Positions 1-64,000 of a DNA stretch of 64,000 nucleotides are shown piece by piece. The stretch is taken from the IMG/VR virus record IMGVR_UViG_3300043399_001190; one strand, 5' to 3'. Source of the DNA: a virus. Lineage: Duplodnaviria > Heunggongvirae > Uroviricota > Caudoviricetes. Within the stretch, counting starts at the first letter, position 1. The number at the start of each line of letters is the position of its first letter. Both the position numbers and the translations under genes were made by a program. The notes under the pieces are model-generated. The model made no database searches and was not told the DNA's origin. It saw only the letters and a program-made list of their open reading frames with translations.

Positions 1-270
1 CCAACCGGAATAACTGCAAATGGAACATCTAGCAGAAGCCGTGATGACAATAAAAGAAATGCTTTAATCGTCTGTAAAGCTAGAGTTGAAAGATATTTCC
101 ATAAAGACACCGAAAGATTTCTTGCAGGCAAAGAACGAATTAGAACCTACCATGAACCAGACAATAGAGTTGTCGATCATGCTAGTGGTTTCTCTGACAC
201 ATATCAGAATGTGGTAATCAAAGGCTTCATCGATGAAATGATTGAAGCCCGTGCAAAAGTTAAAAGGTAA
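1..270 (+). CDS. 3' end of an upstream gene (partial, unknown function); open frame from pos 1 to TAA at 268-270
   Basis: uninterrupted frame 1..270 ending in TAA immediately before tRNA; no start in window. Confidence 0.3.
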   Translation, partial: PTGITANGTSSRSRDDNKRNALIVCKARVERYFHKDTERFLAGKERIRTYHEPDNRVVDHASGFSDTYQNVVIKGFIDEMIEARAKVKR

Positions 271-346
271 GCGCCTGTGGCCAAGCGGTTAAGGCAGTGA
301 ACTCATAATTCATTGATCGGGGGTTCGAATCCCTCCGGGCGCACCA
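271..346 (+). tRNA. tRNA-Met (anticodon CAU; could alternatively be lysidine-modified tRNA-Ile2), CCA encoded
   Basis: cloverleaf read by eye: acceptor GCGCCTG/CGGGCGC, D-arm GCC..GGC, anticodon stem GTGAA/TTCAT with loop CTCATAA, T-arm GGGGG-TTCGAAT-CCCTC, discriminator A + CCA. Confidence 0.8.
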
Positions 347-347
347 C

Positions 348-815
348 TCATTTTACGTAAGTTAAAAAACCCCAAATTAATATTGCGGATAAAGAAAGGC
401 CTATCAGTACAGCAGCAATAATTTCAAGTGTCTCCTGTAGTTCTTTCCTTTTTCTTATTTTTAATTCCTTTTCTCTTCTCACTCTATGAGCCTCTTCGAT
501 TTCTAATGATCGTGAGCGTTCTTTAATTTTATTCCAAACATCAATTTTACCGGCTTGCATAAAGAGAAGTTGTAATTGCTTTTCAAATTCTTCGGCTTGA
601 TGTATAGCCATTTCTATTTCAATAGCGATAGACATGGAAGATTTTTTTTCATCCGCTTTTGATTCAGAAACGGCTTTCGTGGCCACAGATTTTGCATCAA
701 AGTACTTACTTAATACTGGTCCAAGAGATGTAACATCATCGACAGTTTTTGATACTTTTTTGATTAACGCGACAGCACTCTGAATGCCGGCTAATGCTGT
801 TACTGGATCTATCAT
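348..815 (-). CDS. coiled-coil protein with C-terminal transmembrane anchor, unknown function
   Basis: ORF track; K/E-rich helical sequence ending in hydrophobic LEIIAAVLIGLSLSAILIWGFL; stop abuts start of next gene (815/816). Confidence 0.5.
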   Translation of the reverse strand: MIDPVTALAGIQSAVALIKKVSKTVDDVTSLGPVLSKYFDAKSVATKAVSESKADEKKSSMSIAIEIEMAIHQAEEFEKQLQLLFMQAGKIDVWNKIKERSRSLEIEEAHRVRREKELKIRKRKELQETLEIIAAVLIGLSLSAILIWGFLTYVK

Positions 816-1433
816 TTACTTTGACAATGGATTATCCATCGCCTTCTGTATTTTATTATCTACATCTTTCATTAGAGAATCAACATCTTTTTTAACTTCT
901 CTTTTCATCGTATCAACTTCACGGCTTATCTCTCTTCTAGCATCAATAAGTTCTTTTCTGATACCATTCACTTCTGCTCTTGCTTTCTCCAAATCTTCAC
1001 GAATATCTTTTCTAGCTTGACGCATTTCATTTTCTGTTTCACGTTGAGCTTGTTTAACTGAACGTTCAATTTGTTCTGTTACTGATTCGTTTCTTCGAAT
1101 ATCACTCTTCAAATCGTTTTTGATATCTCTGGTATAGTCTGAAGTTTTTTGGCTGTTTTCTTCAATCACAGCTAATCTTTTATCAAACTCCGATAAATCG
1201 GGTGCAACATATTCAGCAATCTTCTTCTTCATTCCAATATAGTCTTTGTATACTTCAAACGCACCATAAAGACCACCTAGTATAGAAGAAACAATCGTAA
1301 AAGCTACCATTAATTTAGCAGGTGTGAACTCATACCCACCAATGCTGATTATAGTATCTTTACTTGCATATTTTTTGACGGCGGCTTCCGCTTCGTCAAT
1401 TTTTTTGTTTACGTCTTTAATTTGTTCTGTCAT
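816..1433 (-). CDS. membrane-anchored long coiled-coil protein, unknown function
   Basis: ORF track; hydrophobic segment LMVAFTIVSSILGGLYGAF then heptad-rich charged region; tightly packed with neighbours. Confidence 0.5.
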   Translation of the reverse strand: MTEQIKDVNKKIDEAEAAVKKYASKDTIISIGGYEFTPAKLMVAFTIVSSILGGLYGAFEVYKDYIGMKKKIAEYVAPDLSEFDKRLAVIEENSQKTSDYTRDIKNDLKSDIRRNESVTEQIERSVKQAQRETENEMRQARKDIREDLEKARAEVNGIRKELIDARREISREVDTMKREVKKDVDSLMKDVDNKIQKAMDNPLSK

Positions 1434-1434
1434 T

Positions 1435-3354
1435 TTAGTTCCTGTATTGTTGGTTGACCATTTGTTGATGTAATCTATCAGATGATAGTTGTCTTAATGC
1501 TCTAACATTATCTACAGTCACTTGATTTCTATAAATCTCCTCAGATTTGTATAACTGACCATCCTTGAGTGCTAAACTGATATAAGCGTTAAATCCTGCT
1601 GGATTAACAGCAATAGATGATATGTCAACTCCCCTAGATAATTCATTTGGTGTCACATTAGTTTTGACTGAAGAATCTCTTGATGAATTATTCGTTTGCA
1701 ATTGAGGTATTTGTGTAGCATTGATTGTGTTCATCAGAGGACTCACGCCCGTTAATTTTAACCCCTCAGTTTTAGGTAAATCTTCTTGTAATTTACTCAC
1801 ATCAAATTTGGTTTCGACATATGTTGTCTGCTGATTTGTGCTAAATGTTGTAGCTTGTTCCGTGTAAGATGGTAAAGACAAAGTGTAAATATTTTCTTGT
1901 CTTGTTGATGTTGGTTGTGTAGACACTATTACAAGTTGTTTTGTTGGTTGCAATCCAAATTCTTGCATCTTATTTGCAGAATTTAAACCTAGATTAGTTG
2001 TTGATGCGTTGTTACTTTGAGATGGATTTGTGGCAAACATTGAAGCAGCTTGTGAAGCAGATTGACTTTGGTTAATTGTTGCCGCACTGATAGAAATACT
2101 ATCTTTTTGTGTCTTGTCACTTATTGCTTGTGCTTGTTCGACCGCTTGTTGTACAGTGCTTGTTTCTAGATTACCAATGCGTGTCTGTTCATTTCTTACA
2201 ATTGACAATATTTGACTCACTGAAGGTCCAGAAGTTTTTGCAGCACTTCCAGATACGGTAACTTCACCAACTCTAGGTTGTGGGTTTGTAGCACTAGGTA
2301 TTGGTGTTGAGCTAGAAGTAGAATTTGTTATAGTTACTGGTGCTGAAGCACTGGTGGTAGAAGTTGTTTGTGTTGGTTGTGTCTGTGTAACTTCTGTAGG
2401 AGTAGATGTAGAAGTGGGTGCTACTGTCGTTGTTGTCGGAGCTGCAAGAGGTTCTGAGGTTGTAAAAGTGTTGACAGTAGTAACTGTTTCTGTGGGAGTT
2501 GGAATTTTAGGCGTAGGTGGTGGAGTAGGTGAACTATTTACACCCAATTCACATCTCTTGTACACGCCACCAAGTGGATCTTTACCCCAAGCTCCATTAC
2601 TACAACTATAGGTACCTGCTTGCAACTCTTTATAATCCCACGTATCGTTGGCACCATATCGAATGACAGCAGCTTTTGATAATGTGAATTCGCCGTTTTC
2701 GTCAGCCACTTTATCCCAAGAAGAGAATGTTGGTAAAGGTGGTGGAGCTACTGTGTATTGTAATCTTACATCTATATTCCTGATTTGTGGTCCGTAGTAT
2801 CCTGCCCAAAAACGATCATCTTTACCTGTAAAACTTACATTTAGATTGCCTAAATTTGAAGGTGCATATTGTGTGCCAAAATTTTGGGTGCCAGACATTG
2901 TTGTCCAACCACTTGTAGTTTGTGGCATATTGTAATTATAGCTTTGAACAGTTGCACCTAAATTGTTCGTTACACTTATATTTCCAGTCAGTGTACCTCT
3001 ACTGTAATCTTGATTGAAATATTGCCAAGAATATTTAAAACCAGATACCTGTATGCCTGTTCCCGCATTAGCGAGTGCAAAATTTATAGCAGTGTTGTAA
3101 GCCACCGTTTGTTGCGTATAACCAAACACAAAAGTTCCAGTGCTTGAATTATATGCTGGCATATTGCCACCAGACAAGCCTCCTCCACCAGTATTTAAAT
3201 TTATAAATCCATTCCAATTGAATGGTGCGCCTGGCGGAGGAGGATTCAGTGTTGTATATACTATATTGTCAGTAAGTTCTTGACTTTTACTTGAAGAGGT
3301 TGTAAACAACCAAGCCAAGCAAACTACCAAGCCCAATATTTTTGTAAATTTCAT
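1435..3354 (-). CDS. secreted/surface protein: signal peptide, N-terminal Gly/Asn/Thr-rich domain, Thr/Pro-rich mucin-like linker, C-terminal domain
   Basis: N-term MKFTKILGLVVCLAWLFTTSSS signal peptide; RBS GGAAGT before ATG at 3354; linker SSPTPPPTPKIPTPTETVTT...; start overlaps 3' end of upstream gene by 68 nt in another frame. Confidence 0.55.
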   Translation of the reverse strand: MKFTKILGLVVCLAWLFTTSSSKSQELTDNIVYTTLNPPPPGAPFNWNGFINLNTGGGGLSGGNMPAYNSSTGTFVFGYTQQTVAYNTAINFALANAGTGIQVSGFKYSWQYFNQDYSRGTLTGNISVTNNLGATVQSYNYNMPQTTSGWTTMSGTQNFGTQYAPSNLGNLNVSFTGKDDRFWAGYYGPQIRNIDVRLQYTVAPPPLPTFSSWDKVADENGEFTLSKAAVIRYGANDTWDYKELQAGTYSCSNGAWGKDPLGGVYKRCELGVNSSPTPPPTPKIPTPTETVTTVNTFTTSEPLAAPTTTTVAPTSTSTPTEVTQTQPTQTTSTTSASAPVTITNSTSSSTPIPSATNPQPRVGEVTVSGSAAKTSGPSVSQILSIVRNEQTRIGNLETSTVQQAVEQAQAISDKTQKDSISISAATINQSQSASQAASMFATNPSQSNNASTTNLGLNSANKMQEFGLQPTKQLVIVSTQPTSTRQENIYTLSLPSYTEQATTFSTNQQTTYVETKFDVSKLQEDLPKTEGLKLTGVSPLMNTINATQIPQLQTNNSSRDSSVKTNVTPNELSRGVDISSIAVNPAGFNAYISLALKDGQLYKSEEIYRNQVTVDNVRALRQLSSDRLHQQMVNQQYRN

Positions 3355-4426
3355 TTTTTACTTCCGGTGCGTGTTTAGGAATTTTGTCTGGATTTTGTTC
3401 CCAGAACATTTTCGCTTGTTCTCCTATCTTACCCTCATAAGGGCAAGGAGTACCAGCGGCCATCATAGCATCAAACACGCGACGATCTTGGCACATGGTT
3501 GCAACAGCGGCAACCTTCATACCCATATCGTACAGAGTTTTACTAAGCTTTAAACGTTCACAGTTTAAATCTCTCACTGTTCCACCAGAACTAACACCAA
3601 AAATTTGTGTTTGTACAGCACCACTAGATCCTGTTGTACATAAGTCATTGTTTCCACCACTCATCATTGTTGGAGCAATTGCAGTAGGAGGTGGCTGAAT
3701 AACCTTCTGAGTGATTTCCGAAGTATTCAAATTGTTGTTGGTCATTGAACCACTTTGAATATTCTGATTCACATTGTTATTTGTTGAAGAACTTGTACTT
3801 GTATTATTATTGTTGTTTACATTACTGCTTGTACTTGAACTCACATTATTATTATTAAATGTCTGAGTACCAGAATTAATATTTGTATTCACGTTGTTAT
3901 TGGTGCTGGTACTGGTATTATTTGTATTCAGTGTTTGTGTACCAGAATTTACATTATAATTTGTATTACTGTTTGTACTTGTGCTTGTACTATTATTGTT
4001 GAATGTTTGAGTGCCCGAATTAATTTGATTCACGGTACTTGTGCTTGTGTTGACATTATTATTATTAAATGTCTGAGTACCAGAATTCACATTGTTATTG
4101 TTATATGTCATGGTACCTGAATTGACATTATTATTATTAAATGTCTGAGTACCAGAATTCACATTATTGTTATTGTTTGTATAAGTTACGGAACCACTCA
4201 TAACATTATTGTTGTTATTTGTTATAGTTCCATTTGTTGTAACCGTACTTGTACTAGTGCTAGTACTGTTAGTTGTGCTGGAGTTTGTAGTGTTTACTGT
4301 GCTGGTGCTAGTGGAATTATTATTAGTATCCACCAAAGTTGTCGAGTCATAGGTTGTTTGAGCAACACTAATTGATGTAATCATAGCAAAAAGCACCAAA
4401 AGCGGTGTCTTTTTGAATGACATTTT
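3287..4426 (-). CDS. secreted Asn/Ser/Thr-rich tandem-repeat protein with Cys-containing C-terminal domain
   Basis: track ORF 3287..4600 but likely start is internal MSFKKTPLLVLFAMITSISVA (signal peptide) at 4426 preceded by AAAGAGGTAAAA RBS; repeats VNSGTQTFNNNN. Confidence 0.5.
   Translation of the reverse strand, partial: KMSFKKTPLLVLFAMITSISVAQTTYDSTTLVDTNNNSTSTSTVNTTNSSTTNSTSTSTSTVTTNGTITNNNNNVMSGSVTYTNNNNNVNSGTQTFNNNNVNSGTMTYNNNNVNSGTQTFNNNNVNTSTSTVNQINSGTQTFNNNSTSTSTNSNTNYNVNSGTQTLNTNNTSTSTNNNVNTNINSGTQTFNNNNVSSSTSSNVNNNNNTSTSSSTNNNVNQNIQSGSMTNNNLNTSEITQKVIQPPPTAIAPTMMSGGNNDLCTTGSSGAVQTQIFGVSSGGTVRDLNCERLKLSKTLYDMGMKVAAVATMCQDRRVFDAMMAAGTPCPYEGKIGEQAKMFWEQNPDKIPKHAPEVKNEIYKNIGLGSLLGLVVYNLFK
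3700..4330. repeat. imperfect tandem DNA repeats (~60-66 nt units) inside the N/S/T-rich protein gene
   Basis: near-identical copies of attattattaaatgtctgagtaccagaattcacatt at ~3838, ~4059, ~4125 and related units. Confidence 0.7.
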
Positions 4427-4452
4427 TACCTCTTTCTTGCTATTTTTAGGTT

Positions 4453-4487
4453 GATATTTTCTTGGTTTATGATATAATGGAGTCTTA
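4453..4487 (+). promoter_or_regulatory. sigma70-type promoter (TTGATA-16-TATAAT) in divergent intergenic region
   Basis: ttgatattttcttggtttatgatataat read directly; sits between minus-strand block and plus-strand replication block. Confidence 0.55.
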
Positions 4488-4511
4488 TTATTTATGTCCT
4501 GGAGAAATAAA

Positions 4512-4823
4512 ATGGCAAATATTAGAGGAATTAAATTGGTAACGGGTGAGGAAGTTATTTCCGAGGTAATCATCCAGCCAGATGGTAGATTCTTACTCAA
4601 GAATCCTGTGCAGCTAAGGATGGTTCCACCACAGATTGCAGGTAGCCAGCCATCTATGGGCTTTGTTCCTTTCCCAGCCTTCGGCAGTCAAGGTGAAAAT
4701 ATATTTGTAGAACCACTACATATAGTGTACAATTACACTCCTGACGAACAAATCGTTTCAAATTACAACCAAATGTTCGGTGCAGGCATCATCACCCCAT
4801 CTAAACAAATTATAACTGGATAA
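4512..4823 (+). CDS. hypothetical protein upstream of DNA polymerase
   Basis: track ORF 4494..4823; start moved to MANIRG (GGAGA RBS); stop overlaps pol start (TAATG). Confidence 0.45.
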   Translation: MANIRGIKLVTGEEVISEVIIQPDGRFLLKNPVQLRMVPPQIAGSQPSMGFVPFPAFGSQGENIFVEPLHIVYNYTPDEQIVSNYNQMFGAGIITPSKQIITG

Positions 4824-7354
4824 TGAATTTTTACACAAACGTACAATGTATTGGCAACAACATCTTTTACCGTGGTGTTCTCGACGGTAAAAGAATCAAA
4901 ACTAAGATACCTTATCAGCCAACACTTTATGAAAAATCGAGAAGTGTGAAAAACTTCACATCACTTGAGGGCGACTATCTTATGCCCATCAAGTTTGGTT
5001 CAATTCGTGAAGCAAAAGAATACCTGAGACAGTTTGAAAATGTCTCGGGTAAAACCATTTATGGTCAAAACAGATTCGAATATGCATTTATCGGTGAACA
5101 ACATAAAGGTATGGTTGAATGGGATTTCGATCAAGTAATGATTGGCGTACTTGATATTGAGGTCGGCTCAGAAAATGGTTTCCCTGATCCTTATGAAGCA
5201 AATGAACCAATTACAGCCATTGCATTGAAATATGTTGGCGGTCACATGTTTGTTTGGGGTTGCGGAGACTATAACACAAAAGGTGATGAAAGATATCTGA
5301 AGTGTAAAGATGAATATCAACTGTTGAAGCTTTTCTTGAAATTCTGGCAAGAAAAATGTCCAGATGCACTGACTGGTTGGAACACGAAGTTCTTCGACGT
5401 GCCTTATTTGGTGAACCGCATTCGTAAAATTCTCGGTGAAGATGAAGCTAAAAAGCTTTCTCCTTGGAATATGATATCTCAAAGAGAAGCCTTTGTTATG
5501 AACCGAAAACTTGTGGTTTACGACTTGGTTGGTATCGGTGATTTTGACTACATGGAACTATACAAGTGGTATGCTCCTGGTGGTAAATCACAAGAATCGT
5601 ATCGACTAGACAACATCGCAAATGTTGAAATTGGTGAAAAGAAACTCGACTATTCTGAATATGATTCTCTACATCAACTTTACAAACTAGACTATCAAAA
5701 GTTTATTGAATATAACATCAAAGACGTTGAACTGATTCTTCGACTTGATGATAAACTGAAGTTGCTGGAACTTGGTTTGACTCTTGCTTATGATACCAAA
5801 ACAAATTACGATGATGTATTTGCACAAACACGCATGTGGGATGCACTGACATACAATCATTTGATGGAGCGTAAAATTGTTGTTCCACCAAGAATCATTA
5901 AAGAGAAAGATGCCGCTTTCGAAGGTGCTTACGTTAAAGAACCTCAAGTTGGTCAACACGAATGGGTTGCAAGTTTTGACTTGAATTCTCTGTATCCTCA
6001 CTTGATGATGCAATACAATATTTCACCAGAAACGTTGATTGAACCTGAAGATTATAATGAAGCAATGAGAGAAGTTCTTTCACAAGGTGTTTCTGTTGAA
6101 AAACTCTTGAACTGTCAAGTTGACACCTCAAGTTTGGTCAATGTAACTCTCACACCGAACGGTCAATTTTTCCGCACAGATATTCAAGGCTTTCTTCCGA
6201 AGATGATGGAAGAAATGTATGAAGATCGTAAGAAATTTAAAAAGTTGATGATTCAGGCTAAGAAAGAATACGAGGTAGAAAAAGATGCATCGAAAAAATA
6301 CGAAATTGAAAAGCGTATTGCCAGATACAACAATCTGCAACTCGCAAAAAAGGTCTCTCTCAATTCTGCTTATGGCGCTTTGGGTTCTCAGTATTTTAGA
6401 TTTTACGACCTACGGATGGCTTTGGGTGTCACTACTGCTGGCCAGTTATCTATTCGTTGGATTGAAAATGCTCTCAACAAATACATGAACGGTCTTTTGA
6501 AGACTGAAACTGATTATGTGATTGCATCGGATACTGATTCGATTTACTTGCGCCTTGGTGAATTGGTTAAAAAAGTGTATGGTACAAAAGATGGTATCTC
6601 TTTACCGAAAGAGAAAATTATCGACTTCATGGACAAAGTTTGTGAAGATAAAATTCAACCATTCATTGATAAGTCTTATAAAGAGTTGGCTGATTATGTA
6701 CATGCATTTGCACAAAAGATGCAAATGAAACGTGAAGCTTTGGCCGACAAAGGTATTTGGACTGCCAAAAAGCGTTACATCATGCATGTGTATGACAATG
6801 AGGGTGTTCGTTACTCTGAACCTGAAATGAAAGTCATGGGTTTGGAAATGATTAAGTCATCCACTCCTGCACCCGTGCGCGAGAAGATGAAAGATGCACT
6901 TCAAATTATGATGAAAGGTACAGAAAGTGATATTCACAATTTCATATCTTCATTCAAGGATGAATTTAAAAATCTTGCTGTCGAAGATATTTCTTTCCCG
7001 AGAGGTATCAACGGATTGAAAGAGTATGGTGATCGAACCACAATTTACAAAAAAGGTACACCAATTCATGTGAAAGGTGCATTACTATATAATTATTATC
7101 TACTTGAAAAAGATTTGTCAAAAAAATATCCACTGATCCAAGAAGGTGAGAAAATCAAATTTACCTATTTGAAGAAACCCAACCCCTTCAAAGATACCGT
7201 AATCTCATTTCCTGGTAGACTTCCTCCGGAATTTGACATTCAAGAATTTATCGATTATGATATGCAATTCGAAAAAACTTTCCTTGATCCGATTAAGGTT
7301 ATTTTGGATTGTATGAATTGGACAACAGAGAGAAAAAATACTCTCTTCGATTGA
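4823..7354 (+). CDS. 43: DNA polymerase, family B (T4 gp43-like) with 3'-5' exonuclease domain
   Basis: 843 aa; motifs FDLNSLYPHLM (motif A DxxSLYPS) and IASDTDSIYL (motif C YGDTDS), exo motif region; T4-like synteny with uvsX/41. Confidence 0.92.
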   Translation: MNFYTNVQCIGNNIFYRGVLDGKRIKTKIPYQPTLYEKSRSVKNFTSLEGDYLMPIKFGSIREAKEYLRQFENVSGKTIYGQNRFEYAFIGEQHKGMVEWDFDQVMIGVLDIEVGSENGFPDPYEANEPITAIALKYVGGHMFVWGCGDYNTKGDERYLKCKDEYQLLKLFLKFWQEKCPDALTGWNTKFFDVPYLVNRIRKILGEDEAKKLSPWNMISQREAFVMNRKLVVYDLVGIGDFDYMELYKWYAPGGKSQESYRLDNIANVEIGEKKLDYSEYDSLHQLYKLDYQKFIEYNIKDVELILRLDDKLKLLELGLTLAYDTKTNYDDVFAQTRMWDALTYNHLMERKIVVPPRIIKEKDAAFEGAYVKEPQVGQHEWVASFDLNSLYPHLMMQYNISPETLIEPEDYNEAMREVLSQGVSVEKLLNCQVDTSSLVNVTLTPNGQFFRTDIQGFLPKMMEEMYEDRKKFKKLMIQAKKEYEVEKDASKKYEIEKRIARYNNLQLAKKVSLNSAYGALGSQYFRFYDLRMALGVTTAGQLSIRWIENALNKYMNGLLKTETDYVIASDTDSIYLRLGELVKKVYGTKDGISLPKEKIIDFMDKVCEDKIQPFIDKSYKELADYVHAFAQKMQMKREALADKGIWTAKKRYIMHVYDNEGVRYSEPEMKVMGLEMIKSSTPAPVREKMKDALQIMMKGTESDIHNFISSFKDEFKNLAVEDISFPRGINGLKEYGDRTTIYKKGTPIHVKGALLYNYYLLEKDLSKKYPLIQEGEKIKFTYLKKPNPFKDTVISFPGRLPPEFDIQEFIDYDMQFEKTFLDPIKVILDCMNWTTERKNTLFD

Positions 7355-7365
7355 AAAGGAATAAT

Positions 7366-8418
7366 ATGAGCATACTTGAGAAAATCAAAAAAAATAGCAG
7401 CATCAAAGATTCAGCCATTCTGGCTAAATCTAAATTTTTCACTGATAAAGATATGATTCCCACTGCCGTGCCGGCGGTAAACATTGCTTTGTCTGGACGC
7501 CTAGATGGGGGTCTAACTCCAGGTCTAACAATGTGGGCGGGACCTTCAAAGCATTTCAAAACCGCATTTTCGCTTTTGATGGCTAAATCCTATCTAGACA
7601 AATATCCAGAATCCGCACTTTTGTTTTATGATTCTGAGTTTGGTACACCACAAGCGTATTTCGATACGTTTGGCATTGATGCAAATCGTGTGTTACATAC
7701 TCCTATCATGGATATTGAACAACTAAAATTTGACATTATGAATCAATTAACAAATCTAGAACGGGGTGATCGTCTAATCATTGTTATTGATTCTATTGGT
7801 AACTTGGCTTCGAAAAAGGAAGTTGAAGATGCTTTGGATCAAAAATCTGTGGCAGATATGAGTCGAGCAAAACAAGTCAAGAGTTTGTTCCGAATGGTTA
7901 CACCACACTTGACAATGAAAGACATTCCAATGGTTGTTGTCAATCATACGTATAAAGAAATTGGAATGTTCCCGAAAGATATCGTCGGTGGTGGAACCGG
8001 TTCTTATTATTCCGCCGATAACATTTTTATTCTTGGTCGTCAGCAAGAAAAAGATGGTACAGAAATTACTGGCTACAATTTTATAATCAATGTAGAAAAG
8101 TCACGCTATGTCAAAGAAAAATCTAAAATACCTGTTAATGTATCTTTTGGTGGTGGCATTAACAAGTGGTCTGGTCTACTTGATATTGCACTTGAATCTG
8201 GGCATGTTATTAAACCTAGCAATGGTTGGTATTCAAAAGTAAACATGGAAACAGGTGAAGTTGAAGATAAAAAATATAGAGAAAAAGATACAAATACTTC
8301 CGAATTTTGGTTGCCTATCTTGAAGCAAAAATCCTTCAGAGATTTTGTTGAAACGAAATATCGTGTTACCAATTCCGAAATTATTCAAGAACAGGATGAA
8401 GAAGATGAAACCGTTTAA
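7366..8418 (+). CDS. uvsX: UvsX RecA-like recombinase
   Basis: near-colinear similarity to T4 UvsX recalled from memory (NIALSG..AGPSK.FK, FYDSEFG, IDSLGNLASKKE, VNHTY, NVEKSR.VKEKSK); start set at MSILEK rather than track 7309. Confidence 0.93.
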   Translation: MSILEKIKKNSSIKDSAILAKSKFFTDKDMIPTAVPAVNIALSGRLDGGLTPGLTMWAGPSKHFKTAFSLLMAKSYLDKYPESALLFYDSEFGTPQAYFDTFGIDANRVLHTPIMDIEQLKFDIMNQLTNLERGDRLIIVIDSIGNLASKKEVEDALDQKSVADMSRAKQVKSLFRMVTPHLTMKDIPMVVVNHTYKEIGMFPKDIVGGGTGSYYSADNIFILGRQQEKDGTEITGYNFIINVEKSRYVKEKSKIPVNVSFGGGINKWSGLLDIALESGHVIKPSNGWYSKVNMETGEVEDKKYREKDTNTSEFWLPILKQKSFRDFVETKYRVTNSEIIQEQDEEDETV

Positions 8419-8737
8419 GGAAGGTGTTGACTTTGTTTACGAAATTCCAAAGACAGAAGATACAACAGTTGGAATTAAAATTATCAGAGGAGAATATTCT
8501 GATACCATTTACCAATATGGTAAAGTGAAATTTGAAGAAGAGTCTGATGGTGCCATTTATCTGAGATTCGTTTATAATGTCTTAGAATCTCCTTTAGATA
8601 AGGAGGAACTAGAAAAGAGTTCGCAGTTCAAAGACTATATCGGCGATATTCTAGTTAATATTATCTCAGCAAATTTGGACAAAGGATTGATTGATGAGGC
8701 TGGAACAGACTATTCTGAAGAACCTGATTCACAATGA
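8396..8737 (+). CDS. hypothetical protein in the position of T4 gene 40
   Basis: track ORF 8345..8737; internal ATG at 8396/8405 overlaps uvsX stop; overlaps 41 start by 46 nt. Confidence 0.4.
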   Translation: MKKMKPFKEGVDFVYEIPKTEDTTVGIKIIRGEYSDTIYQYGKVKFEEESDGAIYLRFVYNVLESPLDKEELEKSSQFKDYIGDILVNIISANLDKGLIDEAGTDYSEEPDSQ

Positions 8738-10094
8738 GGAATTTTTGAGGAAAGTTTTACCTTTCCTCAAAGAGGATTATTTCAATGATCGAACAGAAAA
8801 AGTTATTTTTAAAGAAATAACTGAGTTCACAAATCAATATAATAATTCACCAACAACGGAAGCTTTGGGTTTATCTCTGAAAGATAAGCGCAATCTAACA
8901 AGCGATGAGGTTGAAAAATGTGATGCCGTTCTAAAAGATTTGGCAATTGCACCGGTCGAAAAAACACAAATTCAATGGTTGATTGATAAGACGGAAAAAT
9001 TTTGCCAAGAAAAGGCAATTTACAATGCAGTTCTGGGTTCAATTTCTATTCTAGACGGTAAAGATAAAAGTCAAGACAAAGGTTCTATTCCTAAAATTTT
9101 GTCAGATGCACTTGCTGTCAGTTTCGATTCGTCGGTCGGTCATGATTATTTGGAAGATTATGATGAGCGTTATGATTTTTATCATCGAAAAGAGGAAAGA
9201 ATTCCTTTTGATTTGGAATACTTCAATAAGATAACCAAGGGTGGATTGCCTGCGAAGACTTTGAATATTGCTCTTGCTGGTACTGGTGTTGGTAAATCTC
9301 TTTTCATGTGTCATGTTGCCGCAGGTTGTATGACACAAGGTAAAAATGTATTGTATATTACACTTGAAATGGCTGAAGAGAAAATTGCCGAGAGGATTGA
9401 TGCGAACCTACTGAATGTTTCCGTCGATGATCTTATGCAATTGACTAAAGATATGTATGATAAAAAAGTCAAGCGTGTCAAAGAAATGACGACAGGTAAA
9501 CTTATTATCAAAGAGTATCCAACAGCCTCGGCTTCGTCCATACATTTTAGGACACTTTTAAATGAACTCAACCTCAAAAGGAACTTTGTTCCGGACATTA
9601 TTTTCATTGACTATCTTAATATTTGTTGTAGTGCAAGAATCAAAGCCGGAGCAAACGTTAATTCTTACACCTACGTTAAAGCCATCGCCGAAGAATTGCG
9701 AGGTCTTGCGGTTGAATTCGGAGTACCAATTGTTTCTGCGACACAAACAACAAGAAGTGGTTATACTTCTTCAGACCCAGGATTGGAAGACACAAGTGAA
9801 TCTTTTGGTTTGCCAGCAACCGCAGATTTGATGTTTGCACTCATTTCTTCCGAAGAAATGGAAGCACTCAATCAAATTATGGTCAAGCAGTTGAAGAATC
9901 GTTATTCTGATCCAACACAATACAAAAGATTCGTCTTGGGTATTGACAGGTCGAAAATGAGACTATATGATGTTGAACAGGATGCACAATATGGTATTGC
10001 GGATTCTGGTAAACAAGTGCAGGACAAACCTTTAAACACATTTGGAATGAGGGAAATGAAGCCGAAAAATAAATTTGCAGGAATTAAAGTATAA
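8691..10094 (+). CDS. 41: replicative DNA helicase (T4 gp41, DnaB family)
   Basis: strong similarity to T4 gp41 recalled from memory (VSFDSSVGHDYLEDYDERY, Walker A AGTGVGKS, LYITLEMAEE, KNFVPDIIFIDYL). Confidence 0.93.
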   Translation: MMRLEQTILKNLIHNEEFLRKVLPFLKEDYFNDRTEKVIFKEITEFTNQYNNSPTTEALGLSLKDKRNLTSDEVEKCDAVLKDLAIAPVEKTQIQWLIDKTEKFCQEKAIYNAVLGSISILDGKDKSQDKGSIPKILSDALAVSFDSSVGHDYLEDYDERYDFYHRKEERIPFDLEYFNKITKGGLPAKTLNIALAGTGVGKSLFMCHVAAGCMTQGKNVLYITLEMAEEKIAERIDANLLNVSVDDLMQLTKDMYDKKVKRVKEMTTGKLIIKEYPTASASSIHFRTLLNELNLKRNFVPDIIFIDYLNICCSARIKAGANVNSYTYVKAIAEELRGLAVEFGVPIVSATQTTRSGYTSSDPGLEDTSESFGLPATADLMFALISSEEMEALNQIMVKQLKNRYSDPTQYKRFVLGIDRSKMRLYDVEQDAQYGIADSGKQVQDKPLNTFGMREMKPKNKFAGIKV

Positions 10095-10115
10095 ATACTT
10101 TAATTTAGGGGTATT

Positions 10116-10865
10116 ATGGCTGCACAACAAGGTTTTCAATATGAAGTGAACGCCGCCAATGTTTTGAAACCTTTAGGATTGGTACCAAAAACATTTGTGC
10201 CAGCCGGTGCGGGCCACGATCAACCCGATTTAATGCTGGAATATAAAAAAATTAAGGCAGGTTGTGAATTAAAAATTACAGCAGCATCAGCCGGTTCTTT
10301 GGTTTTAAAATATGATTCGAAGGACAAAAAGAACCCCTGGAAATTTGGTGACATAAAGAAAGATGATGATGAAAAAATATTCATAAAGGAATTGGCAGAA
10401 GAAGTTGGCCTTTTTGATATTATCAAAAAGGAATGGAAAGAAATACCCTTTAAAAGAGATAAAGACCTTTTATGGGAATCGACAGCAGGAAAACTAACTA
10501 ATCAACAAAGATACGAAAGAGATAGGGACACATTTCCTGATATACGCGGTGAAATAAAAGCAGAAAAAATTGAACAATATTACAACAAAAAAGACACATA
10601 TTATGTAAATGTGGGTACACACGGCTTTTACATGATGGGAAAAAAGAATCCATTAAAATTGAAGAATGTACCTACATTCGCATCAGCAGCAAAAGCCACA
10701 TATCGAGCGAGAGTTCAATATAAAGGAGGAGGTAATTATCAATTTACTTTTGAGATGCAATTTTCTATTCCTGCTGCCAAAAAATCAAAATTTAATATTG
10801 CACCAGTTGACGGTAAAACCGTCAACATAAAAAAAGATCAATTAAATTTAACCTGTTTCATTTAA
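10116..10865 (+). CDS. hypothetical protein; possible PD-(D/E)xK nuclease-like motif (QPDLMLEYKK)
   Basis: ORF track; weak motif PD..EYK only. Confidence 0.4.
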   Translation: MAAQQGFQYEVNAANVLKPLGLVPKTFVPAGAGHDQPDLMLEYKKIKAGCELKITAASAGSLVLKYDSKDKKNPWKFGDIKKDDDEKIFIKELAEEVGLFDIIKKEWKEIPFKRDKDLLWESTAGKLTNQQRYERDRDTFPDIRGEIKAEKIEQYYNKKDTYYVNVGTHGFYMMGKKNPLKLKNVPTFASAAKATYRARVQYKGGGNYQFTFEMQFSIPAAKKSKFNIAPVDGKTVNIKKDQLNLTCFI

Positions 10866-10866
10866 T

Positions 10867-11148
10867 ATGCCATTAGACCTAAACATAGAAAAAATTCTCA
10901 AAGAATTTGATGAAGACGACGACTTCGGTTTTTCTGCCGTTTCTGAAGTTGAGTACAATAAAGTTATTAATGAATCTGCCGAAACGGCAGAAGCATACAA
11001 AGCTAAATTGGCTGAAGTTGAAAAACTTATCATACCCTTCTTAACCAAACTTTTGAAGACAGCCGACAAAGAATATATATACTGGCCAAATAGAAAACCA
11101 GCAATCGAAAAACAAATTGAAAAGATATTGAAACTGACTCGGAGTTAA
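10867..11148 (+). CDS. small acidic hypothetical protein
   Basis: ORF track, tight spacing. Confidence 0.4.
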   Translation: MPLDLNIEKILKEFDEDDDFGFSAVSEVEYNKVINESAETAEAYKAKLAEVEKLIIPFLTKLLKTADKEYIYWPNRKPAIEKQIEKILKLTRS

Positions 11149-11149
11149 T

Positions 11150-11881
11150 ATGAATCCTTTGGTGACGGTCATAACGCCAACTACGGCAAGTGACCAATTG
11201 CATGATGTATTGAAATCAATAGATAAACAAACATATCAAAACATTCAACACTTGGTTGTTGTAGATGGTTTTGACAAGTATGGCGTAAAAGCCACACAAA
11301 TAATGGAAGGCGCAAAACGATCCACTGCTTTTGCACTTCCTCACAATACCGGTTATGACCAATACAACGGTCATAGAATATATGGTGCAATGTCATATAT
11401 TGCAGAAGGTGAGTTCCTCTGCTTTCTGGATCAAGACAACTGGTACGAAGATACACACATAGAGTCTCTGGTTGAAGTAATTCGCCAAGGAAATCAATGG
11501 GCATATTCTCTAAGAAAAATTGTTTCACAAGAAGGAACATTCATTTGTAATGATGATTGTGAATCTCTTGGTAAATGGAAATCTATTCTAAATGACAATT
11601 TTGTGGACGTTAATTGTTTCATGATTCCTAAAATGGCAGCAATTGCATTTTCACCATACTGGTATCGTAGAGCTAGACACCCACAAGAACAACCAGAAGT
11701 TGATAGAATTTTATCGGCATTTATGATGCAAAATTTTAAAAAATTTGACACAAATGGTCAATATAGTGTAAACTATCGTGTAGCAAGTAGAGCAGATTCT
11801 GTACAAGATGTATTCTTCATTAAAGGTAATGAAGTGATGAAACAAAATATGAATGGAGAATTTCCGTGGCGAAAGACTTAA
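11150..11881 (+). CDS. glycosyltransferase family 2-like
   Basis: N-term VTVITPTTASDQLHDVLKSIDKQTY...VVVDGFD and DQDN (DxD) motifs typical of GT2. Confidence 0.55.
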   Translation: MNPLVTVITPTTASDQLHDVLKSIDKQTYQNIQHLVVVDGFDKYGVKATQIMEGAKRSTAFALPHNTGYDQYNGHRIYGAMSYIAEGEFLCFLDQDNWYEDTHIESLVEVIRQGNQWAYSLRKIVSQEGTFICNDDCESLGKWKSILNDNFVDVNCFMIPKMAAIAFSPYWYRRARHPQEQPEVDRILSAFMMQNFKKFDTNGQYSVNYRVASRADSVQDVFFIKGNEVMKQNMNGEFPWRKT

Positions 11882-12744
11882 TTATAGGTGCATATACAAA
11901 TTATGAATTCAATTTATTGAAACCTTGGATTTATTCCATCAAACAAACCGACTTCGATGGTGATATTGTTTTAATTGCCATTGATCCAGACGAAAACACC
12001 GTAAAACAAATAGAAGATGCTGGTGTAATAGTAGTTAAGGCTAGAAACGAACAAAAAATGAGAATTCATATGTTGCGTTTCTTGTACATATACAATTATC
12101 TAAAACACACAGATTATCGTTTCGTTATCACGACAGATGTTCGTGATGTTATCTTTCAGAACAATCCGACAAAATATCTTTACACAACATTTGGTAGCAA
12201 ATCAAAAGGTATCATTGCACAATCTGAGGCAATTAAAATTAAAGATGAAGCCTGGAATCGTGATAATATCATTAAAAATTTTGGAGAATATTTTTACAAT
12301 GATGTAAAGGACAATGAAGTATATAATGTTGGTCTGCTTGCTGGAACTGCCGAATATGTTAAAGATTTATGTTTTGCTTTGTTTCAAATGTCAAGCAATC
12401 GTCCAGATTGGGTCGCCGACCAGGCAGCATACAATATGTTATTGAGTTATAAACCCTGGTCCGATATTGCAATAAAACTAAAGCTTGAAGATGGTTGGGC
12501 TTTGAATGCACACGTAACAAACAAGCCAGATCAAATGCAAGAATTTGGTCCTTATTTGTTGGAAGAAAGACCGTATATGAAAGATGGTGTGGTTTTTAAT
12601 GCACAAGGAAAACCATTTACGATTGTACACCAGTATGATAGGGTTCCAGAGTGGACTATTTATTATATGGAAAAATTTCAATTTTCTATCAAATCGGACA
12701 CCAATACCGGCAGTTCACCTAAATACTTCATCTACAATACATAA
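11866..12744 (+). CDS. hypothetical protein of the glycan-modification cluster
   Basis: ORF track; overlaps neighbours. Confidence 0.4.
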   Translation: MAKDLIIGAYTNYEFNLLKPWIYSIKQTDFDGDIVLIAIDPDENTVKQIEDAGVIVVKARNEQKMRIHMLRFLYIYNYLKHTDYRFVITTDVRDVIFQNNPTKYLYTTFGSKSKGIIAQSEAIKIKDEAWNRDNIIKNFGEYFYNDVKDNEVYNVGLLAGTAEYVKDLCFALFQMSSNRPDWVADQAAYNMLLSYKPWSDIAIKLKLEDGWALNAHVTNKPDQMQEFGPYLLEERPYMKDGVVFNAQGKPFTIVHQYDRVPEWTIYYMEKFQFSIKSDTNTGSSPKYFIYNT

Positions 12745-12762
12745 TTTTATAAATATGAGGCT

Positions 12763-13599
12763 TTGAATATGAGCAAAATTTCTATCGTAACCGCTTTCTA
12801 TGACATTGGCCGAAGTGATTGGTCGATGGATGTACACAAAAATGGTGGTCCACTTCCACACTATTTACAAAGATCGACAGAAAAATATATCGAGCATTTC
12901 AAACGAATGTGCGAGATTGATACTGAAATCATTGTTTACACATCCTCTGATCTAGCATCAAAACTCGGTGAGATTTCACCGAATGTTAAAGTTGTCGAAT
13001 ATGACTACTTTAATATACATAAAGAACTCCGTGACAAGATTGAAGAAATACAAACATCACCTGAGTTCATAAAAAGAATAAATCCATATCAAGTAAGAAA
13101 TCCCGAATACTGGTCAAAAGACTATGTTGGTGTAACATCACTAAAGGCTTTCTATGTGAGTGATGCTTTTGAGCGTGGGTTAATCACCAATGAATGGGCT
13201 GCCTGGGTTGACTTTGGTTATTGTCGTGATGCAGAACATATTCCAAAAACCAAAAAATGGGAATATGATTTCACACCAGGTAAAATGCACTTCTTTAACT
13301 ATCGTGATCCGGACATTAATAAGAAACTTGAACAAATCCAGCTTGCGGTATTAAACAATATCGTCTATATCATCGGCGGTGTTTTTGTTGGTGAAAAAAC
13401 ACAATGGAAGATGCTTGAAGATAGTATGAGCAAATCAATGGAATTTTTAATGTACAACAAGCTCGTTGATGATGACCAAGGTCTTCTATTGAGTTCATAT
13501 TTTATGAATCCAGAAATGTATGAATTGCATAAAATGCCATTAGTTGCTCCAATTGAAGATGTTAGATCCATAATTAAGAAGTTTAATAATCATGAATAA
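12763..13599 (+). CDS. putative LPS/polysaccharide biosynthesis protein (HtrL/YibB-like N-terminus IVTAFYDIGR)
   Basis: motif recall only; TATAAATA-like sequence tttataaata at 12745-12755 just upstream. Confidence 0.35.
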   Translation: MNMSKISIVTAFYDIGRSDWSMDVHKNGGPLPHYLQRSTEKYIEHFKRMCEIDTEIIVYTSSDLASKLGEISPNVKVVEYDYFNIHKELRDKIEEIQTSPEFIKRINPYQVRNPEYWSKDYVGVTSLKAFYVSDAFERGLITNEWAAWVDFGYCRDAEHIPKTKKWEYDFTPGKMHFFNYRDPDINKKLEQIQLAVLNNIVYIIGGVFVGEKTQWKMLEDSMSKSMEFLMYNKLVDDDQGLLLSSYFMNPEMYELHKMPLVAPIEDVRSIIKKFNNHE

Positions 13600-14977
13600 A
13601 TTAGTAATTTTTGACCTTGATGGTGTATTAATTGATTCTAGAGAAATACACTATGATGCATTAAATGATGCTCTGAGAAAAGTGGGTGAACAATATGTCA
13701 TTTCTAGAGAAGAACATTTAAGCTTATACGATGGTTTAAATACGACTAGAAAACTTAAGATGTTGACCGAAAAAAAAGGTTTACCTGTTTCTGAATATGA
13801 TAAGATTTGGTCTGACAAGCAAGAAGCAACATTCACTATTGTTAGAGGTTTCAATAAAGAATATTGGTTACAAACCATGTTCAGAAAAATAAAAGCAAGA
13901 GGATATAAAATTGCTGTTGCTTCGAATTCAATTCGTGAGACAGTAAAATTGTCTCTTATAAGTATTGGGCTAATTGAAGAAGTTGATTATTTTGTTAGCA
14001 ATGAGGATGTAAGTAGAGCAAAGCCATATCCCGAAATGTATTGGAAATGCATGACAGCTTTGAATGCTTTACCCAAAAATACTATCATTGTCGAAGATAG
14101 TCACATCGGCCGACAAGGTGCTTTAGATTCTGGCGCACATTTATTACCAGTTGAAAACGCACAAGAAGTTAACAGTGAAAATATGATGCAAAGGATTTAT
14201 GACCTTATGAATACAATTGAAGGAACAAGTAAAAAATCTCTACCTTGGAGAGATAACAAACTAAACGTTTTGATTCCAATGGCTGGCGCAGGCTCACGTT
14301 TTTCTACTGCCGGTTATACTTTTCCAAAACCACTTATTGAAGTTCGCGGTAAACCAATGATTCAAGTTGTTGTCGAAAACTTGAATATTGAAGCTAACTA
14401 CATTTTCTTAGTACAAAAAGAACACTATGAAAAATATAACTTGAAGTATCTTCTGAATCTAATTGCTCCAAATTGTAAGATTGTGCAAGTAGATGGTCTA
14501 ACAGAAGGTGCAGCTTGTACGACTTTATTGGCAAAAGAATATATTGATAATGATGCGCCTCTAGTCATGGCAAATTCGGATCAATACGTTGATTGGAATT
14601 CTAATGAATGCATGTACGCTTTCTCAGCAGATTCTATTGATGGTGGCATTCTAACATTTGAAGCAACGCATCCGAAATGGTCTTATGCAAAACTTGATGA
14701 GAATGGATTTGTTTCTGAAGTTGCAGAGAAGAAAGTTATTTCCAATAATGCAACAGTTGGCATTTATTACTGGCGTCACGGTTCAGACTATGTTAAATAT
14801 GCTGAACAGATGATTAAAAAAGATATTCGCGTTAACAATGAATTTTATGTTTGTCCCGTTTTCAATGAAGCGATTGGTGACGGTAAAAAAATTCGTGTTA
14901 AAAATGTTGAAGCTATGTGGGGTATTGGAACCCCAGAAGATTTAAATTATTTTTTGAGCAATCACAAGGAAGATTAA
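13592..14977 (+). CDS. bifunctional HAD-family phosphatase/phosphomutase (N) + sugar-phosphate nucleotidyltransferase (C)
   Basis: HAD motif I IFDLDGVLIDS at N-term; nucleotidyltransferase signature LIPMAGAGSRF in C-half. Confidence 0.55.
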   Translation: MNKLVIFDLDGVLIDSREIHYDALNDALRKVGEQYVISREEHLSLYDGLNTTRKLKMLTEKKGLPVSEYDKIWSDKQEATFTIVRGFNKEYWLQTMFRKIKARGYKIAVASNSIRETVKLSLISIGLIEEVDYFVSNEDVSRAKPYPEMYWKCMTALNALPKNTIIVEDSHIGRQGALDSGAHLLPVENAQEVNSENMMQRIYDLMNTIEGTSKKSLPWRDNKLNVLIPMAGAGSRFSTAGYTFPKPLIEVRGKPMIQVVVENLNIEANYIFLVQKEHYEKYNLKYLLNLIAPNCKIVQVDGLTEGAACTTLLAKEYIDNDAPLVMANSDQYVDWNSNECMYAFSADSIDGGILTFEATHPKWSYAKLDENGFVSEVAEKKVISNNATVGIYYWRHGSDYVKYAEQMIKKDIRVNNEFYVCPVFNEAIGDGKKIRVKNVEAMWGIGTPEDLNYFLSNHKED

Positions 14978-14978
14978 A

Positions 14979-15593
14979 ATGAAATATTTTTTTGATGTTG
15001 GAGCACACTGGGGACAAGACTCTCTACATATTGCAAAAGATGACCCAGATACTACAGTTATTGCTTTTGAGCCAACGCCGGAGTTAGCTTCTAGATTGAG
15101 GTGGATTGCCAAAGAAGGGAAATTTGAAAGCCGCTATAAAGTATATCAGCAAGCAATTTCAGATTTTGATGGTGAATCAGATTTTCATCTTGTTGTCGGT
15201 GATACCGGTTCGGCCTCTCTTAACGAATTCAATGACAATCTACATCAAACTTGGCCAGGTAGAACAGACTTTGTTGTTAGAGGCTCAATCAAAGTAAATG
15301 TATACAGACTCGAAACGTGGCTGCCTTTGTTTGCACCGGAAGTAACAGAAATTGAACATTTACATATTGATGCTCAAGGCTCCGATTTAGCAGTTTTAAG
15401 AGGTCTAGGTTCCAAACTCTCGATGGTGAAATCTGGTGTCGTTGAAGTGCCACAAGCTGCTGCTTTACGACTGTATAAGGGTCAACACACGAAAGAAGAA
15501 ACTCTCCAATTTTTGGAAGAGAATGGTTTCGAAGTTACAAATGTGACTTCACAGGTTAATGAGGATAATATTTTCTTTCAGAGAAAAAAATGA
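14979..15593 (+). CDS. FkbM-family SAM-dependent methyltransferase-like
   Basis: N-term FFDVGAHWGQDS resembles FkbM motif (IDVGAN.G); 204 aa. Confidence 0.5.
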   Translation: MKYFFDVGAHWGQDSLHIAKDDPDTTVIAFEPTPELASRLRWIAKEGKFESRYKVYQQAISDFDGESDFHLVVGDTGSASLNEFNDNLHQTWPGRTDFVVRGSIKVNVYRLETWLPLFAPEVTEIEHLHIDAQGSDLAVLRGLGSKLSMVKSGVVEVPQAAALRLYKGQHTKEETLQFLEENGFEVTNVTSQVNEDNIFFQRKK

Positions 15594-16303
15594 AAGTTGC
15601 ATTGTTATTAACAGGTCATATGCGGTGTTGGAATCAAGTATTTCCAAATACCAAAAACCATATCATGGACAAATATAATCCAGATGTTTTCATCGAGACA
15701 TGGGATTCTGAAGCATACTGGGATCCACATTCTTCAAAGGGTATAACCGAAGGTGGTCCCAATTTGAATGTTGATGCGATTCAACGTACTTACAAACCAG
15801 TATACATGAATGTGGAAAAATACGAAGAATTTGAAGAAAATTTTTCTCAACGAGCTAAGGAATTTACTAATTTCTATCATGTACCGAAAAACCAAATTTC
15901 CATGTGGTTTAAAGTAGGTCGTGGTATGCTCGCTGTTGAAGAGCATATGATGTTGACAGGCAAAACATATGATGTTATAATTCGTATGCGTCCAGATTTG
16001 TACTTCAATGAACCTTTACCAGATTTTGATCCGAACAAATTTTATACCTTGGGATTTAGAAATCATATGGGTCAAGGAACCTCCGATATGATTCAAGTTG
16101 GAAACTTCTTTACCATGAGCTTATTCTGTAAAGTTCTTTATCATTTACCACATCTTTATAAGGAAACCGGTCTTTTGTGTCCGCATGTTATTTCAGAACA
16201 CTTCATTAAAAGATTGGGATTACCCTGGCAAGAATTTATGGTTAACAAAACAATAATGCACACACCTCTAGGCGAATATAAACACAAGAGTCTGTACCAA
16301 TGA
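15590..16303 (+). CDS. hypothetical protein, paralogue of 16751..17458
   Basis: MKVALLLTGHMR / KYNPDVFIETWD aligns with MRLALCLSGQPR / KYTVDVFFHTWV. Confidence 0.45.
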   Translation: MKVALLLTGHMRCWNQVFPNTKNHIMDKYNPDVFIETWDSEAYWDPHSSKGITEGGPNLNVDAIQRTYKPVYMNVEKYEEFEENFSQRAKEFTNFYHVPKNQISMWFKVGRGMLAVEEHMMLTGKTYDVIIRMRPDLYFNEPLPDFDPNKFYTLGFRNHMGQGTSDMIQVGNFFTMSLFCKVLYHLPHLYKETGLLCPHVISEHFIKRLGLPWQEFMVNKTIMHTPLGEYKHKSLYQ

Positions 16304-16794
16304 TACTAATTGCACACAGAGGTCTTTTCAGTGGGCCTGATATCGAAAAAGAGAATACACCAAAACAAATCGAACTTGCATTGGAAAAAAATTACGATTG
16401 TGAAGTTGATGTTTGGTACGTTAAAAATGAATGGTGGCTAGGTCATGACAAACCACAATATAAAGTTGATTGGAACTTTATTGGAAAGGAAGGTTTGTGG
16501 CTGCACTGTAAGAATCTAGATGCTTTATATGAACTGACTTACAGCCCATTCAAGTACACTTATTTCTGGCATCAGGAAGACGATTTTACTTTAACTTCGA
16601 ATCATTACATCTGGACTTATCCTGGAAAATCTCTAACCAGAAATTCAATTTCTGTGCAACCAGAAAGAACGGAAGAAATGTGGACATGGACCAAAAGTTG
16701 TTCACTAGGTATAGCTGGTGTTTGTACAAAATATGTTGAAAGATTTGTGAATGAGATTAGCACTTTGTCTATCGGGACAACCGAGAAGCTATAA
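16300..16794 (+). CDS. glycerophosphodiester phosphodiesterase (GDPD)-like domain protein, short
   Basis: IAHRG...ENT...E.D.W..K...LGHD matches GDPD signature. Confidence 0.5.
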   Translation: MILIAHRGLFSGPDIEKENTPKQIELALEKNYDCEVDVWYVKNEWWLGHDKPQYKVDWNFIGKEGLWLHCKNLDALYELTYSPFKYTYFWHQEDDFTLTSNHYIWTYPGKSLTRNSISVQPERTEEMWTWTKSCSLGIAGVCTKYVERFVNEISTLSIGTTEKL

Positions 16795-17458
16795 AAAAGC
16801 TTTTGAATTTATAAGTAGAAATTTACTTGAAAAATATACTGTTGACGTTTTCTTTCATACGTGGGTGAACGTACCGGAGAATAGTTATATTTTTGACGAA
16901 CTGCAACAACTTTATAGACCTGTTATTGCTTCTTATGACTATTCTTTACCGTCAAATGTAAATTCACACATGTTGGTTCCAAATGGCTCACATCCAGCCA
17001 ATTTTTGCACATCAATGTTTTACTCTATTAATGTTGCAAATGAATATAGGGTCAAGCATGAAGTTTTTGGTGCATTTCGTTATGATTTTGTTATACGAAG
17101 TAGATTTGATTTTGCGCTAAACAAAGTGATTGATTTTGGTTCTCTGGAAACAAATAAACTCTATGTTCCAAAAGATGTTGAAGGACCGGCACTTTTAAAT
17201 GACCAGTTTGCCATAGCTGATTCTGATACGATGAATGTCTATGCGTCAACGTTCTTATATCTGCAAAAATTGTATAATTCTGGAGTTCCACTTTGTGGGC
17301 ATGAAATGTTGCAGGAACAACTGACAAGAAATTCTACGCCAGTTGAACGTATCGACCTTGACCATCCTTTCGTTGATGGTGATTTTAATAGAGGAAGACA
17401 CTCTCTGATACGTGAAGATATGTCAAAATGGGTCGATATTAAAATTTGGGGCTACTAA
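16751..17458 (+). CDS. hypothetical protein, paralogue of 15590..16303
   Basis: see paralogue; overlaps upstream gene by 44 nt. Confidence 0.45.
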   Translation: MRLALCLSGQPRSYKKAFEFISRNLLEKYTVDVFFHTWVNVPENSYIFDELQQLYRPVIASYDYSLPSNVNSHMLVPNGSHPANFCTSMFYSINVANEYRVKHEVFGAFRYDFVIRSRFDFALNKVIDFGSLETNKLYVPKDVEGPALLNDQFAIADSDTMNVYASTFLYLQKLYNSGVPLCGHEMLQEQLTRNSTPVERIDLDHPFVDGDFNRGRHSLIREDMSKWVDIKIWGY

Positions 17459-17494
17459 ATAATCCATAGTCACAGTGTACTATCAGAGGATTTA

Positions 17495-18688
17495 ATGAAA
17501 CAATTTTTGCAGTATTTGCAGGAAGAACTGGACCCGGAAGAGGGTGCCAGTAGGCAAATAAAACACCTAACACATATCGAAGATCGTATTTTGCAAACCG
17601 GAGACAAAGGTGCAAAACACGCAATTTCGTCATTGGAAACTGCGGCTGAACACATCAGTCAAGGTAAAAAGTCATCGCAACTGACAACAAAATATGACGG
17701 TTCACCAGCAATCGTTTACGGTCATCACCCAGAAAACGGTAAGTTTTTTGTTGCTTCCAAGTCAGCTTTCAACAAAACACCAAAAATCAACTATACGCCT
17801 GCCGATATAGAAAAAAACCATGGCCATGCTCCTGGCTTGGTTGAGAAGTTGAAAGCAGCACTGAAACATTTACCGAAAGTTGCACCAGAAAAAGGTGTTT
17901 ACCAGGGTGATATGATGTTCTCGGATGTAGACAAGAAACACTCAAAAGATGCCGTTTCTTTCAGACCAAATCCCTCTGGTATAACTTACACTGCACACGG
18001 TCAACATGCAACAAAAGCTAAAAAGGCCAAAATTGGTGTAGTAACTCATTTATCATATGAAGGCAAAAATTCTGCTAGTTTAAATGCATCGCACGAAGTT
18101 GACCATGAAAATTTCGGGCAACATTCTGATGTATTCTCGGTTGACCCAAGAATGGACACTTCTAAAGTACATTTCGGTCCAAAAGACAGAGCAGAATTCA
18201 AAAAACACATTGCCGCAGCTAGATCAGTTCACGATACGCACGGTGACGACATGTATGCAGGAACAAAAGCACATCAAGGTATAGGTGGTCATTTAGAGAC
18301 TTACATCAATCACACTGTTAGGAGTGATGAAGAACCTAATCATGAAAATTTTAAAAAGTGGTTGGAAAATAAGAAAAATAAAGAAATTGAAAAATTGAAG
18401 GTTGAAAAAAATAAAAAGTCCAAACAGCAAGAGTTATCAGCGGAATTAGATAAGATTGAAAGAAATAAAAAGCACTATAATAATGTTTTCAAAATGCATG
18501 GTCATTTACAAAAAGCAAAAAATGTGCTGATTAATGTTCTAAATCAACATCAAGAATTTCAACATGAACACGCTGGTGAACCAGCAAATCCTGAAGGATA
18601 CGTTTTCCATCACGGAAAAGAATCGGATAAATTTGTAAACAGAAGCGAATTCTCAAAAAGAAATTTTGCCGGAATAAGAAACATATGA
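17495..18688 (+). CDS. putative covalent nucleotidyltransferase (KxDG motif, ligase-like) with T4 CTS-like N-terminus
   Basis: N-term MKQFLQYLQE; TTKYDGSPAIVYG (KxDG), later PEGYVFHHGK; assignment by motif only. Confidence 0.45.
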   Translation: MKQFLQYLQEELDPEEGASRQIKHLTHIEDRILQTGDKGAKHAISSLETAAEHISQGKKSSQLTTKYDGSPAIVYGHHPENGKFFVASKSAFNKTPKINYTPADIEKNHGHAPGLVEKLKAALKHLPKVAPEKGVYQGDMMFSDVDKKHSKDAVSFRPNPSGITYTAHGQHATKAKKAKIGVVTHLSYEGKNSASLNASHEVDHENFGQHSDVFSVDPRMDTSKVHFGPKDRAEFKKHIAAARSVHDTHGDDMYAGTKAHQGIGGHLETYINHTVRSDEEPNHENFKKWLENKKNKEIEKLKVEKNKKSKQQELSAELDKIERNKKHYNNVFKMHGHLQKAKNVLINVLNQHQEFQHEHAGEPANPEGYVFHHGKESDKFVNRSEFSKRNFAGIRNI

Positions 18689-20586
18689 AAAAATTTCTAG
18701 AAAAAGTGGAAGACGATTTGCAAACCAAAAGCCCAGTCGTAATGGCTTTTGGTAGAATGAATCCGCCCACAGTTGGGCATGAGAAACTTGTAAACAGAGT
18801 TAAAGAAATAGCTAAAGACTATAATGCTCCACACCATGTTATAATTTCACATTCTGTTGATGCAAACAAAAATCCACTTGATGCTAAAGCAAAACTGAAA
18901 CACGCCCAGAGATTTTTTCCTGGCACAAATTTATCAACTTCCAGTAAAGAACTTCCAACTTTCTTGCAACACGCTGCAAAGTTAAATGCAGCAGGACATG
19001 ACCATTTAATTATGGTTGCAGGCTCGGATAGAATTCCAGAATATGAAAAGAAGTTGCATGATTATAATGGACCAAAAGATAAAAATCCAAAAGCACTTTT
19101 CAATTTCAAAAAAATTGAGTTGAAATCTGCGGGGCATCGTGATCCTGACTCTGAAGGTGTTGAAGGTATGTCTGCCTCAAAAATGAGGGAACATGCAAAA
19201 AATAATGATTTTCATAGCTTCAAGATGGGTGTACCTGAGCATGTGCCCGAGAAACACGCCAGAGAACTTTTCAGAGATGTTAGAAAAGGTATGGGTATAC
19301 ATGAAGATTCTAGTCATGGTTTGTTCAAAGCACTCTTCATTTGTGGTGGTCCCGGTTCCGGTAAAGATATCATCATACGTGAAGCAATTGCTGAAAGAAA
19401 CGCGGTCGAACTGAATTCAACTCTTGCAATTAATATTCTCAACGACAAACATAAGTTACATGAACAGTCTAAAGATTTCAGAAGAGAAGCTATTCGCAAA
19501 AGAATGCCGTTGATTGTAAATGGCACAACGAATGAACAATTCAATATTATTGAAATTAAAAATGAGTTGGAAGAACTCGGTTACGAAACAATGATGATTT
19601 TCGTAAACACGACAAACGAAGCTTCGAAAAAAAGAAACAATGGACATGAAAGAGTTATGTCCGAATCTGTTCGTCAAGAAAGATGGGATAAGACTCAACT
19701 TGTAGCTGAAAAAATGAATCAAATTTTTACAAAATATCTGGAATTTGATAACTCTTTGGACTTGAATGAAGCTACAATTTTCGAAATGTCGGAGAAAGAA
19801 GAAGATATAGCAATCATTTATGAAATGTCCAACTGGTTTTTCGACACTCAAGTAAACAACGAAATTGCAGAAACTTGGTTAGAAAAAAATAGAAAAAAGG
19901 ATATAAACCAAGTATTCGAATCCTTTATTAAAAATCCTTTGAAAGGTAGAAAAAATGTTTCAGAAATTAAAGCAAATCGCAAGACTATTTTTGCCGAAAG
20001 TGGATGCAAATGCAAAACATCCTTTGGATATTCAGAAGTATCAGGTAGAGGAAAACAAAAGCTCACAGACAACATCTGCCCAAGTTGCGAGCTTACTAGA
20101 AAAGCCGGTAGAGAAGACGATGTTAGAGACGGAGACACCAAATCAAACATTAGTTACACATTCAGAACCTACCACGAAGGAACAACCCCAACCATCCAAG
20201 TCAACCCAGAGCCCAAAGAAACGCGCTTCCAGCAAGACAACGACAAGCAAAAAAACAGGAAACAAAAAGCCGCACCAAGCCAAAGCGGCAAAGTAATGAA
20301 CACTGCTGGTGTTAGCCCAGAATATGATACACGCGCTCAAGGTTCTGTTTACCCAATGTCTGGTCTTGGAAATGTTACATATAGAGAACAGAAAGAGAAT
20401 AAATATACCAGTACCGCAGAGGTAACACGCAAATCGTTTGTAAAATTCAGAAAAGAATCTATTGATTCTCCAAGTGTCGAAATGGGAGTTACTGGCGGAG
20501 AATATGGTCCTTCAAACAAAGAACCGTTGGAAACTCCAGGCGATAAAGTATTGAATCAAAATTCAAATAAAAAGAAGAAAAAATGA
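18685..20586 (+). CDS. HxGH nucleotidyltransferase (NMNAT/cytidylyltransferase-like) fused to P-loop domain (GGPGSGK) and long K/T-rich low-complexity tail; CTS-like N-terminus
   Basis: MKKFLEKVED N-term; FGRMNPPTVGHEKL; LFICGGPGSGKDIII; tail rich in K,T,S,N. Confidence 0.5.
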   Translation: MKKFLEKVEDDLQTKSPVVMAFGRMNPPTVGHEKLVNRVKEIAKDYNAPHHVIISHSVDANKNPLDAKAKLKHAQRFFPGTNLSTSSKELPTFLQHAAKLNAAGHDHLIMVAGSDRIPEYEKKLHDYNGPKDKNPKALFNFKKIELKSAGHRDPDSEGVEGMSASKMREHAKNNDFHSFKMGVPEHVPEKHARELFRDVRKGMGIHEDSSHGLFKALFICGGPGSGKDIIIREAIAERNAVELNSTLAINILNDKHKLHEQSKDFRREAIRKRMPLIVNGTTNEQFNIIEIKNELEELGYETMMIFVNTTNEASKKRNNGHERVMSESVRQERWDKTQLVAEKMNQIFTKYLEFDNSLDLNEATIFEMSEKEEDIAIIYEMSNWFFDTQVNNEIAETWLEKNRKKDINQVFESFIKNPLKGRKNVSEIKANRKTIFAESGCKCKTSFGYSEVSGRGKQKLTDNICPSCELTRKAGREDDVRDGDTKSNISYTFRTYHEGTTPTIQVNPEPKETRFQQDNDKQKNRKQKAAPSQSGKVMNTAGVSPEYDTRAQGSVYPMSGLGNVTYREQKENKYTSTAEVTRKSFVKFRKESIDSPSVEMGVTGGEYGPSNKEPLETPGDKVLNQNSNKKKKK

Positions 20587-21056
20587 AAACGTTTCTACAA
20601 TATTCAAAAGAGCGAGACAAGGAAGAGCTTGAAAGACAAATGCGCCATCATTTCGAAATGGCTCAAAGAAGTCTTGACACGGCTCAAGAATTGCAAAGTA
20701 AAGGTGACATGGATGGTTTTCACACATTTATGGCAAAGCACCACCATTTTCAAACTCAAGGTGAGTATTTAAAAACTCACTTGAATGAGGCTTCTCCAGC
20801 GTGGCAAAGAAAAGCTGGTAAAAGCCCAACTGGCGGTCTGAATCGCAAAGGTATTGCTTCTTATCGTCGTGAAAATCCTGGTTCAAAACTGTCAATGGCA
20901 GTGACAACACCTCCTTCAAAGTTGAAGCCAGGAAGCAAAGCTGCAAAAAGAAGAAAATCCTTCTGTGCAAGAATGGGTGGTATGCCTGGTCCAATGAAGG
21001 ATGAAAAGGGTCGCCCAACTAGAAAAGCTTTATCGTTACGTAAATGGAACTGCTAA
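20583..21056 (+). CDS. basic protein with CTS-like N-terminus (candidate internal head protein)
   Basis: MKTFLQYSKE N-term; K/R-rich C-terminus. Confidence 0.45.
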   Translation: MKTFLQYSKERDKEELERQMRHHFEMAQRSLDTAQELQSKGDMDGFHTFMAKHHHFQTQGEYLKTHLNEASPAWQRKAGKSPTGGLNRKGIASYRRENPGSKLSMAVTTPPSKLKPGSKAAKRRKSFCARMGGMPGPMKDEKGRPTRKALSLRKWNC

Positions 21057-21071
21057 TAAACGGAGAAAAAA

Positions 21072-21863
21072 ATGTTCAATAATATTTTCAAGAAAAATGA
21101 TCCTGTTGCTGATATGATCGCTCAAATTGCTGAAGCCGATTACAAAGCAAAAATGGAAGAGCTTAAAGGTCAACAGCATAAGATTGACAAAAACAAGAAC
21201 AACAAGATTGATGCACACGACTTTGCAATTCTTCGTGGCGAAAAGAAAGCCATGAAAAAAGAAGAAGTTGATAGTGTTGAAGAAGCTAACAATCCATTTG
21301 ATGTTAAGAACTACAAGAGTCAATTGAAATCAAAACCAGGTGAAAAAGCTGGCTTTGACTCCAAGAAAACATCTACTGGTACTGTTTATTCAAGAAAGCC
21401 AGTCAAAGATGAGCCAATGAAAAAGGAAGAAATTGACCCGAACAAGACAACAGTTGACACGTTAAATGGTCGTGAAAAAGATTCTAAGAATCCTTTTCTT
21501 TCGAAGAAAGTGTTCATGGATGTACCAGATAATGTAAAAGAAGAAACTGAACAAATTGATGAGTTGAAAAAAACGACTGTCAAATCTTATCTAAAGAAAA
21601 AAGTTGATACTCTCCCAGGAAAAGATCCAAAGAAAGACCAGGAAAGCATGATGAGAGCGCATCATCGTGTTACTGGTGTTAAACCAACTTCTGAAGAAGT
21701 TGAAAAAATCGACGAGCGTGAACTTACTAAAGGTGAAACCGCAGAAAAAGAACGTATCGTTAAAGGAATGAAAAAGAGTTTTGCTGGTTTCAAACAGCGT
21801 TACGGTGATAAAGCAAAATCAGTTATGTATGCTACCGCTACAAAGGCAGCTAAAAAGGATTGA
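21072..21863 (+). CDS. K/E-rich protein with TEQIDELKK motif (candidate scaffold/internal protein)
   Basis: shares (V/T)EQIDE(L) motif with next gene. Confidence 0.5.
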   Translation: MFNNIFKKNDPVADMIAQIAEADYKAKMEELKGQQHKIDKNKNNKIDAHDFAILRGEKKAMKKEEVDSVEEANNPFDVKNYKSQLKSKPGEKAGFDSKKTSTGTVYSRKPVKDEPMKKEEIDPNKTTVDTLNGREKDSKNPFLSKKVFMDVPDNVKEETEQIDELKKTTVKSYLKKKVDTLPGKDPKKDQESMMRAHHRVTGVKPTSEEVEKIDERELTKGETAEKERIVKGMKKSFAGFKQRYGDKAKSVMYATATKAAKKD

Positions 21864-23722
21864 TAATGAGTAAAGCAGGCAATCTCATTAAAAACATGGT
21901 GAAAGCGAAAAAAGAATCTGTCATGGGTAAATTGGCCAACGGTGACGATCCGATGGAACCATGGTCGAAAAGATTCGATGCTCCAATCAAAGAAGAAGAA
22001 TTGAACGAAGATACCTGGTTATATCGTTACATACGTTCTCTTGGTTGGGACCCGGAACACATGACATTTGCAGAACGTTCAAAATACGCTCGTTCGAATG
22101 CATTTAAACACTGGAAACAGTCACACATGAATCGTAGACCGGGTGAAACTGCCACAATGGAGAAACCAGTTCAGGAAGAAATTCTCGACGAAGCTGGAAC
22201 TGGCTTGCTCATGTCATATATTAAATCCAAGGGTCTTGATCCAAGAACAATGGACGGAAATCAAAAAGCCGCATATTCTAAATCCAGTGAATTTAGAATG
22301 TTTAAAATGCGTCATATGAAAGAAGTTTCGGGGATGGGTGAACGTGGTGATGATTGGAATGAAGAAAAGAAACCTGTGAAAGAGGCTGTCGATAAAGCAG
22401 ACACTGTTACAGTAGACATTCCATTGATGATTCGTCTTCTTGAATATGCTCGTGAAGATGCCAAAACCGATATGGATCTACACAAAGTTGTGGAAAATTT
22501 AATCAATATGCGTTCAGAAGGAACACTTTCAATGGATCATTACGATTCTATCGTAAATGTTAAGTCCATGAAAGAAGAGGTTGAACAAATTGATGAACTT
22601 GATAAAGCGACACTGACCAGCTATGCAACGAAAGCGAGAGCAGATGCTGAAAAGCTAACTAAGCAAGGTGATGCTGCATCAAAAAGAAGTTCCACGAAAT
22701 CTTTACAGACTGCTTATGACAAATATAAAAAAGCAGCAAAACGCACGATGGGTGCCGGTAGTGCAGAGTCGAAAGCTCGTCTAAAAGAAGACGAGCAATT
22801 AGACGAACTAAAAAAGATTCCTGATAATATGGATGCTGACGACCATATTACCCGTGAAGATTTGCGTCAGTGGTTTAGTAAAACACACCCAGAGGGTGAT
22901 TGGAAAAGAATCAATTCAAAAGGTGAAGTTGCAGGTCCTTGTGCCAGAGAGCCTGGTGAACCAAAACCTAAGTGCATGTCAAAAGAGAAACGCGCACAAT
23001 TGAGCAAGAGTGAACGTGCGGCCGCAGTTGCAGCAAAACGTAAACATGATCCTGTTGCTGATAGACCAGGTAAAGGCGGTAAGCCTATTAACGTTTCAAA
23101 TTACGGTAAAGGTAAACTGAGTGAAGAAGGTGTCGATGAAGCATGTTGGGATACACACAAACAAGAGGGAATGAAAAAGAAGGGCGATAGAATGGTCCCA
23201 AATTGTGTTCCTAAAAATGAATCTGTCGAACAAATTGATGAAAAAAACAAACCAACAAATCCAGGTTTGTGGTCTAGAGCAAAAGCAATGGCTCGTTCCA
23301 AGTTTGATGTTTACCCATCAGCTTATGCAAATGGTTGGGCAGCAAAATGGTACAAATCCAAAGGCGGCGGATGGAAGTCGGTGAAAGAAGATATTGTTCA
23401 AGAAGGTATTTACGGTATCGAGGATTCACCTTTGTCTGCGACAAATTCTGTTAAAGCTATGGAATCTTCTAACAGAAAAAAAGAAATGTCGAAATCTGCT
23501 AGAATGATTAAATCAATCTACAAAAAGAAAAATGTCAAAGAGACAATGTACGATTGGGAAAAGACTGAAAAGGGTGGTAAAGTTGTTGATGAGCCAACCG
23601 CAAAAGTTATTATGAAAGGTGGTACAACTATGACTGGAAAACCACGAGACACTATCGAAATAGAGCCTGTCTTAAAAACAAAACTTAACAGTCCGGCTGG
23701 TATGAAATCTAGCTTGCAATAA
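21860..23722 (+). CDS. 620-aa K/E-rich protein with internal duplications and three (V)EQIDE motifs (candidate scaffold/internal protein)
   Basis: repeats YIRSLGWDPEHMT..HWKQSHM / YIKSKGLDPRTMD..MFKMRHM; EEVEQIDELDK, ESVEQIDEKNK. Confidence 0.5.
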   Translation: MIMSKAGNLIKNMVKAKKESVMGKLANGDDPMEPWSKRFDAPIKEEELNEDTWLYRYIRSLGWDPEHMTFAERSKYARSNAFKHWKQSHMNRRPGETATMEKPVQEEILDEAGTGLLMSYIKSKGLDPRTMDGNQKAAYSKSSEFRMFKMRHMKEVSGMGERGDDWNEEKKPVKEAVDKADTVTVDIPLMIRLLEYAREDAKTDMDLHKVVENLINMRSEGTLSMDHYDSIVNVKSMKEEVEQIDELDKATLTSYATKARADAEKLTKQGDAASKRSSTKSLQTAYDKYKKAAKRTMGAGSAESKARLKEDEQLDELKKIPDNMDADDHITREDLRQWFSKTHPEGDWKRINSKGEVAGPCAREPGEPKPKCMSKEKRAQLSKSERAAAVAAKRKHDPVADRPGKGGKPINVSNYGKGKLSEEGVDEACWDTHKQEGMKKKGDRMVPNCVPKNESVEQIDEKNKPTNPGLWSRAKAMARSKFDVYPSAYANGWAAKWYKSKGGGWKSVKEDIVQEGIYGIEDSPLSATNSVKAMESSNRKKEMSKSARMIKSIYKKKNVKETMYDWEKTEKGGKVVDEPTAKVIMKGGTTMTGKPRDTIEIEPVLKTKLNSPAGMKSSLQ

Positions 23723-23754
23723 ATAACAGTATATTCTTTTAAGGAGAAACAGTA

Positions 23755-24309
23755 ATGTCAACAGCTTTTTGGACAATGACGGACGCTAACACTGGTGTTC
23801 CGCTTTTCGCACCAACAGCACTAAAACTTGCACCAACCCGTGCAAACGCAAATGTAATCTATGCTAACTCAAATACCGCACAAGCTTTTAGTGCAGCCGT
23901 TGGTGTTTGGGGTGTAGATACACAGGAAGCAACAAACACCCAAGTTACGCCAGCCGCAACAAAAATGGCTCACGCTGGTTGGGTTCAAAGAACCGCAGGT
24001 ATGGGTGGTATTGTTACAATTTCTGCTAACACCAATGCTTATAGCCCAGACGGTAATATTTTTGTTACTTTCGCAAATGGTGGTACAGGTGCAACACCTG
24101 CAAACGCTACAGTTGTTACCAATGGTGCAAAACTAATCACAGGTATCACTTTGAATGAACCAGGTTTGTATCTAACAACACCAACCGCCACAGTTGTAAA
24201 TAGTAACGTTGCTATCACAATCACTATGGGTGGTCGTGCTGGTAGAACACAATACGAAACTCTTGTTGCAACTGGTAGCATCACCGGCAACGGCGCAGTT
24301 ATTATCTAA
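23755..24309 (+). CDS. highly codon-biased Ala/Thr/Gly/Asn-rich protein (likely abundant virion/late protein)
   Basis: strong RBS AAGGAGAAACAGTAATG; GC and codon use shifted (ggt/gca/act); AATAAATA (late-promoter-like) at ~23721; hairpin after stop. Confidence 0.5.
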   Translation: MSTAFWTMTDANTGVPLFAPTALKLAPTRANANVIYANSNTAQAFSAAVGVWGVDTQEATNTQVTPAATKMAHAGWVQRTAGMGGIVTISANTNAYSPDGNIFVTFANGGTGATPANATVVTNGAKLITGITLNEPGLYLTTPTATVVNSNVAITITMGGRAGRTQYETLVATGSITGNGAVII

Positions 24310-24313
24310 TAAA

Positions 24314-24332
24314 AGGGCGGATTTTCCGCCCT
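24314..24332 (+). terminator. hairpin AGGGCGG-atttt-CCGCCCT directly after stop of 23755..24309
   Basis: 7-bp GC-rich stem; weak U-tract on plus strand (TATCATTAT). Confidence 0.45.
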
Positions 24333-24338
24333 ATCATT

Positions 24339-24725
24339 ATGTTTGATGATTTGACTGAAGACAATTTTATTATGTATGCTATGAAGGCATACTATTCGCC
24401 ACACTGTATAATGAGTGAATTTGAGAGCGACCTAAAAAGAACAAAATATCTAAAAAGACTTTTCAGGCGCTACAAAATAACGAAAGCATTAAAAGAAAGA
24501 TTAATCTTAAACCACATAATACTTCTTTATAATGTTTTTGGAGTCGAGGCGGCAACAAGAATATTGTTCTTCAGAATTGATGAAAAAGATTATGATGTTC
24601 TTAAAACTTTTTTGATTTATCTAAATTATATGCCAGATAAAATAAAAGGTATAGGTGGAAAAGATATTTTATCTTCTGATATACTAATTGATATGCATGT
24701 TGCAGATATACTAAGAAAAATATGA
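24339..24725 (+). CDS. hypothetical protein
   Basis: ORF track. Confidence 0.4.
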   Translation: MFDDLTEDNFIMYAMKAYYSPHCIMSEFESDLKRTKYLKRLFRRYKITKALKERLILNHIILLYNVFGVEAATRILFFRIDEKDYDVLKTFLIYLNYMPDKIKGIGGKDILSSDILIDMHVADILRKI

Positions 24726-24907
24726 AATCATTCAAACAATTTATTTTAGAAGATGGTATGGTGGGTTCTTCCGGACCAACAAATGTTGTAAGCACTGGTG
24801 CGATTGCTGGAACGGGGGAAAAAGGTGGTGAACCAGGTGTGCGTTTAAAACGTAAGCGTGCTGTTATAGTTCAACCAATGCAAAAACGAAAACCACCAAA
24901 GATGTAA
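24722..24907 (+). CDS. small basic protein with CTS-like N-terminus (IPI-like internal protein candidate)
   Basis: MKSFKQFILED N-term; Gly-rich middle, KRKRAV..KRKPPKM basic tail. Confidence 0.4.
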   Translation: MKSFKQFILEDGMVGSSGPTNVVSTGAIAGTGEKGGEPGVRLKRKRAVIVQPMQKRKPPKM

Positions 24908-24908
24908 A

Positions 24909-25331
24909 ATGTGGATATTACAGTGGTTACCTGACTGGTTTTTTTATGCTCTATTTTTCGTGGGCTTGTTGGGAATCGCTACTACATTTTTATTGAGATT
25001 CATACCTTTCTTTTATTTGTATAAGAATACAATTCAAGCTTTTTCTTTGTTATTGATTGTTATTGGTGTTTATATGTCAGGAGCAATCAGAGAAAAAGCT
25101 GCTTGGGAAATGAGAGTGAAAGAAATGGAGATAAAGCTTGCTGAAGCTCAAGCAGAATCTTCGAAAGTTAATACTGAGATAATTGAAAAAACTATAACAA
25201 AAACACAAATCGTTAAAGAGAGAGGTAACGATATTGTTAAATATATTGATCGTGAAGTGGTGAAATATGATAATGAATGTAAGATACCAAAAGAGTTCAT
25301 TGAAGCACATAACAAAGCGACAACACGATGA
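24909..25331 (+). CDS. membrane protein with N-terminal TM segments and periplasmic coiled coil (i-spanin-like)
   Basis: hydrophobic FYALFFVGLLGIATTFLL and AFSLLLIVIGVYMSGAI, then charged helical region; start overlaps stop of upstream gene, coupled to next gene (ATGA). Confidence 0.4.
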   Translation: MWILQWLPDWFFYALFFVGLLGIATTFLLRFIPFFYLYKNTIQAFSLLLIVIGVYMSGAIREKAAWEMRVKEMEIKLAEAQAESSKVNTEIIEKTITKTQIVKERGNDIVKYIDREVVKYDNECKIPKEFIEAHNKATTR

Positions 25332-25594
25332 AATATTTGTTGATTATTCTTACATTATTAACGGTGGGTTGTTCTACCACCGTGCCGGTCAAAGCAAAAT
25401 TTCCTGACCCTCCAGGAAAATTGATGACCGAAAGATGCCCACAATTAAAAACGTTGGCTGATGATTCGAAGTTAAGTGATGTTTCTAAAACAATCACGAT
25501 GAATTACACCGAATATTATATCTGTGCTGTCAAAGTGGATTCCTGGATCGAATGGTATGACAGTCAGAAAAAAATATTCGAAAGTGTAAAATAA
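25328..25594 (+). CDS. small lipoprotein (o-spanin-like)
   Basis: MKYLLIILTLLTVGC lipobox-like signal; 88 aa; overlaps neighbours. Confidence 0.45.
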   Translation: MKYLLIILTLLTVGCSTTVPVKAKFPDPPGKLMTERCPQLKTLADDSKLSDVSKTITMNYTEYYICAVKVDSWIEWYDSQKKIFESVK

Positions 25595-26217
25595 TGGAAT
25601 TAACAAAAGAACAACTAAAACAATTACTTCCAAAGAATCCATATATTGATTACTGGCACAATGCATTGTCGCAACTATTGCCAGATTATGAAATCAATAC
25701 ACCACAGAGAATAGCTGCATTTGTTGCACAATGTTCACATGAGTCTGGTGGATTCATGGTACTTAAAGAGAACTTGAACTATCGCTGGCAATCTTTGAGA
25801 AAGTTATTTCCAAAATACTTCCCAACAGATGAATTGGCACAAAAATATGCATCAATGCCAAACAAACAGGAAGCAATAGCCAATAGAATTTATGCAAATA
25901 GAATGGGAAATGGTCCAGAAGAATCTGGCGATGGTTACAGATATTGTGGTCGCGGTCTTATTCAACTAACAGGTCGTCAAAACTATACCTGGTTTGCAGC
26001 ATCACTTGAAATTACACCTGAAGAAGCAACCGAATATCTTGGAACATTTGAAGGTGCAGCACAATCTGCATGTTGGTTTTGGGAAACAAATAAATTAAAT
26101 CAATGGGCAGATAAAGGTGATATTGTTACACTAACGAAAAGAATCAATGGTGGAACAATAGGTCTAGAAGATCGTATTAAACATTACGAACATGCTCTAC
26201 ACGTTTTAGGTGTATAA
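25594..26217 (+). CDS. endolysin, glycoside hydrolase family 19 (chitinase-like)
   Basis: RIAAFVAQCSHESGGF ... YCGRGLIQLTGRQNY motifs typical of GH19 lysins. Confidence 0.75.
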   Translation: MELTKEQLKQLLPKNPYIDYWHNALSQLLPDYEINTPQRIAAFVAQCSHESGGFMVLKENLNYRWQSLRKLFPKYFPTDELAQKYASMPNKQEAIANRIYANRMGNGPEESGDGYRYCGRGLIQLTGRQNYTWFAASLEITPEEATEYLGTFEGAAQSACWFWETNKLNQWADKGDIVTLTKRINGGTIGLEDRIKHYEHALHVLGV

Positions 26218-26503
26218 AATGAATGATAAAAAATTATTCATAGCACTACTAGTACTCATTTCTTTACCAATTGCATTGGCTTTCTTTGGTAAAGATCGCT
26301 TTAGATATCCATGTCAAGATCCTGAAAATTGGGATAAAGATTTCTGTAAAATGCCTTTGTGCGATGTAACACGTACATGCCCGGAACATATTTTCAAAGG
26401 TCAACGTGATCCAAGATTGGGTCCACCAGAAACAAGAAATCAACCAATCGGTCAAGCTCAGTCTTGTCAAGCACAACCACAAGGAGGTAGCTGTGGAAAA
26501 TAA
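26210..26503 (+). CDS. small Cys-rich protein with N-terminal signal-anchor
   Basis: LFIALLVLISLPIALAFFG hydrophobic N-term; 8 Cys. Confidence 0.4.
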   Translation: MYKMNDKKLFIALLVLISLPIALAFFGKDRFRYPCQDPENWDKDFCKMPLCDVTRTCPEHIFKGQRDPRLGPPETRNQPIGQAQSCQAQPQGGSCGK

Positions 26504-26507
26504 TTTT

Positions 26508-26933
26508 ATGTATACAGAAGAACAATTGATGGCGCGATTGAAATTTTTCATTGGCGTCTGCTTGGCACTGACATTAACAGGTATCGTTTTTGTTGTACTT
26601 TATTCAATTATATTTGTTACGCAGCCTCTGAATGCAATAAGCCCAATCGATCAGAAATTTTTTGAGTTGATTGTTCCTATTGCAACATTTTTAACAGGCA
26701 CACTTTCCGGCATCATGTTAGCGGGAAATGATAAAGATTTGAGAGCAAAAGCTTTAGAGTCGGCGACAAAACCTCCGCCACCGCCTGCGCCAGTCCCAGT
26801 GCAACCAGTAAACACAATGAAGCGTGAGCCAGTTTTCACTGAAACGTTTGCACCAACAAATACTCAACCACAAATTGTTACCGGTTTCGGTGGAAAACCT
26901 GCGCCGGCTCCAGCATTCCAACCGGAAATTTAA
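26508..26933 (+). CDS. TM protein with Pro-rich segment (PPPPAPVPVQP)
   Basis: track ORF 26406..26933; start moved to MYTEEQ after upstream stop; one TM FFIGVCLALTLTGIVFVVLY. Confidence 0.4.
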   Translation: MYTEEQLMARLKFFIGVCLALTLTGIVFVVLYSIIFVTQPLNAISPIDQKFFELIVPIATFLTGTLSGIMLAGNDKDLRAKALESATKPPPPPAPVPVQPVNTMKREPVFTETFAPTNTQPQIVTGFGGKPAPAPAFQPEI

Positions 26934-26934
26934 T

Positions 26935-27174
26935 ATGTTAAAAACACTTTTATTGGATAGTCATGATGGATCGCTGAGTAGTAAAAGAGTCATAACTTTT
27001 TTCGCTTTCATTCTCTGCGGTATTGCATTCATTTCAAACTTGTTTTGGGGTTATAAGATTGATTCCGTTTTATTTGAAGGCATGATGTATATTGCAATGG
27101 TAGGTCTTGGAGTGACCGCTTCAGAAAAATTCGCACCAAAATCCAAAACAATAAATACAGACACGGAGAAATAA
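26935..27174 (+). CDS. small two-TM protein (holin candidate)
   Basis: track ORF 26824..27174; start moved to MLKTLL; TM1 VITFFAFILCGIAFISNLFWGY, TM2 MMYIAMVGLGVTA. Confidence 0.4.
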   Translation: MLKTLLLDSHDGSLSSKRVITFFAFILCGIAFISNLFWGYKIDSVLFEGMMYIAMVGLGVTASEKFAPKSKTINTDTEK

Positions 27175-27175
27175 A

Positions 27176-27376
27176 ATGAAAAAATTAATTACACTCTTTC
27201 TATTAGTATCTTCTTCACTAGTTTTTTCAGCCGAGACAAAAAAAGTATGCGTCGATGCTATAACTAATGATGGAAAACCAATCATCGATAAAAAAACAGG
27301 CAAACCAAAACAGGAATGCAAAGAAATGAAAGTTCACAAGAAATTGGAAGGAACAAAAGTTCCCGATAAAAAATGA
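27176..27376 (+). CDS. small secreted protein
   Basis: signal peptide MKKLITLFLLVSSSLVFSAE. Confidence 0.4.
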   Translation: MKKLITLFLLVSSSLVFSAETKKVCVDAITNDGKPIIDKKTGKPKQECKEMKVHKKLEGTKVPDKK

Positions 27377-27813
27377 GCGCAGATAACACCGAGTACACTC
27401 AACTTAAAGTTGATGTTGGTGTGCTTAAAACTCAAATATCGATGATAACCCAACTTTGTAATAAAATGGATACAGTTATCGAAAAACTGGCGGATAATCA
27501 TGACCGTATGGTCAATCAAATTTACAATGATATGGATAAAACAGAAGACGACACGAATGCGAACATAAAAGAACTGCATTCCAGAATCACAACAGTAGAT
27601 AGAAATTTGTGTGATAAGCTTGAGCTAACCGAACGTAGAATTATGGATGAGATTAAAAGCTTAAGACAACAAATCACAGAGCACAACAAAAAAGAAGATA
27701 CCGAAATAAAAAAAATCCTAGAGTGGAAATGGATGGCTGCCGGTGGTATAGTAGTCATCATATGGTTGATTTCTAACATAAAATTTGATATGATACTGAA
27801 GCTGTTCGGTTAA
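27373..27813 (+). CDS. coiled-coil protein with C-terminal TM anchor
   Basis: ORF track; WKWMAAGGIVVIIWLISNI near C-term. Confidence 0.45.
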   Translation: MSADNTEYTQLKVDVGVLKTQISMITQLCNKMDTVIEKLADNHDRMVNQIYNDMDKTEDDTNANIKELHSRITTVDRNLCDKLELTERRIMDEIKSLRQQITEHNKKEDTEIKKILEWKWMAAGGIVVIIWLISNIKFDMILKLFG

Positions 27814-27833
27814 TTTTCCCCTCTTCTTTTGTT

Positions 27834-28856
27834 ATGTCCATTTTTATTGATCGTAAATACCTAAACCTCCTTTCGCCAAAATTAAACAGGTTCTCTCAGA
27901 AAAAAGAGGACCTGTACAATTTCAGGTGCCCTTTCTGCGGCGACTCCCAAAAAAATAAATTCAAAGCACGCGGTTACATTTACCGCAAAAAGAATGACTA
28001 TTACTACAAGTGTCAAAATTGTGGTGTTGGTCATACAATGTATAATTTTATCAATTTTTTGGACCCCAATCTTGTTAAAGAGTACGCATTAGAGCGTTAC
28101 AGGAACGGTGAAACCGGAAACCAAAATTATCCAAAAAAGGAAATACAAGAACCAAAATTTGAAAAACCGGTTTTCAAGAAAAAACAAAAAATTAATTTAC
28201 CAAAAATTAGTGATTTGCCACAAGACCACTATGCACACAATTATTGCATAGGACGAAAAATTCCATCGGATACATATGGTAATCTATATTATGCAAATGA
28301 TTTCAAAGCCTTCATCGATGAAATTTTACCAGATCATGAAAAAGACTTGAAATTAGATGATCCTCGTCTTATTATTCCCTTCTATGATGAAGATGGAACG
28401 TTACTTGCTGTACAAGGGCGTTCGTTGCGAGATTCCAAAATCAGATATATAACAATCAAACTTACCGAAGAGAGTATAAAAATATTTGGTTTGGATAGAG
28501 TGAACAAAGAAGAAAAGGTGTATGTTACAGAAGGACCAATTGATTCCTTTTTTCTACCAAACTCGGTAGCAACTGCGGATGCCAACTTATCTAATGCGGT
28601 AAATTTTGTACCAAAAGATAAATTGGTTTTAGTTTTCGACAATGAACCCAGAAATAAAGATATTTGCCGTCTAATGGACAAAGCAATTGAGGAACATTTT
28701 CAAATTTGCATTTGGCCAGAGATGATTCAGGAAAAAGACATAAATGATATGATTCTTTCAGGATTTACTTCTGAAGAAATTTGTGATATAATAGATAAAA
28801 ACACTTTCGTTAATTTAAGAGCAAAAATGGAATTTATAGGATGGAAAAAAGTATGA
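27834..28856 (+). CDS. 61: DNA primase (T4 gp61-like), Zn-ribbon + TOPRIM
   Basis: CPFCGDSQKN...CQNCG zinc ribbon; position after 41 block as in T4. Confidence 0.8.
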   Translation: MSIFIDRKYLNLLSPKLNRFSQKKEDLYNFRCPFCGDSQKNKFKARGYIYRKKNDYYYKCQNCGVGHTMYNFINFLDPNLVKEYALERYRNGETGNQNYPKKEIQEPKFEKPVFKKKQKINLPKISDLPQDHYAHNYCIGRKIPSDTYGNLYYANDFKAFIDEILPDHEKDLKLDDPRLIIPFYDEDGTLLAVQGRSLRDSKIRYITIKLTEESIKIFGLDRVNKEEKVYVTEGPIDSFFLPNSVATADANLSNAVNFVPKDKLVLVFDNEPRNKDICRLMDKAIEEHFQICIWPEMIQEKDINDMILSGFTSEEICDIIDKNTFVNLRAKMEFIGWKKV

Positions 28857-29515
28857 ATGTAAAATTAATTAATTATTCAAGAAGCGATGACAACAAAAAT
28901 TTGTTGGAACAAATTGCCTATGTTGCGCGTGTATCGAATCCAGCTAATCAAGATAATGATGCTACAGCCGAAAAGCTTGTTCGTTATTTGATTAAGAATA
29001 ACCACTGGTCTCCTTTGGAGATGGTGAGTGTTTGTTTGGAAATCAATACAACTAGAGATATTGCACGACAAATTTTGAGACACCGCTCTTTCAGTTTCCA
29101 AGAATTCAGTCAACGTTATGCCGTAGCAGACTTGGGTTGGACTTTTAAAGAAGCAAGATTGCAAGATCAGAAAAATCGTCAAAATAGTACCTCTCTTGAT
29201 GTGATTAACAACGACGAAGATCGCAAGTTAGCCTATCAATGGGAAATGATGCAAAAAAATCTGGTCGATAGAGTAATTGAAACATATGATTGGGCAATTG
29301 ATAAAGGTATTGCCAAAGAGCAAGCACGGGCTGTTTTACCTGAAGGTATTACAAGGTCGAGAATGTATATGAATGGAACTCTACGTTCGTGGGTACACTA
29401 TATACAACTCCGTTCCGCCAACGGAACACAAAAAGAACACCAAGAAATTGCAATTGCATGTGCAGAAGCAATCAAACCTATTTTTCCTATGATTGAGGAG
29501 TTTGTAAGTGTATAA
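28841..29515 (+). CDS. thyX: flavin-dependent thymidylate synthase ThyX
   Basis: ThyX signature RHRSFSFQEFSQRY (RHR...S.R). Confidence 0.88.
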   Translation: MEKSMNVKLINYSRSDDNKNLLEQIAYVARVSNPANQDNDATAEKLVRYLIKNNHWSPLEMVSVCLEINTTRDIARQILRHRSFSFQEFSQRYAVADLGWTFKEARLQDQKNRQNSTSLDVINNDEDRKLAYQWEMMQKNLVDRVIETYDWAIDKGIAKEQARAVLPEGITRSRMYMNGTLRSWVHYIQLRSANGTQKEHQEIAIACAEAIKPIFPMIEEFVSV

Positions 29516-29858
29516 TGATGTAAAAACTTTTATTGAGGCTTGTGAACAAGAGCGCAACGAAAAAAATGTTGTTCTATATAAGTCTCTAATCAGAGAAGAA
29601 TTTGATGAATTCATTAAAGCGTTTATTCAAAACGATGAAGAAGGACAACTTGATGGTTGTATGGATTTGATTTGGGTAATATTGGGTTATTGTTATATGA
29701 AAGATTATGATGTGCAAGGTGCATGGGATGAAGTTGCACGTTCCAATCTTTCGAAAATTGATTCGGTGACCGGTAAAGTTATTAAAAATAGCAACGGAAA
29801 AGTTATGAAGCCTGAAGGTTGGACACCACCTAATCTAAAACCATTTACAAAAAAATAA
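29508..29858 (+). CDS. MazG-like all-alpha NTP pyrophosphohydrolase (candidate)
   Basis: EEFDEF (EExxE) and downstream D-containing helix; placed between thyX and nrdA. Confidence 0.4.
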   Translation: MYNDVKTFIEACEQERNEKNVVLYKSLIREEFDEFIKAFIQNDEEGQLDGCMDLIWVILGYCYMKDYDVQGAWDEVARSNLSKIDSVTGKVIKNSNGKVMKPEGWTPPNLKPFTKK

Positions 29859-29869
29859 TAAGGAAGAAT

Positions 29870-31660
29870 ATGGAATACATGGGTATTAAAATAGACTTAG
29901 AACGAGATAACTTGTTTGATGAACTTGGTATCAGACGTTTGAAAGAGTCTTACATGAGGGAGGAAGAAAAATCACCTCAAGAAAGATTTGCATTCGTTTC
30001 TGCAAAGTTTGGTTCGAATCCCGAACATGCACAAAGACTGTATGATTATTCGTCTAAACATTGGCTATCATATTCAACTCCTATTTTATCTTTCGGACGT
30101 TCGAAAAAAGGTATGCCCATTTCCTGTTTTTTAAATTACATTGAAGATACTGCGGAGGGTCTAGTTGATAATCTTTCTGAAACTAATTGGCTTTCTATGC
30201 TTGGTGGTGGCGTTGGTATCGGTTTCGGTATTCGTTCGTCGGATGATAAGAGCACAGGCGTCATGCCACACCTCAAAATTTACGATGCATCGTCTTTGGC
30301 CTATCGTCAAGGCCGTACTCGCCGTGGAAGTTACGCTGCTTACCTTGATATTAGTCATCCTGATGTTGTCGCATTCTTAGAAATGCGTAAGCCAACCGGC
30401 GATCCAAACGTTCGTTGTTTGAATTTGCATCACGGTATCAATATCACCGACGACTTCATGCAAATCATTGAAAAATGCATGATTGATCCTAATGCCTCTG
30501 ATGATTGGCAATTAAAAGATCCACACACAGGTGAGATTCGTGAAGTTGTTTCCGCTAAACATTTGTGGCAACAAATTCTTGAACTTCGTATGCATACAGG
30601 TGAACCATACATTCACTTTATTGATACAAGCAATCGTCACCTTCCGGATTTCCTGAAAAACAAAGGATTGAAAATACACCAGTCAAATCTATGTTCTGAA
30701 ATTATTCTGCCAACGAATGAAGAAAGAACTGCTGTATGTTGCCTATCTTCTTTAAACTTGGAGTACTATGATGCTTGGAAAAATGACAAACTTTTTCTAC
30801 GGGACGTGGCTGAGATGCTTGATAACGTTCTACAGTATTTCATTGACAATGCTCCTGACAGCATATCACGCGCAAGATATTCTGCTTCTATGGAACGCTC
30901 TATTGGTGTTGGTGCCCTCGGTTTTCATGCATTACTTCAAAAGAACGGAGTTGCATTCGAAGGTGTCATGGCAAAAGTACTAAACAATAAAATTTTCAAA
31001 TACATTAAGGAAAGTTTAGATGAAGCGAACCTTCAACTTGGTAAAGAACGTGGTGAAGCACCCGATGCTGTGGGCACTGGTAAGCGTTTTAGTCATGTTA
31101 TGGCTATTGCTCCAAATGCTTCTTCGTCTATCATCATGGGAAATACTAGCCCTAGTATTGAGCCTTATCGTGCTAATGCGTACCGTCAGGACACTTTATC
31201 GGGATCATTTCTAAACAAGAATAGATATTTGGATGAAATCATCAAAAAAGAATCCGAAAAACACAAAGAAGGATGGTATGAAGATACGTGGTCATCTATC
31301 ATTGCAAATGATGGTTCATGCCAGCACTTGGAATTTTTAGACGATAATCAGAAAGCAACATTTAAAACATCTATGGAGATTGACCAGCGTTGGGTTATTG
31401 AACACGCTGCTGATCGCCAACAATATATCGATCAAGCACAATCTCTGAATGTTTTCTTTAGACCTGATTCTCATATCAAATATATACATGCTATACACTT
31501 TATGGCATGGAAAAAGGGACTAAAAACACTTTACTATTGCCGTTCGGAGAAACTAGCGAAAGCAGATAAAGTTTCGAAGAAAATTGAAAGAAAAGTTATT
31601 GAAGAAATAGATATGTCACAAATTGCCCAAGGTAACGATTGTATTGCTTGCGAAGGATAA
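29870..31660 (+). CDS. nrdA: ribonucleotide reductase class I alpha subunit NrdA (no ATP-cone)
   Basis: catalytic motif QSNLCSEI; C-terminal CIACEG redox tail; 596 aa. Confidence 0.85.
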   Translation: MEYMGIKIDLERDNLFDELGIRRLKESYMREEEKSPQERFAFVSAKFGSNPEHAQRLYDYSSKHWLSYSTPILSFGRSKKGMPISCFLNYIEDTAEGLVDNLSETNWLSMLGGGVGIGFGIRSSDDKSTGVMPHLKIYDASSLAYRQGRTRRGSYAAYLDISHPDVVAFLEMRKPTGDPNVRCLNLHHGINITDDFMQIIEKCMIDPNASDDWQLKDPHTGEIREVVSAKHLWQQILELRMHTGEPYIHFIDTSNRHLPDFLKNKGLKIHQSNLCSEIILPTNEERTAVCCLSSLNLEYYDAWKNDKLFLRDVAEMLDNVLQYFIDNAPDSISRARYSASMERSIGVGALGFHALLQKNGVAFEGVMAKVLNNKIFKYIKESLDEANLQLGKERGEAPDAVGTGKRFSHVMAIAPNASSSIIMGNTSPSIEPYRANAYRQDTLSGSFLNKNRYLDEIIKKESEKHKEGWYEDTWSSIIANDGSCQHLEFLDDNQKATFKTSMEIDQRWVIEHAADRQQYIDQAQSLNVFFRPDSHIKYIHAIHFMAWKKGLKTLYYCRSEKLAKADKVSKKIERKVIEEIDMSQIAQGNDCIACEG

Positions 31661-31663
31661 AAA

Positions 31664-31909
31664 ATGAAAAAAGTTCTTAGATTTACTGCATCATGGTGTG
31701 GACCATGTAAAGCCTTAAGTAGTGTTCTAAATGAGGTTGAAACGGATCTTCCGTTTGAAGTTATTGATATTGATGTTCACCCAGAACTTGCAATTGAATT
31801 TGGTGTTCGTTCTGTGCCAACTCTTGTAATGATGGATGAAACTATTGAAATGAAAAGAACCACTGGAATGAAAACCAAAGAACAACTAACGGAGTGGTTG
31901 AATGCTTAA
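31664..31909 (+). CDS. thioredoxin
   Basis: WCGPCK active site. Confidence 0.85.
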   Translation: MKKVLRFTASWCGPCKALSSVLNEVETDLPFEVIDIDVHPELAIEFGVRSVPTLVMMDETIEMKRTTGMKTKEQLTEWLNA

Positions 31910-32885
31910 GAAAACACAATTCAAATTAACGGATGAAAGAAACAGTTTCAAACCTTTCAATTATCCGTGGGCTTATGATGCGTGGTTGAAACATGAGCAA
32001 AGTCATTGGCTTCATACGGAAGTTCCTATGGCAGAAGATGTTAAAGATTGGAAAAAACACCTAACAAATGAAGAGAAACAATTTCTCACACATATTTTCC
32101 GCTTTTTTACACAGGGAGATATCGACGTTGCTGGTGGTTACGTTCGTAATTACTTGCCTTATTTTCCTCAACCTGAAGTACGCATGATGTTGGCAGGATT
32201 TGCCGCAAGAGAGGCACTTCATGTTGCAGCATACAGTCATTTGATTGAAACTCTTGGATTACCAGAAACAACATATAATCAGTTTCTTGATTATCAAGAA
32301 ATGAGAGATAAACATGATTATGTCATGGACATATCTTCTAAAAATGGAACAGCCGAATCTACTGCAACACACATTGCAGTTTTCTCAGCATTTACAGAAG
32401 GTATGCAGTTGTTCAGTTCTTTCATAATGTTGTTGAATTTCCCTCGCCACGGAAAAATGAAAGGTATGGGTCAGATTGTTACATGGTCGATTGTTGATGA
32501 AACGATGCATGCCGAATCAATGATTAAATTGTTCAGAACATACATTGAAGAAAATAAAGAAATTTGGAACGATGAACTTAAATCAAAAATTTATACAATT
32601 GCTGAACGAATGGTGCAACTTGAAGACAAGTTTATTGACCTCGCTTTCTCTATGGGAGCAATGCACGGTTTGTCTAGCGATGATGTTAAGCATTACATCC
32701 GTTATATTGCTGATCGTCGTCTTATTTCTTTGGGTCTGAAGGGTATTTACAAAGTTAAGAAAAATCCATTGCCTTGGGTCGAAGAGATGATTAACGCACC
32801 AACACACACAAATTTCTTTGAAAATCGTGCAACAGATTATGCAAAAGGTGCAACAAAAGGTTCATGGGAGGAAGTTTGGGCATGA
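31902..32885 (+). CDS. nrdB: ribonucleotide reductase class I beta subunit NrdB
   Basis: ferritin-like diiron residues (E..H pairs), 327 aa, adjacent to nrdA. Confidence 0.85.
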   Translation: MLKKTQFKLTDERNSFKPFNYPWAYDAWLKHEQSHWLHTEVPMAEDVKDWKKHLTNEEKQFLTHIFRFFTQGDIDVAGGYVRNYLPYFPQPEVRMMLAGFAAREALHVAAYSHLIETLGLPETTYNQFLDYQEMRDKHDYVMDISSKNGTAESTATHIAVFSAFTEGMQLFSSFIMLLNFPRHGKMKGMGQIVTWSIVDETMHAESMIKLFRTYIEENKEIWNDELKSKIYTIAERMVQLEDKFIDLAFSMGAMHGLSSDDVKHYIRYIADRRLISLGLKGIYKVKKNPLPWVEEMINAPTHTNFFENRATDYAKGATKGSWEEVWA

Positions 32886-33106
32886 AAACACTTAGAGAGA
32901 TGATAGAGAGAAAATATCCAGACGGAACAAAAATTTCATCTAAATTGCCACCGAAATATGGTCCAGCAAAAGGATCGGAGAACTGTGCAAATTGTGGATA
33001 TTTCGTTTCAGCAACAAAACATTGTAAAAAATGGGATGCCAAAGTTAGACCAACTTATTGGTGTGCAAAATGGGAACCCAAGGGACATGAAGGGAAACAT
33101 AAATGA
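32882..33106 (+). CDS. small Zn-ribbon protein
   Basis: track ORF 32864..33106; ATG overlapping nrdB stop; CANCGYF..C..C. Confidence 0.4.
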   Translation: MKTLREMIERKYPDGTKISSKLPPKYGPAKGSENCANCGYFVSATKHCKKWDAKVRPTYWCAKWEPKGHEGKHK

Positions 33107-33288
33107 CAAATAGAATAATTACAGGAGAATGTGATAATTGCGAATCATCTTTTGAAGTTGCTTATTCAGAAGAAATGGTTTCAGAAGATATGCCAAATTT
33201 CTGCCCATTCTGCGGTGAGGTCATCGAAAATATTGAAGAAGAATATATAGATGATGATGACTTCGATGAGAATGAGGAATGGAAATAA
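33103..33288 (+). CDS. small acidic Zn-ribbon protein
   Basis: CDNC..CPFCG; DDDDFDENEE tail. Confidence 0.4.
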   Translation: MTNRIITGECDNCESSFEVAYSEEMVSEDMPNFCPFCGEVIENIEEEYIDDDDFDENEEWK

Positions 33289-33710
33289 ATTGGAAATATA
33301 ACGGAAAAGATTTTACCGAAGAAGATATAGCCGACAACTACGGTTTCGTGTACCTTATTACAAATTTGGTTACAGGTAAAAAATACATAGGAAAAAAACT
33401 ATTTTATTCTACCAAAACAAAAGTAATAAAAGGTAAAAAGAAAAGGTATAAAACATTTTCGGATTGGCAAACTTACTACGGATCCAACACCGAGTTGCAA
33501 AATGATGTTACAATATTGACTGAAGCCCTCTTCAGCCGGGAAATATTACATCTATGCAAAACAAAGGGTGAATGTAGTTATTTGGAAGCCAAAGAGCAAT
33601 TCGATAGGGCAGTTTTGGAATCCAACGAATACTACAACTCATGGATAATGGTTAAAGTTAGAAAATCACATATAAAGGCCTTCAATGAACGAATTCTTAC
33701 GAAAATTTGA
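33279..33710 (+). CDS. GIY-YIG nuclease domain protein (Seg-like homing endonuclease, short)
   Basis: GFVYLITNLVTGKKYIGKK = GIY...YIG motif pair; 143 aa. Confidence 0.55.
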   Translation: MEINWKYNGKDFTEEDIADNYGFVYLITNLVTGKKYIGKKLFYSTKTKVIKGKKKRYKTFSDWQTYYGSNTELQNDVTILTEALFSREILHLCKTKGECSYLEAKEQFDRAVLESNEYYNSWIMVKVRKSHIKAFNERILTKI

Positions 33711-34065
33711 AAATAGAGACTTCGATGGTTTAAATTTTTATAGAAATGAAAATGGTGATCTTGCCGTTGATGGTTTCGAATTTAAAAATTTCGGAGAAAA
33801 ACTTCCAGGTTCTGAAATCGGTGATTTATATGATATAATCATTTTCCCTGAAGAACCACCGAAAGCCCCTGAAAGGTTTAAAGCAATCTTAACTTCTCCA
33901 ATACATTATGTTTCGAGGATGATAGATGATGGTTTCTTAGGTGTTGTTGCAAAAGCGACAACAACCTCAGAAAAATTTATGAGTGACATTTTTGATGAAA
34001 TGCACAATATGGTGCTAGACTATATTGATGAATATGAGGAGAAAAATAATGATCGAAAAATATGA
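33685..34065 (+). CDS. hypothetical protein
   Basis: ORF track. Confidence 0.4.
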   Translation: MNEFLRKFENRDFDGLNFYRNENGDLAVDGFEFKNFGEKLPGSEIGDLYDIIIFPEEPPKAPERFKAILTSPIHYVSRMIDDGFLGVVAKATTTSEKFMSDIFDEMHNMVLDYIDEYEEKNNDRKI

Positions 34066-34315
34066 ATTGAAAGAAATGCTGCAAAACTCGGTATCTACCG
34101 TTGTATTTACTAAAGTTGATGGAACAGAACGTGAAATGAATTGTACACTTTTGTCCGAATACTTACCTGAGCCTGTTGCGGATAAACAACAACTCCTAAC
34201 AGAAAATTTGACAAGACGAGAAAATCCTAATACAATATCTGTATGGGACTTGGATAATAACGGCTGGCGTTCTTTCCGAGTTGATTCGGTCAAATCTATT
34301 ACTAGAAAGTCATGA
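34048..34315 (+). CDS. hypothetical protein
   Basis: track ORF 34025..34315, start moved to ATG after GGAG. Confidence 0.35.
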
Positions 34316-35391
34316 GACATTCTTCTTTAAAAGAATATGAAAAATCTCTTTCAGGTGGTGAACCCACCTGGAAAAACGGAAACGAATCCATAACCAGAGC
34401 ACTAAACTGGTACAACTATCATTCCGACACCAAAGAGAGTAAAAAATTCACAATCTCTTATCTGAAAGAAATAAAAGCAGATAAGAAGGATATTGAAATT
34501 CTCGAAAAGGTATCGGATGAATATTTCAAAAATCTGGGATTCGTTTGCCGAATGAAACTTCGTGGTGCACCTTTCTCCAAAAAAGAAGAGATGTGGATCC
34601 AAGATTCTATTGAAAATCTAAAAAAGAAAAATACACAATCTTCGGTTACTGTCGAATCGACACCAACAGTATCCATACAAGAACGTGTTGCAGAAAAAAC
34701 AAAATATTTTATTGCTGAAATTGAAGGTGCAATAGATGACTGTCTTTTTGTTAAAGATTTCACTCTGTTTGATCCTTACGAACAAATGCAAGCTTTGGGT
34801 ATGAAGGCTGCACATTCAAATGCTTTGGTAAAATTTTTCGATAAACGTCGAGAAGAAATTTCCCTTGCTCTTAAGGATAAAGAATTGGCCGAGGGCTATT
34901 CAAACTTCAAAAAAACAGAACTAAAAGAGTATTTGAAACTGCTGGAAAAAATTATTGCTGATGCAAAAAAACTTGCACACAATGCAAAGCTTTCTAGGGC
35001 TCCAAGGAAGAAAAAAGCTAAACCTGTTGATAAGGTTGTTGCCAAAATGCAGTATAAGAAAGAAGACAATGGGTATAAGATTGTTTCTATTAATCCTGTT
35101 GACCTTGTGGGTTGTACTCAACTTTGGGTATTTAATACCAAAACAAGGAAACTCGGAGTCTATAATTCCGTCGATGCGGATGGTTTGAATGTGAAAGGTA
35201 CAACAATAGTTAATTTTAATGAAGAAACTTCAATACAGAAAACCTTGAGGAAACCAGAAGTTACTTTACCTGAGGTAATTAAATCCGGTAAAGTTGCAAT
35301 TAGAAAGTTGCTTCCTAACATCAATGCAGTTGAGCAAAAGTTGACAGGAAGAATAAATGCTGATACAATTCTTCTCAGAGCTATTAAATAA
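34312..35391 (+). CDS. hypothetical protein (359 aa)
   Basis: ORF track; no recognisable motif. Confidence 0.45.
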   Translation: MRHSSLKEYEKSLSGGEPTWKNGNESITRALNWYNYHSDTKESKKFTISYLKEIKADKKDIEILEKVSDEYFKNLGFVCRMKLRGAPFSKKEEMWIQDSIENLKKKNTQSSVTVESTPTVSIQERVAEKTKYFIAEIEGAIDDCLFVKDFTLFDPYEQMQALGMKAAHSNALVKFFDKRREEISLALKDKELAEGYSNFKKTELKEYLKLLEKIIADAKKLAHNAKLSRAPRKKKAKPVDKVVAKMQYKKEDNGYKIVSINPVDLVGCTQLWVFNTKTRKLGVYNSVDADGLNVKGTTIVNFNEETSIQKTLRKPEVTLPEVIKSGKVAIRKLLPNINAVEQKLTGRINADTILLRAIK

Positions 35392-35399
35392 AGGTTTTT

Positions 35400-36248
35400 A
35401 TGATTCTCATTGATTTGAACCAAGTTTTGCTGTCCGGTTTGATGGCACAAATTGGTGGTCAAAAAAATATCAAGCTTGAAGAAGGCTTGGTGCGTCACAT
35501 GGTTTTGAACATTCTCCGTTCACACGTAAAACAATTTCGCAACGAATATGGTGAAGTTGTTCTCTGCTGCGACAATAAAAAATATTGGCGTAAAGAGTTT
35601 TTCCCGTTCTATAAAGCTGGTCGTAAGAAAACCCGTGAAAAATCGGAACTTGATTGGCATTTGATTTTCGATATCCTCGGTAATCTTAAAAATGAACTTA
35701 GGGAAAATTTCCCGTACAAAGTTATTGATGTTGAAGGTGCTGAGGCTGATGATATCATTGGCACACTGACTCCTCTTTTTTCGAATAGCGAAAAGATCCT
35801 GATTCTGTCCAGTGATGGCGACTTTCTGCAATTGCAACAATATAAGAACGTCAAACAATATAATCCAACACAGAAAAAATTTATTAAATCGGTTGATCCT
35901 CTTTTGGAACTAAAAGAGAAGATTATCACTGGCGATAAAGGTGACGGTATTCCGAACGTACTTTCTCCTTCAGATTGTTTCGTGCGTGAAATGCGCCAGA
36001 AACCTATCACCAAGAATAAAATGCAGCAAATGCTTTCAGAAAGCTTTTCTGACTGGCAAGATGAAGAAGCCAAAGTTGGTTTTTCTAGGAATCAAGTTTT
36101 GATTGATTTGCGTAATATTCCTGAAGAAATTAAAAAATCGATTATTGATACATATAATAATACAAAGCCGTGCCCACGTTCCAAGCTTATTAATTATTTT
36201 ATGGATAAAAAGCTTAAGAACCTTATGGACGTTATAGAGGAATTTTAA
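35400..36248 (+). CDS. rnh: RNase H / 5'-3' flap exonuclease (T4 rnh)
   Basis: strong similarity to T4 RNase H recalled from memory (VLCCDNKKYWRKEFFPFYKAGRKK, EADDIIG, ILILSSDGDFLQL, KNVKQYNP). Confidence 0.93.
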   Translation: MILIDLNQVLLSGLMAQIGGQKNIKLEEGLVRHMVLNILRSHVKQFRNEYGEVVLCCDNKKYWRKEFFPFYKAGRKKTREKSELDWHLIFDILGNLKNELRENFPYKVIDVEGAEADDIIGTLTPLFSNSEKILILSSDGDFLQLQQYKNVKQYNPTQKKFIKSVDPLLELKEKIITGDKGDGIPNVLSPSDCFVREMRQKPITKNKMQQMLSESFSDWQDEEAKVGFSRNQVLIDLRNIPEEIKKSIIDTYNNTKPCPRSKLINYFMDKKLKNLMDVIEEF

Positions 36249-36673
36249 TGAGAAAAAACATTTATGAAATTTTTGACGAATTTGCTGCGGTAAGTTCCAA
36301 AAAAGAAAAGATTGAAGTATTAGCTAAAAACTGGAATCCAACACTTAGATTGGTGTTGCAGCTTGCTTATGATCCTAATATTAATTGGATCGTTAAGGAG
36401 AAACCGGCCAACTATAAAAAGCCTGATACTGCACCGGGTATTTCTTTTAGCACATTGAATACGGAATTACGCAGATTGTATCTTTTTCAATCTGGAAATC
36501 CAAGTGCCGAAAAACTCACACCAAAAAGGCGCGAGGAACTTTTGTTGATTTTGCTAGAATCTCTTGAGCCAAGAGAAGCAGACGTAATAATTGGTATTTT
36601 CAAAAAAGATTTGGGTGTCAAAGGATTGACATATAAGTTTATCCGAGACAACATTCCTGGAGTTCTACAATAA
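36248..36673 (+). CDS. hypothetical protein
   Basis: ORF track; ATG overlaps rnh stop. Confidence 0.45.
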   Translation: MRKNIYEIFDEFAAVSSKKEKIEVLAKNWNPTLRLVLQLAYDPNINWIVKEKPANYKKPDTAPGISFSTLNTELRRLYLFQSGNPSAEKLTPKRREELLLILLESLEPREADVIIGIFKKDLGVKGLTYKFIRDNIPGVLQ

Positions 36674-36710
36674 GTAGAATAATTTTTAACTAAGACTAAT
36701 GGAGTTTTAA

Positions 36711-36896
36711 GTGGGTAAAACTTTTAATAAATCTCGTCAAGGCCGTGATTACTACGAAGACGAATTTATTTACGAAAAAATTGATAATAAGAAGCGTAAA
36801 AAACAAAACGCTGAATTGAGGAAAATGAGAATGCGTCAGTTTGACGATGATAATTATGGATACGAAAGTAATTCCAAAACATATCGTTATCGTTGA
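36711..36896 (+). CDS. small highly basic protein
   Basis: ORF track, K/R-rich. Confidence 0.4.
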   Translation: MGKTFNKSRQGRDYYEDEFIYEKIDNKKRKKQNAELRKMRMRQFDDDNYGYESNSKTYRYR

Positions 36897-36919
36897 GTTG
36901 TAATCCTACAACACAAAGC

Positions 36920-36948
36920 TTGATTTTAACCTAACAGCATTGTATAAT
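36920..36948 (+). promoter_or_regulatory. sigma70-type promoter TTGATT-17-TATAAT with flanking inverted repeat
   Basis: ttgattttaacctaacagcattgtataat; cctaacagc / gcttgttagg near-palindrome around -10. Confidence 0.5.
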
Positions 36949-36971
36949 GTAAGCTTGTTAGGAGATTTGTT

Positions 36972-37301
36972 ATGATGATCTATGCTAGGATTAAAAAGTC
37001 CAAACCGAAACTTCGCCCCAAAAAAGAACGTGAAGAATATGAGGCTTGGCTTCAAAAACACAAAGTCGGTGTTAAGGTGAAATCGTCTTATCAACCACTG
37101 TCTTATAGTCTATCTACGCCAGCAGGTAGAGAAACGAATCGTATTCCTTCGTTGAATACGGGAAATTCTCCTGCTCTTGCTAAGGACAAAAAAACGTACA
37201 CTGGCACAAAAATGCTTGGTATCGGAACTCTGCATAAATCAAATGCAGTTCCGGTCTTTTCCGAAGAAGAAGCACAAGATATGGCCAAAATGAGGCGATA
37301 A
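36972..37301 (+). CDS. basic hypothetical protein
   Basis: ORF track. Confidence 0.4.
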   Translation: MMIYARIKKSKPKLRPKKEREEYEAWLQKHKVGVKVKSSYQPLSYSLSTPAGRETNRIPSLNTGNSPALAKDKKTYTGTKMLGIGTLHKSNAVPVFSEEEAQDMAKMRR

Positions 37302-37302
37302 A

Positions 37303-37440
37303 ATGGATAAGATACAAATTAAAATCAAGACACCTAAACCTTTTTGTCGAACACCGATCAAGCCGGTGCAAGCACACAAAAATAGTGTAAAATATTCTCG
37401 TCAACCCAAACACCGTAATAAGGAAAATTATGCTCACTGA
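37303..37440 (+). CDS. small very basic peptide (45 aa), below ORF-track cutoff
   Basis: ATG 37303, TGA 37438-40; MDKIQIKIKTPKPFCRTPIKP... Confidence 0.25.
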   Translation: MDKIQIKIKTPKPFCRTPIKPVQAHKNSVKYSRQPKHRNKENYAH

Positions 37441-37579
37441 AAGTGAAATCAAAGAAATTGAAGACCGTCTGTATAGTATGTCTTGGGAAGAGTTGCAGGA
37501 AACACTGATGCATGTTGAAATGCTCGCTGCAATGAAGGCTAATAAGATTGTTTTCTCTGAATTTGATAAGGTGCAGTAA
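37430..37579 (+). CDS. small acidic protein (49 aa), below ORF-track cutoff
   Basis: ATG 37430 after AAGGAAAA; stop overlaps next gene ATG (TAATG). Confidence 0.3.
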   Translation: MLTESEIKEIEDRLYSMSWEELQETLMHVEMLAAMKANKIVFSEFDKVQ

Positions 37580-37962
37580 TGATTGACGACAGAAGTGATA
37601 AATTTTGGCACTCTTTTCATCTTTTTGAAGAAATTCTTGATGATACACAAATTGATTGTTTAGTTTATGAACTTATTAAGTTCAGACCCAACTTGGCCAA
37701 CGATCTTTATTTTGAATTAGATAAAAATTTAGTAAAAAAGACGCCTTGGCACGAAGAATTGACTAAAGTTGTGCATGAATGGGTCAATCCAACACAAAAA
37801 ACTTACGGTCCAATTACAATTGAAGATGCCAATGACGGGTCTGGCGACGGAATTCTCACTTTTCCGCCGGAATTTCTTGAGGAAACAGGCTGGAAAGAAG
37901 GAGACACGATTTCCATGGAAGTTTCCGACGACGGAAAACTAATTTTGCGAAAAAAAGACTAA
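37579..37962 (+). CDS. hypothetical protein
   Basis: ORF track. Confidence 0.45.
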   Translation: MIDDRSDKFWHSFHLFEEILDDTQIDCLVYELIKFRPNLANDLYFELDKNLVKKTPWHEELTKVVHEWVNPTQKTYGPITIEDANDGSGDGILTFPPEFLEETGWKEGDTISMEVSDDGKLILRKKD

Positions 37963-37976
37963 TTTTTTCAAAAAAC

Positions 37977-38020
37977 TTGACTTTTTTTGTGATTTTGCTA
38001 AAATACATACACAAAATCAC
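37977..38020 (+). promoter_or_regulatory. promoter TTGACT-16-TAAAAT embedded in 9-bp perfect inverted repeat GTGATTTTG / CAAAATCAC (operator-like)
   Basis: read directly: 37989-37997 vs 38012-38020 flank the -10; 12 nt before RBS AGGAGA of CobT-like gene. Confidence 0.55.
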
Positions 38021-38032
38021 TTAGGAGAAATC

Positions 38033-40255
38033 ATGCTTATCGAAGCCAAATCGAATCTTGCTCGTCTGATGGCTACGGAAAATCTGGTTGTCGAAGAACG
38101 AAACGTACAAACAGCTTATTTTGATCCGAAAAATCGAATTTTGACGGTCCCAATTCTTAACGGCGACCTTTCTTCTGAACTTTATGACCTCCTTCTTGGT
38201 CATGAAGTTGGTCATGCTTTGGAAACTCCACCTGAAGGTTGGCATGATTCTCTAGTCAAGCACAAAGTAAATAAAAGCATTCTGAATGTGTGTGAGGATG
38301 CACGTATTGAGAAAAAAATTAAACGCCGTTTTCCTGGTTTGAAACCGTCTTTTGCCAAGGGTTACCGAGAACTCTTGGAGATGGACTTCTTTGGCATTAA
38401 AGGTGTTGATGTAAATACACTCAATTTTATTGACCGAGTGAATCTGCACACAAAAGGCGGCGCATATCATGTTATTTCATTTTCCGACGAAGAAAAAGAA
38501 TTGCTGCGGGAAATTGAAAACACCGAATCCTTCGAAGAGGTTGTTGAAGTTGCATTGAAAGTGCAACAATATATGAAAGACCTGAAAGATATGGAACAAA
38601 AAGAAAAACAAGATAGCAAAAAAGGTCAAAAATCCGATTCAGCCGAAGAAGGTGAAGAGGAAGAATCTGAATCCTCAGATAAATCTTCCACCGGAAGTGG
38701 AGAAGATGACTCAGAAAATAAGATTAAACCGGATGAACTGGACGATGACTCATTGGAAATGAAAGAAGTCAACAAAGATGGATCTTCCGAGATTGATGAA
38801 AAGGGTAAAGGAAACAAAACCAAGAAATCGATGGAAGGTGGTGATGGTCCAGAATCCGACATTTCTTCGGTGACCGATCAAAAGTTCCGCGAAAAAGAAA
38901 AATCCCTTTACAACAACACAAATAAATCCGATATCATCTATTCTAACATTCCCGAGTATGATTCGGAAAAATGCATCTTTTCATATAAAGAGATTTTGCA
39001 AATTGTCGAGGAAGAAAACAAAAACTTTGTGGACAACTATACCAGGGAAAAATGTTATCGTCCCGAAGAAATGATGCAAAGTTTTGTGAAGTATAAAAAC
39101 CAATCGAATAAAGTGGTTTCGTACCTCGTCAAAGAATTTGAAATGCGTAAAAACGCAGAAAAACAAAACCGTGCTAGGACTTCCAAGACCGGTGAATTGA
39201 ACATGGATAAAATCTATGAATACAAATTAACCGATGACATTTTCAAACGTATGACTAATGTGCCCAATGGTAAATCTCATGGGCTTGTCATGTTCGTTGA
39301 CTGGTCCGGTTCTATGGACGAACACCTTGGTCCGACCGTTAAACAGCTTTTTAACTTGGTCATGTTTTGCAAGAAGGTTAACATTCCGTATGAGGTATAT
39401 GCTTTCACCTCAAATGGTATGGAAAATGTTCCACAAAGCAAACGAGTGCGTCAAAAACAAAAAGTTGGTGACCTTCAAGTGAATTTTCAATTCAATTTGC
39501 TGAATATTCTTTCCAGTAAAATGACGAATAAGGAATTCATGAAAATGGCTTCCATTCTATATTACATTGGTTGTGAAAAGCCGAGGTATGGTGGAATCAT
39601 GATTGTTCCCGAAATTCTTCGTTTGAGTGGTACTCCTCTGAATTCTGCAATTGTTGCAGCATTTGATATTGTTCCGAAGTTCAAAAAGAATAACAGACTT
39701 CAAATTGTGAATACTCTGTTTCTAACCGACGGTGAAAGCTCCATGCTTGAGGGTCGAATTAGTTTCCAAGAACGTGAAAGCAAACGTTTTGTTGTGTTGA
39801 ATGAGAATGTTCCGACGACCAGACGCCGTTGTTTCTACCGTGATCCGGTAACAAAAGCAACCGTAGAGGTTACATATCGTAATTATTCTATTTCTGGTGC
39901 AGAAACGGAAACTTTGCTGAAACTGCTGAAACAGCGTGTAGACTCCAATCTAATTGGTTTCTATGTGGCCCGTCGAAGAGACATTAACAATGCAATTAGT
40001 ATGTTTTGTTCCGATGAAAAAGAAGCTAATAAGCTTAAGCTTGAATTTCAGAAAAATGACAATACTGTCATCACAACATATGGATATGATGAATATTATA
40101 TGTTGCGTTCTGAGAGTCTGAACACCGAAGATGATGAAGATTTTGAGGTGAACAGTACAACGACACGGGGGCTTGTTAGTGCTTTTTCTAAATACACGGG
40201 TGGTAAAACATCGTCCCGTGTCATTTTGAACCGGTTCATCAAACTTATTGCATAA
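38033..40255 (+). CDS. CobT-like protein: N-terminal HExxH-containing region, acidic central stretch, C-terminal von Willebrand A domain
   Basis: LLGHEVGHALE; DSAEEGEEEESESSDKSS...; vWA MIDAS-like DWSGSM; architecture like aerobic cobaltochelatase CobT subunit homologues of marine T4-like phages. Confidence 0.6.
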   Translation: MLIEAKSNLARLMATENLVVEERNVQTAYFDPKNRILTVPILNGDLSSELYDLLLGHEVGHALETPPEGWHDSLVKHKVNKSILNVCEDARIEKKIKRRFPGLKPSFAKGYRELLEMDFFGIKGVDVNTLNFIDRVNLHTKGGAYHVISFSDEEKELLREIENTESFEEVVEVALKVQQYMKDLKDMEQKEKQDSKKGQKSDSAEEGEEEESESSDKSSTGSGEDDSENKIKPDELDDDSLEMKEVNKDGSSEIDEKGKGNKTKKSMEGGDGPESDISSVTDQKFREKEKSLYNNTNKSDIIYSNIPEYDSEKCIFSYKEILQIVEEENKNFVDNYTREKCYRPEEMMQSFVKYKNQSNKVVSYLVKEFEMRKNAEKQNRARTSKTGELNMDKIYEYKLTDDIFKRMTNVPNGKSHGLVMFVDWSGSMDEHLGPTVKQLFNLVMFCKKVNIPYEVYAFTSNGMENVPQSKRVRQKQKVGDLQVNFQFNLLNILSSKMTNKEFMKMASILYYIGCEKPRYGGIMIVPEILRLSGTPLNSAIVAAFDIVPKFKKNNRLQIVNTLFLTDGESSMLEGRISFQERESKRFVVLNENVPTTRRRCFYRDPVTKATVEVTYRNYSISGAETETLLKLLKQRVDSNLIGFYVARRRDINNAISMFCSDEKEANKLKLEFQKNDNTVITTYGYDEYYMLRSESLNTEDDEDFEVNSTTTRGLVSAFSKYTGGKTSSRVILNRFIKLIA

Positions 40256-40261
40256 TATGGA

Positions 40262-40657
40262 ATGACGACAAAGAAAAAGCAGTTTAAGGCTCACCTTATC
40301 AAGTATCGAACAAAAGATAATTCAAAGTTCCTGTGGTTCTGGGTCAACCCAGAATCCGGGTCCACTTTGTCTCCGTTTTTTCAAACACAGGAATTAGCCG
40401 AGGCTTGGTTCGATGAGATTCTTATGGTGCATAACGAAACATACAATTTAATTGATAGGGTCAAGAACGGTAAGTTTTATATGATTCGTGCAAGGGTCGA
40501 TGTGGAAGAAATGTTAACAACACCTAAAACGTTTGAGTGCCCGTTTACAATTCATCTAGAAGATGATATAATTGATGTAGAAGTTCTCGGAGTCTCTTTA
40601 GAGGACGCCAAATCGAGAGTCGAAGAATATTTTGATATTATAGAATGGATTGAATAA
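40262..40657 (+). CDS. hypothetical protein
   Basis: ORF track. Confidence 0.45.
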   Translation: MTTKKKQFKAHLIKYRTKDNSKFLWFWVNPESGSTLSPFFQTQELAEAWFDEILMVHNETYNLIDRVKNGKFYMIRARVDVEEMLTTPKTFECPFTIHLEDDIIDVEVLGVSLEDAKSRVEEYFDIIEWIE

Positions 40658-40953
40658 TGTTTGATGATATTGAATTTGAAATTAAGGAATACCCCATACA
40701 GGGTAAGATGGTCATTGGAACATATACATTATCCATGGCTGAGGCAATAAAACTTAACAACCAAATGACGGGCATGGTTGTCAAAGAAAACCTAACCCAA
40801 AAGATGGTTAATTTTATTTTGGAAAACAAGCTGGCCGAATTCACGATGCAAGAAAGCCCCGTGGATATAACCAAAACATATCGAATCCGTTGTTTCCTCA
40901 CACCAGACGATCAGGTGCGAGTGATACGTAAACTACATGATGTAAATGTATGA
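40657..40953 (+). CDS. hypothetical protein
   Basis: ORF track; ATGA overlap. Confidence 0.45.
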   Translation: MFDDIEFEIKEYPIQGKMVIGTYTLSMAEAIKLNNQMTGMVVKENLTQKMVNFILENKLAEFTMQESPVDITKTYRIRCFLTPDDQVRVIRKLHDVNV

Positions 40954-41079
40954 CTGAGGAAGAATCCAGTGAGGTCCTAGCGCGCCTCCTGCAAAAGTAT
41001 GGTGAAGACTTACCGGACCCAGAACACTATCCACAGATTTTTAGTTATTTGGTAAAACTATACCTCCGTGAATTGAGAC

Positions 41080-41661
41080 TTGAAAATGCAAACCCAATTT
41101 GACCCCTCCGCCGTATCATTTACAGTTGCTGGTAAAGCAATCAAACACCTAGCAAAACTACACCTAAACGAAAAGCTCAAGAACGTTCCATACAAACTCC
41201 GAGAATTCACAATAGCCAATTGTGTTCTTTCCGGTGGTTGTTTTGCGTCCCTTTTCCACAACGAAAAGGTCAACGACTTTGACCTCTACCTCAAAAACAT
41301 TTCCATGATAGTGGAATTAAACAACCTCCTTAAAGAATACAAAGGTTTGAATAAAGAATTGGTAGAAGAAGCTTATGCTGATGTTTTCGTAGACGGTAAA
41401 CTCACAACCATAAAAGCAGTCACCTTAGACAATAGACTACAGTATATCACTATGGTGGACTTCCAAACCGCAAAGCAAAACATGGATTATGTCCATTGTA
41501 CGGTGAGCTATGATCCGTCTAAGGATACTCTATGGCTCTCAGAACTCCAATTTGATTGCATTCAAAACAAAAAATTGGTTGCTAATAACCTAACATCAAT
41601 CACTGCTAAAAGGGGAGAAAAATTCCGTAGTAGGGGTTGGGTTTCATCATTTAGACCATGA
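41080..41661 (+). CDS. putative minimal nucleotidyltransferase (Pol-beta superfamily fold)
   Basis: VLSGGCFASLFHNEKVNDFDLYL fits hG[GS]-x(9-13)-DhDh; motif-only. Confidence 0.4.
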   Translation: MKMQTQFDPSAVSFTVAGKAIKHLAKLHLNEKLKNVPYKLREFTIANCVLSGGCFASLFHNEKVNDFDLYLKNISMIVELNNLLKEYKGLNKELVEEAYADVFVDGKLTTIKAVTLDNRLQYITMVDFQTAKQNMDYVHCTVSYDPSKDTLWLSELQFDCIQNKKLVANNLTSITAKRGEKFRSRGWVSSFRP

Positions 41662-42080
41662 AAACGATTATTGCGGGTTCCAGAGACTTCAATGATTTCG
41701 ATTACATGAAAGCATACCTTGCTACGATACCACCATGGATAGAAATCACTGAGGTCGTTTCCGGATGCGCCCAAGGTGCAGATACGCTAGGAGAGAAATG
41801 GGCAGAACTCAAAAGAATTCCAGTAAAACGCTTTCCAGCAGAATGGGAAAGACTAGGTAAGAGAGCAGGTCCAATAAGAAACGCAGAGATGGGAATCTAT
41901 GCAGAAGGGCTCATTGCTTTTTGGGACGGTAAATCCAGAGGTACACAACACATGATACTGTTCATGCAGCAGAATAATAAGTGGACCTATGTGGTACGTA
42001 CAGATATACCCTGGTGTGGTAAGTATGAAAACCGAAGCCCCGTGTTAAACAATGTAGAGTATACACAAGAGAGATTATGA
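41658..42080 (+). CDS. DUF2493 / SLOG-family (YspA-related) protein
   Basis: GSRDF..EVVSGCAQGADTLGEKWA..IPVKRFPAEWE..GKRAGPIRNAEM matches DUF2493 consensus recalled from memory. Confidence 0.65.
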   Translation: MKTIIAGSRDFNDFDYMKAYLATIPPWIEITEVVSGCAQGADTLGEKWAELKRIPVKRFPAEWERLGKRAGPIRNAEMGIYAEGLIAFWDGKSRGTQHMILFMQQNNKWTYVVRTDIPWCGKYENRSPVLNNVEYTQERL

Positions 42081-42265
42081 ACTACGTAGAATCATTCTTA
42101 ACCATATCAATATACCAACTGAACCTATTCTCATTTATGTTAGGTATGGTATATACCCTATGTAATGTGCGCTGGGGTAACCAGTCAAAACTCTGGATGC
42201 ATGTAGTGATTTACACTATGTTCGTAGCATTGTATTATTTTGCGAAGAGTAATGGTTACGTATAA
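42077..42265 (+). CDS. small hydrophobic protein
   Basis: ORF track; last plus-strand gene before GC-rich cassette. Confidence 0.4.
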   Translation: MNYVESFLTISIYQLNLFSFMLGMVYTLCNVRWGNQSKLWMHVVIYTMFVALYYFAKSNGYV

Positions 42266-42440
42266 ATTTCGAAACTCCTCTGGAACCTCCTGGAAAAAAT
42301 TTTGAGGATGTGCTAGATAGAAAACTCGAAAATGTGCTGGGGCCTCCAGAAAATAAATTTTAGAAAAAAAGAGTTTGGGCCATAGGCGAAAATTACTTAC
42401 ATAGCGTTATTTTTAGCACACTGCTGCCATATTTTTAGAG

Positions 42441-42464
42441 CCAAAAAAGGGCGCCGAAGCGCCC
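42441..42464 (-). terminator. rho-independent terminator for the minus-strand cassette (GGGCGC-TTCG-GCGCCC + TTTTTTGG on minus strand)
   Basis: plus strand ccaaaaaagggcgccgaagcgccc; U-tract only on minus strand. Confidence 0.75.
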
Positions 42465-42486
42465 CTAAATCACTGCCAGCCCCAAC

Positions 42487-42585
42487 TTAAACCACTGCCC
42501 TCCACACCATCAGGTCCAGAGCAAGCACAACAGCCGCAGCCATACCAACCACCACGAAACCGATCATTTCTGCTTTAGTATACAT
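42487..42585 (-). CDS. 32-aa hydrophobic peptide MYTKAEMIGFVVVGMAAAVVLALDLMVWRAVV
   Basis: AAGGAG RBS 6 nt upstream on minus strand; single TM; last gene before terminator. Confidence 0.45.
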   Translation of the reverse strand: MYTKAEMIGFVVVGMAAAVVLALDLMVWRAVV

Positions 42586-42596
42586 TTGTTTACTCC

Positions 42597-42818
42597 TTAG
42601 GCGATTTCTTTACGAATTTGGGACTCTTGCAATTCAGCCTGACGCTTGGCTGCGGTGCTGAGGTCTTCAGCGAGGAAAACGAGGTCATCAAAGGCCTCGC
42701 GGGCAATCTGGCGGTCGTGGGCGTGTTCAGACTTTTCCAGATCACGGGTGGCATGGAACTTGACCAGAGCCTCGGCGTAACGGATAGCGGCTTGCTCAAC
42801 GGTGTGGTTCAGAATCAT
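42597..42818 (-). CDS. small helical protein (73 aa)
   Basis: ORF track; AAGGAG RBS; promoter copy A upstream. Confidence 0.55.
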   Translation of the reverse strand: MILNHTVEQAAIRYAEALVKFHATRDLEKSEHAHDRQIAREAFDDLVFLAEDLSTAAKRQAELQESQIRKEIA

Positions 42819-42845
42819 TTGGTGCTCCTTTGTTTCAGTGGTTGG

Positions 42846-42873
42846 ATTATGGCGGATCTGGTAGGAATGGCAA
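42846..42873 (-). promoter_or_regulatory. cassette promoter copy A (TTGCCA-16-CATAAT, minus strand)
   Basis: revcomp of tggattatggcggatctggtaggaatggcaa. Confidence 0.6.
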
Positions 42874-42909
42874 CTGTATACTTTAGTATTCCACCGGAGT
42901 GGTCAACCA

Positions 42910-43091
42910 TTACTTTTCAATACGGACGCACATGGGTTTTTTAGTGGTCATTGCCGGGCGGGCATCATCCACGGCCTTGTAGAGGGCTACGGCAGCCACC
43001 TCACACTTTTCCTTGGAGGAAAACTCCGGTCCCACGCTCCAAGTGCTGGCGTGACCAAGAACAACCAAAACCCAAACAATCGTGTTCATTT
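42910..43091 (-). CDS. 59-aa protein with signal-peptide-like N-terminus (MNTIVWVLVVLGHASTWS)
   Basis: not in ORF track (below cutoff); RBS AAGGAAACGAAATG; promoter copy B upstream. Confidence 0.45.
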
Positions 43092-43118
43092 CGTTTCCTT
43101 ATCTACTATGGAATGGAT

Positions 43119-43146
43119 TATGACAGGATCCGTGGATTTGGCAACC
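43119..43146 (-). promoter_or_regulatory. cassette promoter copy B (TTGCCA-16-TCATAAT) followed by 10-bp inverted repeat CCACTCCGGT/ACCGGAGTGG
   Basis: read directly. Confidence 0.65.
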
Positions 43147-43175
43147 ACTCCGGTATTGTTGACCGGAGTGGTGGA

Positions 43176-43382
43176 TTACTTGCCATCCTCCCATGTGCCT
43201 GTAGTATAATCCACGGCTTCCGCCACCACCTCACCATCCGGACCAAACTTGGTGTAAGAATAAAAGTTTACACCAACCACCTGAGTGTAATAACCTTTGG
43301 TTTCTTCCACCACTGACATTTCCACATCATATTCCCGGAGAAGGGCATGGAGCTTTTGTTTGAATTCTTCGGTTCTGGTCAT
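43176..43382 (-). CDS. hypothetical protein (68 aa)
   Basis: ORF track; AAGGAG RBS. Confidence 0.55.
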   Translation of the reverse strand: MTRTEEFKQKLHALLREYDVEMSVVEETKGYYTQVVGVNFYSYTKFGPDGEVVAEAVDYTTGTWEDGK

Positions 43383-43409
43383 CGTGTGCTCCTTCGAATC
43401 AATGGTTGG

Positions 43410-43437
43410 ATTATGACAGAATCCGTGGATTTGGCAA
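43410..43437 (-). promoter_or_regulatory. cassette promoter copy C
   Basis: ttggattatgacagaatccgtggatttggcaacca. Confidence 0.65.
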
Positions 43438-43445
43438 CCAGTGGG

Positions 43446-43805
43446 TTACAGAAGAACCTCTAGGTCCGAGTGGTCCAGGCGGTCCTCAGCCTCAAAGGTC
43501 TCCGGTTCAAACTCCATGAGCTTGGGAGCCTTGGGTTCAGCCTTAGGCTTCGCCGCCTTCACCACCTTGGCTGGCTTGACCTCCTTACGGAGCACCACGG
43601 TATGCGGCACCGGTTCTTGAACCACCTTCACACTCTCCAGCACCTGGCCAGGCTGGCCATACTTTTTATGGAAGAATGCATCCACCTTCTGCCAGGTCTT
43701 ACGGAAGGCCTCAGCCTTACCACCATACCAGCCTTCGAAACCATTCCGATCCTTGCGGAAAACAATGGTAAAATCGGGATAACGGACTTGGGCTTTACGT
43801 GCCAT
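43446..43805 (-). CDS. hypothetical protein (119 aa), basic Lys/Pro/Ala-rich middle
   Basis: ORF track; AAGGAA RBS. Confidence 0.55.
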   Translation of the reverse strand: MARKAQVRYPDFTIVFRKDRNGFEGWYGGKAEAFRKTWQKVDAFFHKKYGQPGQVLESVKVVQEPVPHTVVLRKEVKPAKVVKAAKPKAEPKAPKLMEFEPETFEAEDRLDHSDLEVLL

Positions 43806-43834
43806 TTTTGTTCCTTTAGTGTATAATTAAGAGT

Positions 43835-43921
43835 TTAACGGAGAGCCATGGCTAGAGCCAAACCCATGGCAATGCCGGACAGGTAGGTTGTAATGAAAAT
43901 GAGATTTTGAATTTTTTCCAT
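43835..43921 (-). CDS. 28-aa hydrophobic peptide MEKIQNLIFITTYLSGIAMGLALAMALR
   Basis: AAAGGAAACCAAATG RBS; promoter copy D upstream; embedded in spurious track ORF 43835..44230. Confidence 0.4.
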   Translation of the reverse strand: MEKIQNLIFITTYLSGIAMGLALAMALR

Positions 43922-43952
43922 TTGGTTTCCTTTCTGATTTACTATGGAATGG

Positions 43953-43980
43953 ATTCTACAGGTTCTGGAAGGTTTGGCAA
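43953..43980 (-). promoter_or_regulatory. cassette promoter copy D (TTGCCA-16-TAGAAT variant)
   Basis: ggattctacaggttctggaaggtttggcaa. Confidence 0.55.
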
Positions 43981-44012
43981 CCACGGTTGGAATAGTTGAC
44001 CAATCCGGTGGA

Positions 44013-44660
44013 TTATGCGGCCACTGCCAAGCGGATGACCTTCGCCATTTTCCGACCGTGGGCGGGGTAGCCGACCACTGCCACGGACTTATCGTAGCAG
44101 GCGCGGCAGCCGTTACACTTTCCACCATGATTGTAAGCACCGCAAACCGTAACGCCAGCGGGGACCGTATCGGCATCCGGCAGGATGGTGGAGCCATGCA
44201 CACCAGCGGTGAAGGTACCATCCACGGCATCGGAAGAAAACCGAACCATTACATTGTCCAGCCTTTGCATGGCGGCGATGATGGGCTGGAATTTAGGGAA
44301 TTTTGCCATGCGGGTCGGCAACCAATGCTTAACGTGAGGAGTGCCAGCCATAACCTGGTAGATTTTCTCAGCCAGCCCCAGGCTGTACATATCGCCGGAA
44401 TCAAACCAGCGGAAATACTTGGCTTTTTTGAGGGCTTGGATCATATCAGCCACCCAGCCATCCCGCTGCCAGTCTTCCTTATTGAAGGCGCGGGGAGCCT
44501 TGACCGTGGAGAATGCATACATTCCCGTGGTGGCGTAGCATCCAGAGCAGGCGGAGACCAGTTTACCATCGGAACCAACCGAACCAGGGCATGTCTCCAA
44601 GGCTTCCAGGGACCAGGATTGGATGCCGTCAAGCTTAGAGGTTTTGGAGAGCTTTACCAT
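44013..44660 (-). CDS. Cys-motif protein (CPGS..CSGCYA), possibly phage Gp37/Gp68 (DUF5131)-like
   Basis: track ORF 44013..44723 trimmed to MVKLSK start after promoter copy E and AAGGACA RBS; family call tentative. Confidence 0.45.
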   Translation of the reverse strand: MVKLSKTSKLDGIQSWSLEALETCPGSVGSDGKLVSACSGCYATTGMYAFSTVKAPRAFNKEDWQRDGWVADMIQALKKAKYFRWFDSGDMYSLGLAEKIYQVMAGTPHVKHWLPTRMAKFPKFQPIIAAMQRLDNVMVRFSSDAVDGTFTAGVHGSTILPDADTVPAGVTVCGAYNHGGKCNGCRACYDKSVAVVGYPAHGRKMAKVIRLAVAA

Positions 44661-44691
44661 TTGGTGTCCTTGTTGCGTTACGATGGAATGG

Positions 44692-44719
44692 ATTATGACA
44701 GAACCGGAGGTTTTGGCAA
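44692..44719 (-). promoter_or_regulatory. cassette promoter copy E
   Basis: ggattatgacagaaccggaggttttggcaacca. Confidence 0.65.
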
Positions 44720-44750
44720 CCATCCTAGGATAGTTGACCGGAAAAGGAGG

Positions 44751-44975
44751 TTATTCCTCCTCAGCCTCTTCCTCTTCCTCAAAGTGTTCCAGAAGTTGGT
44801 CCCAATCCACGGCGGAGAGGTTGACCATGTCCTTCAGGGGACCATCCGGCATATCGTCATATTGTTCCTCCAGCATGTAGCGGATGGACTCTACATCCTC
44901 ACGGGATTCCGGATTGCACCAGACATTGACCAACCAGGTTTCGCGGTTGGTCCAGCCATTGTAACCTTGAGACAT
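44751..44975 (-). CDS. small Trp-rich protein with poly-Glu C-terminal tail (EEEEEAEEE)
   Basis: ORF track; RBS AAAGGAAACGAAAATG; promoter copy F upstream. Confidence 0.55.
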   Translation of the reverse strand: MSQGYNGWTNRETWLVNVWCNPESREDVESIRYMLEEQYDDMPDGPLKDMVNLSAVDWDQLLEHFEEEEEAEEE

Positions 44976-45003
44976 TTTCGTTTCCTTTCAAACTATGGAA
45001 TGG

Positions 45004-45031
45004 ATTATGACAGAATCCGTGGAGATGGCAA
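45004..45031 (-). promoter_or_regulatory. cassette promoter copy F
   Basis: ggattatgacagaatccgtggagatggcaaca. Confidence 0.65.
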
Positions 45032-45034
45032 CAA

Positions 45035-45163
45035 TTATTTGGTTCTGATTTTAAGATAGAACCGTCCATTGTGGACGTATCCGCGGAGGAGACCAGGCAG
45101 CCCGTATTCCTTAGCCATGGCTCGCATGGCTTGGTAGTGGTTGGTTTTGTGTTTTTTCATCAT
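45035..45163 (-). CDS. 42-aa very basic peptide MMKKHKTNHYQAMRAMAKEYGLPGLLRGYVHNGRFYLKIRTK (possibly leaderless)
   Basis: track ORF 45035..45217 trimmed because its 5' part is the promoter repeat; ATG 7-10 nt after -10. Confidence 0.3.
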   Translation of the reverse strand: MMKKHKTNHYQAMRAMAKEYGLPGLLRGYVHNGRFYLKIRTK

Positions 45164-45170
45164 GGAATGA

Positions 45171-45198
45171 AGTGTAGCAGAGCCAGAGGATTTGGCAA
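45171..45198 (-). promoter_or_regulatory. cassette promoter copy G (degenerate -10 TACACT)
   Basis: ggaatgaagtgtagcagagccagaggatttggcaacca. Confidence 0.4.
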
Positions 45199-45362
45199 CC
45201 ATCTGGAAATGACCCACCGGATCGGTCGGGTACTGGTTGCCGGGGGTTCGGATTGTGGTATAATAGACTCATTCGAAAGCGGGACTGGGGTGGACACGGA
45301 GGCTGCGCGTCATTCCGCACTGTAATACTTCCGTACTACCGCCGGCGGAAGACGTTTGGACC

Positions 45363-45392
45363 ATTATAACATGCGGAGCAAAGCTTTGGCAA
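45363..45392 (-). promoter_or_regulatory. promoter copy H (TTGCCA-18-TATAAT) with downstream TTGACCGGA flank
   Basis: attataacatgcggagcaaagctttggcaacc. Confidence 0.45.
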
Positions 45393-45456
45393 CCAGTCTC
45401 AAAAATACTTGACCGGAACACTGTAATACTTTTTGAATACTTGCCATTCTCGCTGA

Positions 45457-45744
45457 TTGTGTCATAATAGCATTATTGAAACAACGAATGAAAGTAAAAG
45501 CATGAAAGTAGTACAATCGTATTCATCTAAAGAATGTAACGAATTTGATATTGTCGTCAATGATGTTAAAATTGCATATTATATTGAACATTTCAAAGAT
45601 GAAAATTGTAATGTTCTAGAAAAAACATTATATGAAATTTATTATGATTATAATGAAGAAGATGACGATTATACATCATCTTTTGCAACTGATGATTATA
45701 ATGAATTGCAAGACGTTATAGATTCAATTTACGAAAATCTGTAA
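45457..45744 (+). CDS. acidic hypothetical protein (real start may be MKVVQSY at 45502)
   Basis: ORF track. Confidence 0.4.
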   Translation: MCHNSIIETTNESKSMKVVQSYSSKECNEFDIVVNDVKIAYYIEHFKDENCNVLEKTLYEIYYDYNEEDDDYTSSFATDDYNELQDVIDSIYENL

Positions 45745-45834
45745 TACTTTAGTAATCCAGCACTGTGCTGGGTTAATACTTGTCGGTGGCGGTCGGTGTG
45801 TTATAATGGCATTTTCAACAATGAAAGGCACTGT

Positions 45835-45996
45835 ATGAAAACACTGTATGAAATTACAGTAAAACTAACGGTCTACGCTGAGAATGAGCAAGCCGCTTAT
45901 GATATTATTGAGAATGATATAGATTCTCTGGTGTCAGAGTCGGAACAATTGCAGAATTATGCAATTGATAATGTTGTCACGGTTGAAACGGAGTAA
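45835..45996 (+). CDS. small hypothetical protein
   Basis: track ORF 45796..45996 trimmed to MKTLYEIT after promoter TTGTCG..TTATAAT (45783-45812) and GAAAGG RBS. Confidence 0.4.
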   Translation: MKTLYEITVKLTVYAENEQAAYDIIENDIDSLVSESEQLQNYAIDNVVTVETE

Positions 45997-46000
45997 AAGT

Positions 46001-46177
46001 ATGTTCAAAATTGAATATGATATTGAGAATGAAGTTTATAACGTCACGGAATCTGGCGTTATCGTAGAGTCCTTTGCAACCCTCTGGGATGCTATGGATT
46101 ATCGCGCCTCTATGATCTGGGAGCGGGATATGGCTTTCAACGATTATGGATGTGAGTTCGATATTGAGGAATACTGA
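46001..46177 (+). CDS. small hypothetical protein
   Basis: track ORF 45959..46177 trimmed to MFKIEYD after GGAG. Confidence 0.4.
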   Translation: MFKIEYDIENEVYNVTESGVIVESFATLWDAMDYRASMIWERDMAFNDYGCEFDIEEY

Positions 46178-46398
46178 GTCTCGGTGGCGTTTTTTTCGAA
46201 ATAATATGCTGAATTTTCTGGAAATTCGCTGAGAATATGTCACTAAGTCCAGCACATTCCAGCACATTCTCTATATTAATCGCACAAAAACCATACACCG
46301 CGACAGGCTTAGCGATATCTGCGAGGCGTGCGATAATCGCGCATTTTTCCCATACTAAATACAATCTTTTTTGGAATTTACTCTCTCGGTGGTGTTTT

Positions 46399-46602
46399 AT
46401 GAACGAACGAATTAAAAAACTGGCTGAACAATCTGGATTCATTGGGCAAAGTATGAATCCTATTATTGGTACTAGCCAAGAAACGGCATTGAAAAATTTC
46501 GCTGAATTACTTATTCGGGAATGTATATGTCAATGTGATGACCTCAATAGTATGAAATACATTGCCGATCATTTTGGTATTCAAATTGAAGGTTTGGAAT
46601 AA
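46399..46602 (+). CDS. member 1 of paralogous small-protein family (MNERIKKLAEQSGF...)
   Basis: within track ORF 46237..46602; aligns with 47640..47876 and 51467..51769. Confidence 0.5.
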   Translation: MNERIKKLAEQSGFIGQSMNPIIGTSQETALKNFAELLIRECICQCDDLNSMKYIADHFGIQIEGLE

Positions 46603-46648
46603 GTCGGTCGGTGGTGTTTTTTTACTAAGTTTCTAACGGAGTTTTCTC

Positions 46649-46948
46649 ATGGCTAAATTGCTGATTTCCACCCAGGTTTATGAAAACTATGGCGATGCGA
46701 TTAAACCCTATTTCAAACCCAAGGGTGGTTCGGATTATGTGGTGAAAAACTTTAATCATAAGAGTTTCCTTGATACCACGGAGATTGTAATGGCTCTCCG
46801 TTCTCAGGTTGAATGTGATAATGATTATTACCATGAGTATATCGTGGATTGGATTATCGAGGAAGATGATTATCTCACACCCTTTGAACGGGATCAGTTG
46901 GAATTTGAAGGTGTGATTCGGTTTTCTCCCAAGGAACTTTTCATTTAA
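46649..46948 (+). CDS. hypothetical protein
   Basis: ORF track. Confidence 0.45.
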   Translation: MAKLLISTQVYENYGDAIKPYFKPKGGSDYVVKNFNHKSFLDTTEIVMALRSQVECDNDYYHEYIVDWIIEEDDYLTPFERDQLEFEGVIRFSPKELFI

Positions 46949-46949
46949 T

Positions 46950-47168
46950 ATGGAGGCTATTATGGACTACGGAATGTTCACTGATGCTGGCAATGCAATG
47001 ATCCACGGTATCGTTGTCACCTCTAAAATGGCAGGTCTTGATTGGGACCAAGTGCTTGAAATTCTGCATGACATTAGCACCCTTGATGGTGTTGAAGAAG
47101 CCACCGATACTGCGGTACGGGAATGTGTGTACGATGCACTTGGTTTTAAATCTGGCTTTTATTGCTGA
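46950..47168 (+). CDS. hypothetical protein
   Basis: ORF track. Confidence 0.4.
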   Translation: MEAIMDYGMFTDAGNAMIHGIVVTSKMAGLDWDQVLEILHDISTLDGVEEATDTAVRECVYDALGFKSGFYC

Positions 47169-47192
47169 ATTCAAATTAAAGGAGTCTTTAAT

Positions 47193-47465
47193 ATGTCAAC
47201 CCTCACCCAATACACCCTGGAAATCTATAAATCCGATAAACGCACCAAAGAAGGGCGCCGGCTGTATGCTGTCCAGGACTTTGCACATTGCACCCAAGAT
47301 TATATTAATATTGTGGCTGAAAGTAAACGCAAACTTGGTTTTATCGTTGAAATCCACGAAACCTATGTGATTCGTAAAAATGCATTGGATGGGCGTGAGT
47401 TTGAGGAACGGTATGATACACCATATTATGCATCCCCCCGTTCTGAAACATATTGGAGCACTTAA
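47193..47465 (+). CDS. hypothetical protein
   Basis: ORF track; AAGGAG RBS. Confidence 0.45.
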   Translation: MSTLTQYTLEIYKSDKRTKEGRRLYAVQDFAHCTQDYINIVAESKRKLGFIVEIHETYVIRKNALDGREFEERYDTPYYASPRSETYWST

Positions 47466-47466
47466 A

Positions 47467-47643
47467 ATGAATTTTCTAATTATAGCAGAAAAATATGCGG
47501 AAGCCCATGATGATGAAATGTGGTTCAAAAACCTATACACTGGCTTCCGTGAGTATAACGATGTAAACGATTCGGTTTGGAAAACCCTGTCTTATCTTTA
47601 TGGTAACCGAGTTGCCAATATGTTGTCGGAGTTTAAATTATGA
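47467..47643 (+). CDS. small hypothetical protein
   Basis: track ORF 47380..47643 trimmed to MNFLII. Confidence 0.4.
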   Translation: MNFLIIAEKYAEAHDDEMWFKNLYTGFREYNDVNDSVWKTLSYLYGNRVANMLSEFKL

Positions 47644-47876
47644 ACGAACGAATTAAAGAACTTGCTTTAAAGGCTGGACTAGGTGACCACTTATGGTTGG
47701 ACATTTCCGATTCAGAAGATGTTAAAGTAACAGAAAAGTTCGCCGAGTTATTGATTCGGGAATGTGTCACATCCATTGAAAAGACTATTGACACTAACTG
47801 CGATACCGACAGTGAAAAGATAGGGTGTGAATTTGCTATTACAGATTTGTTGAAACATTTTGGAATTGAAGAATGA
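47640..47876 (+). CDS. member 2 of paralogous small-protein family
   Basis: MNERIKELALKAG...FAELLIRECV...HFGIEE. Confidence 0.5.
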   Translation: MNERIKELALKAGLGDHLWLDISDSEDVKVTEKFAELLIRECVTSIEKTIDTNCDTDSEKIGCEFAITDLLKHFGIEE

Positions 47877-48154
47877 AAACACGTAATTTCCATGTATATT
47901 CTGATCCTGGGCACGGCTGGTGCAAGGTTCATAAGAAACTGTTGGTTAAACTTGGTATCGAAAATAAAATTACCACTTATAGCTATATGCGTGGTGATTA
48001 TGCTTATCTAGAGGAAGATTGTGATCTTTCTACTCTGATAAATGCACTGAAAGCAAATGGTTGTATGAATATTTCTTTTAAAGAATTTAACACTAACCGC
48101 ACCAGTAAAATTCGTGGTTATTCTCATTATTCGGTTAAAGTGAATAACCACTAA
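47873..48154 (+). CDS. hypothetical protein
   Basis: ORF track. Confidence 0.45.
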   Translation: MKTRNFHVYSDPGHGWCKVHKKLLVKLGIENKITTYSYMRGDYAYLEEDCDLSTLINALKANGCMNISFKEFNTNRTSKIRGYSHYSVKVNNH

Positions 48155-48309
48155 CCCTATTGCCATCCTCACCGGTTCTGGTATAATCCACGTCACACCA
48201 ACCAAGGAAACGACATGAATTCGATAAAATACCGTATCTATTATTTCAAGAGAATGGTACATTCTTTTAAAGCCGGATTCATTTTCCTTTGGTATGTTAT
48301 TCGGGGTAA

Positions 48310-48516
48310 TTGATTATGTTCTATAAATCCAATCTGGTCTATGTGGCTGAAGATTTTCGGCTGCCCATTGGTCCATTTATCGACTATTGCCAACATAATT
48401 TCTCGGAATATGTCTGGGAAGTATTTGATGGCGTAGTTTATTGCCATTCCAATGATGCTGGCTTTTTAGCCGGCGAATATCGTGAGTTTCTTGAAAAGGT
48501 GAGCCGTTATGTATGA
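48310..48516 (+). CDS. hypothetical protein
   Basis: ORF track. Confidence 0.4.
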   Translation: MIMFYKSNLVYVAEDFRLPIGPFIDYCQHNFSEYVWEVFDGVVYCHSNDAGFLAGEYREFLEKVSRYV

Positions 48517-48715
48517 AGAATATCAAATTCATGTGCATCACAATGATGCTTACTCTTACAAAGTAATTGTAAGTGAATCTATTTTTGAAGTTTCTTATTT
48601 TGAATACCATAATGAATCAAAAGAACCGCGACAAACCCTGAGTTTCGGTTCTATTCAGGAAATGGAGGCTGTGGCTAATGCTATGCTGAAAACCATTAAA
48701 ATGCTCAAAGGTTGA
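48509..48715 (+). CDS. hypothetical protein
   Basis: ORF track. Confidence 0.4.
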   Translation: MYEEYQIHVHHNDAYSYKVIVSESIFEVSYFEYHNESKEPRQTLSFGSIQEMEAVANAMLKTIKMLKG

Positions 48716-48718
48716 AGA

Positions 48719-48955
48719 ATGATTCATTTTGACTTTATTGTTTCTGATGCTGAAGCTGAAGATATATTCAACATTCTCAATAACCAAATTCACCGTAATC
48801 GTGAAGAAATGTGTGGTATTTCTGGCGGTTTGCTTGAAATTGCAGAACAAATGCAAAAAGAATATGATGAAGATAATCTGTCGGCTATGCAACGAATTGC
48901 ATTCCGTGTTTTTATGCGTGAAATGGGTAAACTGTTTGCGCCTGCTGTGAGTTAA
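48719..48955 (+). CDS. hypothetical protein
   Basis: ORF track. Confidence 0.4.
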   Translation: MIHFDFIVSDAEAEDIFNILNNQIHRNREEMCGISGGLLEIAEQMQKEYDEDNLSAMQRIAFRVFMREMGKLFAPAVS

Positions 48956-48959
48956 TGAT

Positions 48960-49205
48960 ATGATAAAAAATCGTTATGGCGATGAATATGAGTTTGTTCA
49001 CCTTGGTGAAAATATGTACACCATTAAAGGTGAACTAAACCATTGGCGCATGGGTGCTAAAGAAGGATGCACCGATTGGACCGACCTAGATTTTGTGGAT
49101 CCAAGTGGTGGTCCATTTATTCGTGTTGGTCATTATGAGATTGAAGGGCGTAAGGTGAAAAGTATCACCTCCTTTGGTTCTTCTTTTGTTTTTGAGGTGG
49201 AATAA
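48960..49205 (+). CDS. hypothetical protein
   Basis: ORF track. Confidence 0.4.
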   Translation: MIKNRYGDEYEFVHLGENMYTIKGELNHWRMGAKEGCTDWTDLDFVDPSGGPFIRVGHYEIEGRKVKSITSFGSSFVFEVE

Positions 49206-49381
49206 TGTTGCGAATGGTTTATATTTGGTTGGTTCTTTCAACTCTTATTTTCGGAGGAATCTATACTTGGCGAGAATTGAGTAACCGTGAAAAGTGGCAG
49301 TTGACAAAGATTGCCGCTTATGCTACAATCTGCTCTCTGTTGTCGGTTTTGATTCTTTCTTTTATTGTTGTTCTTTTCTGA
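49205..49381 (+). CDS. 58-aa two-TM peptide (MLRMVYIWLVLSTLIFGG...)
   Basis: not in track; ATG overlaps upstream stop (TAATG). Confidence 0.35.
   Translation: MLRMVYIWLVLSTLIFGGIYTWRELSNREKWQLTKIAAYATICSLLSVLILSFIVVLF
49301..49329 (+). promoter_or_regulatory. promoter TTGACA-17-TACAAT located inside the small TM gene, upstream of the SPFH gene
   Basis: ttgacaaagattgccgcttatgctacaat. Confidence 0.5.
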
Positions 49382-49388
49382 GGATTAT

Positions 49389-50183
49389 ATGAAACGTTTT
49401 GCTCTCTCTGCTCTTGTTGCTGCTTCGGTTCTTGCCACGGGTTGCACCCGAATTGAGACTGGTGAGGTTGGTGTCCGCGTTGGTTTTGACAAGCAGGTCA
49501 AACCTGGTGAACTCCTGCCTGGCTCTTTTAACCAGGTTCTGGTTGGTGACGTTCTGACGTTCCCCGTCAAGGACGTTAACGTGGTGCTGGAGAATATGAC
49601 GCCAGTGGCTAAGGACAATTCCACGATGGCTGACCTTGATGCCGTGGTTGTTTATAATATTAACCAAAATCAAGTTGCGGAACTTTATAGTTCCAAGAAT
49701 AAGAGTTTTCATGCTGAAAGCAAAGGTGATGTTTATCTGATGTACAATTACATTGTGCAAAATGCACGTAATGCAATTTACAAGGCTGCACGTAAATACG
49801 AAGCCCTTGATATGGCAGATAATCGTACTGAAATGGAAAACTTCATTAAAGATGAAATTATCCGTAATCTTGCCGAGGAGAAGCTTGACGGTAGTTTGAA
49901 TATTACTCAAGTTATGATTCGTAATGTAGTTCCCGCACCAAGTGTTGTAGCATCGGCCAATGAATTGGTGCGTTCTAAGAATGAACTGAAACAAAAAGAA
50001 GTTGAAGTTAAAACGGCTGAAGCTGAATCTCGGCGTATGGCTGCACTAGCCAATAACTCTGCTAGTTCTATTGCATTTATGAATGCACAGGCTGCACTGA
50101 ATATCTCCGAAGGTATTAAGAATGGTAAGGTACAAACGATTGTCGTTCCAAGTAATATGACCAGTCTGATGCTGCCGAAGTAA
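49389..50183 (+). CDS. SPFH/band-7 (HflC/prohibitin-like) lipoprotein
   Basis: MKRFALSALVAASVLATGC lipobox; SPFH-like core then coiled coil; GC-shifted codon use; track ORF 49365 trimmed. Confidence 0.6.
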   Translation: MKRFALSALVAASVLATGCTRIETGEVGVRVGFDKQVKPGELLPGSFNQVLVGDVLTFPVKDVNVVLENMTPVAKDNSTMADLDAVVVYNINQNQVAELYSSKNKSFHAESKGDVYLMYNYIVQNARNAIYKAARKYEALDMADNRTEMENFIKDEIIRNLAEEKLDGSLNITQVMIRNVVPAPSVVASANELVRSKNELKQKEVEVKTAEAESRRMAALANNSASSIAFMNAQAALNISEGIKNGKVQTIVVPSNMTSLMLPK

Positions 50184-50188
50184 TTATA

Positions 50189-50210
50189 GGGACCGAAAGG
50201 TCCCTTTTTT
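50189..50210 (+). terminator. rho-independent terminator GGGACC-GAAA-GGTCCC-TTTTTT
   Basis: read directly after SPFH stop. Confidence 0.85.
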
Positions 50211-50221
50211 GGAGTTTAATA

Positions 50222-50398
50222 ATGAATAAAGAACATTATTTTGTATATCTCGACAATCTCCGAGAATCTGGTGAAACCAATATGTTTGGTGCTGCACCAT
50301 ATCTTGCTGATGTTTTTGAATTAACAAAGCAAGAGGCTCATGATATTCTATTGCAATGGATGCAAACATTTGATGAGCGACACAAGACAAAACATTAA
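50222..50398 (+). CDS. 58-aa hypothetical protein (below track cutoff)
   Basis: ATG after terminator, MNKEHYFVYLDNLRESGE... Confidence 0.3.
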   Translation: MNKEHYFVYLDNLRESGETNMFGAAPYLADVFELTKQEAHDILLQWMQTFDERHKTKH

Positions 50399-50548
50399 TG
50401 AAAACACTGAGACATTGTTGGTGGGCTATTCGTTACGGTGAATGGCATTGTGGTTGGGAAATGTATAAAGATAAACCCAAGTTCGGCTTCTATCATTTTT
50501 ATTATGATGGTAATTGTGCAGGGTTTCATTTATATAAGTTTTGGTTAA

Positions 50549-51046
50549 GTGTACGATACTGATTGGAATAATATGACAGATAAACCTAAATGCTATCAAC
50601 TCATTGGTATACCTGGCTCAGGTAAATCTACATGGGCAGAAAAAATGGGGCAAGTTATGCATTATACCTCAATAGTTTCAACCGATATGTGGGTTGAAAT
50701 GGAGGCTGAGCGTGTTGGTAAAACATACACTGAAGTTTTCCAAGATTATATGCCCAAGGCTGTAGAATTGATGGCTAATCAGGTTGGCCTGTTGCGTGAT
50801 ATTAAGAGTAATATTATCTGGGATCAAACCTCCACGACCATTGCAAGTCGCAAAAAGAAATTCAATATGTTGCCCAATTATGAGCATATTGCTGTAGTGT
50901 TTAAAACACCATCTGAAGATGAATTGAAGAAACGATTGGCTTCACGACCAGGTAAAGAAATACCATGGGAAGTGGTGCAGAGTATGATTAACCGGTTTGA
51001 AGAACCAACTATTGAAGAGGGCTTCAAAGAGATTTGGAGAGTTTAA
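50549..51046 (+). CDS. polynucleotide 5'-kinase-like P-loop kinase (T4 Pnk kinase domain only, no phosphatase domain)
   Basis: LIGIPGSGKSTWAEK closely matches T4 PNK N-terminus TIGCPGSGKSTWAREF; 165 aa. Confidence 0.55.
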   Translation: MYDTDWNNMTDKPKCYQLIGIPGSGKSTWAEKMGQVMHYTSIVSTDMWVEMEAERVGKTYTEVFQDYMPKAVELMANQVGLLRDIKSNIIWDQTSTTIASRKKKFNMLPNYEHIAVVFKTPSEDELKKRLASRPGKEIPWEVVQSMINRFEEPTIEEGFKEIWRV

Positions 51047-51507
51047 GAATGAGAGATTATGAAAAATACCAGGCTTTTGAAAAAGAAATGCACGAAAAGT
51101 ATCCGAAAATCTTTTCGCAACCTTATGGTGGGTTTGCCATTGGTGAAGGCTGGTATCAAATTATCCGATCCTTGTGTGAGAATATCCAATCGAGAATTGA
51201 TTCGGTTGAATGTTATAGAAACCAATTGATTCTGCGGAATCCACATAATAACCCACTGCCCGAACCTATCGAACAGGTTGTGGTTGAACAAATTAAAGAA
51301 AAATTTGGTGGGCTACGGTTTTACTACCAAGGTGGTGATGAGAAAATCTCTGGCATGGTACATATGGCGGAATCGTGGGCGGAACATACTTGCGAAACTT
51401 GTGGTAGTGTAGGCTCAAACCGTAGCATTGGGGGTTGGTTGACAACTCTATGCGATACCCATTATAATGAACGACTTGAACAATTTAAGGAACGCAATCG
51501 TGCATGA
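51034..51507 (+). CDS. hypothetical protein with C-terminal Cys cluster (CETCG...C)
   Basis: ORF track. Confidence 0.4.
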   Translation: MESLRMRDYEKYQAFEKEMHEKYPKIFSQPYGGFAIGEGWYQIIRSLCENIQSRIDSVECYRNQLILRNPHNNPLPEPIEQVVVEQIKEKFGGLRFYYQGGDEKISGMVHMAESWAEHTCETCGSVGSNRSIGGWLTTLCDTHYNERLEQFKERNRA

Positions 51508-51769
51508 GAAAACCAAGAAACTAGCCGAAGAGTCTGGCTTTATATTTTGGGCAGATGAAGATTGGAAACCAGAAGGTGAAGTAATCGACTGGTCTTCCAA
51601 TTATGATAATGAATTGGAAAATCTAGTTGAATTGGTTGTGCAAGAATGCATATCACAAATTGCATTAGTTGGTATTTCCAATTTTGAAAATGATGACCAT
51701 GGTGATATTTCTTGGACCGTATCAAAGTGTATTGAAATGATTCAGAAAAAATTTGGAGTAAAAGAATGA
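51467..51769 (+). CDS. member 3 of paralogous small-protein family
   Basis: KTKKLAEESGF...LVELVVQECI...KKFGVKE. Confidence 0.45.
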   Translation: MNDLNNLRNAIVHEKTKKLAEESGFIFWADEDWKPEGEVIDWSSNYDNELENLVELVVQECISQIALVGISNFENDDHGDISWTVSKCIEMIQKKFGVKE

Positions 51770-52152
51770 CAGCTTGGAAAGTAACCCCACAAATTAAGAA
51801 ATCCATCATCGAATATAATCATATGTCGAAAGATGGTAACACATTCATTATTGAAACTGGTTGGCGAGGCGGTGAGTTTATTGTTTACACTGAAGATGAT
51901 AATCCACCTGATTTGAAACCTGGCGTTGATATTATGAATTGTGGTTATGAATCAGAAATGGTCGAAACATTTGATGGCTGTTGGGAAGAGCACCATTATG
52001 ATGATTGTGATGATGAGGCACAAGAATTTATTGAAAACTTTCTAGAAGAAGGTAATTCTTATTTTGATCTAGAAGAACACGGTTGGGTTTTCACCGATTG
52101 TGAATTTATTATCGACTGTGAAATGAATATTGAAAAGATGGAAAATGAATGA
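51766..52152 (+). CDS. acidic hypothetical protein
   Basis: ORF track. Confidence 0.4.
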   Translation: MTAWKVTPQIKKSIIEYNHMSKDGNTFIIETGWRGGEFIVYTEDDNPPDLKPGVDIMNCGYESEMVETFDGCWEEHHYDDCDDEAQEFIENFLEEGNSYFDLEEHGWVFTDCEFIIDCEMNIEKMENE

Positions 52153-52342
52153 TAATGATGAATTGATTTACCGCGCATGGCGTGACTCCGAATCGTATCA
52201 AATACCAGTGACCGAAGAAGGTCAAAAGTTGGCAGATATTCGTTACCGTGCATTTAAGAAAGGTTGGGCATATGCACAATTCTATGCAAAACATGGTGAC
52301 ATTTATATGAAAGATTATCTGGAATATGGTGAGGAAGAATAA
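52130..52342 (+). CDS. hypothetical protein
   Basis: ORF track. Confidence 0.4.
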   Translation: MKRWKMNDNDELIYRAWRDSESYQIPVTEEGQKLADIRYRAFKKGWAYAQFYAKHGDIYMKDYLEYGEEE

Positions 52343-52485
52343 TGGAAGTTTTAATCATAGCCATCTATAATCTATTTCTAGTTGGCGGTACCGCATATCT
52401 AGTGGCATTATATGACTGGAGCCCATGGTGGTTTATTCTCACATTTCTGCTATTAGCAAACACGAGGTCAAATAATGAACGATGA
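52342..52485 (+). CDS. 47-aa hydrophobic peptide
   Basis: TAATG overlap with upstream gene; below track cutoff. Confidence 0.25.
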   Translation: MEVLIIAIYNLFLVGGTAYLVALYDWSPWWFILTFLLLANTRSNNER

Positions 52486-52651
52486 AAAAAGTATTTTTCT
52501 TATTATGATTGCTCTACTAATGGCATTTATGTTGTTTTATTTCTTTGGAGTATATCGAGAAAATAAAAGAATCTATGATAATTGTTTGCTGAATAATGGT
52601 GAATTAGTTCATAATGAGGCAAAGAAAATTTGTTATGAGGTCATAAAATGA
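52475..52651 (+). CDS. 58-aa single-TM peptide
   Basis: GAGGT RBS; below track cutoff. Confidence 0.3.
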   Translation: MNDEKSIFLIMIALLMAFMLFYFFGVYRENKRIYDNCLLNNGELVHNEAKKICYEVIK

Positions 52652-52851
52652 GTGAAGAAGAATATGATGTTGTTACTGATGTGCTGACAAAACACAGAGA
52701 TAAACTACAAGAAATGACCAATGCAAATCTAAAGTCTGAATATATCGGTTGGAATATTATGGACGATATTCGTGAGAAACAAATCTATCAAATCAACCAA
52801 TGCCTCACAATGTGGAAAGAATGGAACAGAATTAATTTGGATGACGAATAG
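52648..52851 (+). CDS. hypothetical protein
   Basis: ORF track. Confidence 0.4.
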   Translation: MSEEEYDVVTDVLTKHRDKLQEMTNANLKSEYIGWNIMDDIREKQIYQINQCLTMWKEWNRINLDDE

Positions 52852-52853
52852 AA

Positions 52854-53063
52854 ATGAACGTATCAACAACTCAACTATATGAAGAAAATCTGAAGCTCAA
52901 AGAAGAACTAAAACAATATCAAAAAGATATTCAGGTTTTTATTCCCAAAGAACAATTTGATGCAGTATTGGTAAAAACTAATATCGAACTAATTCAACGT
53001 GTCAATCGTTTAATTGAACTGCTAGAATCTAAAGAAGATAGCATAACACAAATTAAATTATGA
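52854..53063 (+). CDS. hypothetical coiled-coil protein
   Basis: ORF track. Confidence 0.4.
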   Translation: MNVSTTQLYEENLKLKEELKQYQKDIQVFIPKEQFDAVLVKTNIELIQRVNRLIELLESKEDSITQIKL

Positions 53064-53290
53064 GATATTTCAGTTACAATGAATATGATCCTGAAAGCCC
53101 GAAGGCTGATGAAACCGGAGGATATGTTGTAACTTTATCCGAGGAAGATATTCGCAAGGAATACTGGCCATATTGGTACGGTAAAATGTGTGAGAAGTTT
53201 GACAAAAAAACCGTGGATCAAAATTATTCTTTTGAGGATTGTCTAGATGATTGGTGTGTAGTTCATTGGGCATGGGAAGTAAAAAGTTAG
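53060..53290 (+). CDS. hypothetical protein
   Basis: ORF track. Confidence 0.4.
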   Translation: MRYFSYNEYDPESPKADETGGYVVTLSEEDIRKEYWPYWYGKMCEKFDKKTVDQNYSFEDCLDDWCVVHWAWEVKS

Positions 53291-53598
53291 AACTTTCTAC
53301 TGACTTGCCATTTTCTCCAGAAGTGGTAGAATACGTACATCAAATTTTGAAAGGAAGAAAAATGCCTTATGTGACCGTCGATGTGGATGTTGATTATTAT
53401 GAAGTTCTGGATCAAATGAATGACGATGATCTTATTGATGAATTGAAACGTCGAGGTGTGGATTATAACACCAAGTATGTTGGCGGTGATGCAATGCGTG
53501 AATTGCTGGAAACTATTTGGCTCAATCGCCGTAACGGTAAACCGTTTGATGCTGAACTTGATAAACTCATTTATGGTGTTCTTGGTAAGGTGATTTAA
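53272..53598 (+). CDS. hypothetical protein
   Basis: track ORF 53251..53598 (start uncertain). Confidence 0.35.
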   Translation: MGSKKLELSTDLPFSPEVVEYVHQILKGRKMPYVTVDVDVDYYEVLDQMNDDDLIDELKRRGVDYNTKYVGGDAMRELLETIWLNRRNGKPFDAELDKLIYGVLGKVI

Positions 53599-53599
53599 A

Positions 53600-53827
53600 A
53601 TGAAACGATTCGGTCAAAATCAAAAGTTTCGCATTGTAATTAACGAGGTGCATTTCTATACTAACGCCAAAACTATTCGTGATGGTGTTGGTGATAATAT
53701 GTTTGTGAATATGTCAATTCAAAAAGCACTCGAAGCACTTGAAGCATATCGTGCCGCAAACAAAATTAAAACTGTTGGTCTTGCCGGTTTCTGGGAAGGT
53801 CGTAATGTTCAAATTGATATTATTTAA
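53600..53827 (+). CDS. hypothetical protein
   Basis: ORF track. Confidence 0.4.
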   Translation: MKRFGQNQKFRIVINEVHFYTNAKTIRDGVGDNMFVNMSIQKALEALEAYRAANKIKTVGLAGFWEGRNVQIDII

Positions 53828-53836
53828 GGAATTAAA

Positions 53837-54235
53837 ATGGGAACTCGCTCACTCACTCTGGTTTATGATGAAGCCCGGCAGCCTATTATCAATATGTACG
53901 CGCAATGGGACGGTTATCCGTCTGGGCATGGTTTAGAATTGGCAGAATTTTTGAATTCTATCGAAGCCGTTACAAACGGTATTCTTGTCGGTGAAAAACG
54001 CAAAACTGCAAATGGTATGGGCTGTCTTGCGGCTCAAATGGTTGCACATTTCAAAACCGATGTTGGTTCTTTTTATTTGTATCCTGTTACTGCAAAAGAT
54101 TGTGGGCAAGAATATGAATATCACATTTATCATGACCGTGTAACCATTCGTTTTGGTAATGGAGAACAATTTTTCACAGGCCCTTGGTCAGAGTTTCTAA
54201 ATTTCTGTAAAAATCCTGTAGTAACTGAAGAATGA
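53837..54235 (+). CDS. hypothetical protein
   Basis: ORF track. Confidence 0.45.
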   Translation: MGTRSLTLVYDEARQPIINMYAQWDGYPSGHGLELAEFLNSIEAVTNGILVGEKRKTANGMGCLAAQMVAHFKTDVGSFYLYPVTAKDCGQEYEYHIYHDRVTIRFGNGEQFFTGPWSEFLNFCKNPVVTEE

Positions 54236-54543
54236 AAATTGTAATTAATGTTTGTTATGGTGGCTTCGGGCTTTCGAGAGAAGCCGTAGACCGCTATTGT
54301 GCCGAAAAAAGAATAGAACCTGGCGAATGGAATAAGACTTGGCATTTTTATTCCAATTTCCATTGCCGAGATATTCCTCGTGATGATGAATTGCTGGTTC
54401 GCCTTGTTGAGGAACTTGGTGACAAAGCCAATGGGCAATGCGCTGAATTGAAAATCGTAGAAATTCTTGAAGGTGTAGATTGGTACATCCAAGAATATGA
54501 TGGCTTAGAATGGGTTGCGGAACACCACCGCACTTGGAGTTAA
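54232..54543 (+). CDS. hypothetical protein
   Basis: ORF track. Confidence 0.45.
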   Translation: MKIVINVCYGGFGLSREAVDRYCAEKRIEPGEWNKTWHFYSNFHCRDIPRDDELLVRLVEELGDKANGQCAELKIVEILEGVDWYIQEYDGLEWVAEHHRTWS

Positions 54544-54544
54544 G

Positions 54545-54742
54545 ATGATAATTGTTAAGGTTAATCTAAACAAGTATCTTTATACTTTACTTGGCCGCCA
54601 AGAGTTAATAGATTCTTGGTGGCATTCTCCCAATAAAGCATTTGAAAATAAAACTCCTGATGAAGTATATCAATCAGGCGAAGAAGGTCGGGAAAAAGTT
54701 GCAAAATATATCCTAGGATTTATTGGCGCCGGCTATAGTTGA
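54545..54742 (+). CDS. hypothetical protein
   Basis: track ORF 54515..54742 trimmed to MIIVKV after GGAG. Confidence 0.35.
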   Translation: MIIVKVNLNKYLYTLLGRQELIDSWWHSPNKAFENKTPDEVYQSGEEGREKVAKYILGFIGAGYS

Positions 54743-54770
54743 CCGGACTGTGTGAGTACTTTTTTCTGAA

Positions 54771-54798
54771 TTGCCGTTTTCGCCAGTTGTGTTAGAAT
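54771..54798 (+). promoter_or_regulatory. promoter TTGCCG-16-TAGAAT preceded by ATAGTTGACCGGA motif (54734-54746)
   Basis: read directly. Confidence 0.5.
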
Positions 54799-54834
54799 TC
54801 TCTTATTGATTGATTAACACAACAAGGAGTTTTT

Positions 54835-55662
54835 ATGCCGCGTGGCGTTCCCAAAGCTGGTTTCCGCAACACCAAAAAGCGTATGGCTCAAGCCAATGAG
54901 GTCGTGATGGCCAAAGCCACCGAGTCCCGTTTCTCCATCAACCAGCGATTCGAATTCGTTGGTGATATGGTCCTCATGCTGGTTAACGGTGACCAAGCGT
55001 CCGTGGTTGTGTCTGGTCCTGGCGGTCTTGGTAAGTCTCACACCGTGACGGCTGCCCTTGAGTCTGCTGGTATGACCGATGTGACCGTGCTGGATGAGTT
55101 CCAGGTTGGTTCCGTGCTGAACACCGCCAAGTCCTACCGTGTTATCAAGGGCTACTCCACCCCCAAAGGTCTGTATCGTACACTCTACGAAAACAAGGAC
55201 GGCGTGGTCGTGTTTGACGATTGCGATTCCGTGCTTAAGGACCCAGTTTCTCTTAACCTTCTTAAGGCTGCTCTGGATTCGTATGACCGCCGTATTATCT
55301 CTTGGCGTGCTGACATGCGCGATGAGGAATTGCCACAGTCGTTTGAATTCAAAGGTCGCGTGATCTTTATTTCCAATCTTCCCTCTGAAGCCATGGACCA
55401 AGCCATCATTACCCGTTCCATGGCTGTTGATCTGTCTATGACTCCCGCTCAGAAAATCGAGCGTATGCAATTCCTGTTGGATCAACCCAACTTCATGCCT
55501 GAATATGCTAAGAATTTCAAACAAGATGCATTGGACCTTATCAATTCTCTCCGTGATTCTGTGAAAGAATTGTCTCTTCGCACTCTTATTCAAGTTACTA
55601 AGATTCGTAAATCGGCTGGTGCTAAGTGGAAAGACCTTGCTGAATATACTATCGTGGGTTGA
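54835..55662 (+). CDS. AAA+/P-loop ATPase (Walker A GPGGLGKS, Walker B VVVFDDCD), strongly GC/codon-shifted
   Basis: motifs read directly; codons ctg/cgt/ggt/tcc dominate unlike neighbours. Confidence 0.55.
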   Translation: MPRGVPKAGFRNTKKRMAQANEVVMAKATESRFSINQRFEFVGDMVLMLVNGDQASVVVSGPGGLGKSHTVTAALESAGMTDVTVLDEFQVGSVLNTAKSYRVIKGYSTPKGLYRTLYENKDGVVVFDDCDSVLKDPVSLNLLKAALDSYDRRIISWRADMRDEELPQSFEFKGRVIFISNLPSEAMDQAIITRSMAVDLSMTPAQKIERMQFLLDQPNFMPEYAKNFKQDALDLINSLRDSVKELSLRTLIQVTKIRKSAGAKWKDLAEYTIVG

Positions 55663-55754
55663 AAAATGAGCTATCGGTGGTATTTTTTGAAGAATGCGTG
55701 GTGACTACAAAAAGCAACCGCCATTTATTTGTGGTATTTTATTAAAGGTAAAAA

Positions 55755-56162
55755 ATGACTCAACCAGAAGATGAAAAATATTTCAAAGTTAATCTCGAAA
55801 AGGTGTCAAAAACAAAAGGTTATTTGTCCACCACTAGATTGTTGGCATATAGAATGTTGGAAAATCCATATATTACAGTAGAAGATTTTTTGCTTGACAT
55901 ATCCGACAGTGATCTAAAAGAATTGCTTTATAAAGTTGATGAGGAAGATGTAGAGGAAATTATTTTGCTTTCTGAAATGTTGGCAACAGGTGAAGGGCTT
56001 GAATACTCAAAAACTGATAGTGTCATGCTTGAACGAACAAACATTCTTGTTGGCTTTCTAACTATTGAAAGCTTGGCACGAAAAGGTTTGGTTAAAGTGT
56101 ATCGAGAGAATATGTCTTTCGGTGATGATTTTGCAAGTAAAATTATTGTGGAGAAAATGTGA
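55755..56162 (+). CDS. hypothetical protein
   Basis: ORF track. Confidence 0.45.
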   Translation: MTQPEDEKYFKVNLEKVSKTKGYLSTTRLLAYRMLENPYITVEDFLLDISDSDLKELLYKVDEEDVEEIILLSEMLATGEGLEYSKTDSVMLERTNILVGFLTIESLARKGLVKVYRENMSFGDDFASKIIVEKM

Positions 56163-56315
56163 TGATTGAAAATATCAAATGGACTTTTATGGTTGATTGG
56201 CTGACTGGTGATGAGGAAGCCCGTGACGAAAAGACCGCGGAAATTTTGGCAAATGCTATTGCCGGTAAAATTGTTGCAGTCAAGCAACACAAAAAACTGG
56301 CTAAAAGTTAAACAC

Positions 56316-56343
56316 TTGCCATTTTACATGGCTTTGGTATAAT
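56316..56343 (+). promoter_or_regulatory. promoter TTGCCA-16-TATAAT
   Basis: ttgccattttacatggctttggtataat. Confidence 0.6.
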
Positions 56344-56371
56344 AGTCTCTTCAATTCAAGAAAGGTGTAAT

Positions 56372-56653
56372 ATGTCTCGTATGTCTGATTTGCAAATTTC
56401 TATCGCCGAACAAATTAATGCCGGTGCATTCTTCGAAGATATTGTGGAATTTCTTGTTACCAAATACGGTTTCGATTATGACACCGCTGAAGATATGGTA
56501 TACACTGTTGAAGCTGAGGTAACCATGGATAATGAACAGGAATATTACGATGATTCCATGGATGGTGACCATGAATCTGCTCTAGCATCTGCTGGTTGGG
56601 GCACTGATGAAGATTATGGTTATTTCGATGATTACAATTACGATTACGAATAA
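56372..56653 (+). CDS. acidic hypothetical protein (DEDYGYFDDYNYDYE tail)
   Basis: ORF track. Confidence 0.45.
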   Translation: MSRMSDLQISIAEQINAGAFFEDIVEFLVTKYGFDYDTAEDMVYTVEAEVTMDNEQEYYDDSMDGDHESALASAGWGTDEDYGYFDDYNYDYE

Positions 56654-56655
56654 TT

Positions 56656-56913
56656 ATGGAAAAACTAATTCGATTTATTGATCTGCAAGCTACAATGATG
56701 GAAGACCTCTTTTGGTCTCTTTCTTCTTATGTAGAAGGTAACATGGAAGATGGAATGAAACTCCAATTGGATTTTCTAAAACATCATGATGAATTGGAAG
56801 ATATGTACTCTGAACTTCTAGAGGAAGAAAAGGAGGTATTGGAATGGATTCCGGACCTAATGGGAATTAATTCTGAAAGGCGGACATACCTATTTTATCC
56901 ATGTCAAGAGTAA
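56656..56913 (+). CDS. acidic hypothetical protein
   Basis: ORF track. Confidence 0.4.
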   Translation: MEKLIRFIDLQATMMEDLFWSLSSYVEGNMEDGMKLQLDFLKHHDELEDMYSELLEEEKEVLEWIPDLMGINSERRTYLFYPCQE

Positions 56914-56953
56914 ATGTCAACAGAAAACCAACAAGTTTACCGAAAAAAATTAA

Positions 56954-56982
56954 TTGCCATTTGACGAATTTATTGTTAGAAT
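56954..56982 (+). promoter_or_regulatory. promoter TTGCCA-17-TAGAAT
   Basis: ttgccatttgacgaatttattgttagaat. Confidence 0.55.
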
Positions 56983-57008
56983 ACAACTTTCTTTGATATG
57001 GAGTTTAT

Positions 57009-58172
57009 ATGAATCGTAATGCTCGCGCCTTTGTTGAAGCTGCAACCTCAGTGTATGGTAAGAATGCCGTTCTGACTCGCTCAGATATTGATGCGGTTGT
57101 AAACCATAAGTCCGTACCTTTTCCTTTTTGGTTTGTTACCAAAAGCGAATATCGTTATGGCCGCGGGCAATACCAACTTCCTTCTCTGCCAGAAGACGGT
57201 GTAAATACGGTTGCACAACAAACGGCGCCACAAAAATCTCAGCCTGAAGTTGTGGACATGGCCGCTACGGTGACCGTCTTGCGTCAAAAGCGCCTGCATG
57301 ATGATTCAGACACGGCTATTCCTAAAAAGTTTCCTGGTTTTGTTCCTTTTGGTTTTTATAAAGACCTGTTGAACATTCTACAGTCTAAACAATTCTATCC
57401 TGTCTTTATCACCGGTCTTTCTGGTAACGGTAAGACATTGATGGTTGAACAAGCATGCGCGGTGGAAAACCGTGAATGTATTCGTGTGAATATTTCCGTT
57501 GAAACGGATGAATCTGATCTTATCGGTTCAAATACTCTTGTTGACGGTAACGTTGTCTACCGTGATGGTCCTGTTATCACCGCCATGAAACGTGGTGCCA
57601 TTCTTCTGATTGATGAGGTTGACCGTGGTTCAAACAAACTGATGTGTCTCCAAGGTATCATGGAAGGTAAACCCTACTTCAATAAGAAGTCTGGTGAATA
57701 CGTGTACCCAGCACCAGGCTTTAACGTGATCGCCACGGCGAACACCAAAGGTCGTGGTTCAGAAGAAGGTCGCTATCTCTCTCAGATTCTTGATGATGCA
57801 TTCCTGGAACGTTTTCCTATTACCGTTGAGCAAAACTATCCTTCGGACAAAATCGAATTGAAGATTCTTAAACCTCTTCTGAATGATGATGAGTTTGCGG
57901 AAAATCTTGTGAAGTGGGCTGATGTTATTCGTAAGACATTTGCTGACGGTGGTGTTGATGAGGTAATTTCGACTCGCCGTTTGGTGCATATTGCAAAAGC
58001 CTATGGCATTTTTAAGAATCGGCAAAAAGCAATTGAATTGTGCGTTGCTCGTTTCGATGAGGAAACCAAGAATTCGTTCTTGGACCTTTATGCTAAAGTT
58101 GACATTAAAGTGGCAGAAGCCAATACTGCACCCGTGGTGACTGCTGTACCGAACGAAGAAATTCCGTTTTAA
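57009..58172 (+). CDS. CobS-like MoxR-family AAA+ ATPase
   Basis: Walker A GLSGNGKT, Walker B ILLIDEVD, sensor region; phage cobS-like. Confidence 0.7.
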   Translation: MNRNARAFVEAATSVYGKNAVLTRSDIDAVVNHKSVPFPFWFVTKSEYRYGRGQYQLPSLPEDGVNTVAQQTAPQKSQPEVVDMAATVTVLRQKRLHDDSDTAIPKKFPGFVPFGFYKDLLNILQSKQFYPVFITGLSGNGKTLMVEQACAVENRECIRVNISVETDESDLIGSNTLVDGNVVYRDGPVITAMKRGAILLIDEVDRGSNKLMCLQGIMEGKPYFNKKSGEYVYPAPGFNVIATANTKGRGSEEGRYLSQILDDAFLERFPITVEQNYPSDKIELKILKPLLNDDEFAENLVKWADVIRKTFADGGVDEVISTRRLVHIAKAYGIFKNRQKAIELCVARFDEETKNSFLDLYAKVDIKVAEANTAPVVTAVPNEEIPF

Positions 58173-58195
58173 ACCGAAAATAAAAAGCATAGTGG

Positions 58196-58224
58196 TTGAC
58201 ACCAGACTTCCACTATGCTATCAT
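58196..58224 (+). promoter_or_regulatory. promoter TTGACA-17-TATCAT
   Basis: ttgacaccagacttccactatgctatcat. Confidence 0.6.
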
Positions 58225-58258
58225 CGAATCTGGTAAAACTTCTATAAGGATTTATATT

Positions 58259-58594
58259 ATGCGTACAAATACCAAAATCAATCGTCATGAGCGTATTGCT
58301 GCTGTTCTGAAAAGTGGTAAAGCTGTTACACCTGCTGAAATTGAAGCCGTGTTCAAAGGCACGGATCAAGAAAAAGTTTTGTATCGACTTTCTACGAACA
58401 TCTACAACATCCGTAAAGATGGTGGTATTATCAAAGTGATTAAAGATGGTCGCAAGGTTGTTGCTTATCAACTTGTCAATCATGAGGAATTCAACAACGA
58501 AGGTCGCTTTATCGGTAAAGTGCAGCCTGTTACACCTGTCGCACCCGTTGCACCTGTGACTCCTGCCCAAAAAGTTGAAGCTGAAACTGTATGA
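58259..58594 (+). CDS. small protein with Pro/Val/Ala/Thr repeat tail (PVTPVAPVAPVTP); possible DNA-binding regulator
   Basis: track ORF 58196..58594 trimmed to MRTNTK after promoter and AAGGA RBS. Confidence 0.4.
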   Translation: MRTNTKINRHERIAAVLKSGKAVTPAEIEAVFKGTDQEKVLYRLSTNIYNIRKDGGIIKVIKDGRKVVAYQLVNHEEFNNEGRFIGKVQPVTPVAPVAPVTPAQKVEAETV

Positions 58595-58791
58595 ACGAAA
58601 AAGGCTTTAGTTTTAATCCAGCAAATTTCACTTATACAATTAACTCTAAAAAGTATAGTGGAGTTTTGTATGCGACACTCACCCTTCCTAGGGATATTGA
58701 TGCTGAAGTTGAAGCTAAACTAGCATCAATGAATGATGACTTTGTTGATGCCAAGAAAGTAATTGAAAGTGTGAAAAATGGAAACCTTTGA
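58591..58791 (+). CDS. hypothetical protein
   Basis: ORF track. Confidence 0.4.
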   Translation: MNEKGFSFNPANFTYTINSKKYSGVLYATLTLPRDIDAEVEAKLASMNDDFVDAKKVIESVKNGNL

Positions 58792-58835
58792 TAAGATAAT
58801 GTGGTTTTTCTACAGTTCAAGCATTTCTATCTTGG

Positions 58836-59057
58836 ATGTTTTTGTGGTCGTTATTCTTAACATGGTTGGTGGCTGGTACTGGCTACTGTTTATTCCTTGG
58901 TTCTTTTATTCAAGTTTACAAAAACAGAAATATGATTAATAAAATTATGCGTGAATTTCAATTCTACCTTGATGCATGGAAATTTTGTGTTGAGAATCAA
59001 ATTTCTTTGCAAAAGATTGTGAAGAAAGATTTCAAAACTTGGATTATCGTTGAATGA
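58836..59057 (+). CDS. small membrane protein
   Basis: ORF track; hydrophobic N-term. Confidence 0.35.
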   Translation: MFLWSLFLTWLVAGTGYCLFLGSFIQVYKNRNMINKIMREFQFYLDAWKFCVENQISLQKIVKKDFKTWIIVE

Positions 59058-60178
59058 CCACTGTACGTAGAGTTAAAAATTCATCGTTTTCTTATTTAAT
59101 AGATAAAATGATTGGTGTTCATCGTTCACATGCACGTCATTTGAAATACCCACCGCTTAGGAAAAAGAAAGTGTCTAAAATTACAATGAATGAAAATAAA
59201 ATTGTCCTTGGTGCAAGTGATATTACCGACTTCTTCATTTCTAATATCATTGAAGCTCGGGATAAACTGAAGATTGATACAAACCGAGAAAATTTTGGAA
59301 TCTATTGCAGCAAAAAAGATTGGCGTGAATTTTTTCCTCAACTGAGTGATTTGCGTATTCTGGATTTTGAAAGTGAAACCTATTTCTTCGACGATGAAGG
59401 TCTCAACTGGATTCGTACCAATATTCACTCGACACATGTGAGTGTGGAAATTACTGGTGATTCCAATTTCATTGAAAAATTTACGGATCGTTTTGCCAAG
59501 AATTTCGATTTCGTGAAGAATCACATTGAATGGATTTATTCTTCTGACGGTAACTCTATCGACATTCCTTTGCAGAATGATCGTATGCCTGTTACTGAGA
59601 TGTATCCGTTCCTAGGTGAACAATCTCTGGAAAAATACTACGATGACTTTATGAAGTCTTCGGCTTCTATTCTTCTACTGATTGGACCGCCAGGCACTGG
59701 TAAGACCACATTCATTCGTGGTATGTTGCAGCATACAAATTCGTCTGCTACACTTACCTATGATGCAAACATTCTTGAAAAAGATTATGTGTTTGCAAGC
59801 TTCATTGAAGGTGACAAGAGTGTTTTGATTCTTGAAGATGCTGATATGTTCCTGAAATCTCGTAAAGAAGGTAACACTATCATGCACAAGTTTCTGAACG
59901 TTGGTGATGGGCTTGTAACGATGCGTGGAAAGAAAATGGTTTTCTCCACAAATCTTCCGTCTATCAAAGATATTGATCCTGCTCTTATTCGACCTGGTCG
60001 TTGTTATGATATCTTGCATTTCTCTGAGCTGAATCAAGAGCAGGCACAAAAACTGGCTGAACGTTGCAATGTTACATTGAACGGTAAGCGTGACAAATGG
60101 TCTATTGCTGATGTTTTCTTCAATGAAAACACCAACAGTAAATTTAAAGTGAAAGAAAATAAGATTGGATTTGTATGA
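59054..60178 (+). CDS. AAA+ ATPase (Walker A GPPGTGKTT, Walker B LILEDADMF) with N-terminal extension
   Basis: motifs read directly. Confidence 0.6.
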   Translation: MTTVRRVKNSSFSYLIDKMIGVHRSHARHLKYPPLRKKKVSKITMNENKIVLGASDITDFFISNIIEARDKLKIDTNRENFGIYCSKKDWREFFPQLSDLRILDFESETYFFDDEGLNWIRTNIHSTHVSVEITGDSNFIEKFTDRFAKNFDFVKNHIEWIYSSDGNSIDIPLQNDRMPVTEMYPFLGEQSLEKYYDDFMKSSASILLLIGPPGTGKTTFIRGMLQHTNSSATLTYDANILEKDYVFASFIEGDKSVLILEDADMFLKSRKEGNTIMHKFLNVGDGLVTMRGKKMVFSTNLPSIKDIDPALIRPGRCYDILHFSELNQEQAQKLAERCNVTLNGKRDKWSIADVFFNENTNSKFKVKENKIGFV

Positions 60179-60366
60179 TCTATGAAATCTCTGAGCCGTA
60201 CCAGCAATATCAATACTTTATTGAAGTTAATGATGTGCGTGAGTTGAAGCATATTAAATTTACCACAAAATATCAAGGTGCAAAGTTTCCTGATGCGTTT
60301 CAAACCAAGTTGGAGTTTTTTCTAACCGAAAAAGAATGGGAAAACTTGAAGAAAGTTTTTGTGTGA
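60175..60366 (+). CDS. hypothetical protein
   Basis: ORF track. Confidence 0.4.
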   Translation: MIYEISEPYQQYQYFIEVNDVRELKHIKFTTKYQGAKFPDAFQTKLEFFLTEKEWENLKKVFV

Positions 60367-60422
60367 CTCCGAGGCAACAGAAATGTTGCCTTTTTTTATG
60401 ACTGTGTTATAATGGTTTTATT

Positions 60423-60674
60423 ATGAATGCAAATTGGTTTAGAAAACTCGTTTCGGATGAAATCCGTGAAGTCGTTATGTGGGCTGGTCTGGCTGACCAG
60501 TATGAGGGTATGAAGTCCAAGGAAGTTGATAGTAAGGGTAAAACCTTTTATCGGCTCACGACAAAAATTGGTGATATTCTCATTTATTCACCTAAGGTTA
60601 TCTATGTGAATGGGCATAAATGCCATTCCGTGAATGAGACCAAGCGGCACATTCAATACCGATACGTAAATTAG
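60423..60674 (+). CDS. hypothetical protein
   Basis: ORF track. Confidence 0.4.
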   Translation: MNANWFRKLVSDEIREVVMWAGLADQYEGMKSKEVDSKGKTFYRLTTKIGDILIYSPKVIYVNGHKCHSVNETKRHIQYRYVN

Positions 60675-61096
60675 ATTTTTTGATGACCCTTGAGCGCGGA
60701 ATATTTTGATGCATGACTTTTGCAACAAAATCTTTTAATTGATGAATTGATATATTTTCCACAACCGGGGAATAAACAATATAAAGTTATATTATCATTT
60801 TTCTGATATTCCCGTTTTTTCTTTTGTTTCTCGGCATTTATTTGATTTTCTGATTTTGTTTCATTTATAAGTTTGGTTTCGTATAAAAATGCAGATTTTC
60901 TATCAGGAAATTCAGAAATAATTTCAAAGTTGAAGTTGTCAAAATTCTTTTTCACATATTCATTTGAAGTAAAGTAGTAAACACCAAAATCTTCATTTGC
61001 CGGCACCCTATTTTTATAACGATAACCTATGTAAAATTTGCCGGTGTTTTTCTCTATGCATTTATAGACATAAGGTAGTGCTGTTTTAGTTACCAT
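60671..61096 (-). CDS. GIY-YIG homing endonuclease (Seg-like), only minus-strand gene in this plus-strand block
   Basis: TGKFYIGYRYKNR (GIY..YIG), Zn-finger-like C-term CLFPGCGK...CCKSH. Confidence 0.6.
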   Translation of the reverse strand: MVTKTALPYVYKCIEKNTGKFYIGYRYKNRVPANEDFGVYYFTSNEYVKKNFDNFNFEIISEFPDRKSAFLYETKLINETKSENQINAEKQKKKREYQKNDNITLYCLFPGCGKYINSSIKRFCCKSHASKYSALKGHQKI

Positions 61097-61233
61097 TTTG
61101 ACCTCACGAAATTAGTGTACCTCCTCTATTTATGTTTTTTTGTGCGGTTGCAACATGAAATTTCCTATATAATAAGTGTAGTGACGCTGTTGTGGTTACT
61201 ACTAATCAACTTGCTTATTTTAAGGAGAAAAAA

Positions 61234-61434
61234 ATGTTCGCATACAATACTTTTATTGATACTGTACAAACTGGTAAGAAAACTTTCGTCAATATGTTTA
61301 TCACTGACGAAAAAGTTAAAGCACCACTTAATGCATTTGTAGATGCACAAACAGCTTTTGTTAAACAAATCTTCAAGTCATATGAAGAGTTGTCTTCGCA
61401 TATCACTAACGAAATTCACAAGAAAACAAAATAA
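61234..61434 (+). CDS. hypothetical protein
   Basis: track ORF 61192..61434 trimmed to MFAYNT after AAGGAG. Confidence 0.4.
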   Translation: MFAYNTFIDTVQTGKKTFVNMFITDEKVKAPLNAFVDAQTAFVKQIFKSYEELSSHITNEIHKKTK

Positions 61435-61470
61435 TTATGTTGAACAAAGTTAGAAGTTTTATTTGTACGG

Positions 61471-61671
61471 TTGCAGAAATTTTGCAAAAATATAGAAAAG
61501 ATAAGAGGGCAAATCGTGTTCAATGAATTAGAAGAAATTGGTCTAAGACAAGAGATAGCCGAATTAGAAAATCTTATTGAAGACTATCAAATCAATGGCT
61601 TTAAAGTAAATCAATTCTTGCTTGCTAAACTAGAAATATTAAAAACCGAATTGGAAGAGAGCACTAAATAA
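61471..61671 (+). CDS. hypothetical coiled-coil protein
   Basis: ORF track. Confidence 0.35.
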   Translation: MQKFCKNIEKIRGQIVFNELEEIGLRQEIAELENLIEDYQINGFKVNQFLLAKLEILKTELEESTK

Positions 61672-61752
61672 ACGTGTCTTAAACATTTTGGTTTTATCAT
61701 GGATAATTTTGATTTTTTTCTGGATCAGGTAAAGTTACATAGAGAAATTGAA

Positions 61753-61808
61753 AAGCACCGTAAAAGAAGGTTCATTGCCTTGACTTTCGGTGCTTTTTTG
61801 TTTATAAT
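61753..61808 (+). terminator. structured terminator (AAGCACCG...CGGTGCTT + T6) overlapping a TTGACT-17-TATAAT promoter
   Basis: read directly; inner hairpin AAGG-ttcattg-CCTT. Confidence 0.5.
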
Positions 61809-61846
61809 GTCTTTACTATACTTTGTTTTCTTTTGAAAGGTAATTT

Positions 61847-62167
61847 ATGTCTCTATTCGTTGAAGTTAATTCTCTTGCACCTAAAAATTGTAAGCTGATT
61901 ATCAATCTGGATTATATCCTAGAAGTTGCACCTCTAATCACTGGTGGTTGTGTACTCACCATGGGCGCACAAGAAGCTGGCACATCCCGTACAATCACCG
62001 TATCGGATGATTACTCTGCGTTCAAACAATTTGTTATGCAGACTGTCACGGCCGATTCAATTCAAAAGCGTTTTCCTAAAACTGCAAAACCTACAGACAA
62101 CATTAAGCCACAGCAAGAAGGTAAAGGTGTTGAGTTTGACATTCCTACATTTGGGGGCCAAAAATGA
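61847..62167 (+). CDS. hypothetical protein
   Basis: ORF track. Confidence 0.45.
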   Translation: MSLFVEVNSLAPKNCKLIINLDYILEVAPLITGGCVLTMGAQEAGTSRTITVSDDYSAFKQFVMQTVTADSIQKRFPKTAKPTDNIKPQQEGKGVEFDIPTFGGQK

Positions 62168-62454
62168 AATTCGTACTGACATGCCAACATGATGAGTATG
62201 GTCCAAAAATCACTTATGAATTCAGTAATGTATTCTTGCCTGATGTGCTGGACAACCTACAAAATTTCTTGAAAGGTTGTGGTTTTGTCTTCGACGGCGT
62301 TCTTGATATTGTCGAAGAAGATGATGTAAAAGTACAAGTACCGCATGAACTGAAGGAAGAAGATGATATTCTTTACAAACCCGTAGGTGAAGATCCCAGG
62401 GCACTCAACCAAAATTATCGCAATGAAGATGTGGACATTGACGGTAGATGCTGA
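62164..62454 (+). CDS. hypothetical protein
   Basis: ORF track. Confidence 0.45.
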   Translation: MKFVLTCQHDEYGPKITYEFSNVFLPDVLDNLQNFLKGCGFVFDGVLDIVEEDDVKVQVPHELKEEDDILYKPVGEDPRALNQNYRNEDVDIDGRC

Positions 62455-62738
62455 TTGATTTTTTGAAGCCAACATTTGATTGGATTCGTGATGACTTTAA
62501 ATCTCATCCTGTTCGTTTTTGTATTGAGTTGTTTGCTTGGTGCATTAGTATCGGTTGTAGTATCACCATGGCTCTCACGGTACCCAATCCACCTCTGCTT
62601 GCACTCTATCCCATTTGGATTATTGGGTGTTCTTTGTACGCTTGGGCTGCTTATACACGAAAATCCTTCGGCATGTTGGCTAATTATCTCTTGCTAACAA
62701 CAATTGATACTGTCGGCTTGATAAGAATGCTTATATGA
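62448..62738 (+). CDS. multi-TM membrane protein
   Basis: ORF track; hydrophobic segments. Confidence 0.45.
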   Translation: MLIDFLKPTFDWIRDDFKSHPVRFCIELFAWCISIGCSITMALTVPNPPLLALYPIWIIGCSLYAWAAYTRKSFGMLANYLLLTTIDTVGLIRMLI

Positions 62739-63535
62739 AAATTAAAATTTTTATTGTTACATGGCAAGATGAAAAAGCTCTCGATAGAAATCTGGCGACT
62801 CTATTTGGGGGTTTTTTTAATTTGACGAAAGATGTGGACATTCACGTAAATATAATCAATAATCACACAAACTTCTCAATAAATCCAGAATATCAACCAC
62901 ATGTGAACATTCTCCATAATGTAGCACAACCGGACTTCGCTACAGCAATGTTGGCACGTATGTGGAATATAGCCCTCATACATGGATTTCGGGATTTAAA
63001 AAATCCCGATGCTGATATTGTTGTGACCGCACAAGATGATACACTTTGGGAGAGAGACTGGGTTGCAAAATTAAAATTGCTGATGTATAAATTTGATTTC
63101 TATGCCGATGATGCAGGAGATTTGGTTTGTGCATATAGACCAGAAGCTGTGAGGAAAATTGGATTATGGGATGAAAGATTTCATTATGGTTTTGGTGAGG
63201 GTGATTATTTTCTCCGTGCCATCCGTTACAATCCAGAAAAGTCCTCTATCAATGATTTTGCACATGGAAGAGTGTGGAATCCCACACTACATTTAGCCAA
63301 GAGACCTGAGCCAGACTTGAATCGTTTTAATGAACAAAATAGATCACATAAGTTTCGAGAACTATCTTGGGCTAATTTCCTATACAAATGGGGAACTGAG
63401 GAATTGGAGGGTAGTTGGCCGGAAAACATTCAAGAATTGGTATTGACAACACCAGTGGTACCTGCTACAATATTGTATCCATATTTTGAAATGGATGTAG
63501 AAAACCTCAAAGACAAAGGTTATATTGTACCATGA
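62735..63535 (+). CDS. hypothetical protein (266 aa)
   Basis: ORF track. Confidence 0.45.
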   Translation: MKIKIFIVTWQDEKALDRNLATLFGGFFNLTKDVDIHVNIINNHTNFSINPEYQPHVNILHNVAQPDFATAMLARMWNIALIHGFRDLKNPDADIVVTAQDDTLWERDWVAKLKLLMYKFDFYADDAGDLVCAYRPEAVRKIGLWDERFHYGFGEGDYFLRAIRYNPEKSSINDFAHGRVWNPTLHLAKRPEPDLNRFNEQNRSHKFRELSWANFLYKWGTEELEGSWPENIQELVLTTPVVPATILYPYFEMDVENLKDKGYIVP

Positions 63536-63819
63536 CAACAAAATTGAATACACAAATCGTAACTACCACATTCAATATGTCTTCAACGACATATCAGCCT
63601 GGTGGTCACTTTAAACTGGAAGTACCACAATCATCCGCGGTTATTGCAAAACCGGTTTCTTACGATTTTCGGGTAGCGGAATATGTGGATGAAGATGGTA
63701 AAATTTCCAAAGTGGGATTACAATATCGAATGTGGGAACATGATAATGATGGCACAGGAACAGTAGTACAAACTTGGACTGATGTTGAGCGAGTTCAAAT
63801 TCCAACCTATCTTGTATGA
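63532..63819 (+). CDS. hypothetical protein
   Basis: ORF track. Confidence 0.45.
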   Translation: MTTKLNTQIVTTTFNMSSTTYQPGGHFKLEVPQSSAVIAKPVSYDFRVAEYVDEDGKISKVGLQYRMWEHDNDGTGTVVQTWTDVERVQIPTYLV

Positions 63820-64000
63820 CTGAAGAACGTAAACATATTGGTTATATTGAACGCGAAGAGGGTTATTACAAACTGTATGCTCCTCCTAAAGATTCAATCG
63901 TGACACATGCATTTATTTTGTGTAAATATTGCAACGGTGCTATTGCCACCTGCATGGGACCAAAGTATGATGCAGTATGTTTTACTTGTTATGAGAAAGA
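63817..64000 (+). CDS. 5' part of a Cys-rich (CxxC..CxxC) protein, partial
   Basis: ATG overlapping upstream stop; runs off window end. Confidence 0.3.

Follow-up and report, generated by a model that had tools for sequence, protein, structure and literature searches.

A GC-rich island of small genes behind repeated, PeSL-like promoter cassettes in an uncultured T4-like phage

Introduction

Promoter-early stem-loop (PeSL) cassettes have been described in the T4-type phages phi1/RB49, T4/PST and KVP40/nt-1, and their role in gene exchange has been shown experimentally (Arbiol et al. 2010, PMC2839356; Comeau et al. 2014, PMC4122927). The island that we describe here lies in a 64,000-nucleotide stretch of viral DNA (the window; IMG/VR record IMGVR_UViG_3300043399_001190) and resembles these systems in several respects. 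The genome is T4-like; the elements form dense arrays in a hyperplastic region, where they precede ORFans; each unit runs from a stop codon through an upstream region, sigma-70-like -35 and -10 sequences and a Shine-Dalgarno sequence to a start codon; insertions, deletions and replacements between close relatives break at the elements; and the consensus is lineage-specific. It differs in its -35 (TTGCCA) and extended -10 (TGn-CATAAT) sequences, in the conservation of the first ~12 transcribed bases, in a phased upstream GGTCAAC that replaces the simple AT-rich tract in most copies, and in the presence of a stable stem-loop in only a minority of elements (about a quarter). Moreover, cassettes and cargo together make up a GC-rich island in a low-GC genome, an offset kept clade-wide, and the cassettes are described here from sequence.

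Two other systems invite comparison. The morons of lambdoid phages are autonomous promoter-gene-terminator units of atypical composition, inserted singly and without mutual relationship between essential genes of temperate phages. The island shares with them small accessory genes, their own promoters and a composition unlike that of the surrounding genome; however, morons have no common repeated promoter sequence and do not form arrays. The early promoters of T4 have an extended consensus, conserved beyond the hexamers. Like them, the promoters studied here are of the host-RNA-polymerase type, conserved upstream of the -35 and equipped with a TG-extended -10. Unlike them, they comprise a generic tier and a far more uniform island tier in one genome, and their conservation reaches into the transcript.

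Results

Setting and composition of the island

The gene order gp43-UvsX-gp41 identifies the phage as T4-like; its PolB is 50 % identical to those of cyanomyoviruses. The island is a 3-kb minus-strand segment of 46–54 % GC in a genome of ~37 % GC, with elements at a density of ~1 per 0.4 kb inside a hyperplastic region of ORFans. A sequence-only reading of this DNA had noted a GC shift relative to the AT-rich flanks, and the shift is borne out both by 1-kb bins (0.46–0.54 at 42–45 kb; roughly 0.33–0.41 in most other bins of the window) and by GC3 (0.48–0.65 in island genes vs. 0.30–0.40 in core genes).

A tight family of promoter elements

Between positions 42846 and 45392, the minus strand carries eight sigma-70-type promoters, all co-directional with the genes (Table 1). 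The overall observation of the sequence-only reading, namely repeated promoter units before small minus-strand genes, is therefore confirmed for all eight copies. Its statement that every small gene has a copy was too broad: seven copies do precede small genes, but p119 and TM32 have none of their own, and copy H precedes no ORF. Those seven form a tight sub-family with a common spacer, the transcribed start CCATTCCATAGTA and a common Shine-Dalgarno spacing. Their -35 (TTGCCA) is followed by a 16-nt spacer ending in TGn (extended -10) and by the -10 CATAAT; the same architecture had been ascribed to H, but its spacer is 18 nt long.

A position weight matrix (PWM) built from the eight copies was scored across the window and shuffled sequences. 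It gave 43–61 bits for the seven copies and 22 for H, vs. 17.6 for the best site elsewhere in the window and 11.5 for the best shuffle. An independent consensus scan also recovered 8/8 copies and returned 26 promoter-like sites, vs. 8.8 ± 3.1 in shuffles. Only B and F fall within three mismatches of the 43-mer first proposed (shuffles expect 0). The -10 lies 27–31 nt from the ATG in six copies, and the Shine-Dalgarno sequence of sub-family elements ~8 nt before it. The composite unit consists of an upstream motif or hairpin, a sigma-70 promoter, a Shine-Dalgarno sequence and a start codon. The consensus common to 64 non-redundant island promoters is ggTTGCCAtTtcC.c.ggttCtG.tATAATcCAt.Cat, whereas 34 generic promoters from the same genomes have only the hexamers in common. 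The TTGCCA-N13-TGn-TATAAT type also stands before AT-rich plus-strand early genes genome-wide; it is thus the clade's ordinary resident early promoter.

The motif CCGGTCAAC / ATAGTTGACCGGA, reported earlier at several copies and near 54.7 kb, was located at B, E, H (one mismatch) and 54738. GGTCAAC sits 20–21 nt upstream of the -35. In the wider family (165 non-redundant elements), 60 carry GGTCRAS at -21/-20 (background, 2.7 % per 45-nt window), and about 25 have the inverse TTGACC between -31 and -36; in the 11 elements with both, the two form a palindrome, TTGACC-N5/6-GGTCAA, similar to a dimer operator. Inverted repeats had been proposed as well. In the window, the stem-loop is significant in one of eight copies (B) and marginal in E and F (z about -2), while A, C, D, G and H are indistinguishable from the cassette background. 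Across the family, z < -2 was obtained for 26 % of elements vs. 14 % of control windows.

The clean terminator said to end the cassette was found, and in locus L029 the TM32 orthologue is likewise followed by such a hairpin. At the opposite end, an antisense promoter between H and G is directed away from the cassette. The ~45-nt core behind it recurs at 26 distinct loci; it had no Rfam match and gave no signal in a fold test. The transcript predicted from H, a copy conserved in L029, is about 150 nt long, ORF-free and antisense to this core. The outlying arrangement at the phrog_1250 gene recurs in L029, L020 and L016.

Table 1. Features of the island and of related promoter units (window coordinates)
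Feature	Position	Strand	Description
Intrinsic terminator	42447..42466	-	Closes cassette; AGGGGCGCTTCGGCGCCCTT then TTTTGG; 8-bp stem, 6 GC pairs, T-run
TM32	42487..42585	-	32-aa single-TM peptide; last cassette gene
p73	42597..42818	-	73-aa ORFan behind element A; GC3 0.61
Element A	42832..42915	-	Upstream GGTTGACC...GGAATACTAAAGTATACAG; -35 TTGCCA 42873-42868; -10 CATAAT 42851-42846; start CCAACCACTG; PWM 42.8
sp59	42910..43089	-	59 aa; hydrophobic signal-like N-terminal segment; behind element B
Element B	43103..43186	-	10-bp hairpin CCACTCCGGT/ACCGGAGTGG with GGTCAAC; -35 43144-43139; -10 43122-43117; CCATTCCATAGTA; PWM 60.7; z -4.8
p68	43176..43382	-	68-aa ORFan behind element C
Element C	43396..43479	-	-35 43437-43432; -10 43415-43410; CCAACCATTGAT; PWM 55.2
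p119	43446..43805	-	119 aa; second gene behind element D
TM28	43835..43921	-	28-aa single-TM peptide behind element D
Element D	43939..44022	-	AATCC-ACC-GGATT hairpin and GGTCAACTATTCC; -35 43980-43975; -10 TAGAAT 43958-43953; PWM 48.3
GP88-family protein	44013..44660	-	Cys-rich, 215 aa; conserved island anchor; Pfam PF17338 (1.6e-26) and DUF7227; phrog_1392
Element E	44678..44761	-	Terminator-like AGGAGG-aataa-CCTCCTTTT, CCGGTCAACTATCC; -35 44719-44714; -10 44697-44692; PWM 59.9; z -2.0
DUF7249 protein	44751..44975	-	74 aa, poly-Glu tail, behind element F; Pfam PF23907
Element F	44990..45073	-	-35 45031-45026; -10 45009-45004; CCATTCCATAGTT; PWM 54.2
Basic peptide	45035..45163	-	42 aa; ATG 7 nt after element G -10
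Element G	45157..45240	-	Hairpin ACCC(G)ACCG-atc-CGGTGGGT; -35 45198-45193; -10 TACACT 45176-45171; PWM 49.8
Antisense promoter	45237..45312	+	TTGCCG-N16-TATAAT 45237-45264, then conserved ~45-nt non-coding core ATTCGAAAGCGGGACTGGGGTGGACACGGAGGCTG
Copy H	45350..45435	-	Generic-type TTGCCA-18-TATAAT with TG, 45392-45363; CCGGTCAAG upstream; PWM 22
Divergent early promoter	45441..45468	+	Heads AT-rich small-gene block; motif TTGACCGG / CCGGTCAA in common with H
Outlying same-type unit	54734..54798	+	ATAGTTGACCGGA, then TTGCCG-N16-TAGAAT (54771-54798); drives GC-rich phrog_1250 gene, 54835-55662

Genes of the island

The Cys-motif protein had been tentatively called DUF5131; no such match was listed in Pfam at E <= 0.1, and the matches are to GP88 and DUF7227 instead. 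GP88 homologues number 4652, and the family is present at more than 589 IMG/VR loci; an AF2 model (pLDDT 83) gave no decisive fold match. Homologues of p73 (52 % identical, L004) and p68 (a metagenome contig) each stand behind an element as well. p68 is absent from L091 and L029, and sp59 has no homologue among 84 IMG/VR loci. TM32 orthologues close the cassettes of L029 and L091. The 42-aa basic peptide has orthologues in L091 and L002; its gene overlaps the upstream part of element F at its 3' end, and the position of its start codon so near the -10 of element G suggests that its mRNA may be leaderless.

Breakpoints and gene replacements among relatives

Each of the 18 relatives examined has an island of 1.4–3.1 kb with 45–52 % GC, vs. 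33–40 % elsewhere in the locus; GP88 is constant, and its companion genes differ. The close relative L091 (GP88 96 % identical in amino acids) is collinear with the window at 86–92 % nucleotide identity, barring gene replacements and indels whose breakpoints lie inside elements. The slots of DUF7249, TM28, p68, sp59 and p73 hold unrelated genes or are empty in L091; an unrelated gene of ~70 aa replaces DUF7249 and one of 56 aa replaces TM28. In elements F and D, blocks of 86.4 % and 92.5 % identity break off at the ninth base of the transcript, with homology resuming at the upstream motif of E. The p119 region is 72.5 % identical to L091 5586–6000, element B aligns to the L091 element at 6005–6100, and element G has its orthologue at L091 3627.

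In element D, the 5' half corresponds to the L091 element at 4809 and the 3' half to another at 5360; D looks like a hybrid, the pattern expected after an element-to-element deletion. A 41-nt core of element E is 100 % identical to L091 3790–3830; at L091 4069, where its positional orthologue lies, a 40-nt core agrees without a mismatch. Identity between elements F and B is 93 %, but only 80 % between F and its own positional orthologue and 72 % between B and its own; the likeness of F and B may reflect intragenomic exchange. In L002, an element with 90.5 % identity to F across 74 nt stands before a different gene. The same element likewise has other neighbours for E (L001), D (L029) and A (L009, L029, L014); the upstream half of A is part of the GP88 promoter in L014, L029 and L044 and precedes an unrelated gene in L009. 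In L091, L029, L001, L002 and L009, homologous elements are thus joined to non-homologous genes, with homology breaking inside the elements.

Spread and cargo of the family

Among the related viral and metagenome loci listed, 203 elements precede 159 distinct ORFs (median, 72 aa) in 62 mutually unrelated small-protein families, of which 42 are singletons. Of eight common families compared with Pfam, seven had no match and one was GP88. At least 120 metagenome loci carry an element, and at least 47 carry two or more; the densest listed have up to 7 in 3.9 kb. In the multi-element metagenome loci profiled, elements lie in patches of 48–54 % GC between flanks of 32–40 %.

Discussion

We consider it likely that this locus of an uncultured T4-like phage is a hyperplastic island of early genes in which repeated PeSL-like cassettes mediate gene exchange. 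Judged by their consensus, the promoters would be active and strong, with start sites and early timing as predicted. Each of the seven near-identical cassettes would supply a strong host-sigma-70-type promoter, the conserved transcribed start and a Shine-Dalgarno sequence to one or two small genes, nearly all ORFans; the generic promoter H would head the array, and the single intrinsic terminator would close it. Each unit could then be transcribed independently by host RNA polymerase immediately after infection. Because the ~60–100-bp cassettes would act as direct repeats common to one genome and to co-infecting relatives, homologous recombination between them would delete, insert or replace the genes lying between, making the island a gene-exchange compartment. 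Breakpoints at elements could be explained in part by the elements filling nearly all intergenic space. The earlier analogy with PeSLs is supported in function and in evolutionary behaviour, with qualifications as to promoter origin, the age of the GC offset and the stem-loop.

Regulatory constraint could instead explain why spacer and transcribed start are conserved in genomes that are ~70 % identical. The elements might constitute a regulon, in which these early genes are controlled by a protein of the phage or the host, or by a function of the 5' UTR, and gene turnover is incidental. This would explain the extra conservation of the spacer tTtcC.c.ggttCtG, of the transcribed start CCATTCCAT and of the phased GGTCAAC, and it accords with the operator-like palindromes, with a consensus that persists between genomes of only about 70 % identity in coding DNA, and with the inverted motif at the GC-rich gene far away, near 54.7 kb. 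However, the motif is missing from more than half of the elements, no candidate DNA-binding protein was identified, and hybrid element D and the resemblance of F to B are left unexplained. We therefore regard a regulon in place of a recombination device as possible but doubtful; both roles could exist together. That these are ordinary strong early promoters, alike by convergence on an optimum and irrelevant to mobility, with variation arising by unrelated illegitimate recombination, seems improbable to us. The genome-wide plus-strand use of the promoter type and the known conservation of T4 early promoters would fit, but the island copies score far above the generic ones of their own genome, element cores are 100 % identical beside coding DNA that is at most 92 % identical, and four or five boundaries of homology blocks fall inside elements.

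The cargo had also been described as imported, and a recent horizontal import of the whole island, promoters included, from a GC-richer donor would account for the raised GC3, for GP88 homologues (64–72 % identity) in contigs of 45–62 % GC and in 42–44-kb Caudoviricetes, and for the absence of GP88 from cultured T4-like phages. Yet the GP88 genes of low-GC T4-like loci form one neighbour-joining clade and all 18 relatives examined retain the island and its offset, so any import must be old. The mid-GC contigs of other phages, save one (L077), lack the promoter type upstream of GP88; since that type is resident in the clade, the promoters were not imported with the cargo. We find recent import very unlikely; the word "imported" would have to stand for an acquisition long ago or for a composition that has been maintained. 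It is scarcely credible, finally, that the repeats encode protein, or that they are selfish REP/MITE-type repeats without promoter function. A 371-aa plus-strand ORF (43944–45059) does cross three copies, but the minus-strand ORFs beneath it have Pfam and PHROG matches, hundreds of homologues and the codon-position GC pattern of coding sequence, and the homologous stretch of L091 has gene calls on the cassette strand only. Strict co-orientation with genes, canonical -35/-10 spacing, and the Shine-Dalgarno sequence and ATG also argue against this reading. Exchange between PeSL-like cassettes, our preferred reading, would extend a known gene-shuffling mechanism of T4 to a new phage lineage.

The predicted promoter array and its genome

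By gene content and gene order, the window reads as part of a T4-like phage genome: PolB, UvsX and a gp41-type helicase stand in T4 gene order, there are further genes for a primase, RNR and one tRNA-Met, and PolB shares 50 % identity along its full length with its counterparts in T4-like cyanomyoviruses. INPHARED phages yielded no DNA-level match to the island or to 12 kb of flank (megablast); the IMG/VR relatives lie on contigs of up to 172-175 kb.

The sequence-only reading had described a GC-rich, minus-strand cassette of small genes, each preceded by one of eight copies (A-H) of a promoter element. All eight were recovered when 42000-45800 was read on the minus strand and searched for GGTTGCCAWNNCYWC, and again in an independent consensus scan, which also located the terminator closing the cassette; that scan found 26 promoter-like sites versus 8.8 +/- 3.1 in shuffles. 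Aligned, the copies follow the form GGTTGCCA-N13-TGn-CATAAT-CCATTCCATAGTA, then about 10 nt, AAGGA and ATG, with AAGGA about 8 nt ahead of an ATG that lies 27-31 nt past the -10 hexamer. A Shine-Dalgarno sequence and start codon close seven of the eight copies; element G has its ATG at +7, and element H has no ORF. The 43-mer said to be common to the copies is present in B and F (at most three mismatches) but not in the other six, and two small genes, p119 and TM32, have no copy of their own.

All eight elements are predicted to be near-consensus sigma-70-type early promoters. Each matches 9-11 of the 12 hexamer positions, the spacer measures 16 nt (18 nt in H), and six have TG ahead of the -10. 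On a position weight matrix trained on all eight copies, H scores 22 bits and the other seven 43-61 bits; nothing else in the window exceeds 17.6, and shuffles reach at most 11.5. Element H, which heads the array, also has a different transcribed start, followed by about 150 nt without any ORF. A Mot box stands about 12 nt from the -10. Since TTGCCA lies 16 nt from the -10, at sigma-70 -35 spacing, we rejected on sequence inspection the reading of these sites as MotA-type middle promoters.

In several units the ATG lies only 6-7 nt past the -10 (the gene behind element G; position 3627 of the close relative L091), so the transcript would be leaderless. Elements of L002, L018 and L012 end in CCATTCC-ATGATGA, with the ATG likewise close behind the -10. 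The ATGATGA of other units apparently lies inside the 5' UTR, before an ordinary Shine-Dalgarno sequence and ATG.

The promoter type itself is resident, and the island copies are a sub-family of it. TTGCC(A/G)-N13-TGn-TA(T/G)AAT occurs at eight plus-strand sites, and plus-strand promoters of this type mostly precede AT-rich small genes, here and in relatives. Across related loci, the 64 non-redundant promoters before GC-rich DNA agree in their spacer (tTtcC.c.ggttCtG) and in their transcribed start (cCAt.Cat); the 34 before AT-rich DNA agree essentially in the hexamers only. The density differs too: eight copies in 3.2 kb versus about seven generic promoters in the next 18.5 kb. Two plus-strand genes of the AT-rich early block, each behind a TTGCC-type promoter, are GC-shifted: a phrog_1250 gene (GC 0.49), which also has an inverted ATAGTTGACCGGA motif in a layout kept in L029, L020 and L016, and a MoxR/CbbQ-type AAA ATPase gene (GC 0.44).

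Features of the window (element positions are starts of the -35 hexamer)
Feature	Position	Strand	Remark
PolB	4823-7354		T4 gene order
UvsX	7309-8418		T4 gene order
gp41-type helicase	8691-10094		T4 gene order
193-aa protein gene	41080-41661	+	adjoins island
SLOG/YspA-family gene	41658-42080		adjacent to the 193-aa protein gene
Non-coding stretch	42266-42440		about 175 nt
Terminator	42447-42466		closes cassette
TM32	42487-42585	-	
Element A	42873	-	
Element B	43144	-	
Element C	43437	-	
p119	43446-43805	-	
Element D	43980	-	
GP88-family gene	44013-44660	-	Cys-motif protein
Element E	44719	-	
Element F	45031	-	
Gene behind element G	45035-45163	-	ATG close to -10
Element G	45198	-	
Element H	45392	-	generic type
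Antisense promoter and core	45237-45312	+	also in L009, L012, L013, L015, L017, L018, L020, L022, L029, L032, L044, L050, L091, L092, L106, L109, L121, L132, L143, L147, L164, L203
AAGTATTACAG copies	45320-45330, 45421-45431, 45739-45749	-	exact
TTGCC-type promoters	45237, 45441, 48160, 53305, 54771, 56316, 56954, 60386	+	
phrog_1250 gene	54835-55662	+	
MoxR/CbbQ-type ATPase gene	57009-58172	+	

Genes and composition of the cassette

The described GC enrichment is borne out: GC is 0.46-0.54 at 42-45 kb versus about 0.33-0.41 in most other 1-kb bins, and GC3 is 0.48-0.65 in nine cassette genes, 0.30-0.40 in core genes and 0.14 in the adjacent plus-strand gene. For the Cys-motif protein, no DUF5131 match is listed, contrary to the family proposed earlier; it instead matches Pfam GP88 and DUF7227. 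The poly-Glu protein is DUF7249. PADLOC gave zero matches for cassette proteins, and Rfam none for 41.8-46.2 kb at E <= 1. Pattern-based IMG/VR searches found no relatives of p68 and p73; a p68 homologue is present among the metagenome scan contigs.

A 371-aa plus-strand ORF spans part of the array, and we rejected it as a real gene. It runs antisense to minus-strand ORFs that have family matches, homologues and the codon-position GC pattern of coding sequence, and no counterpart gene is called in L091; it had rightly been taken for spurious.

Gene replacement at the elements

The loci of the window and L091 are collinear, and their GP88 proteins are 96 % identical. Homology nonetheless alternates with replacement along the cassette, and four or five of the homology junctions fall inside elements. 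The first block, for instance, stops at the 9th transcribed base of element F.

Alignment of the cassette with that of L091
Window	L091	Identity	Content
45491-44995	3334-3830	86.4 %	control region, G gene (42-aa basic peptide), element F
44994-44740	3831-4048	none	DUF7249 versus unrelated gene of about 70 aa
44739-43944	4049-4845	92.5 %	upstream motif of E to 9th transcribed base of D
absent	4846-5338		two genes and one element, only in L091
43918-43831	5422-5585	none	TM28 versus unrelated 56-aa gene
43830-43446	5586-6000	72.5 %	p119
43445-43175	absent		element C and p68
43174-43079	6005-6100	78.8 %	element B
43078-42587	6101-6321	none	sp59, element A and p73 versus one 73-aa gene
42582-42486	6331-6427	70.4 %	TM32

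Element D looks like a hybrid: its 5' half aligns with the L091 element at 4809 and its 3' half with that at 5360 (88 %), which reads as the trace of a deletion or insertion between two elements. Two L091 elements match the core of E at 100 % identity, versus at most 92 % for coding DNA, and F and B are 93 % identical to one another but only 80 % (F) and 72 % (B) to their positional orthologues. Homologous elements beside non-homologous neighbours were also seen against L029, L002, L001 and L009.

Spread of the element and history of the island

A degenerate pattern scan matched at least 120 metagenome loci, at least 47 of which have two or more copies, with up to seven in 3.9 kb among the matches listed. 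In the multi-element loci that were GC-profiled, the elements lie in patches of 48-54 % GC with flanks of 32-40 %; some single-element matches in uniformly GC-rich contigs are probably chance. Among the related viral and metagenome loci listed, 203 elements lead into 159 distinct downstream ORFs (median 72 aa) in 62 families, 42 of them singletons. When eight common cargo families were compared with Pfam, seven had no match and one is a second GP88-type family.

GP88, the conserved anchor of the island, was found at more than 589 IMG/VR loci and has 4652 database homologues. All 18 low-GC relatives examined have an island of 1.4-3.1 kb at 45-52 % GC versus 33-40 % in the rest of the locus, and the genes accompanying GP88 vary across the 18. 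In mid-GC contigs (0.42-0.62), GP88 matches the composition of its own genome, and the TTGCCA promoter is missing there in all but one (L077). Cultured T4-likes lack GP88, which small Caudoviricetes and phages of Acinetobacter, Pelagibacter, Roseobacter and Caulobacter do carry. A rough NJ tree groups the copies of promoter-carrying low-GC genomes in one clade. These observations indicate that the cargo is probably foreign in origin, as had been proposed, but that its acquisition is old. The GC offset has been kept since, the island standing about 12-17 points above the genome throughout the clade. Polarised substitutions in GP88, counted with GC3 maintenance in mind, gave S>W : W>S of 104:88 and 57:58; the low-GC controls (67:180 and 78:204) reflect a parsimony artefact and invalidate these counts as evidence.

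Upstream motifs and hairpins

Among 165 non-redundant elements, GGTCRAS begins exactly 21 or 20 nt ahead of the -35 in 60 (background, 2.7 % per 45-nt window). About 25 have the inverse motif, TTGACC, at -31 to -36, and 11 have both as TTGACC-N5/6-GGTCAA. An AT-rich AATACTAAAGTATAC-like tract adjoins the -35 in copy A and in 33 of the 165; most elements without it bear a GC-richer CCGGTCAACTATTCC instead. Three exact AAGTATTACAG copies, with no promoter after them, resemble the AT-rich tract that usually adjoins the -35 (AAAGTATACAG-TTGCCA). Recombination may have left them behind as half-elements; the count of this sequence is barely above chance (4 sites versus 1.3 expected, reached in 4 of 100 shuffles).

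Hairpin potential is uneven. It is strong in B (z = -4.8), marginal in E (-2.0) and F (-2.1), and not significant in the other five copies. Across the family (n = 142), the upstream 47 nt have a mean z of -1.23 versus -0.48 in control windows (p = 8e-6), with z < -2 in only 26 % of elements; fold z-scores gave no structure signal for the -35 to +12 core. L012, L027 and L028 have a true terminator ahead of the element: ACCCACC-ACTCC-GGTGGGT and then a T-run.

Edges of the island

On the plus strand, a strong predicted promoter is followed by a conserved, G-rich core of about 45 nt, ATTCGAAAGCRG(G)ACTGGGGTGGACRCNGGRGCTG. This antisense unit occurs at the island edge in 26 distinct loci; in most loci examined it borders the GC island and is directed away from it. 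Because its promoter and promoter H converge, their transcripts would overlap. The core is taken as non-coding because indels occur within it, and its variants resemble register slips rather than covariation. Folded on either strand, the H-G intergenic RNA gave z from -1.1 to +0.5, and thus no stable structure is supported. The core is possibly a small RNA, a leader or an R-loop-type site.

At the other edge, the non-coding stretch that separates the cassette terminator from the convergent plus-strand gene has conserved counterparts in L091 (77.6 %), L004, L006 and L019. It holds two alike small units of a hairpin plus T/A-run (CTGGAGGCCCCAG..., CCAGGAGGTTCCAG...), possibly extra or bidirectional terminators. 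The 193-aa protein encoded beside the island shares 49 % identity with an L091 protein that has a precomputed Pfam match to Gad2 (anti-Gabija); Gad2 is not listed for the window protein itself (Pfam scan, E <= 0.1). The adjacent gene encodes an SLOG/YspA-family protein.

Comparison with PeSLs

Promoter-early stem-loop cassettes (PeSLs) combine a strong sigma-70-like early promoter, a stem-loop, an AT-rich upstream tract and the next gene's Shine-Dalgarno sequence and start; they cluster in hyperplastic regions before ORFans, and PeSL-PeSL recombination yields indels, replacements and mini-circles (PMC2839356, PMC4122927). The present elements resemble them in the T4-like genome, the predicted sigma-70-type promoter, the Shine-Dalgarno sequence and start codon at the element, the clustering in a variable region, the ORFan cargo, and the indel and replacement breakpoints at elements between close relatives. 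The stem-loop and AT-rich tract, by contrast, are matched in only part of the elements. The array would thus work like a PeSL array while fitting the definition incompletely as to the stem-loop, and the earlier proposal of PeSL-like modules is, with these qualifications, quite likely correct.

A broader reading would go beyond a plain PeSL array and make the island a compositionally self-maintained gene-exchange compartment common to a clade of low-GC freshwater T4-like phages. In it, the cassettes would be marked by a promoter sub-family of their own, which has a phased half-operator, TTGACC-N5/6-GGTCAA, on its upstream side; high recombination, selection or both would hold cassettes and cargo at about 50 % GC against a 37 % background; and the antisense promoter-plus-core would be a control or priming site, either a regulatory RNA or an R-loop-type origin. 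T4 oriF and oriG are R-loop-type origins. Taken jointly, these propositions seem to us improbable, and we favor the qualified likeness to PeSLs.

In the literature searched, PeSL-type shuffling is so far documented for only a few pairs of cultured coliphages, Yersinia phages and Vibrio phages, and we found no study that takes PeSLs to uncultured freshwater T4-likes or ties them to a compositional island; for the cyanophage S-PM2, a PeSL-type mechanism was deemed unlikely (PMC4503421). PeSL logic is now seen in an uncultured T4-like lineage, with arrays on at least 47 metagenome contigs and 62 cargo families among the matches listed. Gene exchange mediated by promoter cassettes therefore appears to be a general trait of genome evolution in T4-likes, and the element offers a sequence handle for mining metagenomes for early accessory genes, some of which may serve host takeover or anti-defence.

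Follow-up and report, generated by a model that had tools for sequence, protein, structure and literature searches.

Within the 64,000-nucleotide stretch of viral DNA analyzed in this work (referred to as the window), we identified a two-gene locus composed of a gene for a 264-aa SPFH/Band-7 protein bearing a lipobox (positions 49389-50183, + strand) and, directly upstream of it, a gene for a 58-aa micro-protein with two predicted transmembrane (TM) helices (49205..49381, +), in whose codons a conserved sigma-70-type promoter is embedded (49301..49329, +). The fold and the lipobox of the SPFH protein, the conservation of its small partner and the conservation of the promoter at synonymous sites are the observations on which the interpretation presented here is built. 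With slightly less than even confidence, we propose that the pair constitutes an early, periplasm-facing module, in which a ring or cage of SPFH proteins would be combined with a two-TM inner-membrane partner and supplied by additional, scaffold-only transcripts. The protein family itself is already known (it corresponds to PHROG 200, and SPFH ORFs of the T4-like phages 44RR, Aeh1, and RB43 were listed in 2006 (PMC1524935)), while the suggested recurrence of the pair in four distant phage lineages and the conserved promoter inside the tiny gene of the window's clade are new.

Judging by its gene content, the window comes from a large phage genome of the T4-like type. Among its products are a T4-type DNA polymerase (PHROG 262), 50% identical to the enzymes of Synechococcus and Prochlorococcus myophages, as well as a ribonucleotide reductase, a CobS-like ATPase and a CobT-like peptidase; the polymerase, reductase and CobS-like genes confirm that the SPFH gene is carried by a phage, as the first-pass annotation had it. 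A megablast search of the locus and the surrounding 24 kb against 50,697 phage records gave no relatives at the DNA level, and thus the phage is without a close sequenced relative. The SPFH protein is also encoded, without any difference in sequence, by a 179-kb metagenomic contig. The locus is built of tightly packed, small + strand ORFs with several sigma-70-like promoters; the neighbors of the SPFH gene are ORFs of this small, early type and the structural modules lie far from it.

The SPFH gene is enclosed in a longer ORF (49365..50183, +), and its realistic start is the ATG at 49389, 4 nt upstream of which a Shine-Dalgarno sequence, GAGGA (49380-49384, +), can be read. Its product gave a significant match to Pfam Band_7 (PF01145; E 5.5e-18, 66.1 bits against a cut-off of 23.6, profile positions 2-175 of 176) and, over residues 1-234, to phrog_200, annotated as "lipoprotein" (E 1.1e-32, 114.6 bits). 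A single-sequence phmmer search retrieved no SPFH chain from the PDB and a profile was needed; built from 47 diverse homologues, it matched HflK (4e-6) and prohibitin-2 (1.5e-5), and also QmcA and stomatin. In the AlphaFold2 monomer model (pLDDT 83.7), the SPFH domain is followed by helices 184-222 and 224-244, and Foldseek aligned the whole chain (240-300 columns) with prohibitin, HflK/C, stomatin, erlin, and QmcA (the last at rank 23) in the PDB, with a probability of 1.0 and E-values down to about 1e-12. The protein can be divided into a signal peptide with lipobox (residues 1-19), the SPFH domain (approximately 21-183) and two long C-terminal helices (184-244), and at its C-terminus it carries the motif GKVQTIVVP, conserved as GKVxTIVVP. 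The SPFH fold claimed in the first reading of this DNA is therefore well founded on both the Band_7 match and the AlphaFold2/Foldseek comparison, and the protein belongs, judging by the model, to the full-length, cage-forming SPFH proteins. Its assembly into a ring or cage on the membrane is predicted from the GKVxTIVVP motif and the C-terminal helices. The PADLOC defence models gave no match to the SPFH protein.

An exhaustive search among representatives clustered at 50% identity yielded 312 clusters at E<=0.001, nearly all of 260-285 aa, and this low number of clusters indicates a small, distinct subfamily. In metagenomes 5,494 homologues were found (the top 120 at 86-100% identity), and the clade to which the window belongs comprises 442 IMG/VR stretches, among which the SPFH proteins have a median pairwise identity of 85%; the best 80 of these 442 stretches (80-92% identity) were kept as loci. 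Among isolated phages, 190 records matched in tblastn searches, mostly Kuttervirus, other Salmonella/Escherichia phages and Acinetobacter phages, and among the matches listed the identity was 26-45% over 75-92% of the SPFH protein, the nearest isolate being the freshwater Synechococcus phage BUCT-ZZ01 (45%). Lipoproteins of phrog_200 are annotated in Ackermannviridae (Kuttervirus), Acinetobacter phages, Schitoviridae GIB1, and RaK2-like jumbo phages; they share with the window protein the length, the lipobox and the C-terminal helices, and in Kuttervirus and AbTZA1 also a two-TM gene directly upstream. Unlike these isolates, the window's clade, distant even from BUCT-ZZ01, has nearer relatives in bacteria (62-68% identity) and a clade-specific promoter within the partner gene. 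The role of SPFH proteins in phages has been termed "poorly understood" or "unclear" (PMC7760394, PMC13239085).

The N-terminus of the SPFH protein, MKRFALSALVAASVLATG followed by a cysteine, has the layout MKR-FALSALVAASV-LATG-C, i.e., a basic n-region, a hydrophobic h-region and the lipobox LATG|C19 (Cys19 codon at 49443-49445, +). Cys19 is invariant in the alignment A2, and the lipobox was found in 68 of the 80 full-length family representatives, the others having, as in the S-CREM1 clade, an N-terminal TM anchor, which would result in the same periplasmic orientation. The earlier description of the protein as a lipoprotein is thereby upheld, lipidation being predicted from the signal peptide and lipobox. 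In E. coli, the residue at position +2 contributes to the sorting of lipoproteins, and Thr at this position would direct the protein to the outer membrane. The window protein has Thr at this site, where enterobacterial and Acinetobacter phages have Gly or Ser; under the E. coli rule all of these would predict sorting to the outer membrane and thereby separation from an inner-membrane partner, which counts against the module that we propose. The opposite, an inner-membrane location, is suggested by the homologues with a TM anchor and by the alpha-helical nature of the partner. An SPFH protein of a Pasteurella prophage, not necessarily a member of the phage family considered here, was found in outer-membrane vesicles (PMC9872710).

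The micro-gene encodes MLRMVYIWLVLSTLIFGGIYTWRELSNREKWQLTKIAAYATICSLLSVLILSFIVVLF, in which two hydrophobic helices flank a basic loop and the C-terminus reads ...VVLF, and its ATG overlaps the stop codon of an upstream 81-aa ORF (ATAATG). A 58-aa ORF recurs in this place, with its length unchanged, in 61 distinct related cassettes, so the micro-gene is real, as the first-pass annotation had assumed. In these cassettes of the window's clade, the distance from the end of the micro-gene to the SPFH gene is either 6-19 nt or 81-103 nt, and where the spacing is longer, it is occupied by an additional tiny ORF (about 28 aa, a single TM segment) that is absent from the window. The partner evolves fast (median pairwise identity of 43% vs 85% for the SPFH protein), and what stays constant is its length, the M-I-K/R start, the loop G-K-E-x-W-x-L-T-K, a Y-S-I motif and the terminal L-F. 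It was not assigned to any Pfam or PHROG family, and the only Pfam matches, to YwiC and DHHC (neither of which is an NfeD family), were weak and below threshold.

Small two-TM peptides were also observed upstream of more distant SPFH genes. They have 58 aa in BUCT-ZZ01, 53-54 aa in the S-CREM1 clade (with the TM-anchored SPFH protein), 69 aa in Kuttervirus, where the stop codon overlaps the SPFH start, and 90-93 aa with two to three hydrophobic segments in AbTZA1 and a relative, while the two-TM peptide of L177, a contig of 60% GC, contains W-T-L-T-K. Moreover, a 60-aa two-TM ORF precedes the SPFH homologue in a few Roseateles/Burkholderiaceae chromosomes. In one family representative (P0223), a TM-basic loop-TM segment is fused straight onto the SPFH domain, i.e., in the very topology proposed for the two-gene form, which speaks in favor of the module; on the other hand, Acinetobacter phage Mithridates has a soluble upstream neighbor in place of the two-TM peptide, which counts against the partner model. 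No BLASTP match was found between the phage partner peptide and that of Roseateles, and homology of the partners across clades is not demonstrable by sequence, which makes the cross-clade claim suggestive only. Nevertheless, the shared architecture and position, together with the W-x-L-T-K motif in L177, suggest that the same pairing exists in four phage SPFH lineages distant from one another, namely the T4-like clade with BUCT-ZZ01, the S-CREM1 clade, the Kuttervirus/L177 group, and the AbTZA1 group.

The promoter reported earlier within the 58-aa gene (TTGACA-17-TACAAT) was likewise recovered. It occupies codons 33-42 of the micro-gene, matches the consensus at 11 of 12 positions and consists of a -35 box TTGACA (49301-49306, +), a 17-nt spacer and a TG-extended -10 box TACAAT (49324-49329, +), with a predicted transcription start near 49336. 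The window contains six sites of the form TTGACA-N17-TAHAAT where 0.12 would be expected, and none of 100 shuffles reached six, which indicates that the phage does use such promoters. A TTGACA-17-TATAAT-like site is present at the same micro-gene codons in nearly all relatives, and it is there that synonymous variation is suppressed: Leu33 is encoded by TTG in 53/53 sequences (35% usage elsewhere in these genes), Thr34 by ACA in 42/54 (23% elsewhere) and Ile41 by ATA in 47/47 (5.8% elsewhere), while the third base of codon 40 is T in 59/61. Conserved residues nearby vary synonymously, e.g., Ile19 (ATT in 28, ATC in 20, and ATA in 11 sequences) and Gly27, for which four codons are used. This fixation of synonymous sites argues that the embedded sequence is probably a working promoter under selection, and it makes the locus a clean example of dual coding, in which a promoter written in conserved codons becomes visible through synonymous-site constraint. 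In L177 the L-T-K tripeptide is encoded as CTG ACG AAG and the promoter is absent; the motif is thus constrained at the protein level, and it is the older feature, on which the promoter was overlaid in the window's clade. A transcript initiated near 49336 would carry the SPFH gene without its partner, with the start site and early timing being predicted.

According to our model, the two genes would form a module with which a lytic T4-like phage acts on the host envelope at an early stage of infection. After export, the SPFH protein would be lipid-modified at Cys19 and periplasm-facing, and its C-terminal helices would most likely assemble it, as in other full-length SPFH proteins, into a ring or cage enclosing a membrane patch. 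The micro-protein of 58 aa may be its dedicated inner-membrane partner. As both termini of the micro-protein are predicted to be periplasmic and its basic loop cytoplasmic, its C-terminus would come to lie next to the N-terminus by which the SPFH protein is lipid-anchored. Upstream early promoters would provide readthrough transcripts for both proteins, and since the embedded promoter would add SPFH-only transcripts, the predicted stoichiometry is one of scaffold in excess of partner. As regards its biological role, for which our confidence is lower than for the general model, the likeliest purpose would be a modification or strengthening of the host envelope from within the periplasm, e.g., by blocking superinfection or stabilizing the membrane until lysis.

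Two groups of known systems offer points of comparison. T4 Imm and Sp are early superinfection-exclusion proteins, of which Imm is a small inner-membrane protein and Sp is periplasmic; together with T5 Llp/Cor-type lipoproteins they exemplify early, envelope-acting small inner-membrane and periplasmic or lipid-anchored proteins. The likeness concerns location and timing, and no relation of sequence or fold is expected, so a role of the module in superinfection exclusion is put forward by analogy only. In SPFH-NfeD operons (QmcA-YbbJ, PDB 8z5g; stomatin-STOPP), an SPFH gene likewise has a neighbor that encodes a small membrane protein, and the helices of the latter could occupy the enclosed membrane patch; QmcA is among the fold matches of the window protein. 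The 58-aa partner differs from NfeD in having no OB-fold or protease domain (no Pfam match), and QmcA is cytoplasmic, whereas the phage protein is predicted to be periplasmic. A ClpP/NfeD1b_N-like gene was found 5 kb away in one relative (L001); it was considered as a possible protease link and abandoned, as no such gene was present among the ten window ORFs scanned (40-56 kb) and L001 was its only instance. A link to pilin-like (N_methyl) genes, prompted by ORF097c/098c of 44RR (PMC1524935) and by L001, was also rejected, with such genes nearby in 5 of 85 loci and none in the window. A bolder version of the model, which we consider rather unlikely as a whole, would see in the pair an ancient, mainly phage-borne module, a minimal counterpart of SPFH-NfeD and HflKC, that forms an early periplasmic cage against superinfection or for the integrity of the envelope until lysis, with the L-T-K and S/A-I codons of the partner recruited as the -35 and -10 boxes.

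An alternative reading assumes that the cage of the phage SPFH protein encloses host FtsH or another membrane protease on its periplasmic side and thereby alters the turnover of host or phage membrane proteins. In E. coli HflK/C, which acts with FtsH, the SPFH domain is located in the periplasm and followed by long C-terminal helices, as would be the case for the phage protein; in addition, HflK was the top PDB profile match, and HflK/C-FtsH and prohibitin complexes were among the leading fold matches. These matches are generic for the superfamily, as prohibitin, HflK, stomatin, erlin, and QmcA are about equal by profile and fold (for stomatin, erlin, and QmcA, the scores differ by no more than one or two orders of magnitude), and the identity to HflK/HflC in structural alignments is about 13-17%. 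NCBIfam, including the HflC and HflK models, gave no match to the SPFH protein at E<=1. Instead of a K/C gene pair with TM helices, there is a single SPFH gene with a predicted lipid anchor, flanked by the two-TM gene and an unrelated 58-aa gene, and consequently the label "HflC-like" applied previously has to be replaced by the generic SPFH superfamily. Furthermore, the protein could not cage FtsH if sorted to the outer membrane, and no FtsH-dependent decision is known in a strictly lytic T4-like phage. Protease control (e.g., of FtsH) by the SPFH module is therefore possible but less likely than envelope modification or fortification, and as a specific account of the locus we regard it as improbable.

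Even less probable is a function in lysis control, with the two-TM peptide acting as a holin or antiholin and the SPFH lipoprotein sequestering or timing it, or behaving in a spanin-like manner. A gene for a small two-TM protein next to one for a lipoprotein does recall lysis cassettes, and PADLOC gave the micro-protein a weak 2TM-effector match (E 0.032), which can be ascribed to hydrophobic composition. The micro-protein, with its ...VVLF end, lacks a charged C-terminal tail, no endolysin gene is adjacent, a 264-aa SPFH fold is unlike o-spanins, and the sigma-70-type promoter suggests early rather than late expression.

The relationship with bacterial genes raises the question of whether the SPFH gene is a passenger exchanged with bacteria and bringing no infection-specific benefit, which we find very unlikely. 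Chromosomal homologues 50-68% identical to the window protein, and thus nearer than any isolated phage, are present in Comamonadaceae, other Burkholderiales, Bdellovibrio, and Leptospiraceae (their loci were searched with the narrower alignment A2, the broad A1 being too divergent). Most of them are solitary genes, which counts against the two-gene module, and no consistent bacterial context was found: the neighbors are gspF in some Rhodoferax and LysR-type or hydrolase genes elsewhere, and in Bdellovibrio the gene stands alone. In many of these loci the GC content of the gene is below that of the surroundings, by up to about 0.13, which would, if anything, favor a phage-to-bacterium direction of transfer. 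In the window, the gene has a GC content of 0.429 against a mean of 0.378 (93rd percentile of equal-sized windows), so the GC shift noted in the first-pass annotation is real; it is, however, small and absent at third codon positions, where GC3 (0.377) equals the window mean. The excess is confined to codon positions 1 and 2 and, with GC3 native to the phage, reflects amino-acid composition and not foreign origin. The conclusion drawn earlier from this shift, that the gene was probably acquired, is not sustained; the gene also belongs to the conserved core of a large phage clade. The high similarity of the SPFH proteins across hundreds of phage contigs, retained while neighboring genes turn over, and the maintenance of a dedicated promoter at synonymous sites also speak against a passenger.

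The least probable explanation is that the SPFH protein is packaged in or attached to virions, since, although SPFH proteins were detected by mass spectrometry in purified Vi01-like virions (3 retrievals; PMC10892097) and in those of Eneladusvirus (PMC7760394), the former count is tiny compared with 196-311 for structural proteins, as expected of membrane carry-over, and the window protein has a signal peptide and lipobox and is encoded amid early-type genes, behind a sigma-70-type promoter and away from the structural modules.

Of the unexplained genes carried by large lytic phages that infect Gram-negative bacteria, those for SPFH lipoproteins are among the more widespread, and they have been annotated for about twenty years without a function. 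Our results do not overturn current views; their added value lies in the conserved partner gene and the dual-coding promoter. The small membrane partner and the likely early sigma-70-type promoter, which suggests the timing of expression, may serve as experimental handles, and tractable orthologues with the same two-gene layout are available in Kuttervirus, AbTZA1, and RB43-type phages.

On its downstream side, the SPFH gene is followed by an intrinsic terminator (50188..50210, +), in which the hairpin AGGGACC-GAAA-GGTCCCT (50188-50205; a stem of seven pairs, five of them G-C, with a GAAA loop; -13.3 kcal/mol, z = -2.5) precedes a run of six T residues. The terminator, described previously as strong, is thus present in the window, yet it does not belong to a conserved unit, a possibility that was rejected because the downstream genes vary between relatives and the hairpin occurs in a minority of them, approximately 8 of 65 related loci. 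In most of these loci the SPFH gene runs directly into the next gene (TAATATG), and in the window the ribosome-binding site and ATG (50222) of the next gene are located directly after the terminator.

Close relatives of the phage SPFH lipoprotein gene were found in bacterial chromosomes. Chromosomal SPFH lipoprotein genes of Bdellovibrio (loci L087-L092) and of Comamonadaceae (L086, L094, and others) encode proteins 62-68% identical to the phage protein, and these copies are nearer to it than the homologue of any isolated phage. The SPFH gene has a lower GC content than the locus around it in many of these bacterial cases, a hint that the gene was transferred from phage to bacterium.

In related cassettes, the arrangement of the 58-aa two-TM micro-gene followed by the SPFH gene is not always so compact as in the window, where the two are separated by only 7 nt and no further ORF is present. 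About 24 of the 61 cassettes carry between them a third tiny ORF (about 28 aa, with one TM segment; e.g., MINDRWLRPLYFALGFVVCFYLFSTGVI), placed 3' of the promoter embedded in the micro-gene; in such loci (L008, L011, L017, L025, L039, L072, and others) 81-103 nt separate the micro-gene from the SPFH gene. The same early-type region of the window contains what appears to be a second promoter inside an upstream coding sequence, i.e., a perfect (12/12) TTGACA-18-TATAAT match at 51439-51468, which is located at the 3' end of ORF 51034-51507 and extends into the first bases of ORF 51467-51769.

Immediately 3' of the terminator following the SPFH gene, there is another 58-aa gene (50222-50398), whose product gave a weak, below-threshold match to DUF5049 (Pfam). 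As this gene has its own RBS and no promoter-like site ahead of it, its expression probably relies on terminator readthrough. In related phages, this position is occupied by other genes.

Short genes of the prepilin type (with the N-terminal methylation motif) were identified 1-2.5 kb 3' of the SPFH gene in five of 85 loci (L001, 7385-7660; L024, about 4799; L038, L043, and L071), echoing the adjoining ORF097c/098c pair of phage 44RR (PMC1524935); none was found near the SPFH gene in the window. In some Rhodoferax genomes, an apparent gspF precedes the SPFH gene. L001, a 356-kb relative, encodes a ClpP-type protease with a weak NfeD1b_N match (676-1293) about 5 kb 5' of the SPFH gene, with no counterpart among the scanned window ORFs.

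Elsewhere in the window, a GC-rich island (42100-45470; GC of 0.50-0.55 vs. the window mean of 0.378) carries genes on the minus strand, including that of a GP88 protein (Pfam; 44013-44723), and at least six copies of a repeat of about 57 nt (starting at 43089, 43382, 43925, 44664, 44976, and 45143). Read as its reverse complement, this repeat contains TTGCCA-16-(TGT)CATAAT, a predicted sigma-70-like extended -10 promoter, and these promoter-like sites are distributed among the minus-strand genes, while an inverted copy (45441-45468) points rightwards. Variable regions of T4-like phages harbor mobile promoter cassettes (PeSL), which the island repeats resemble.
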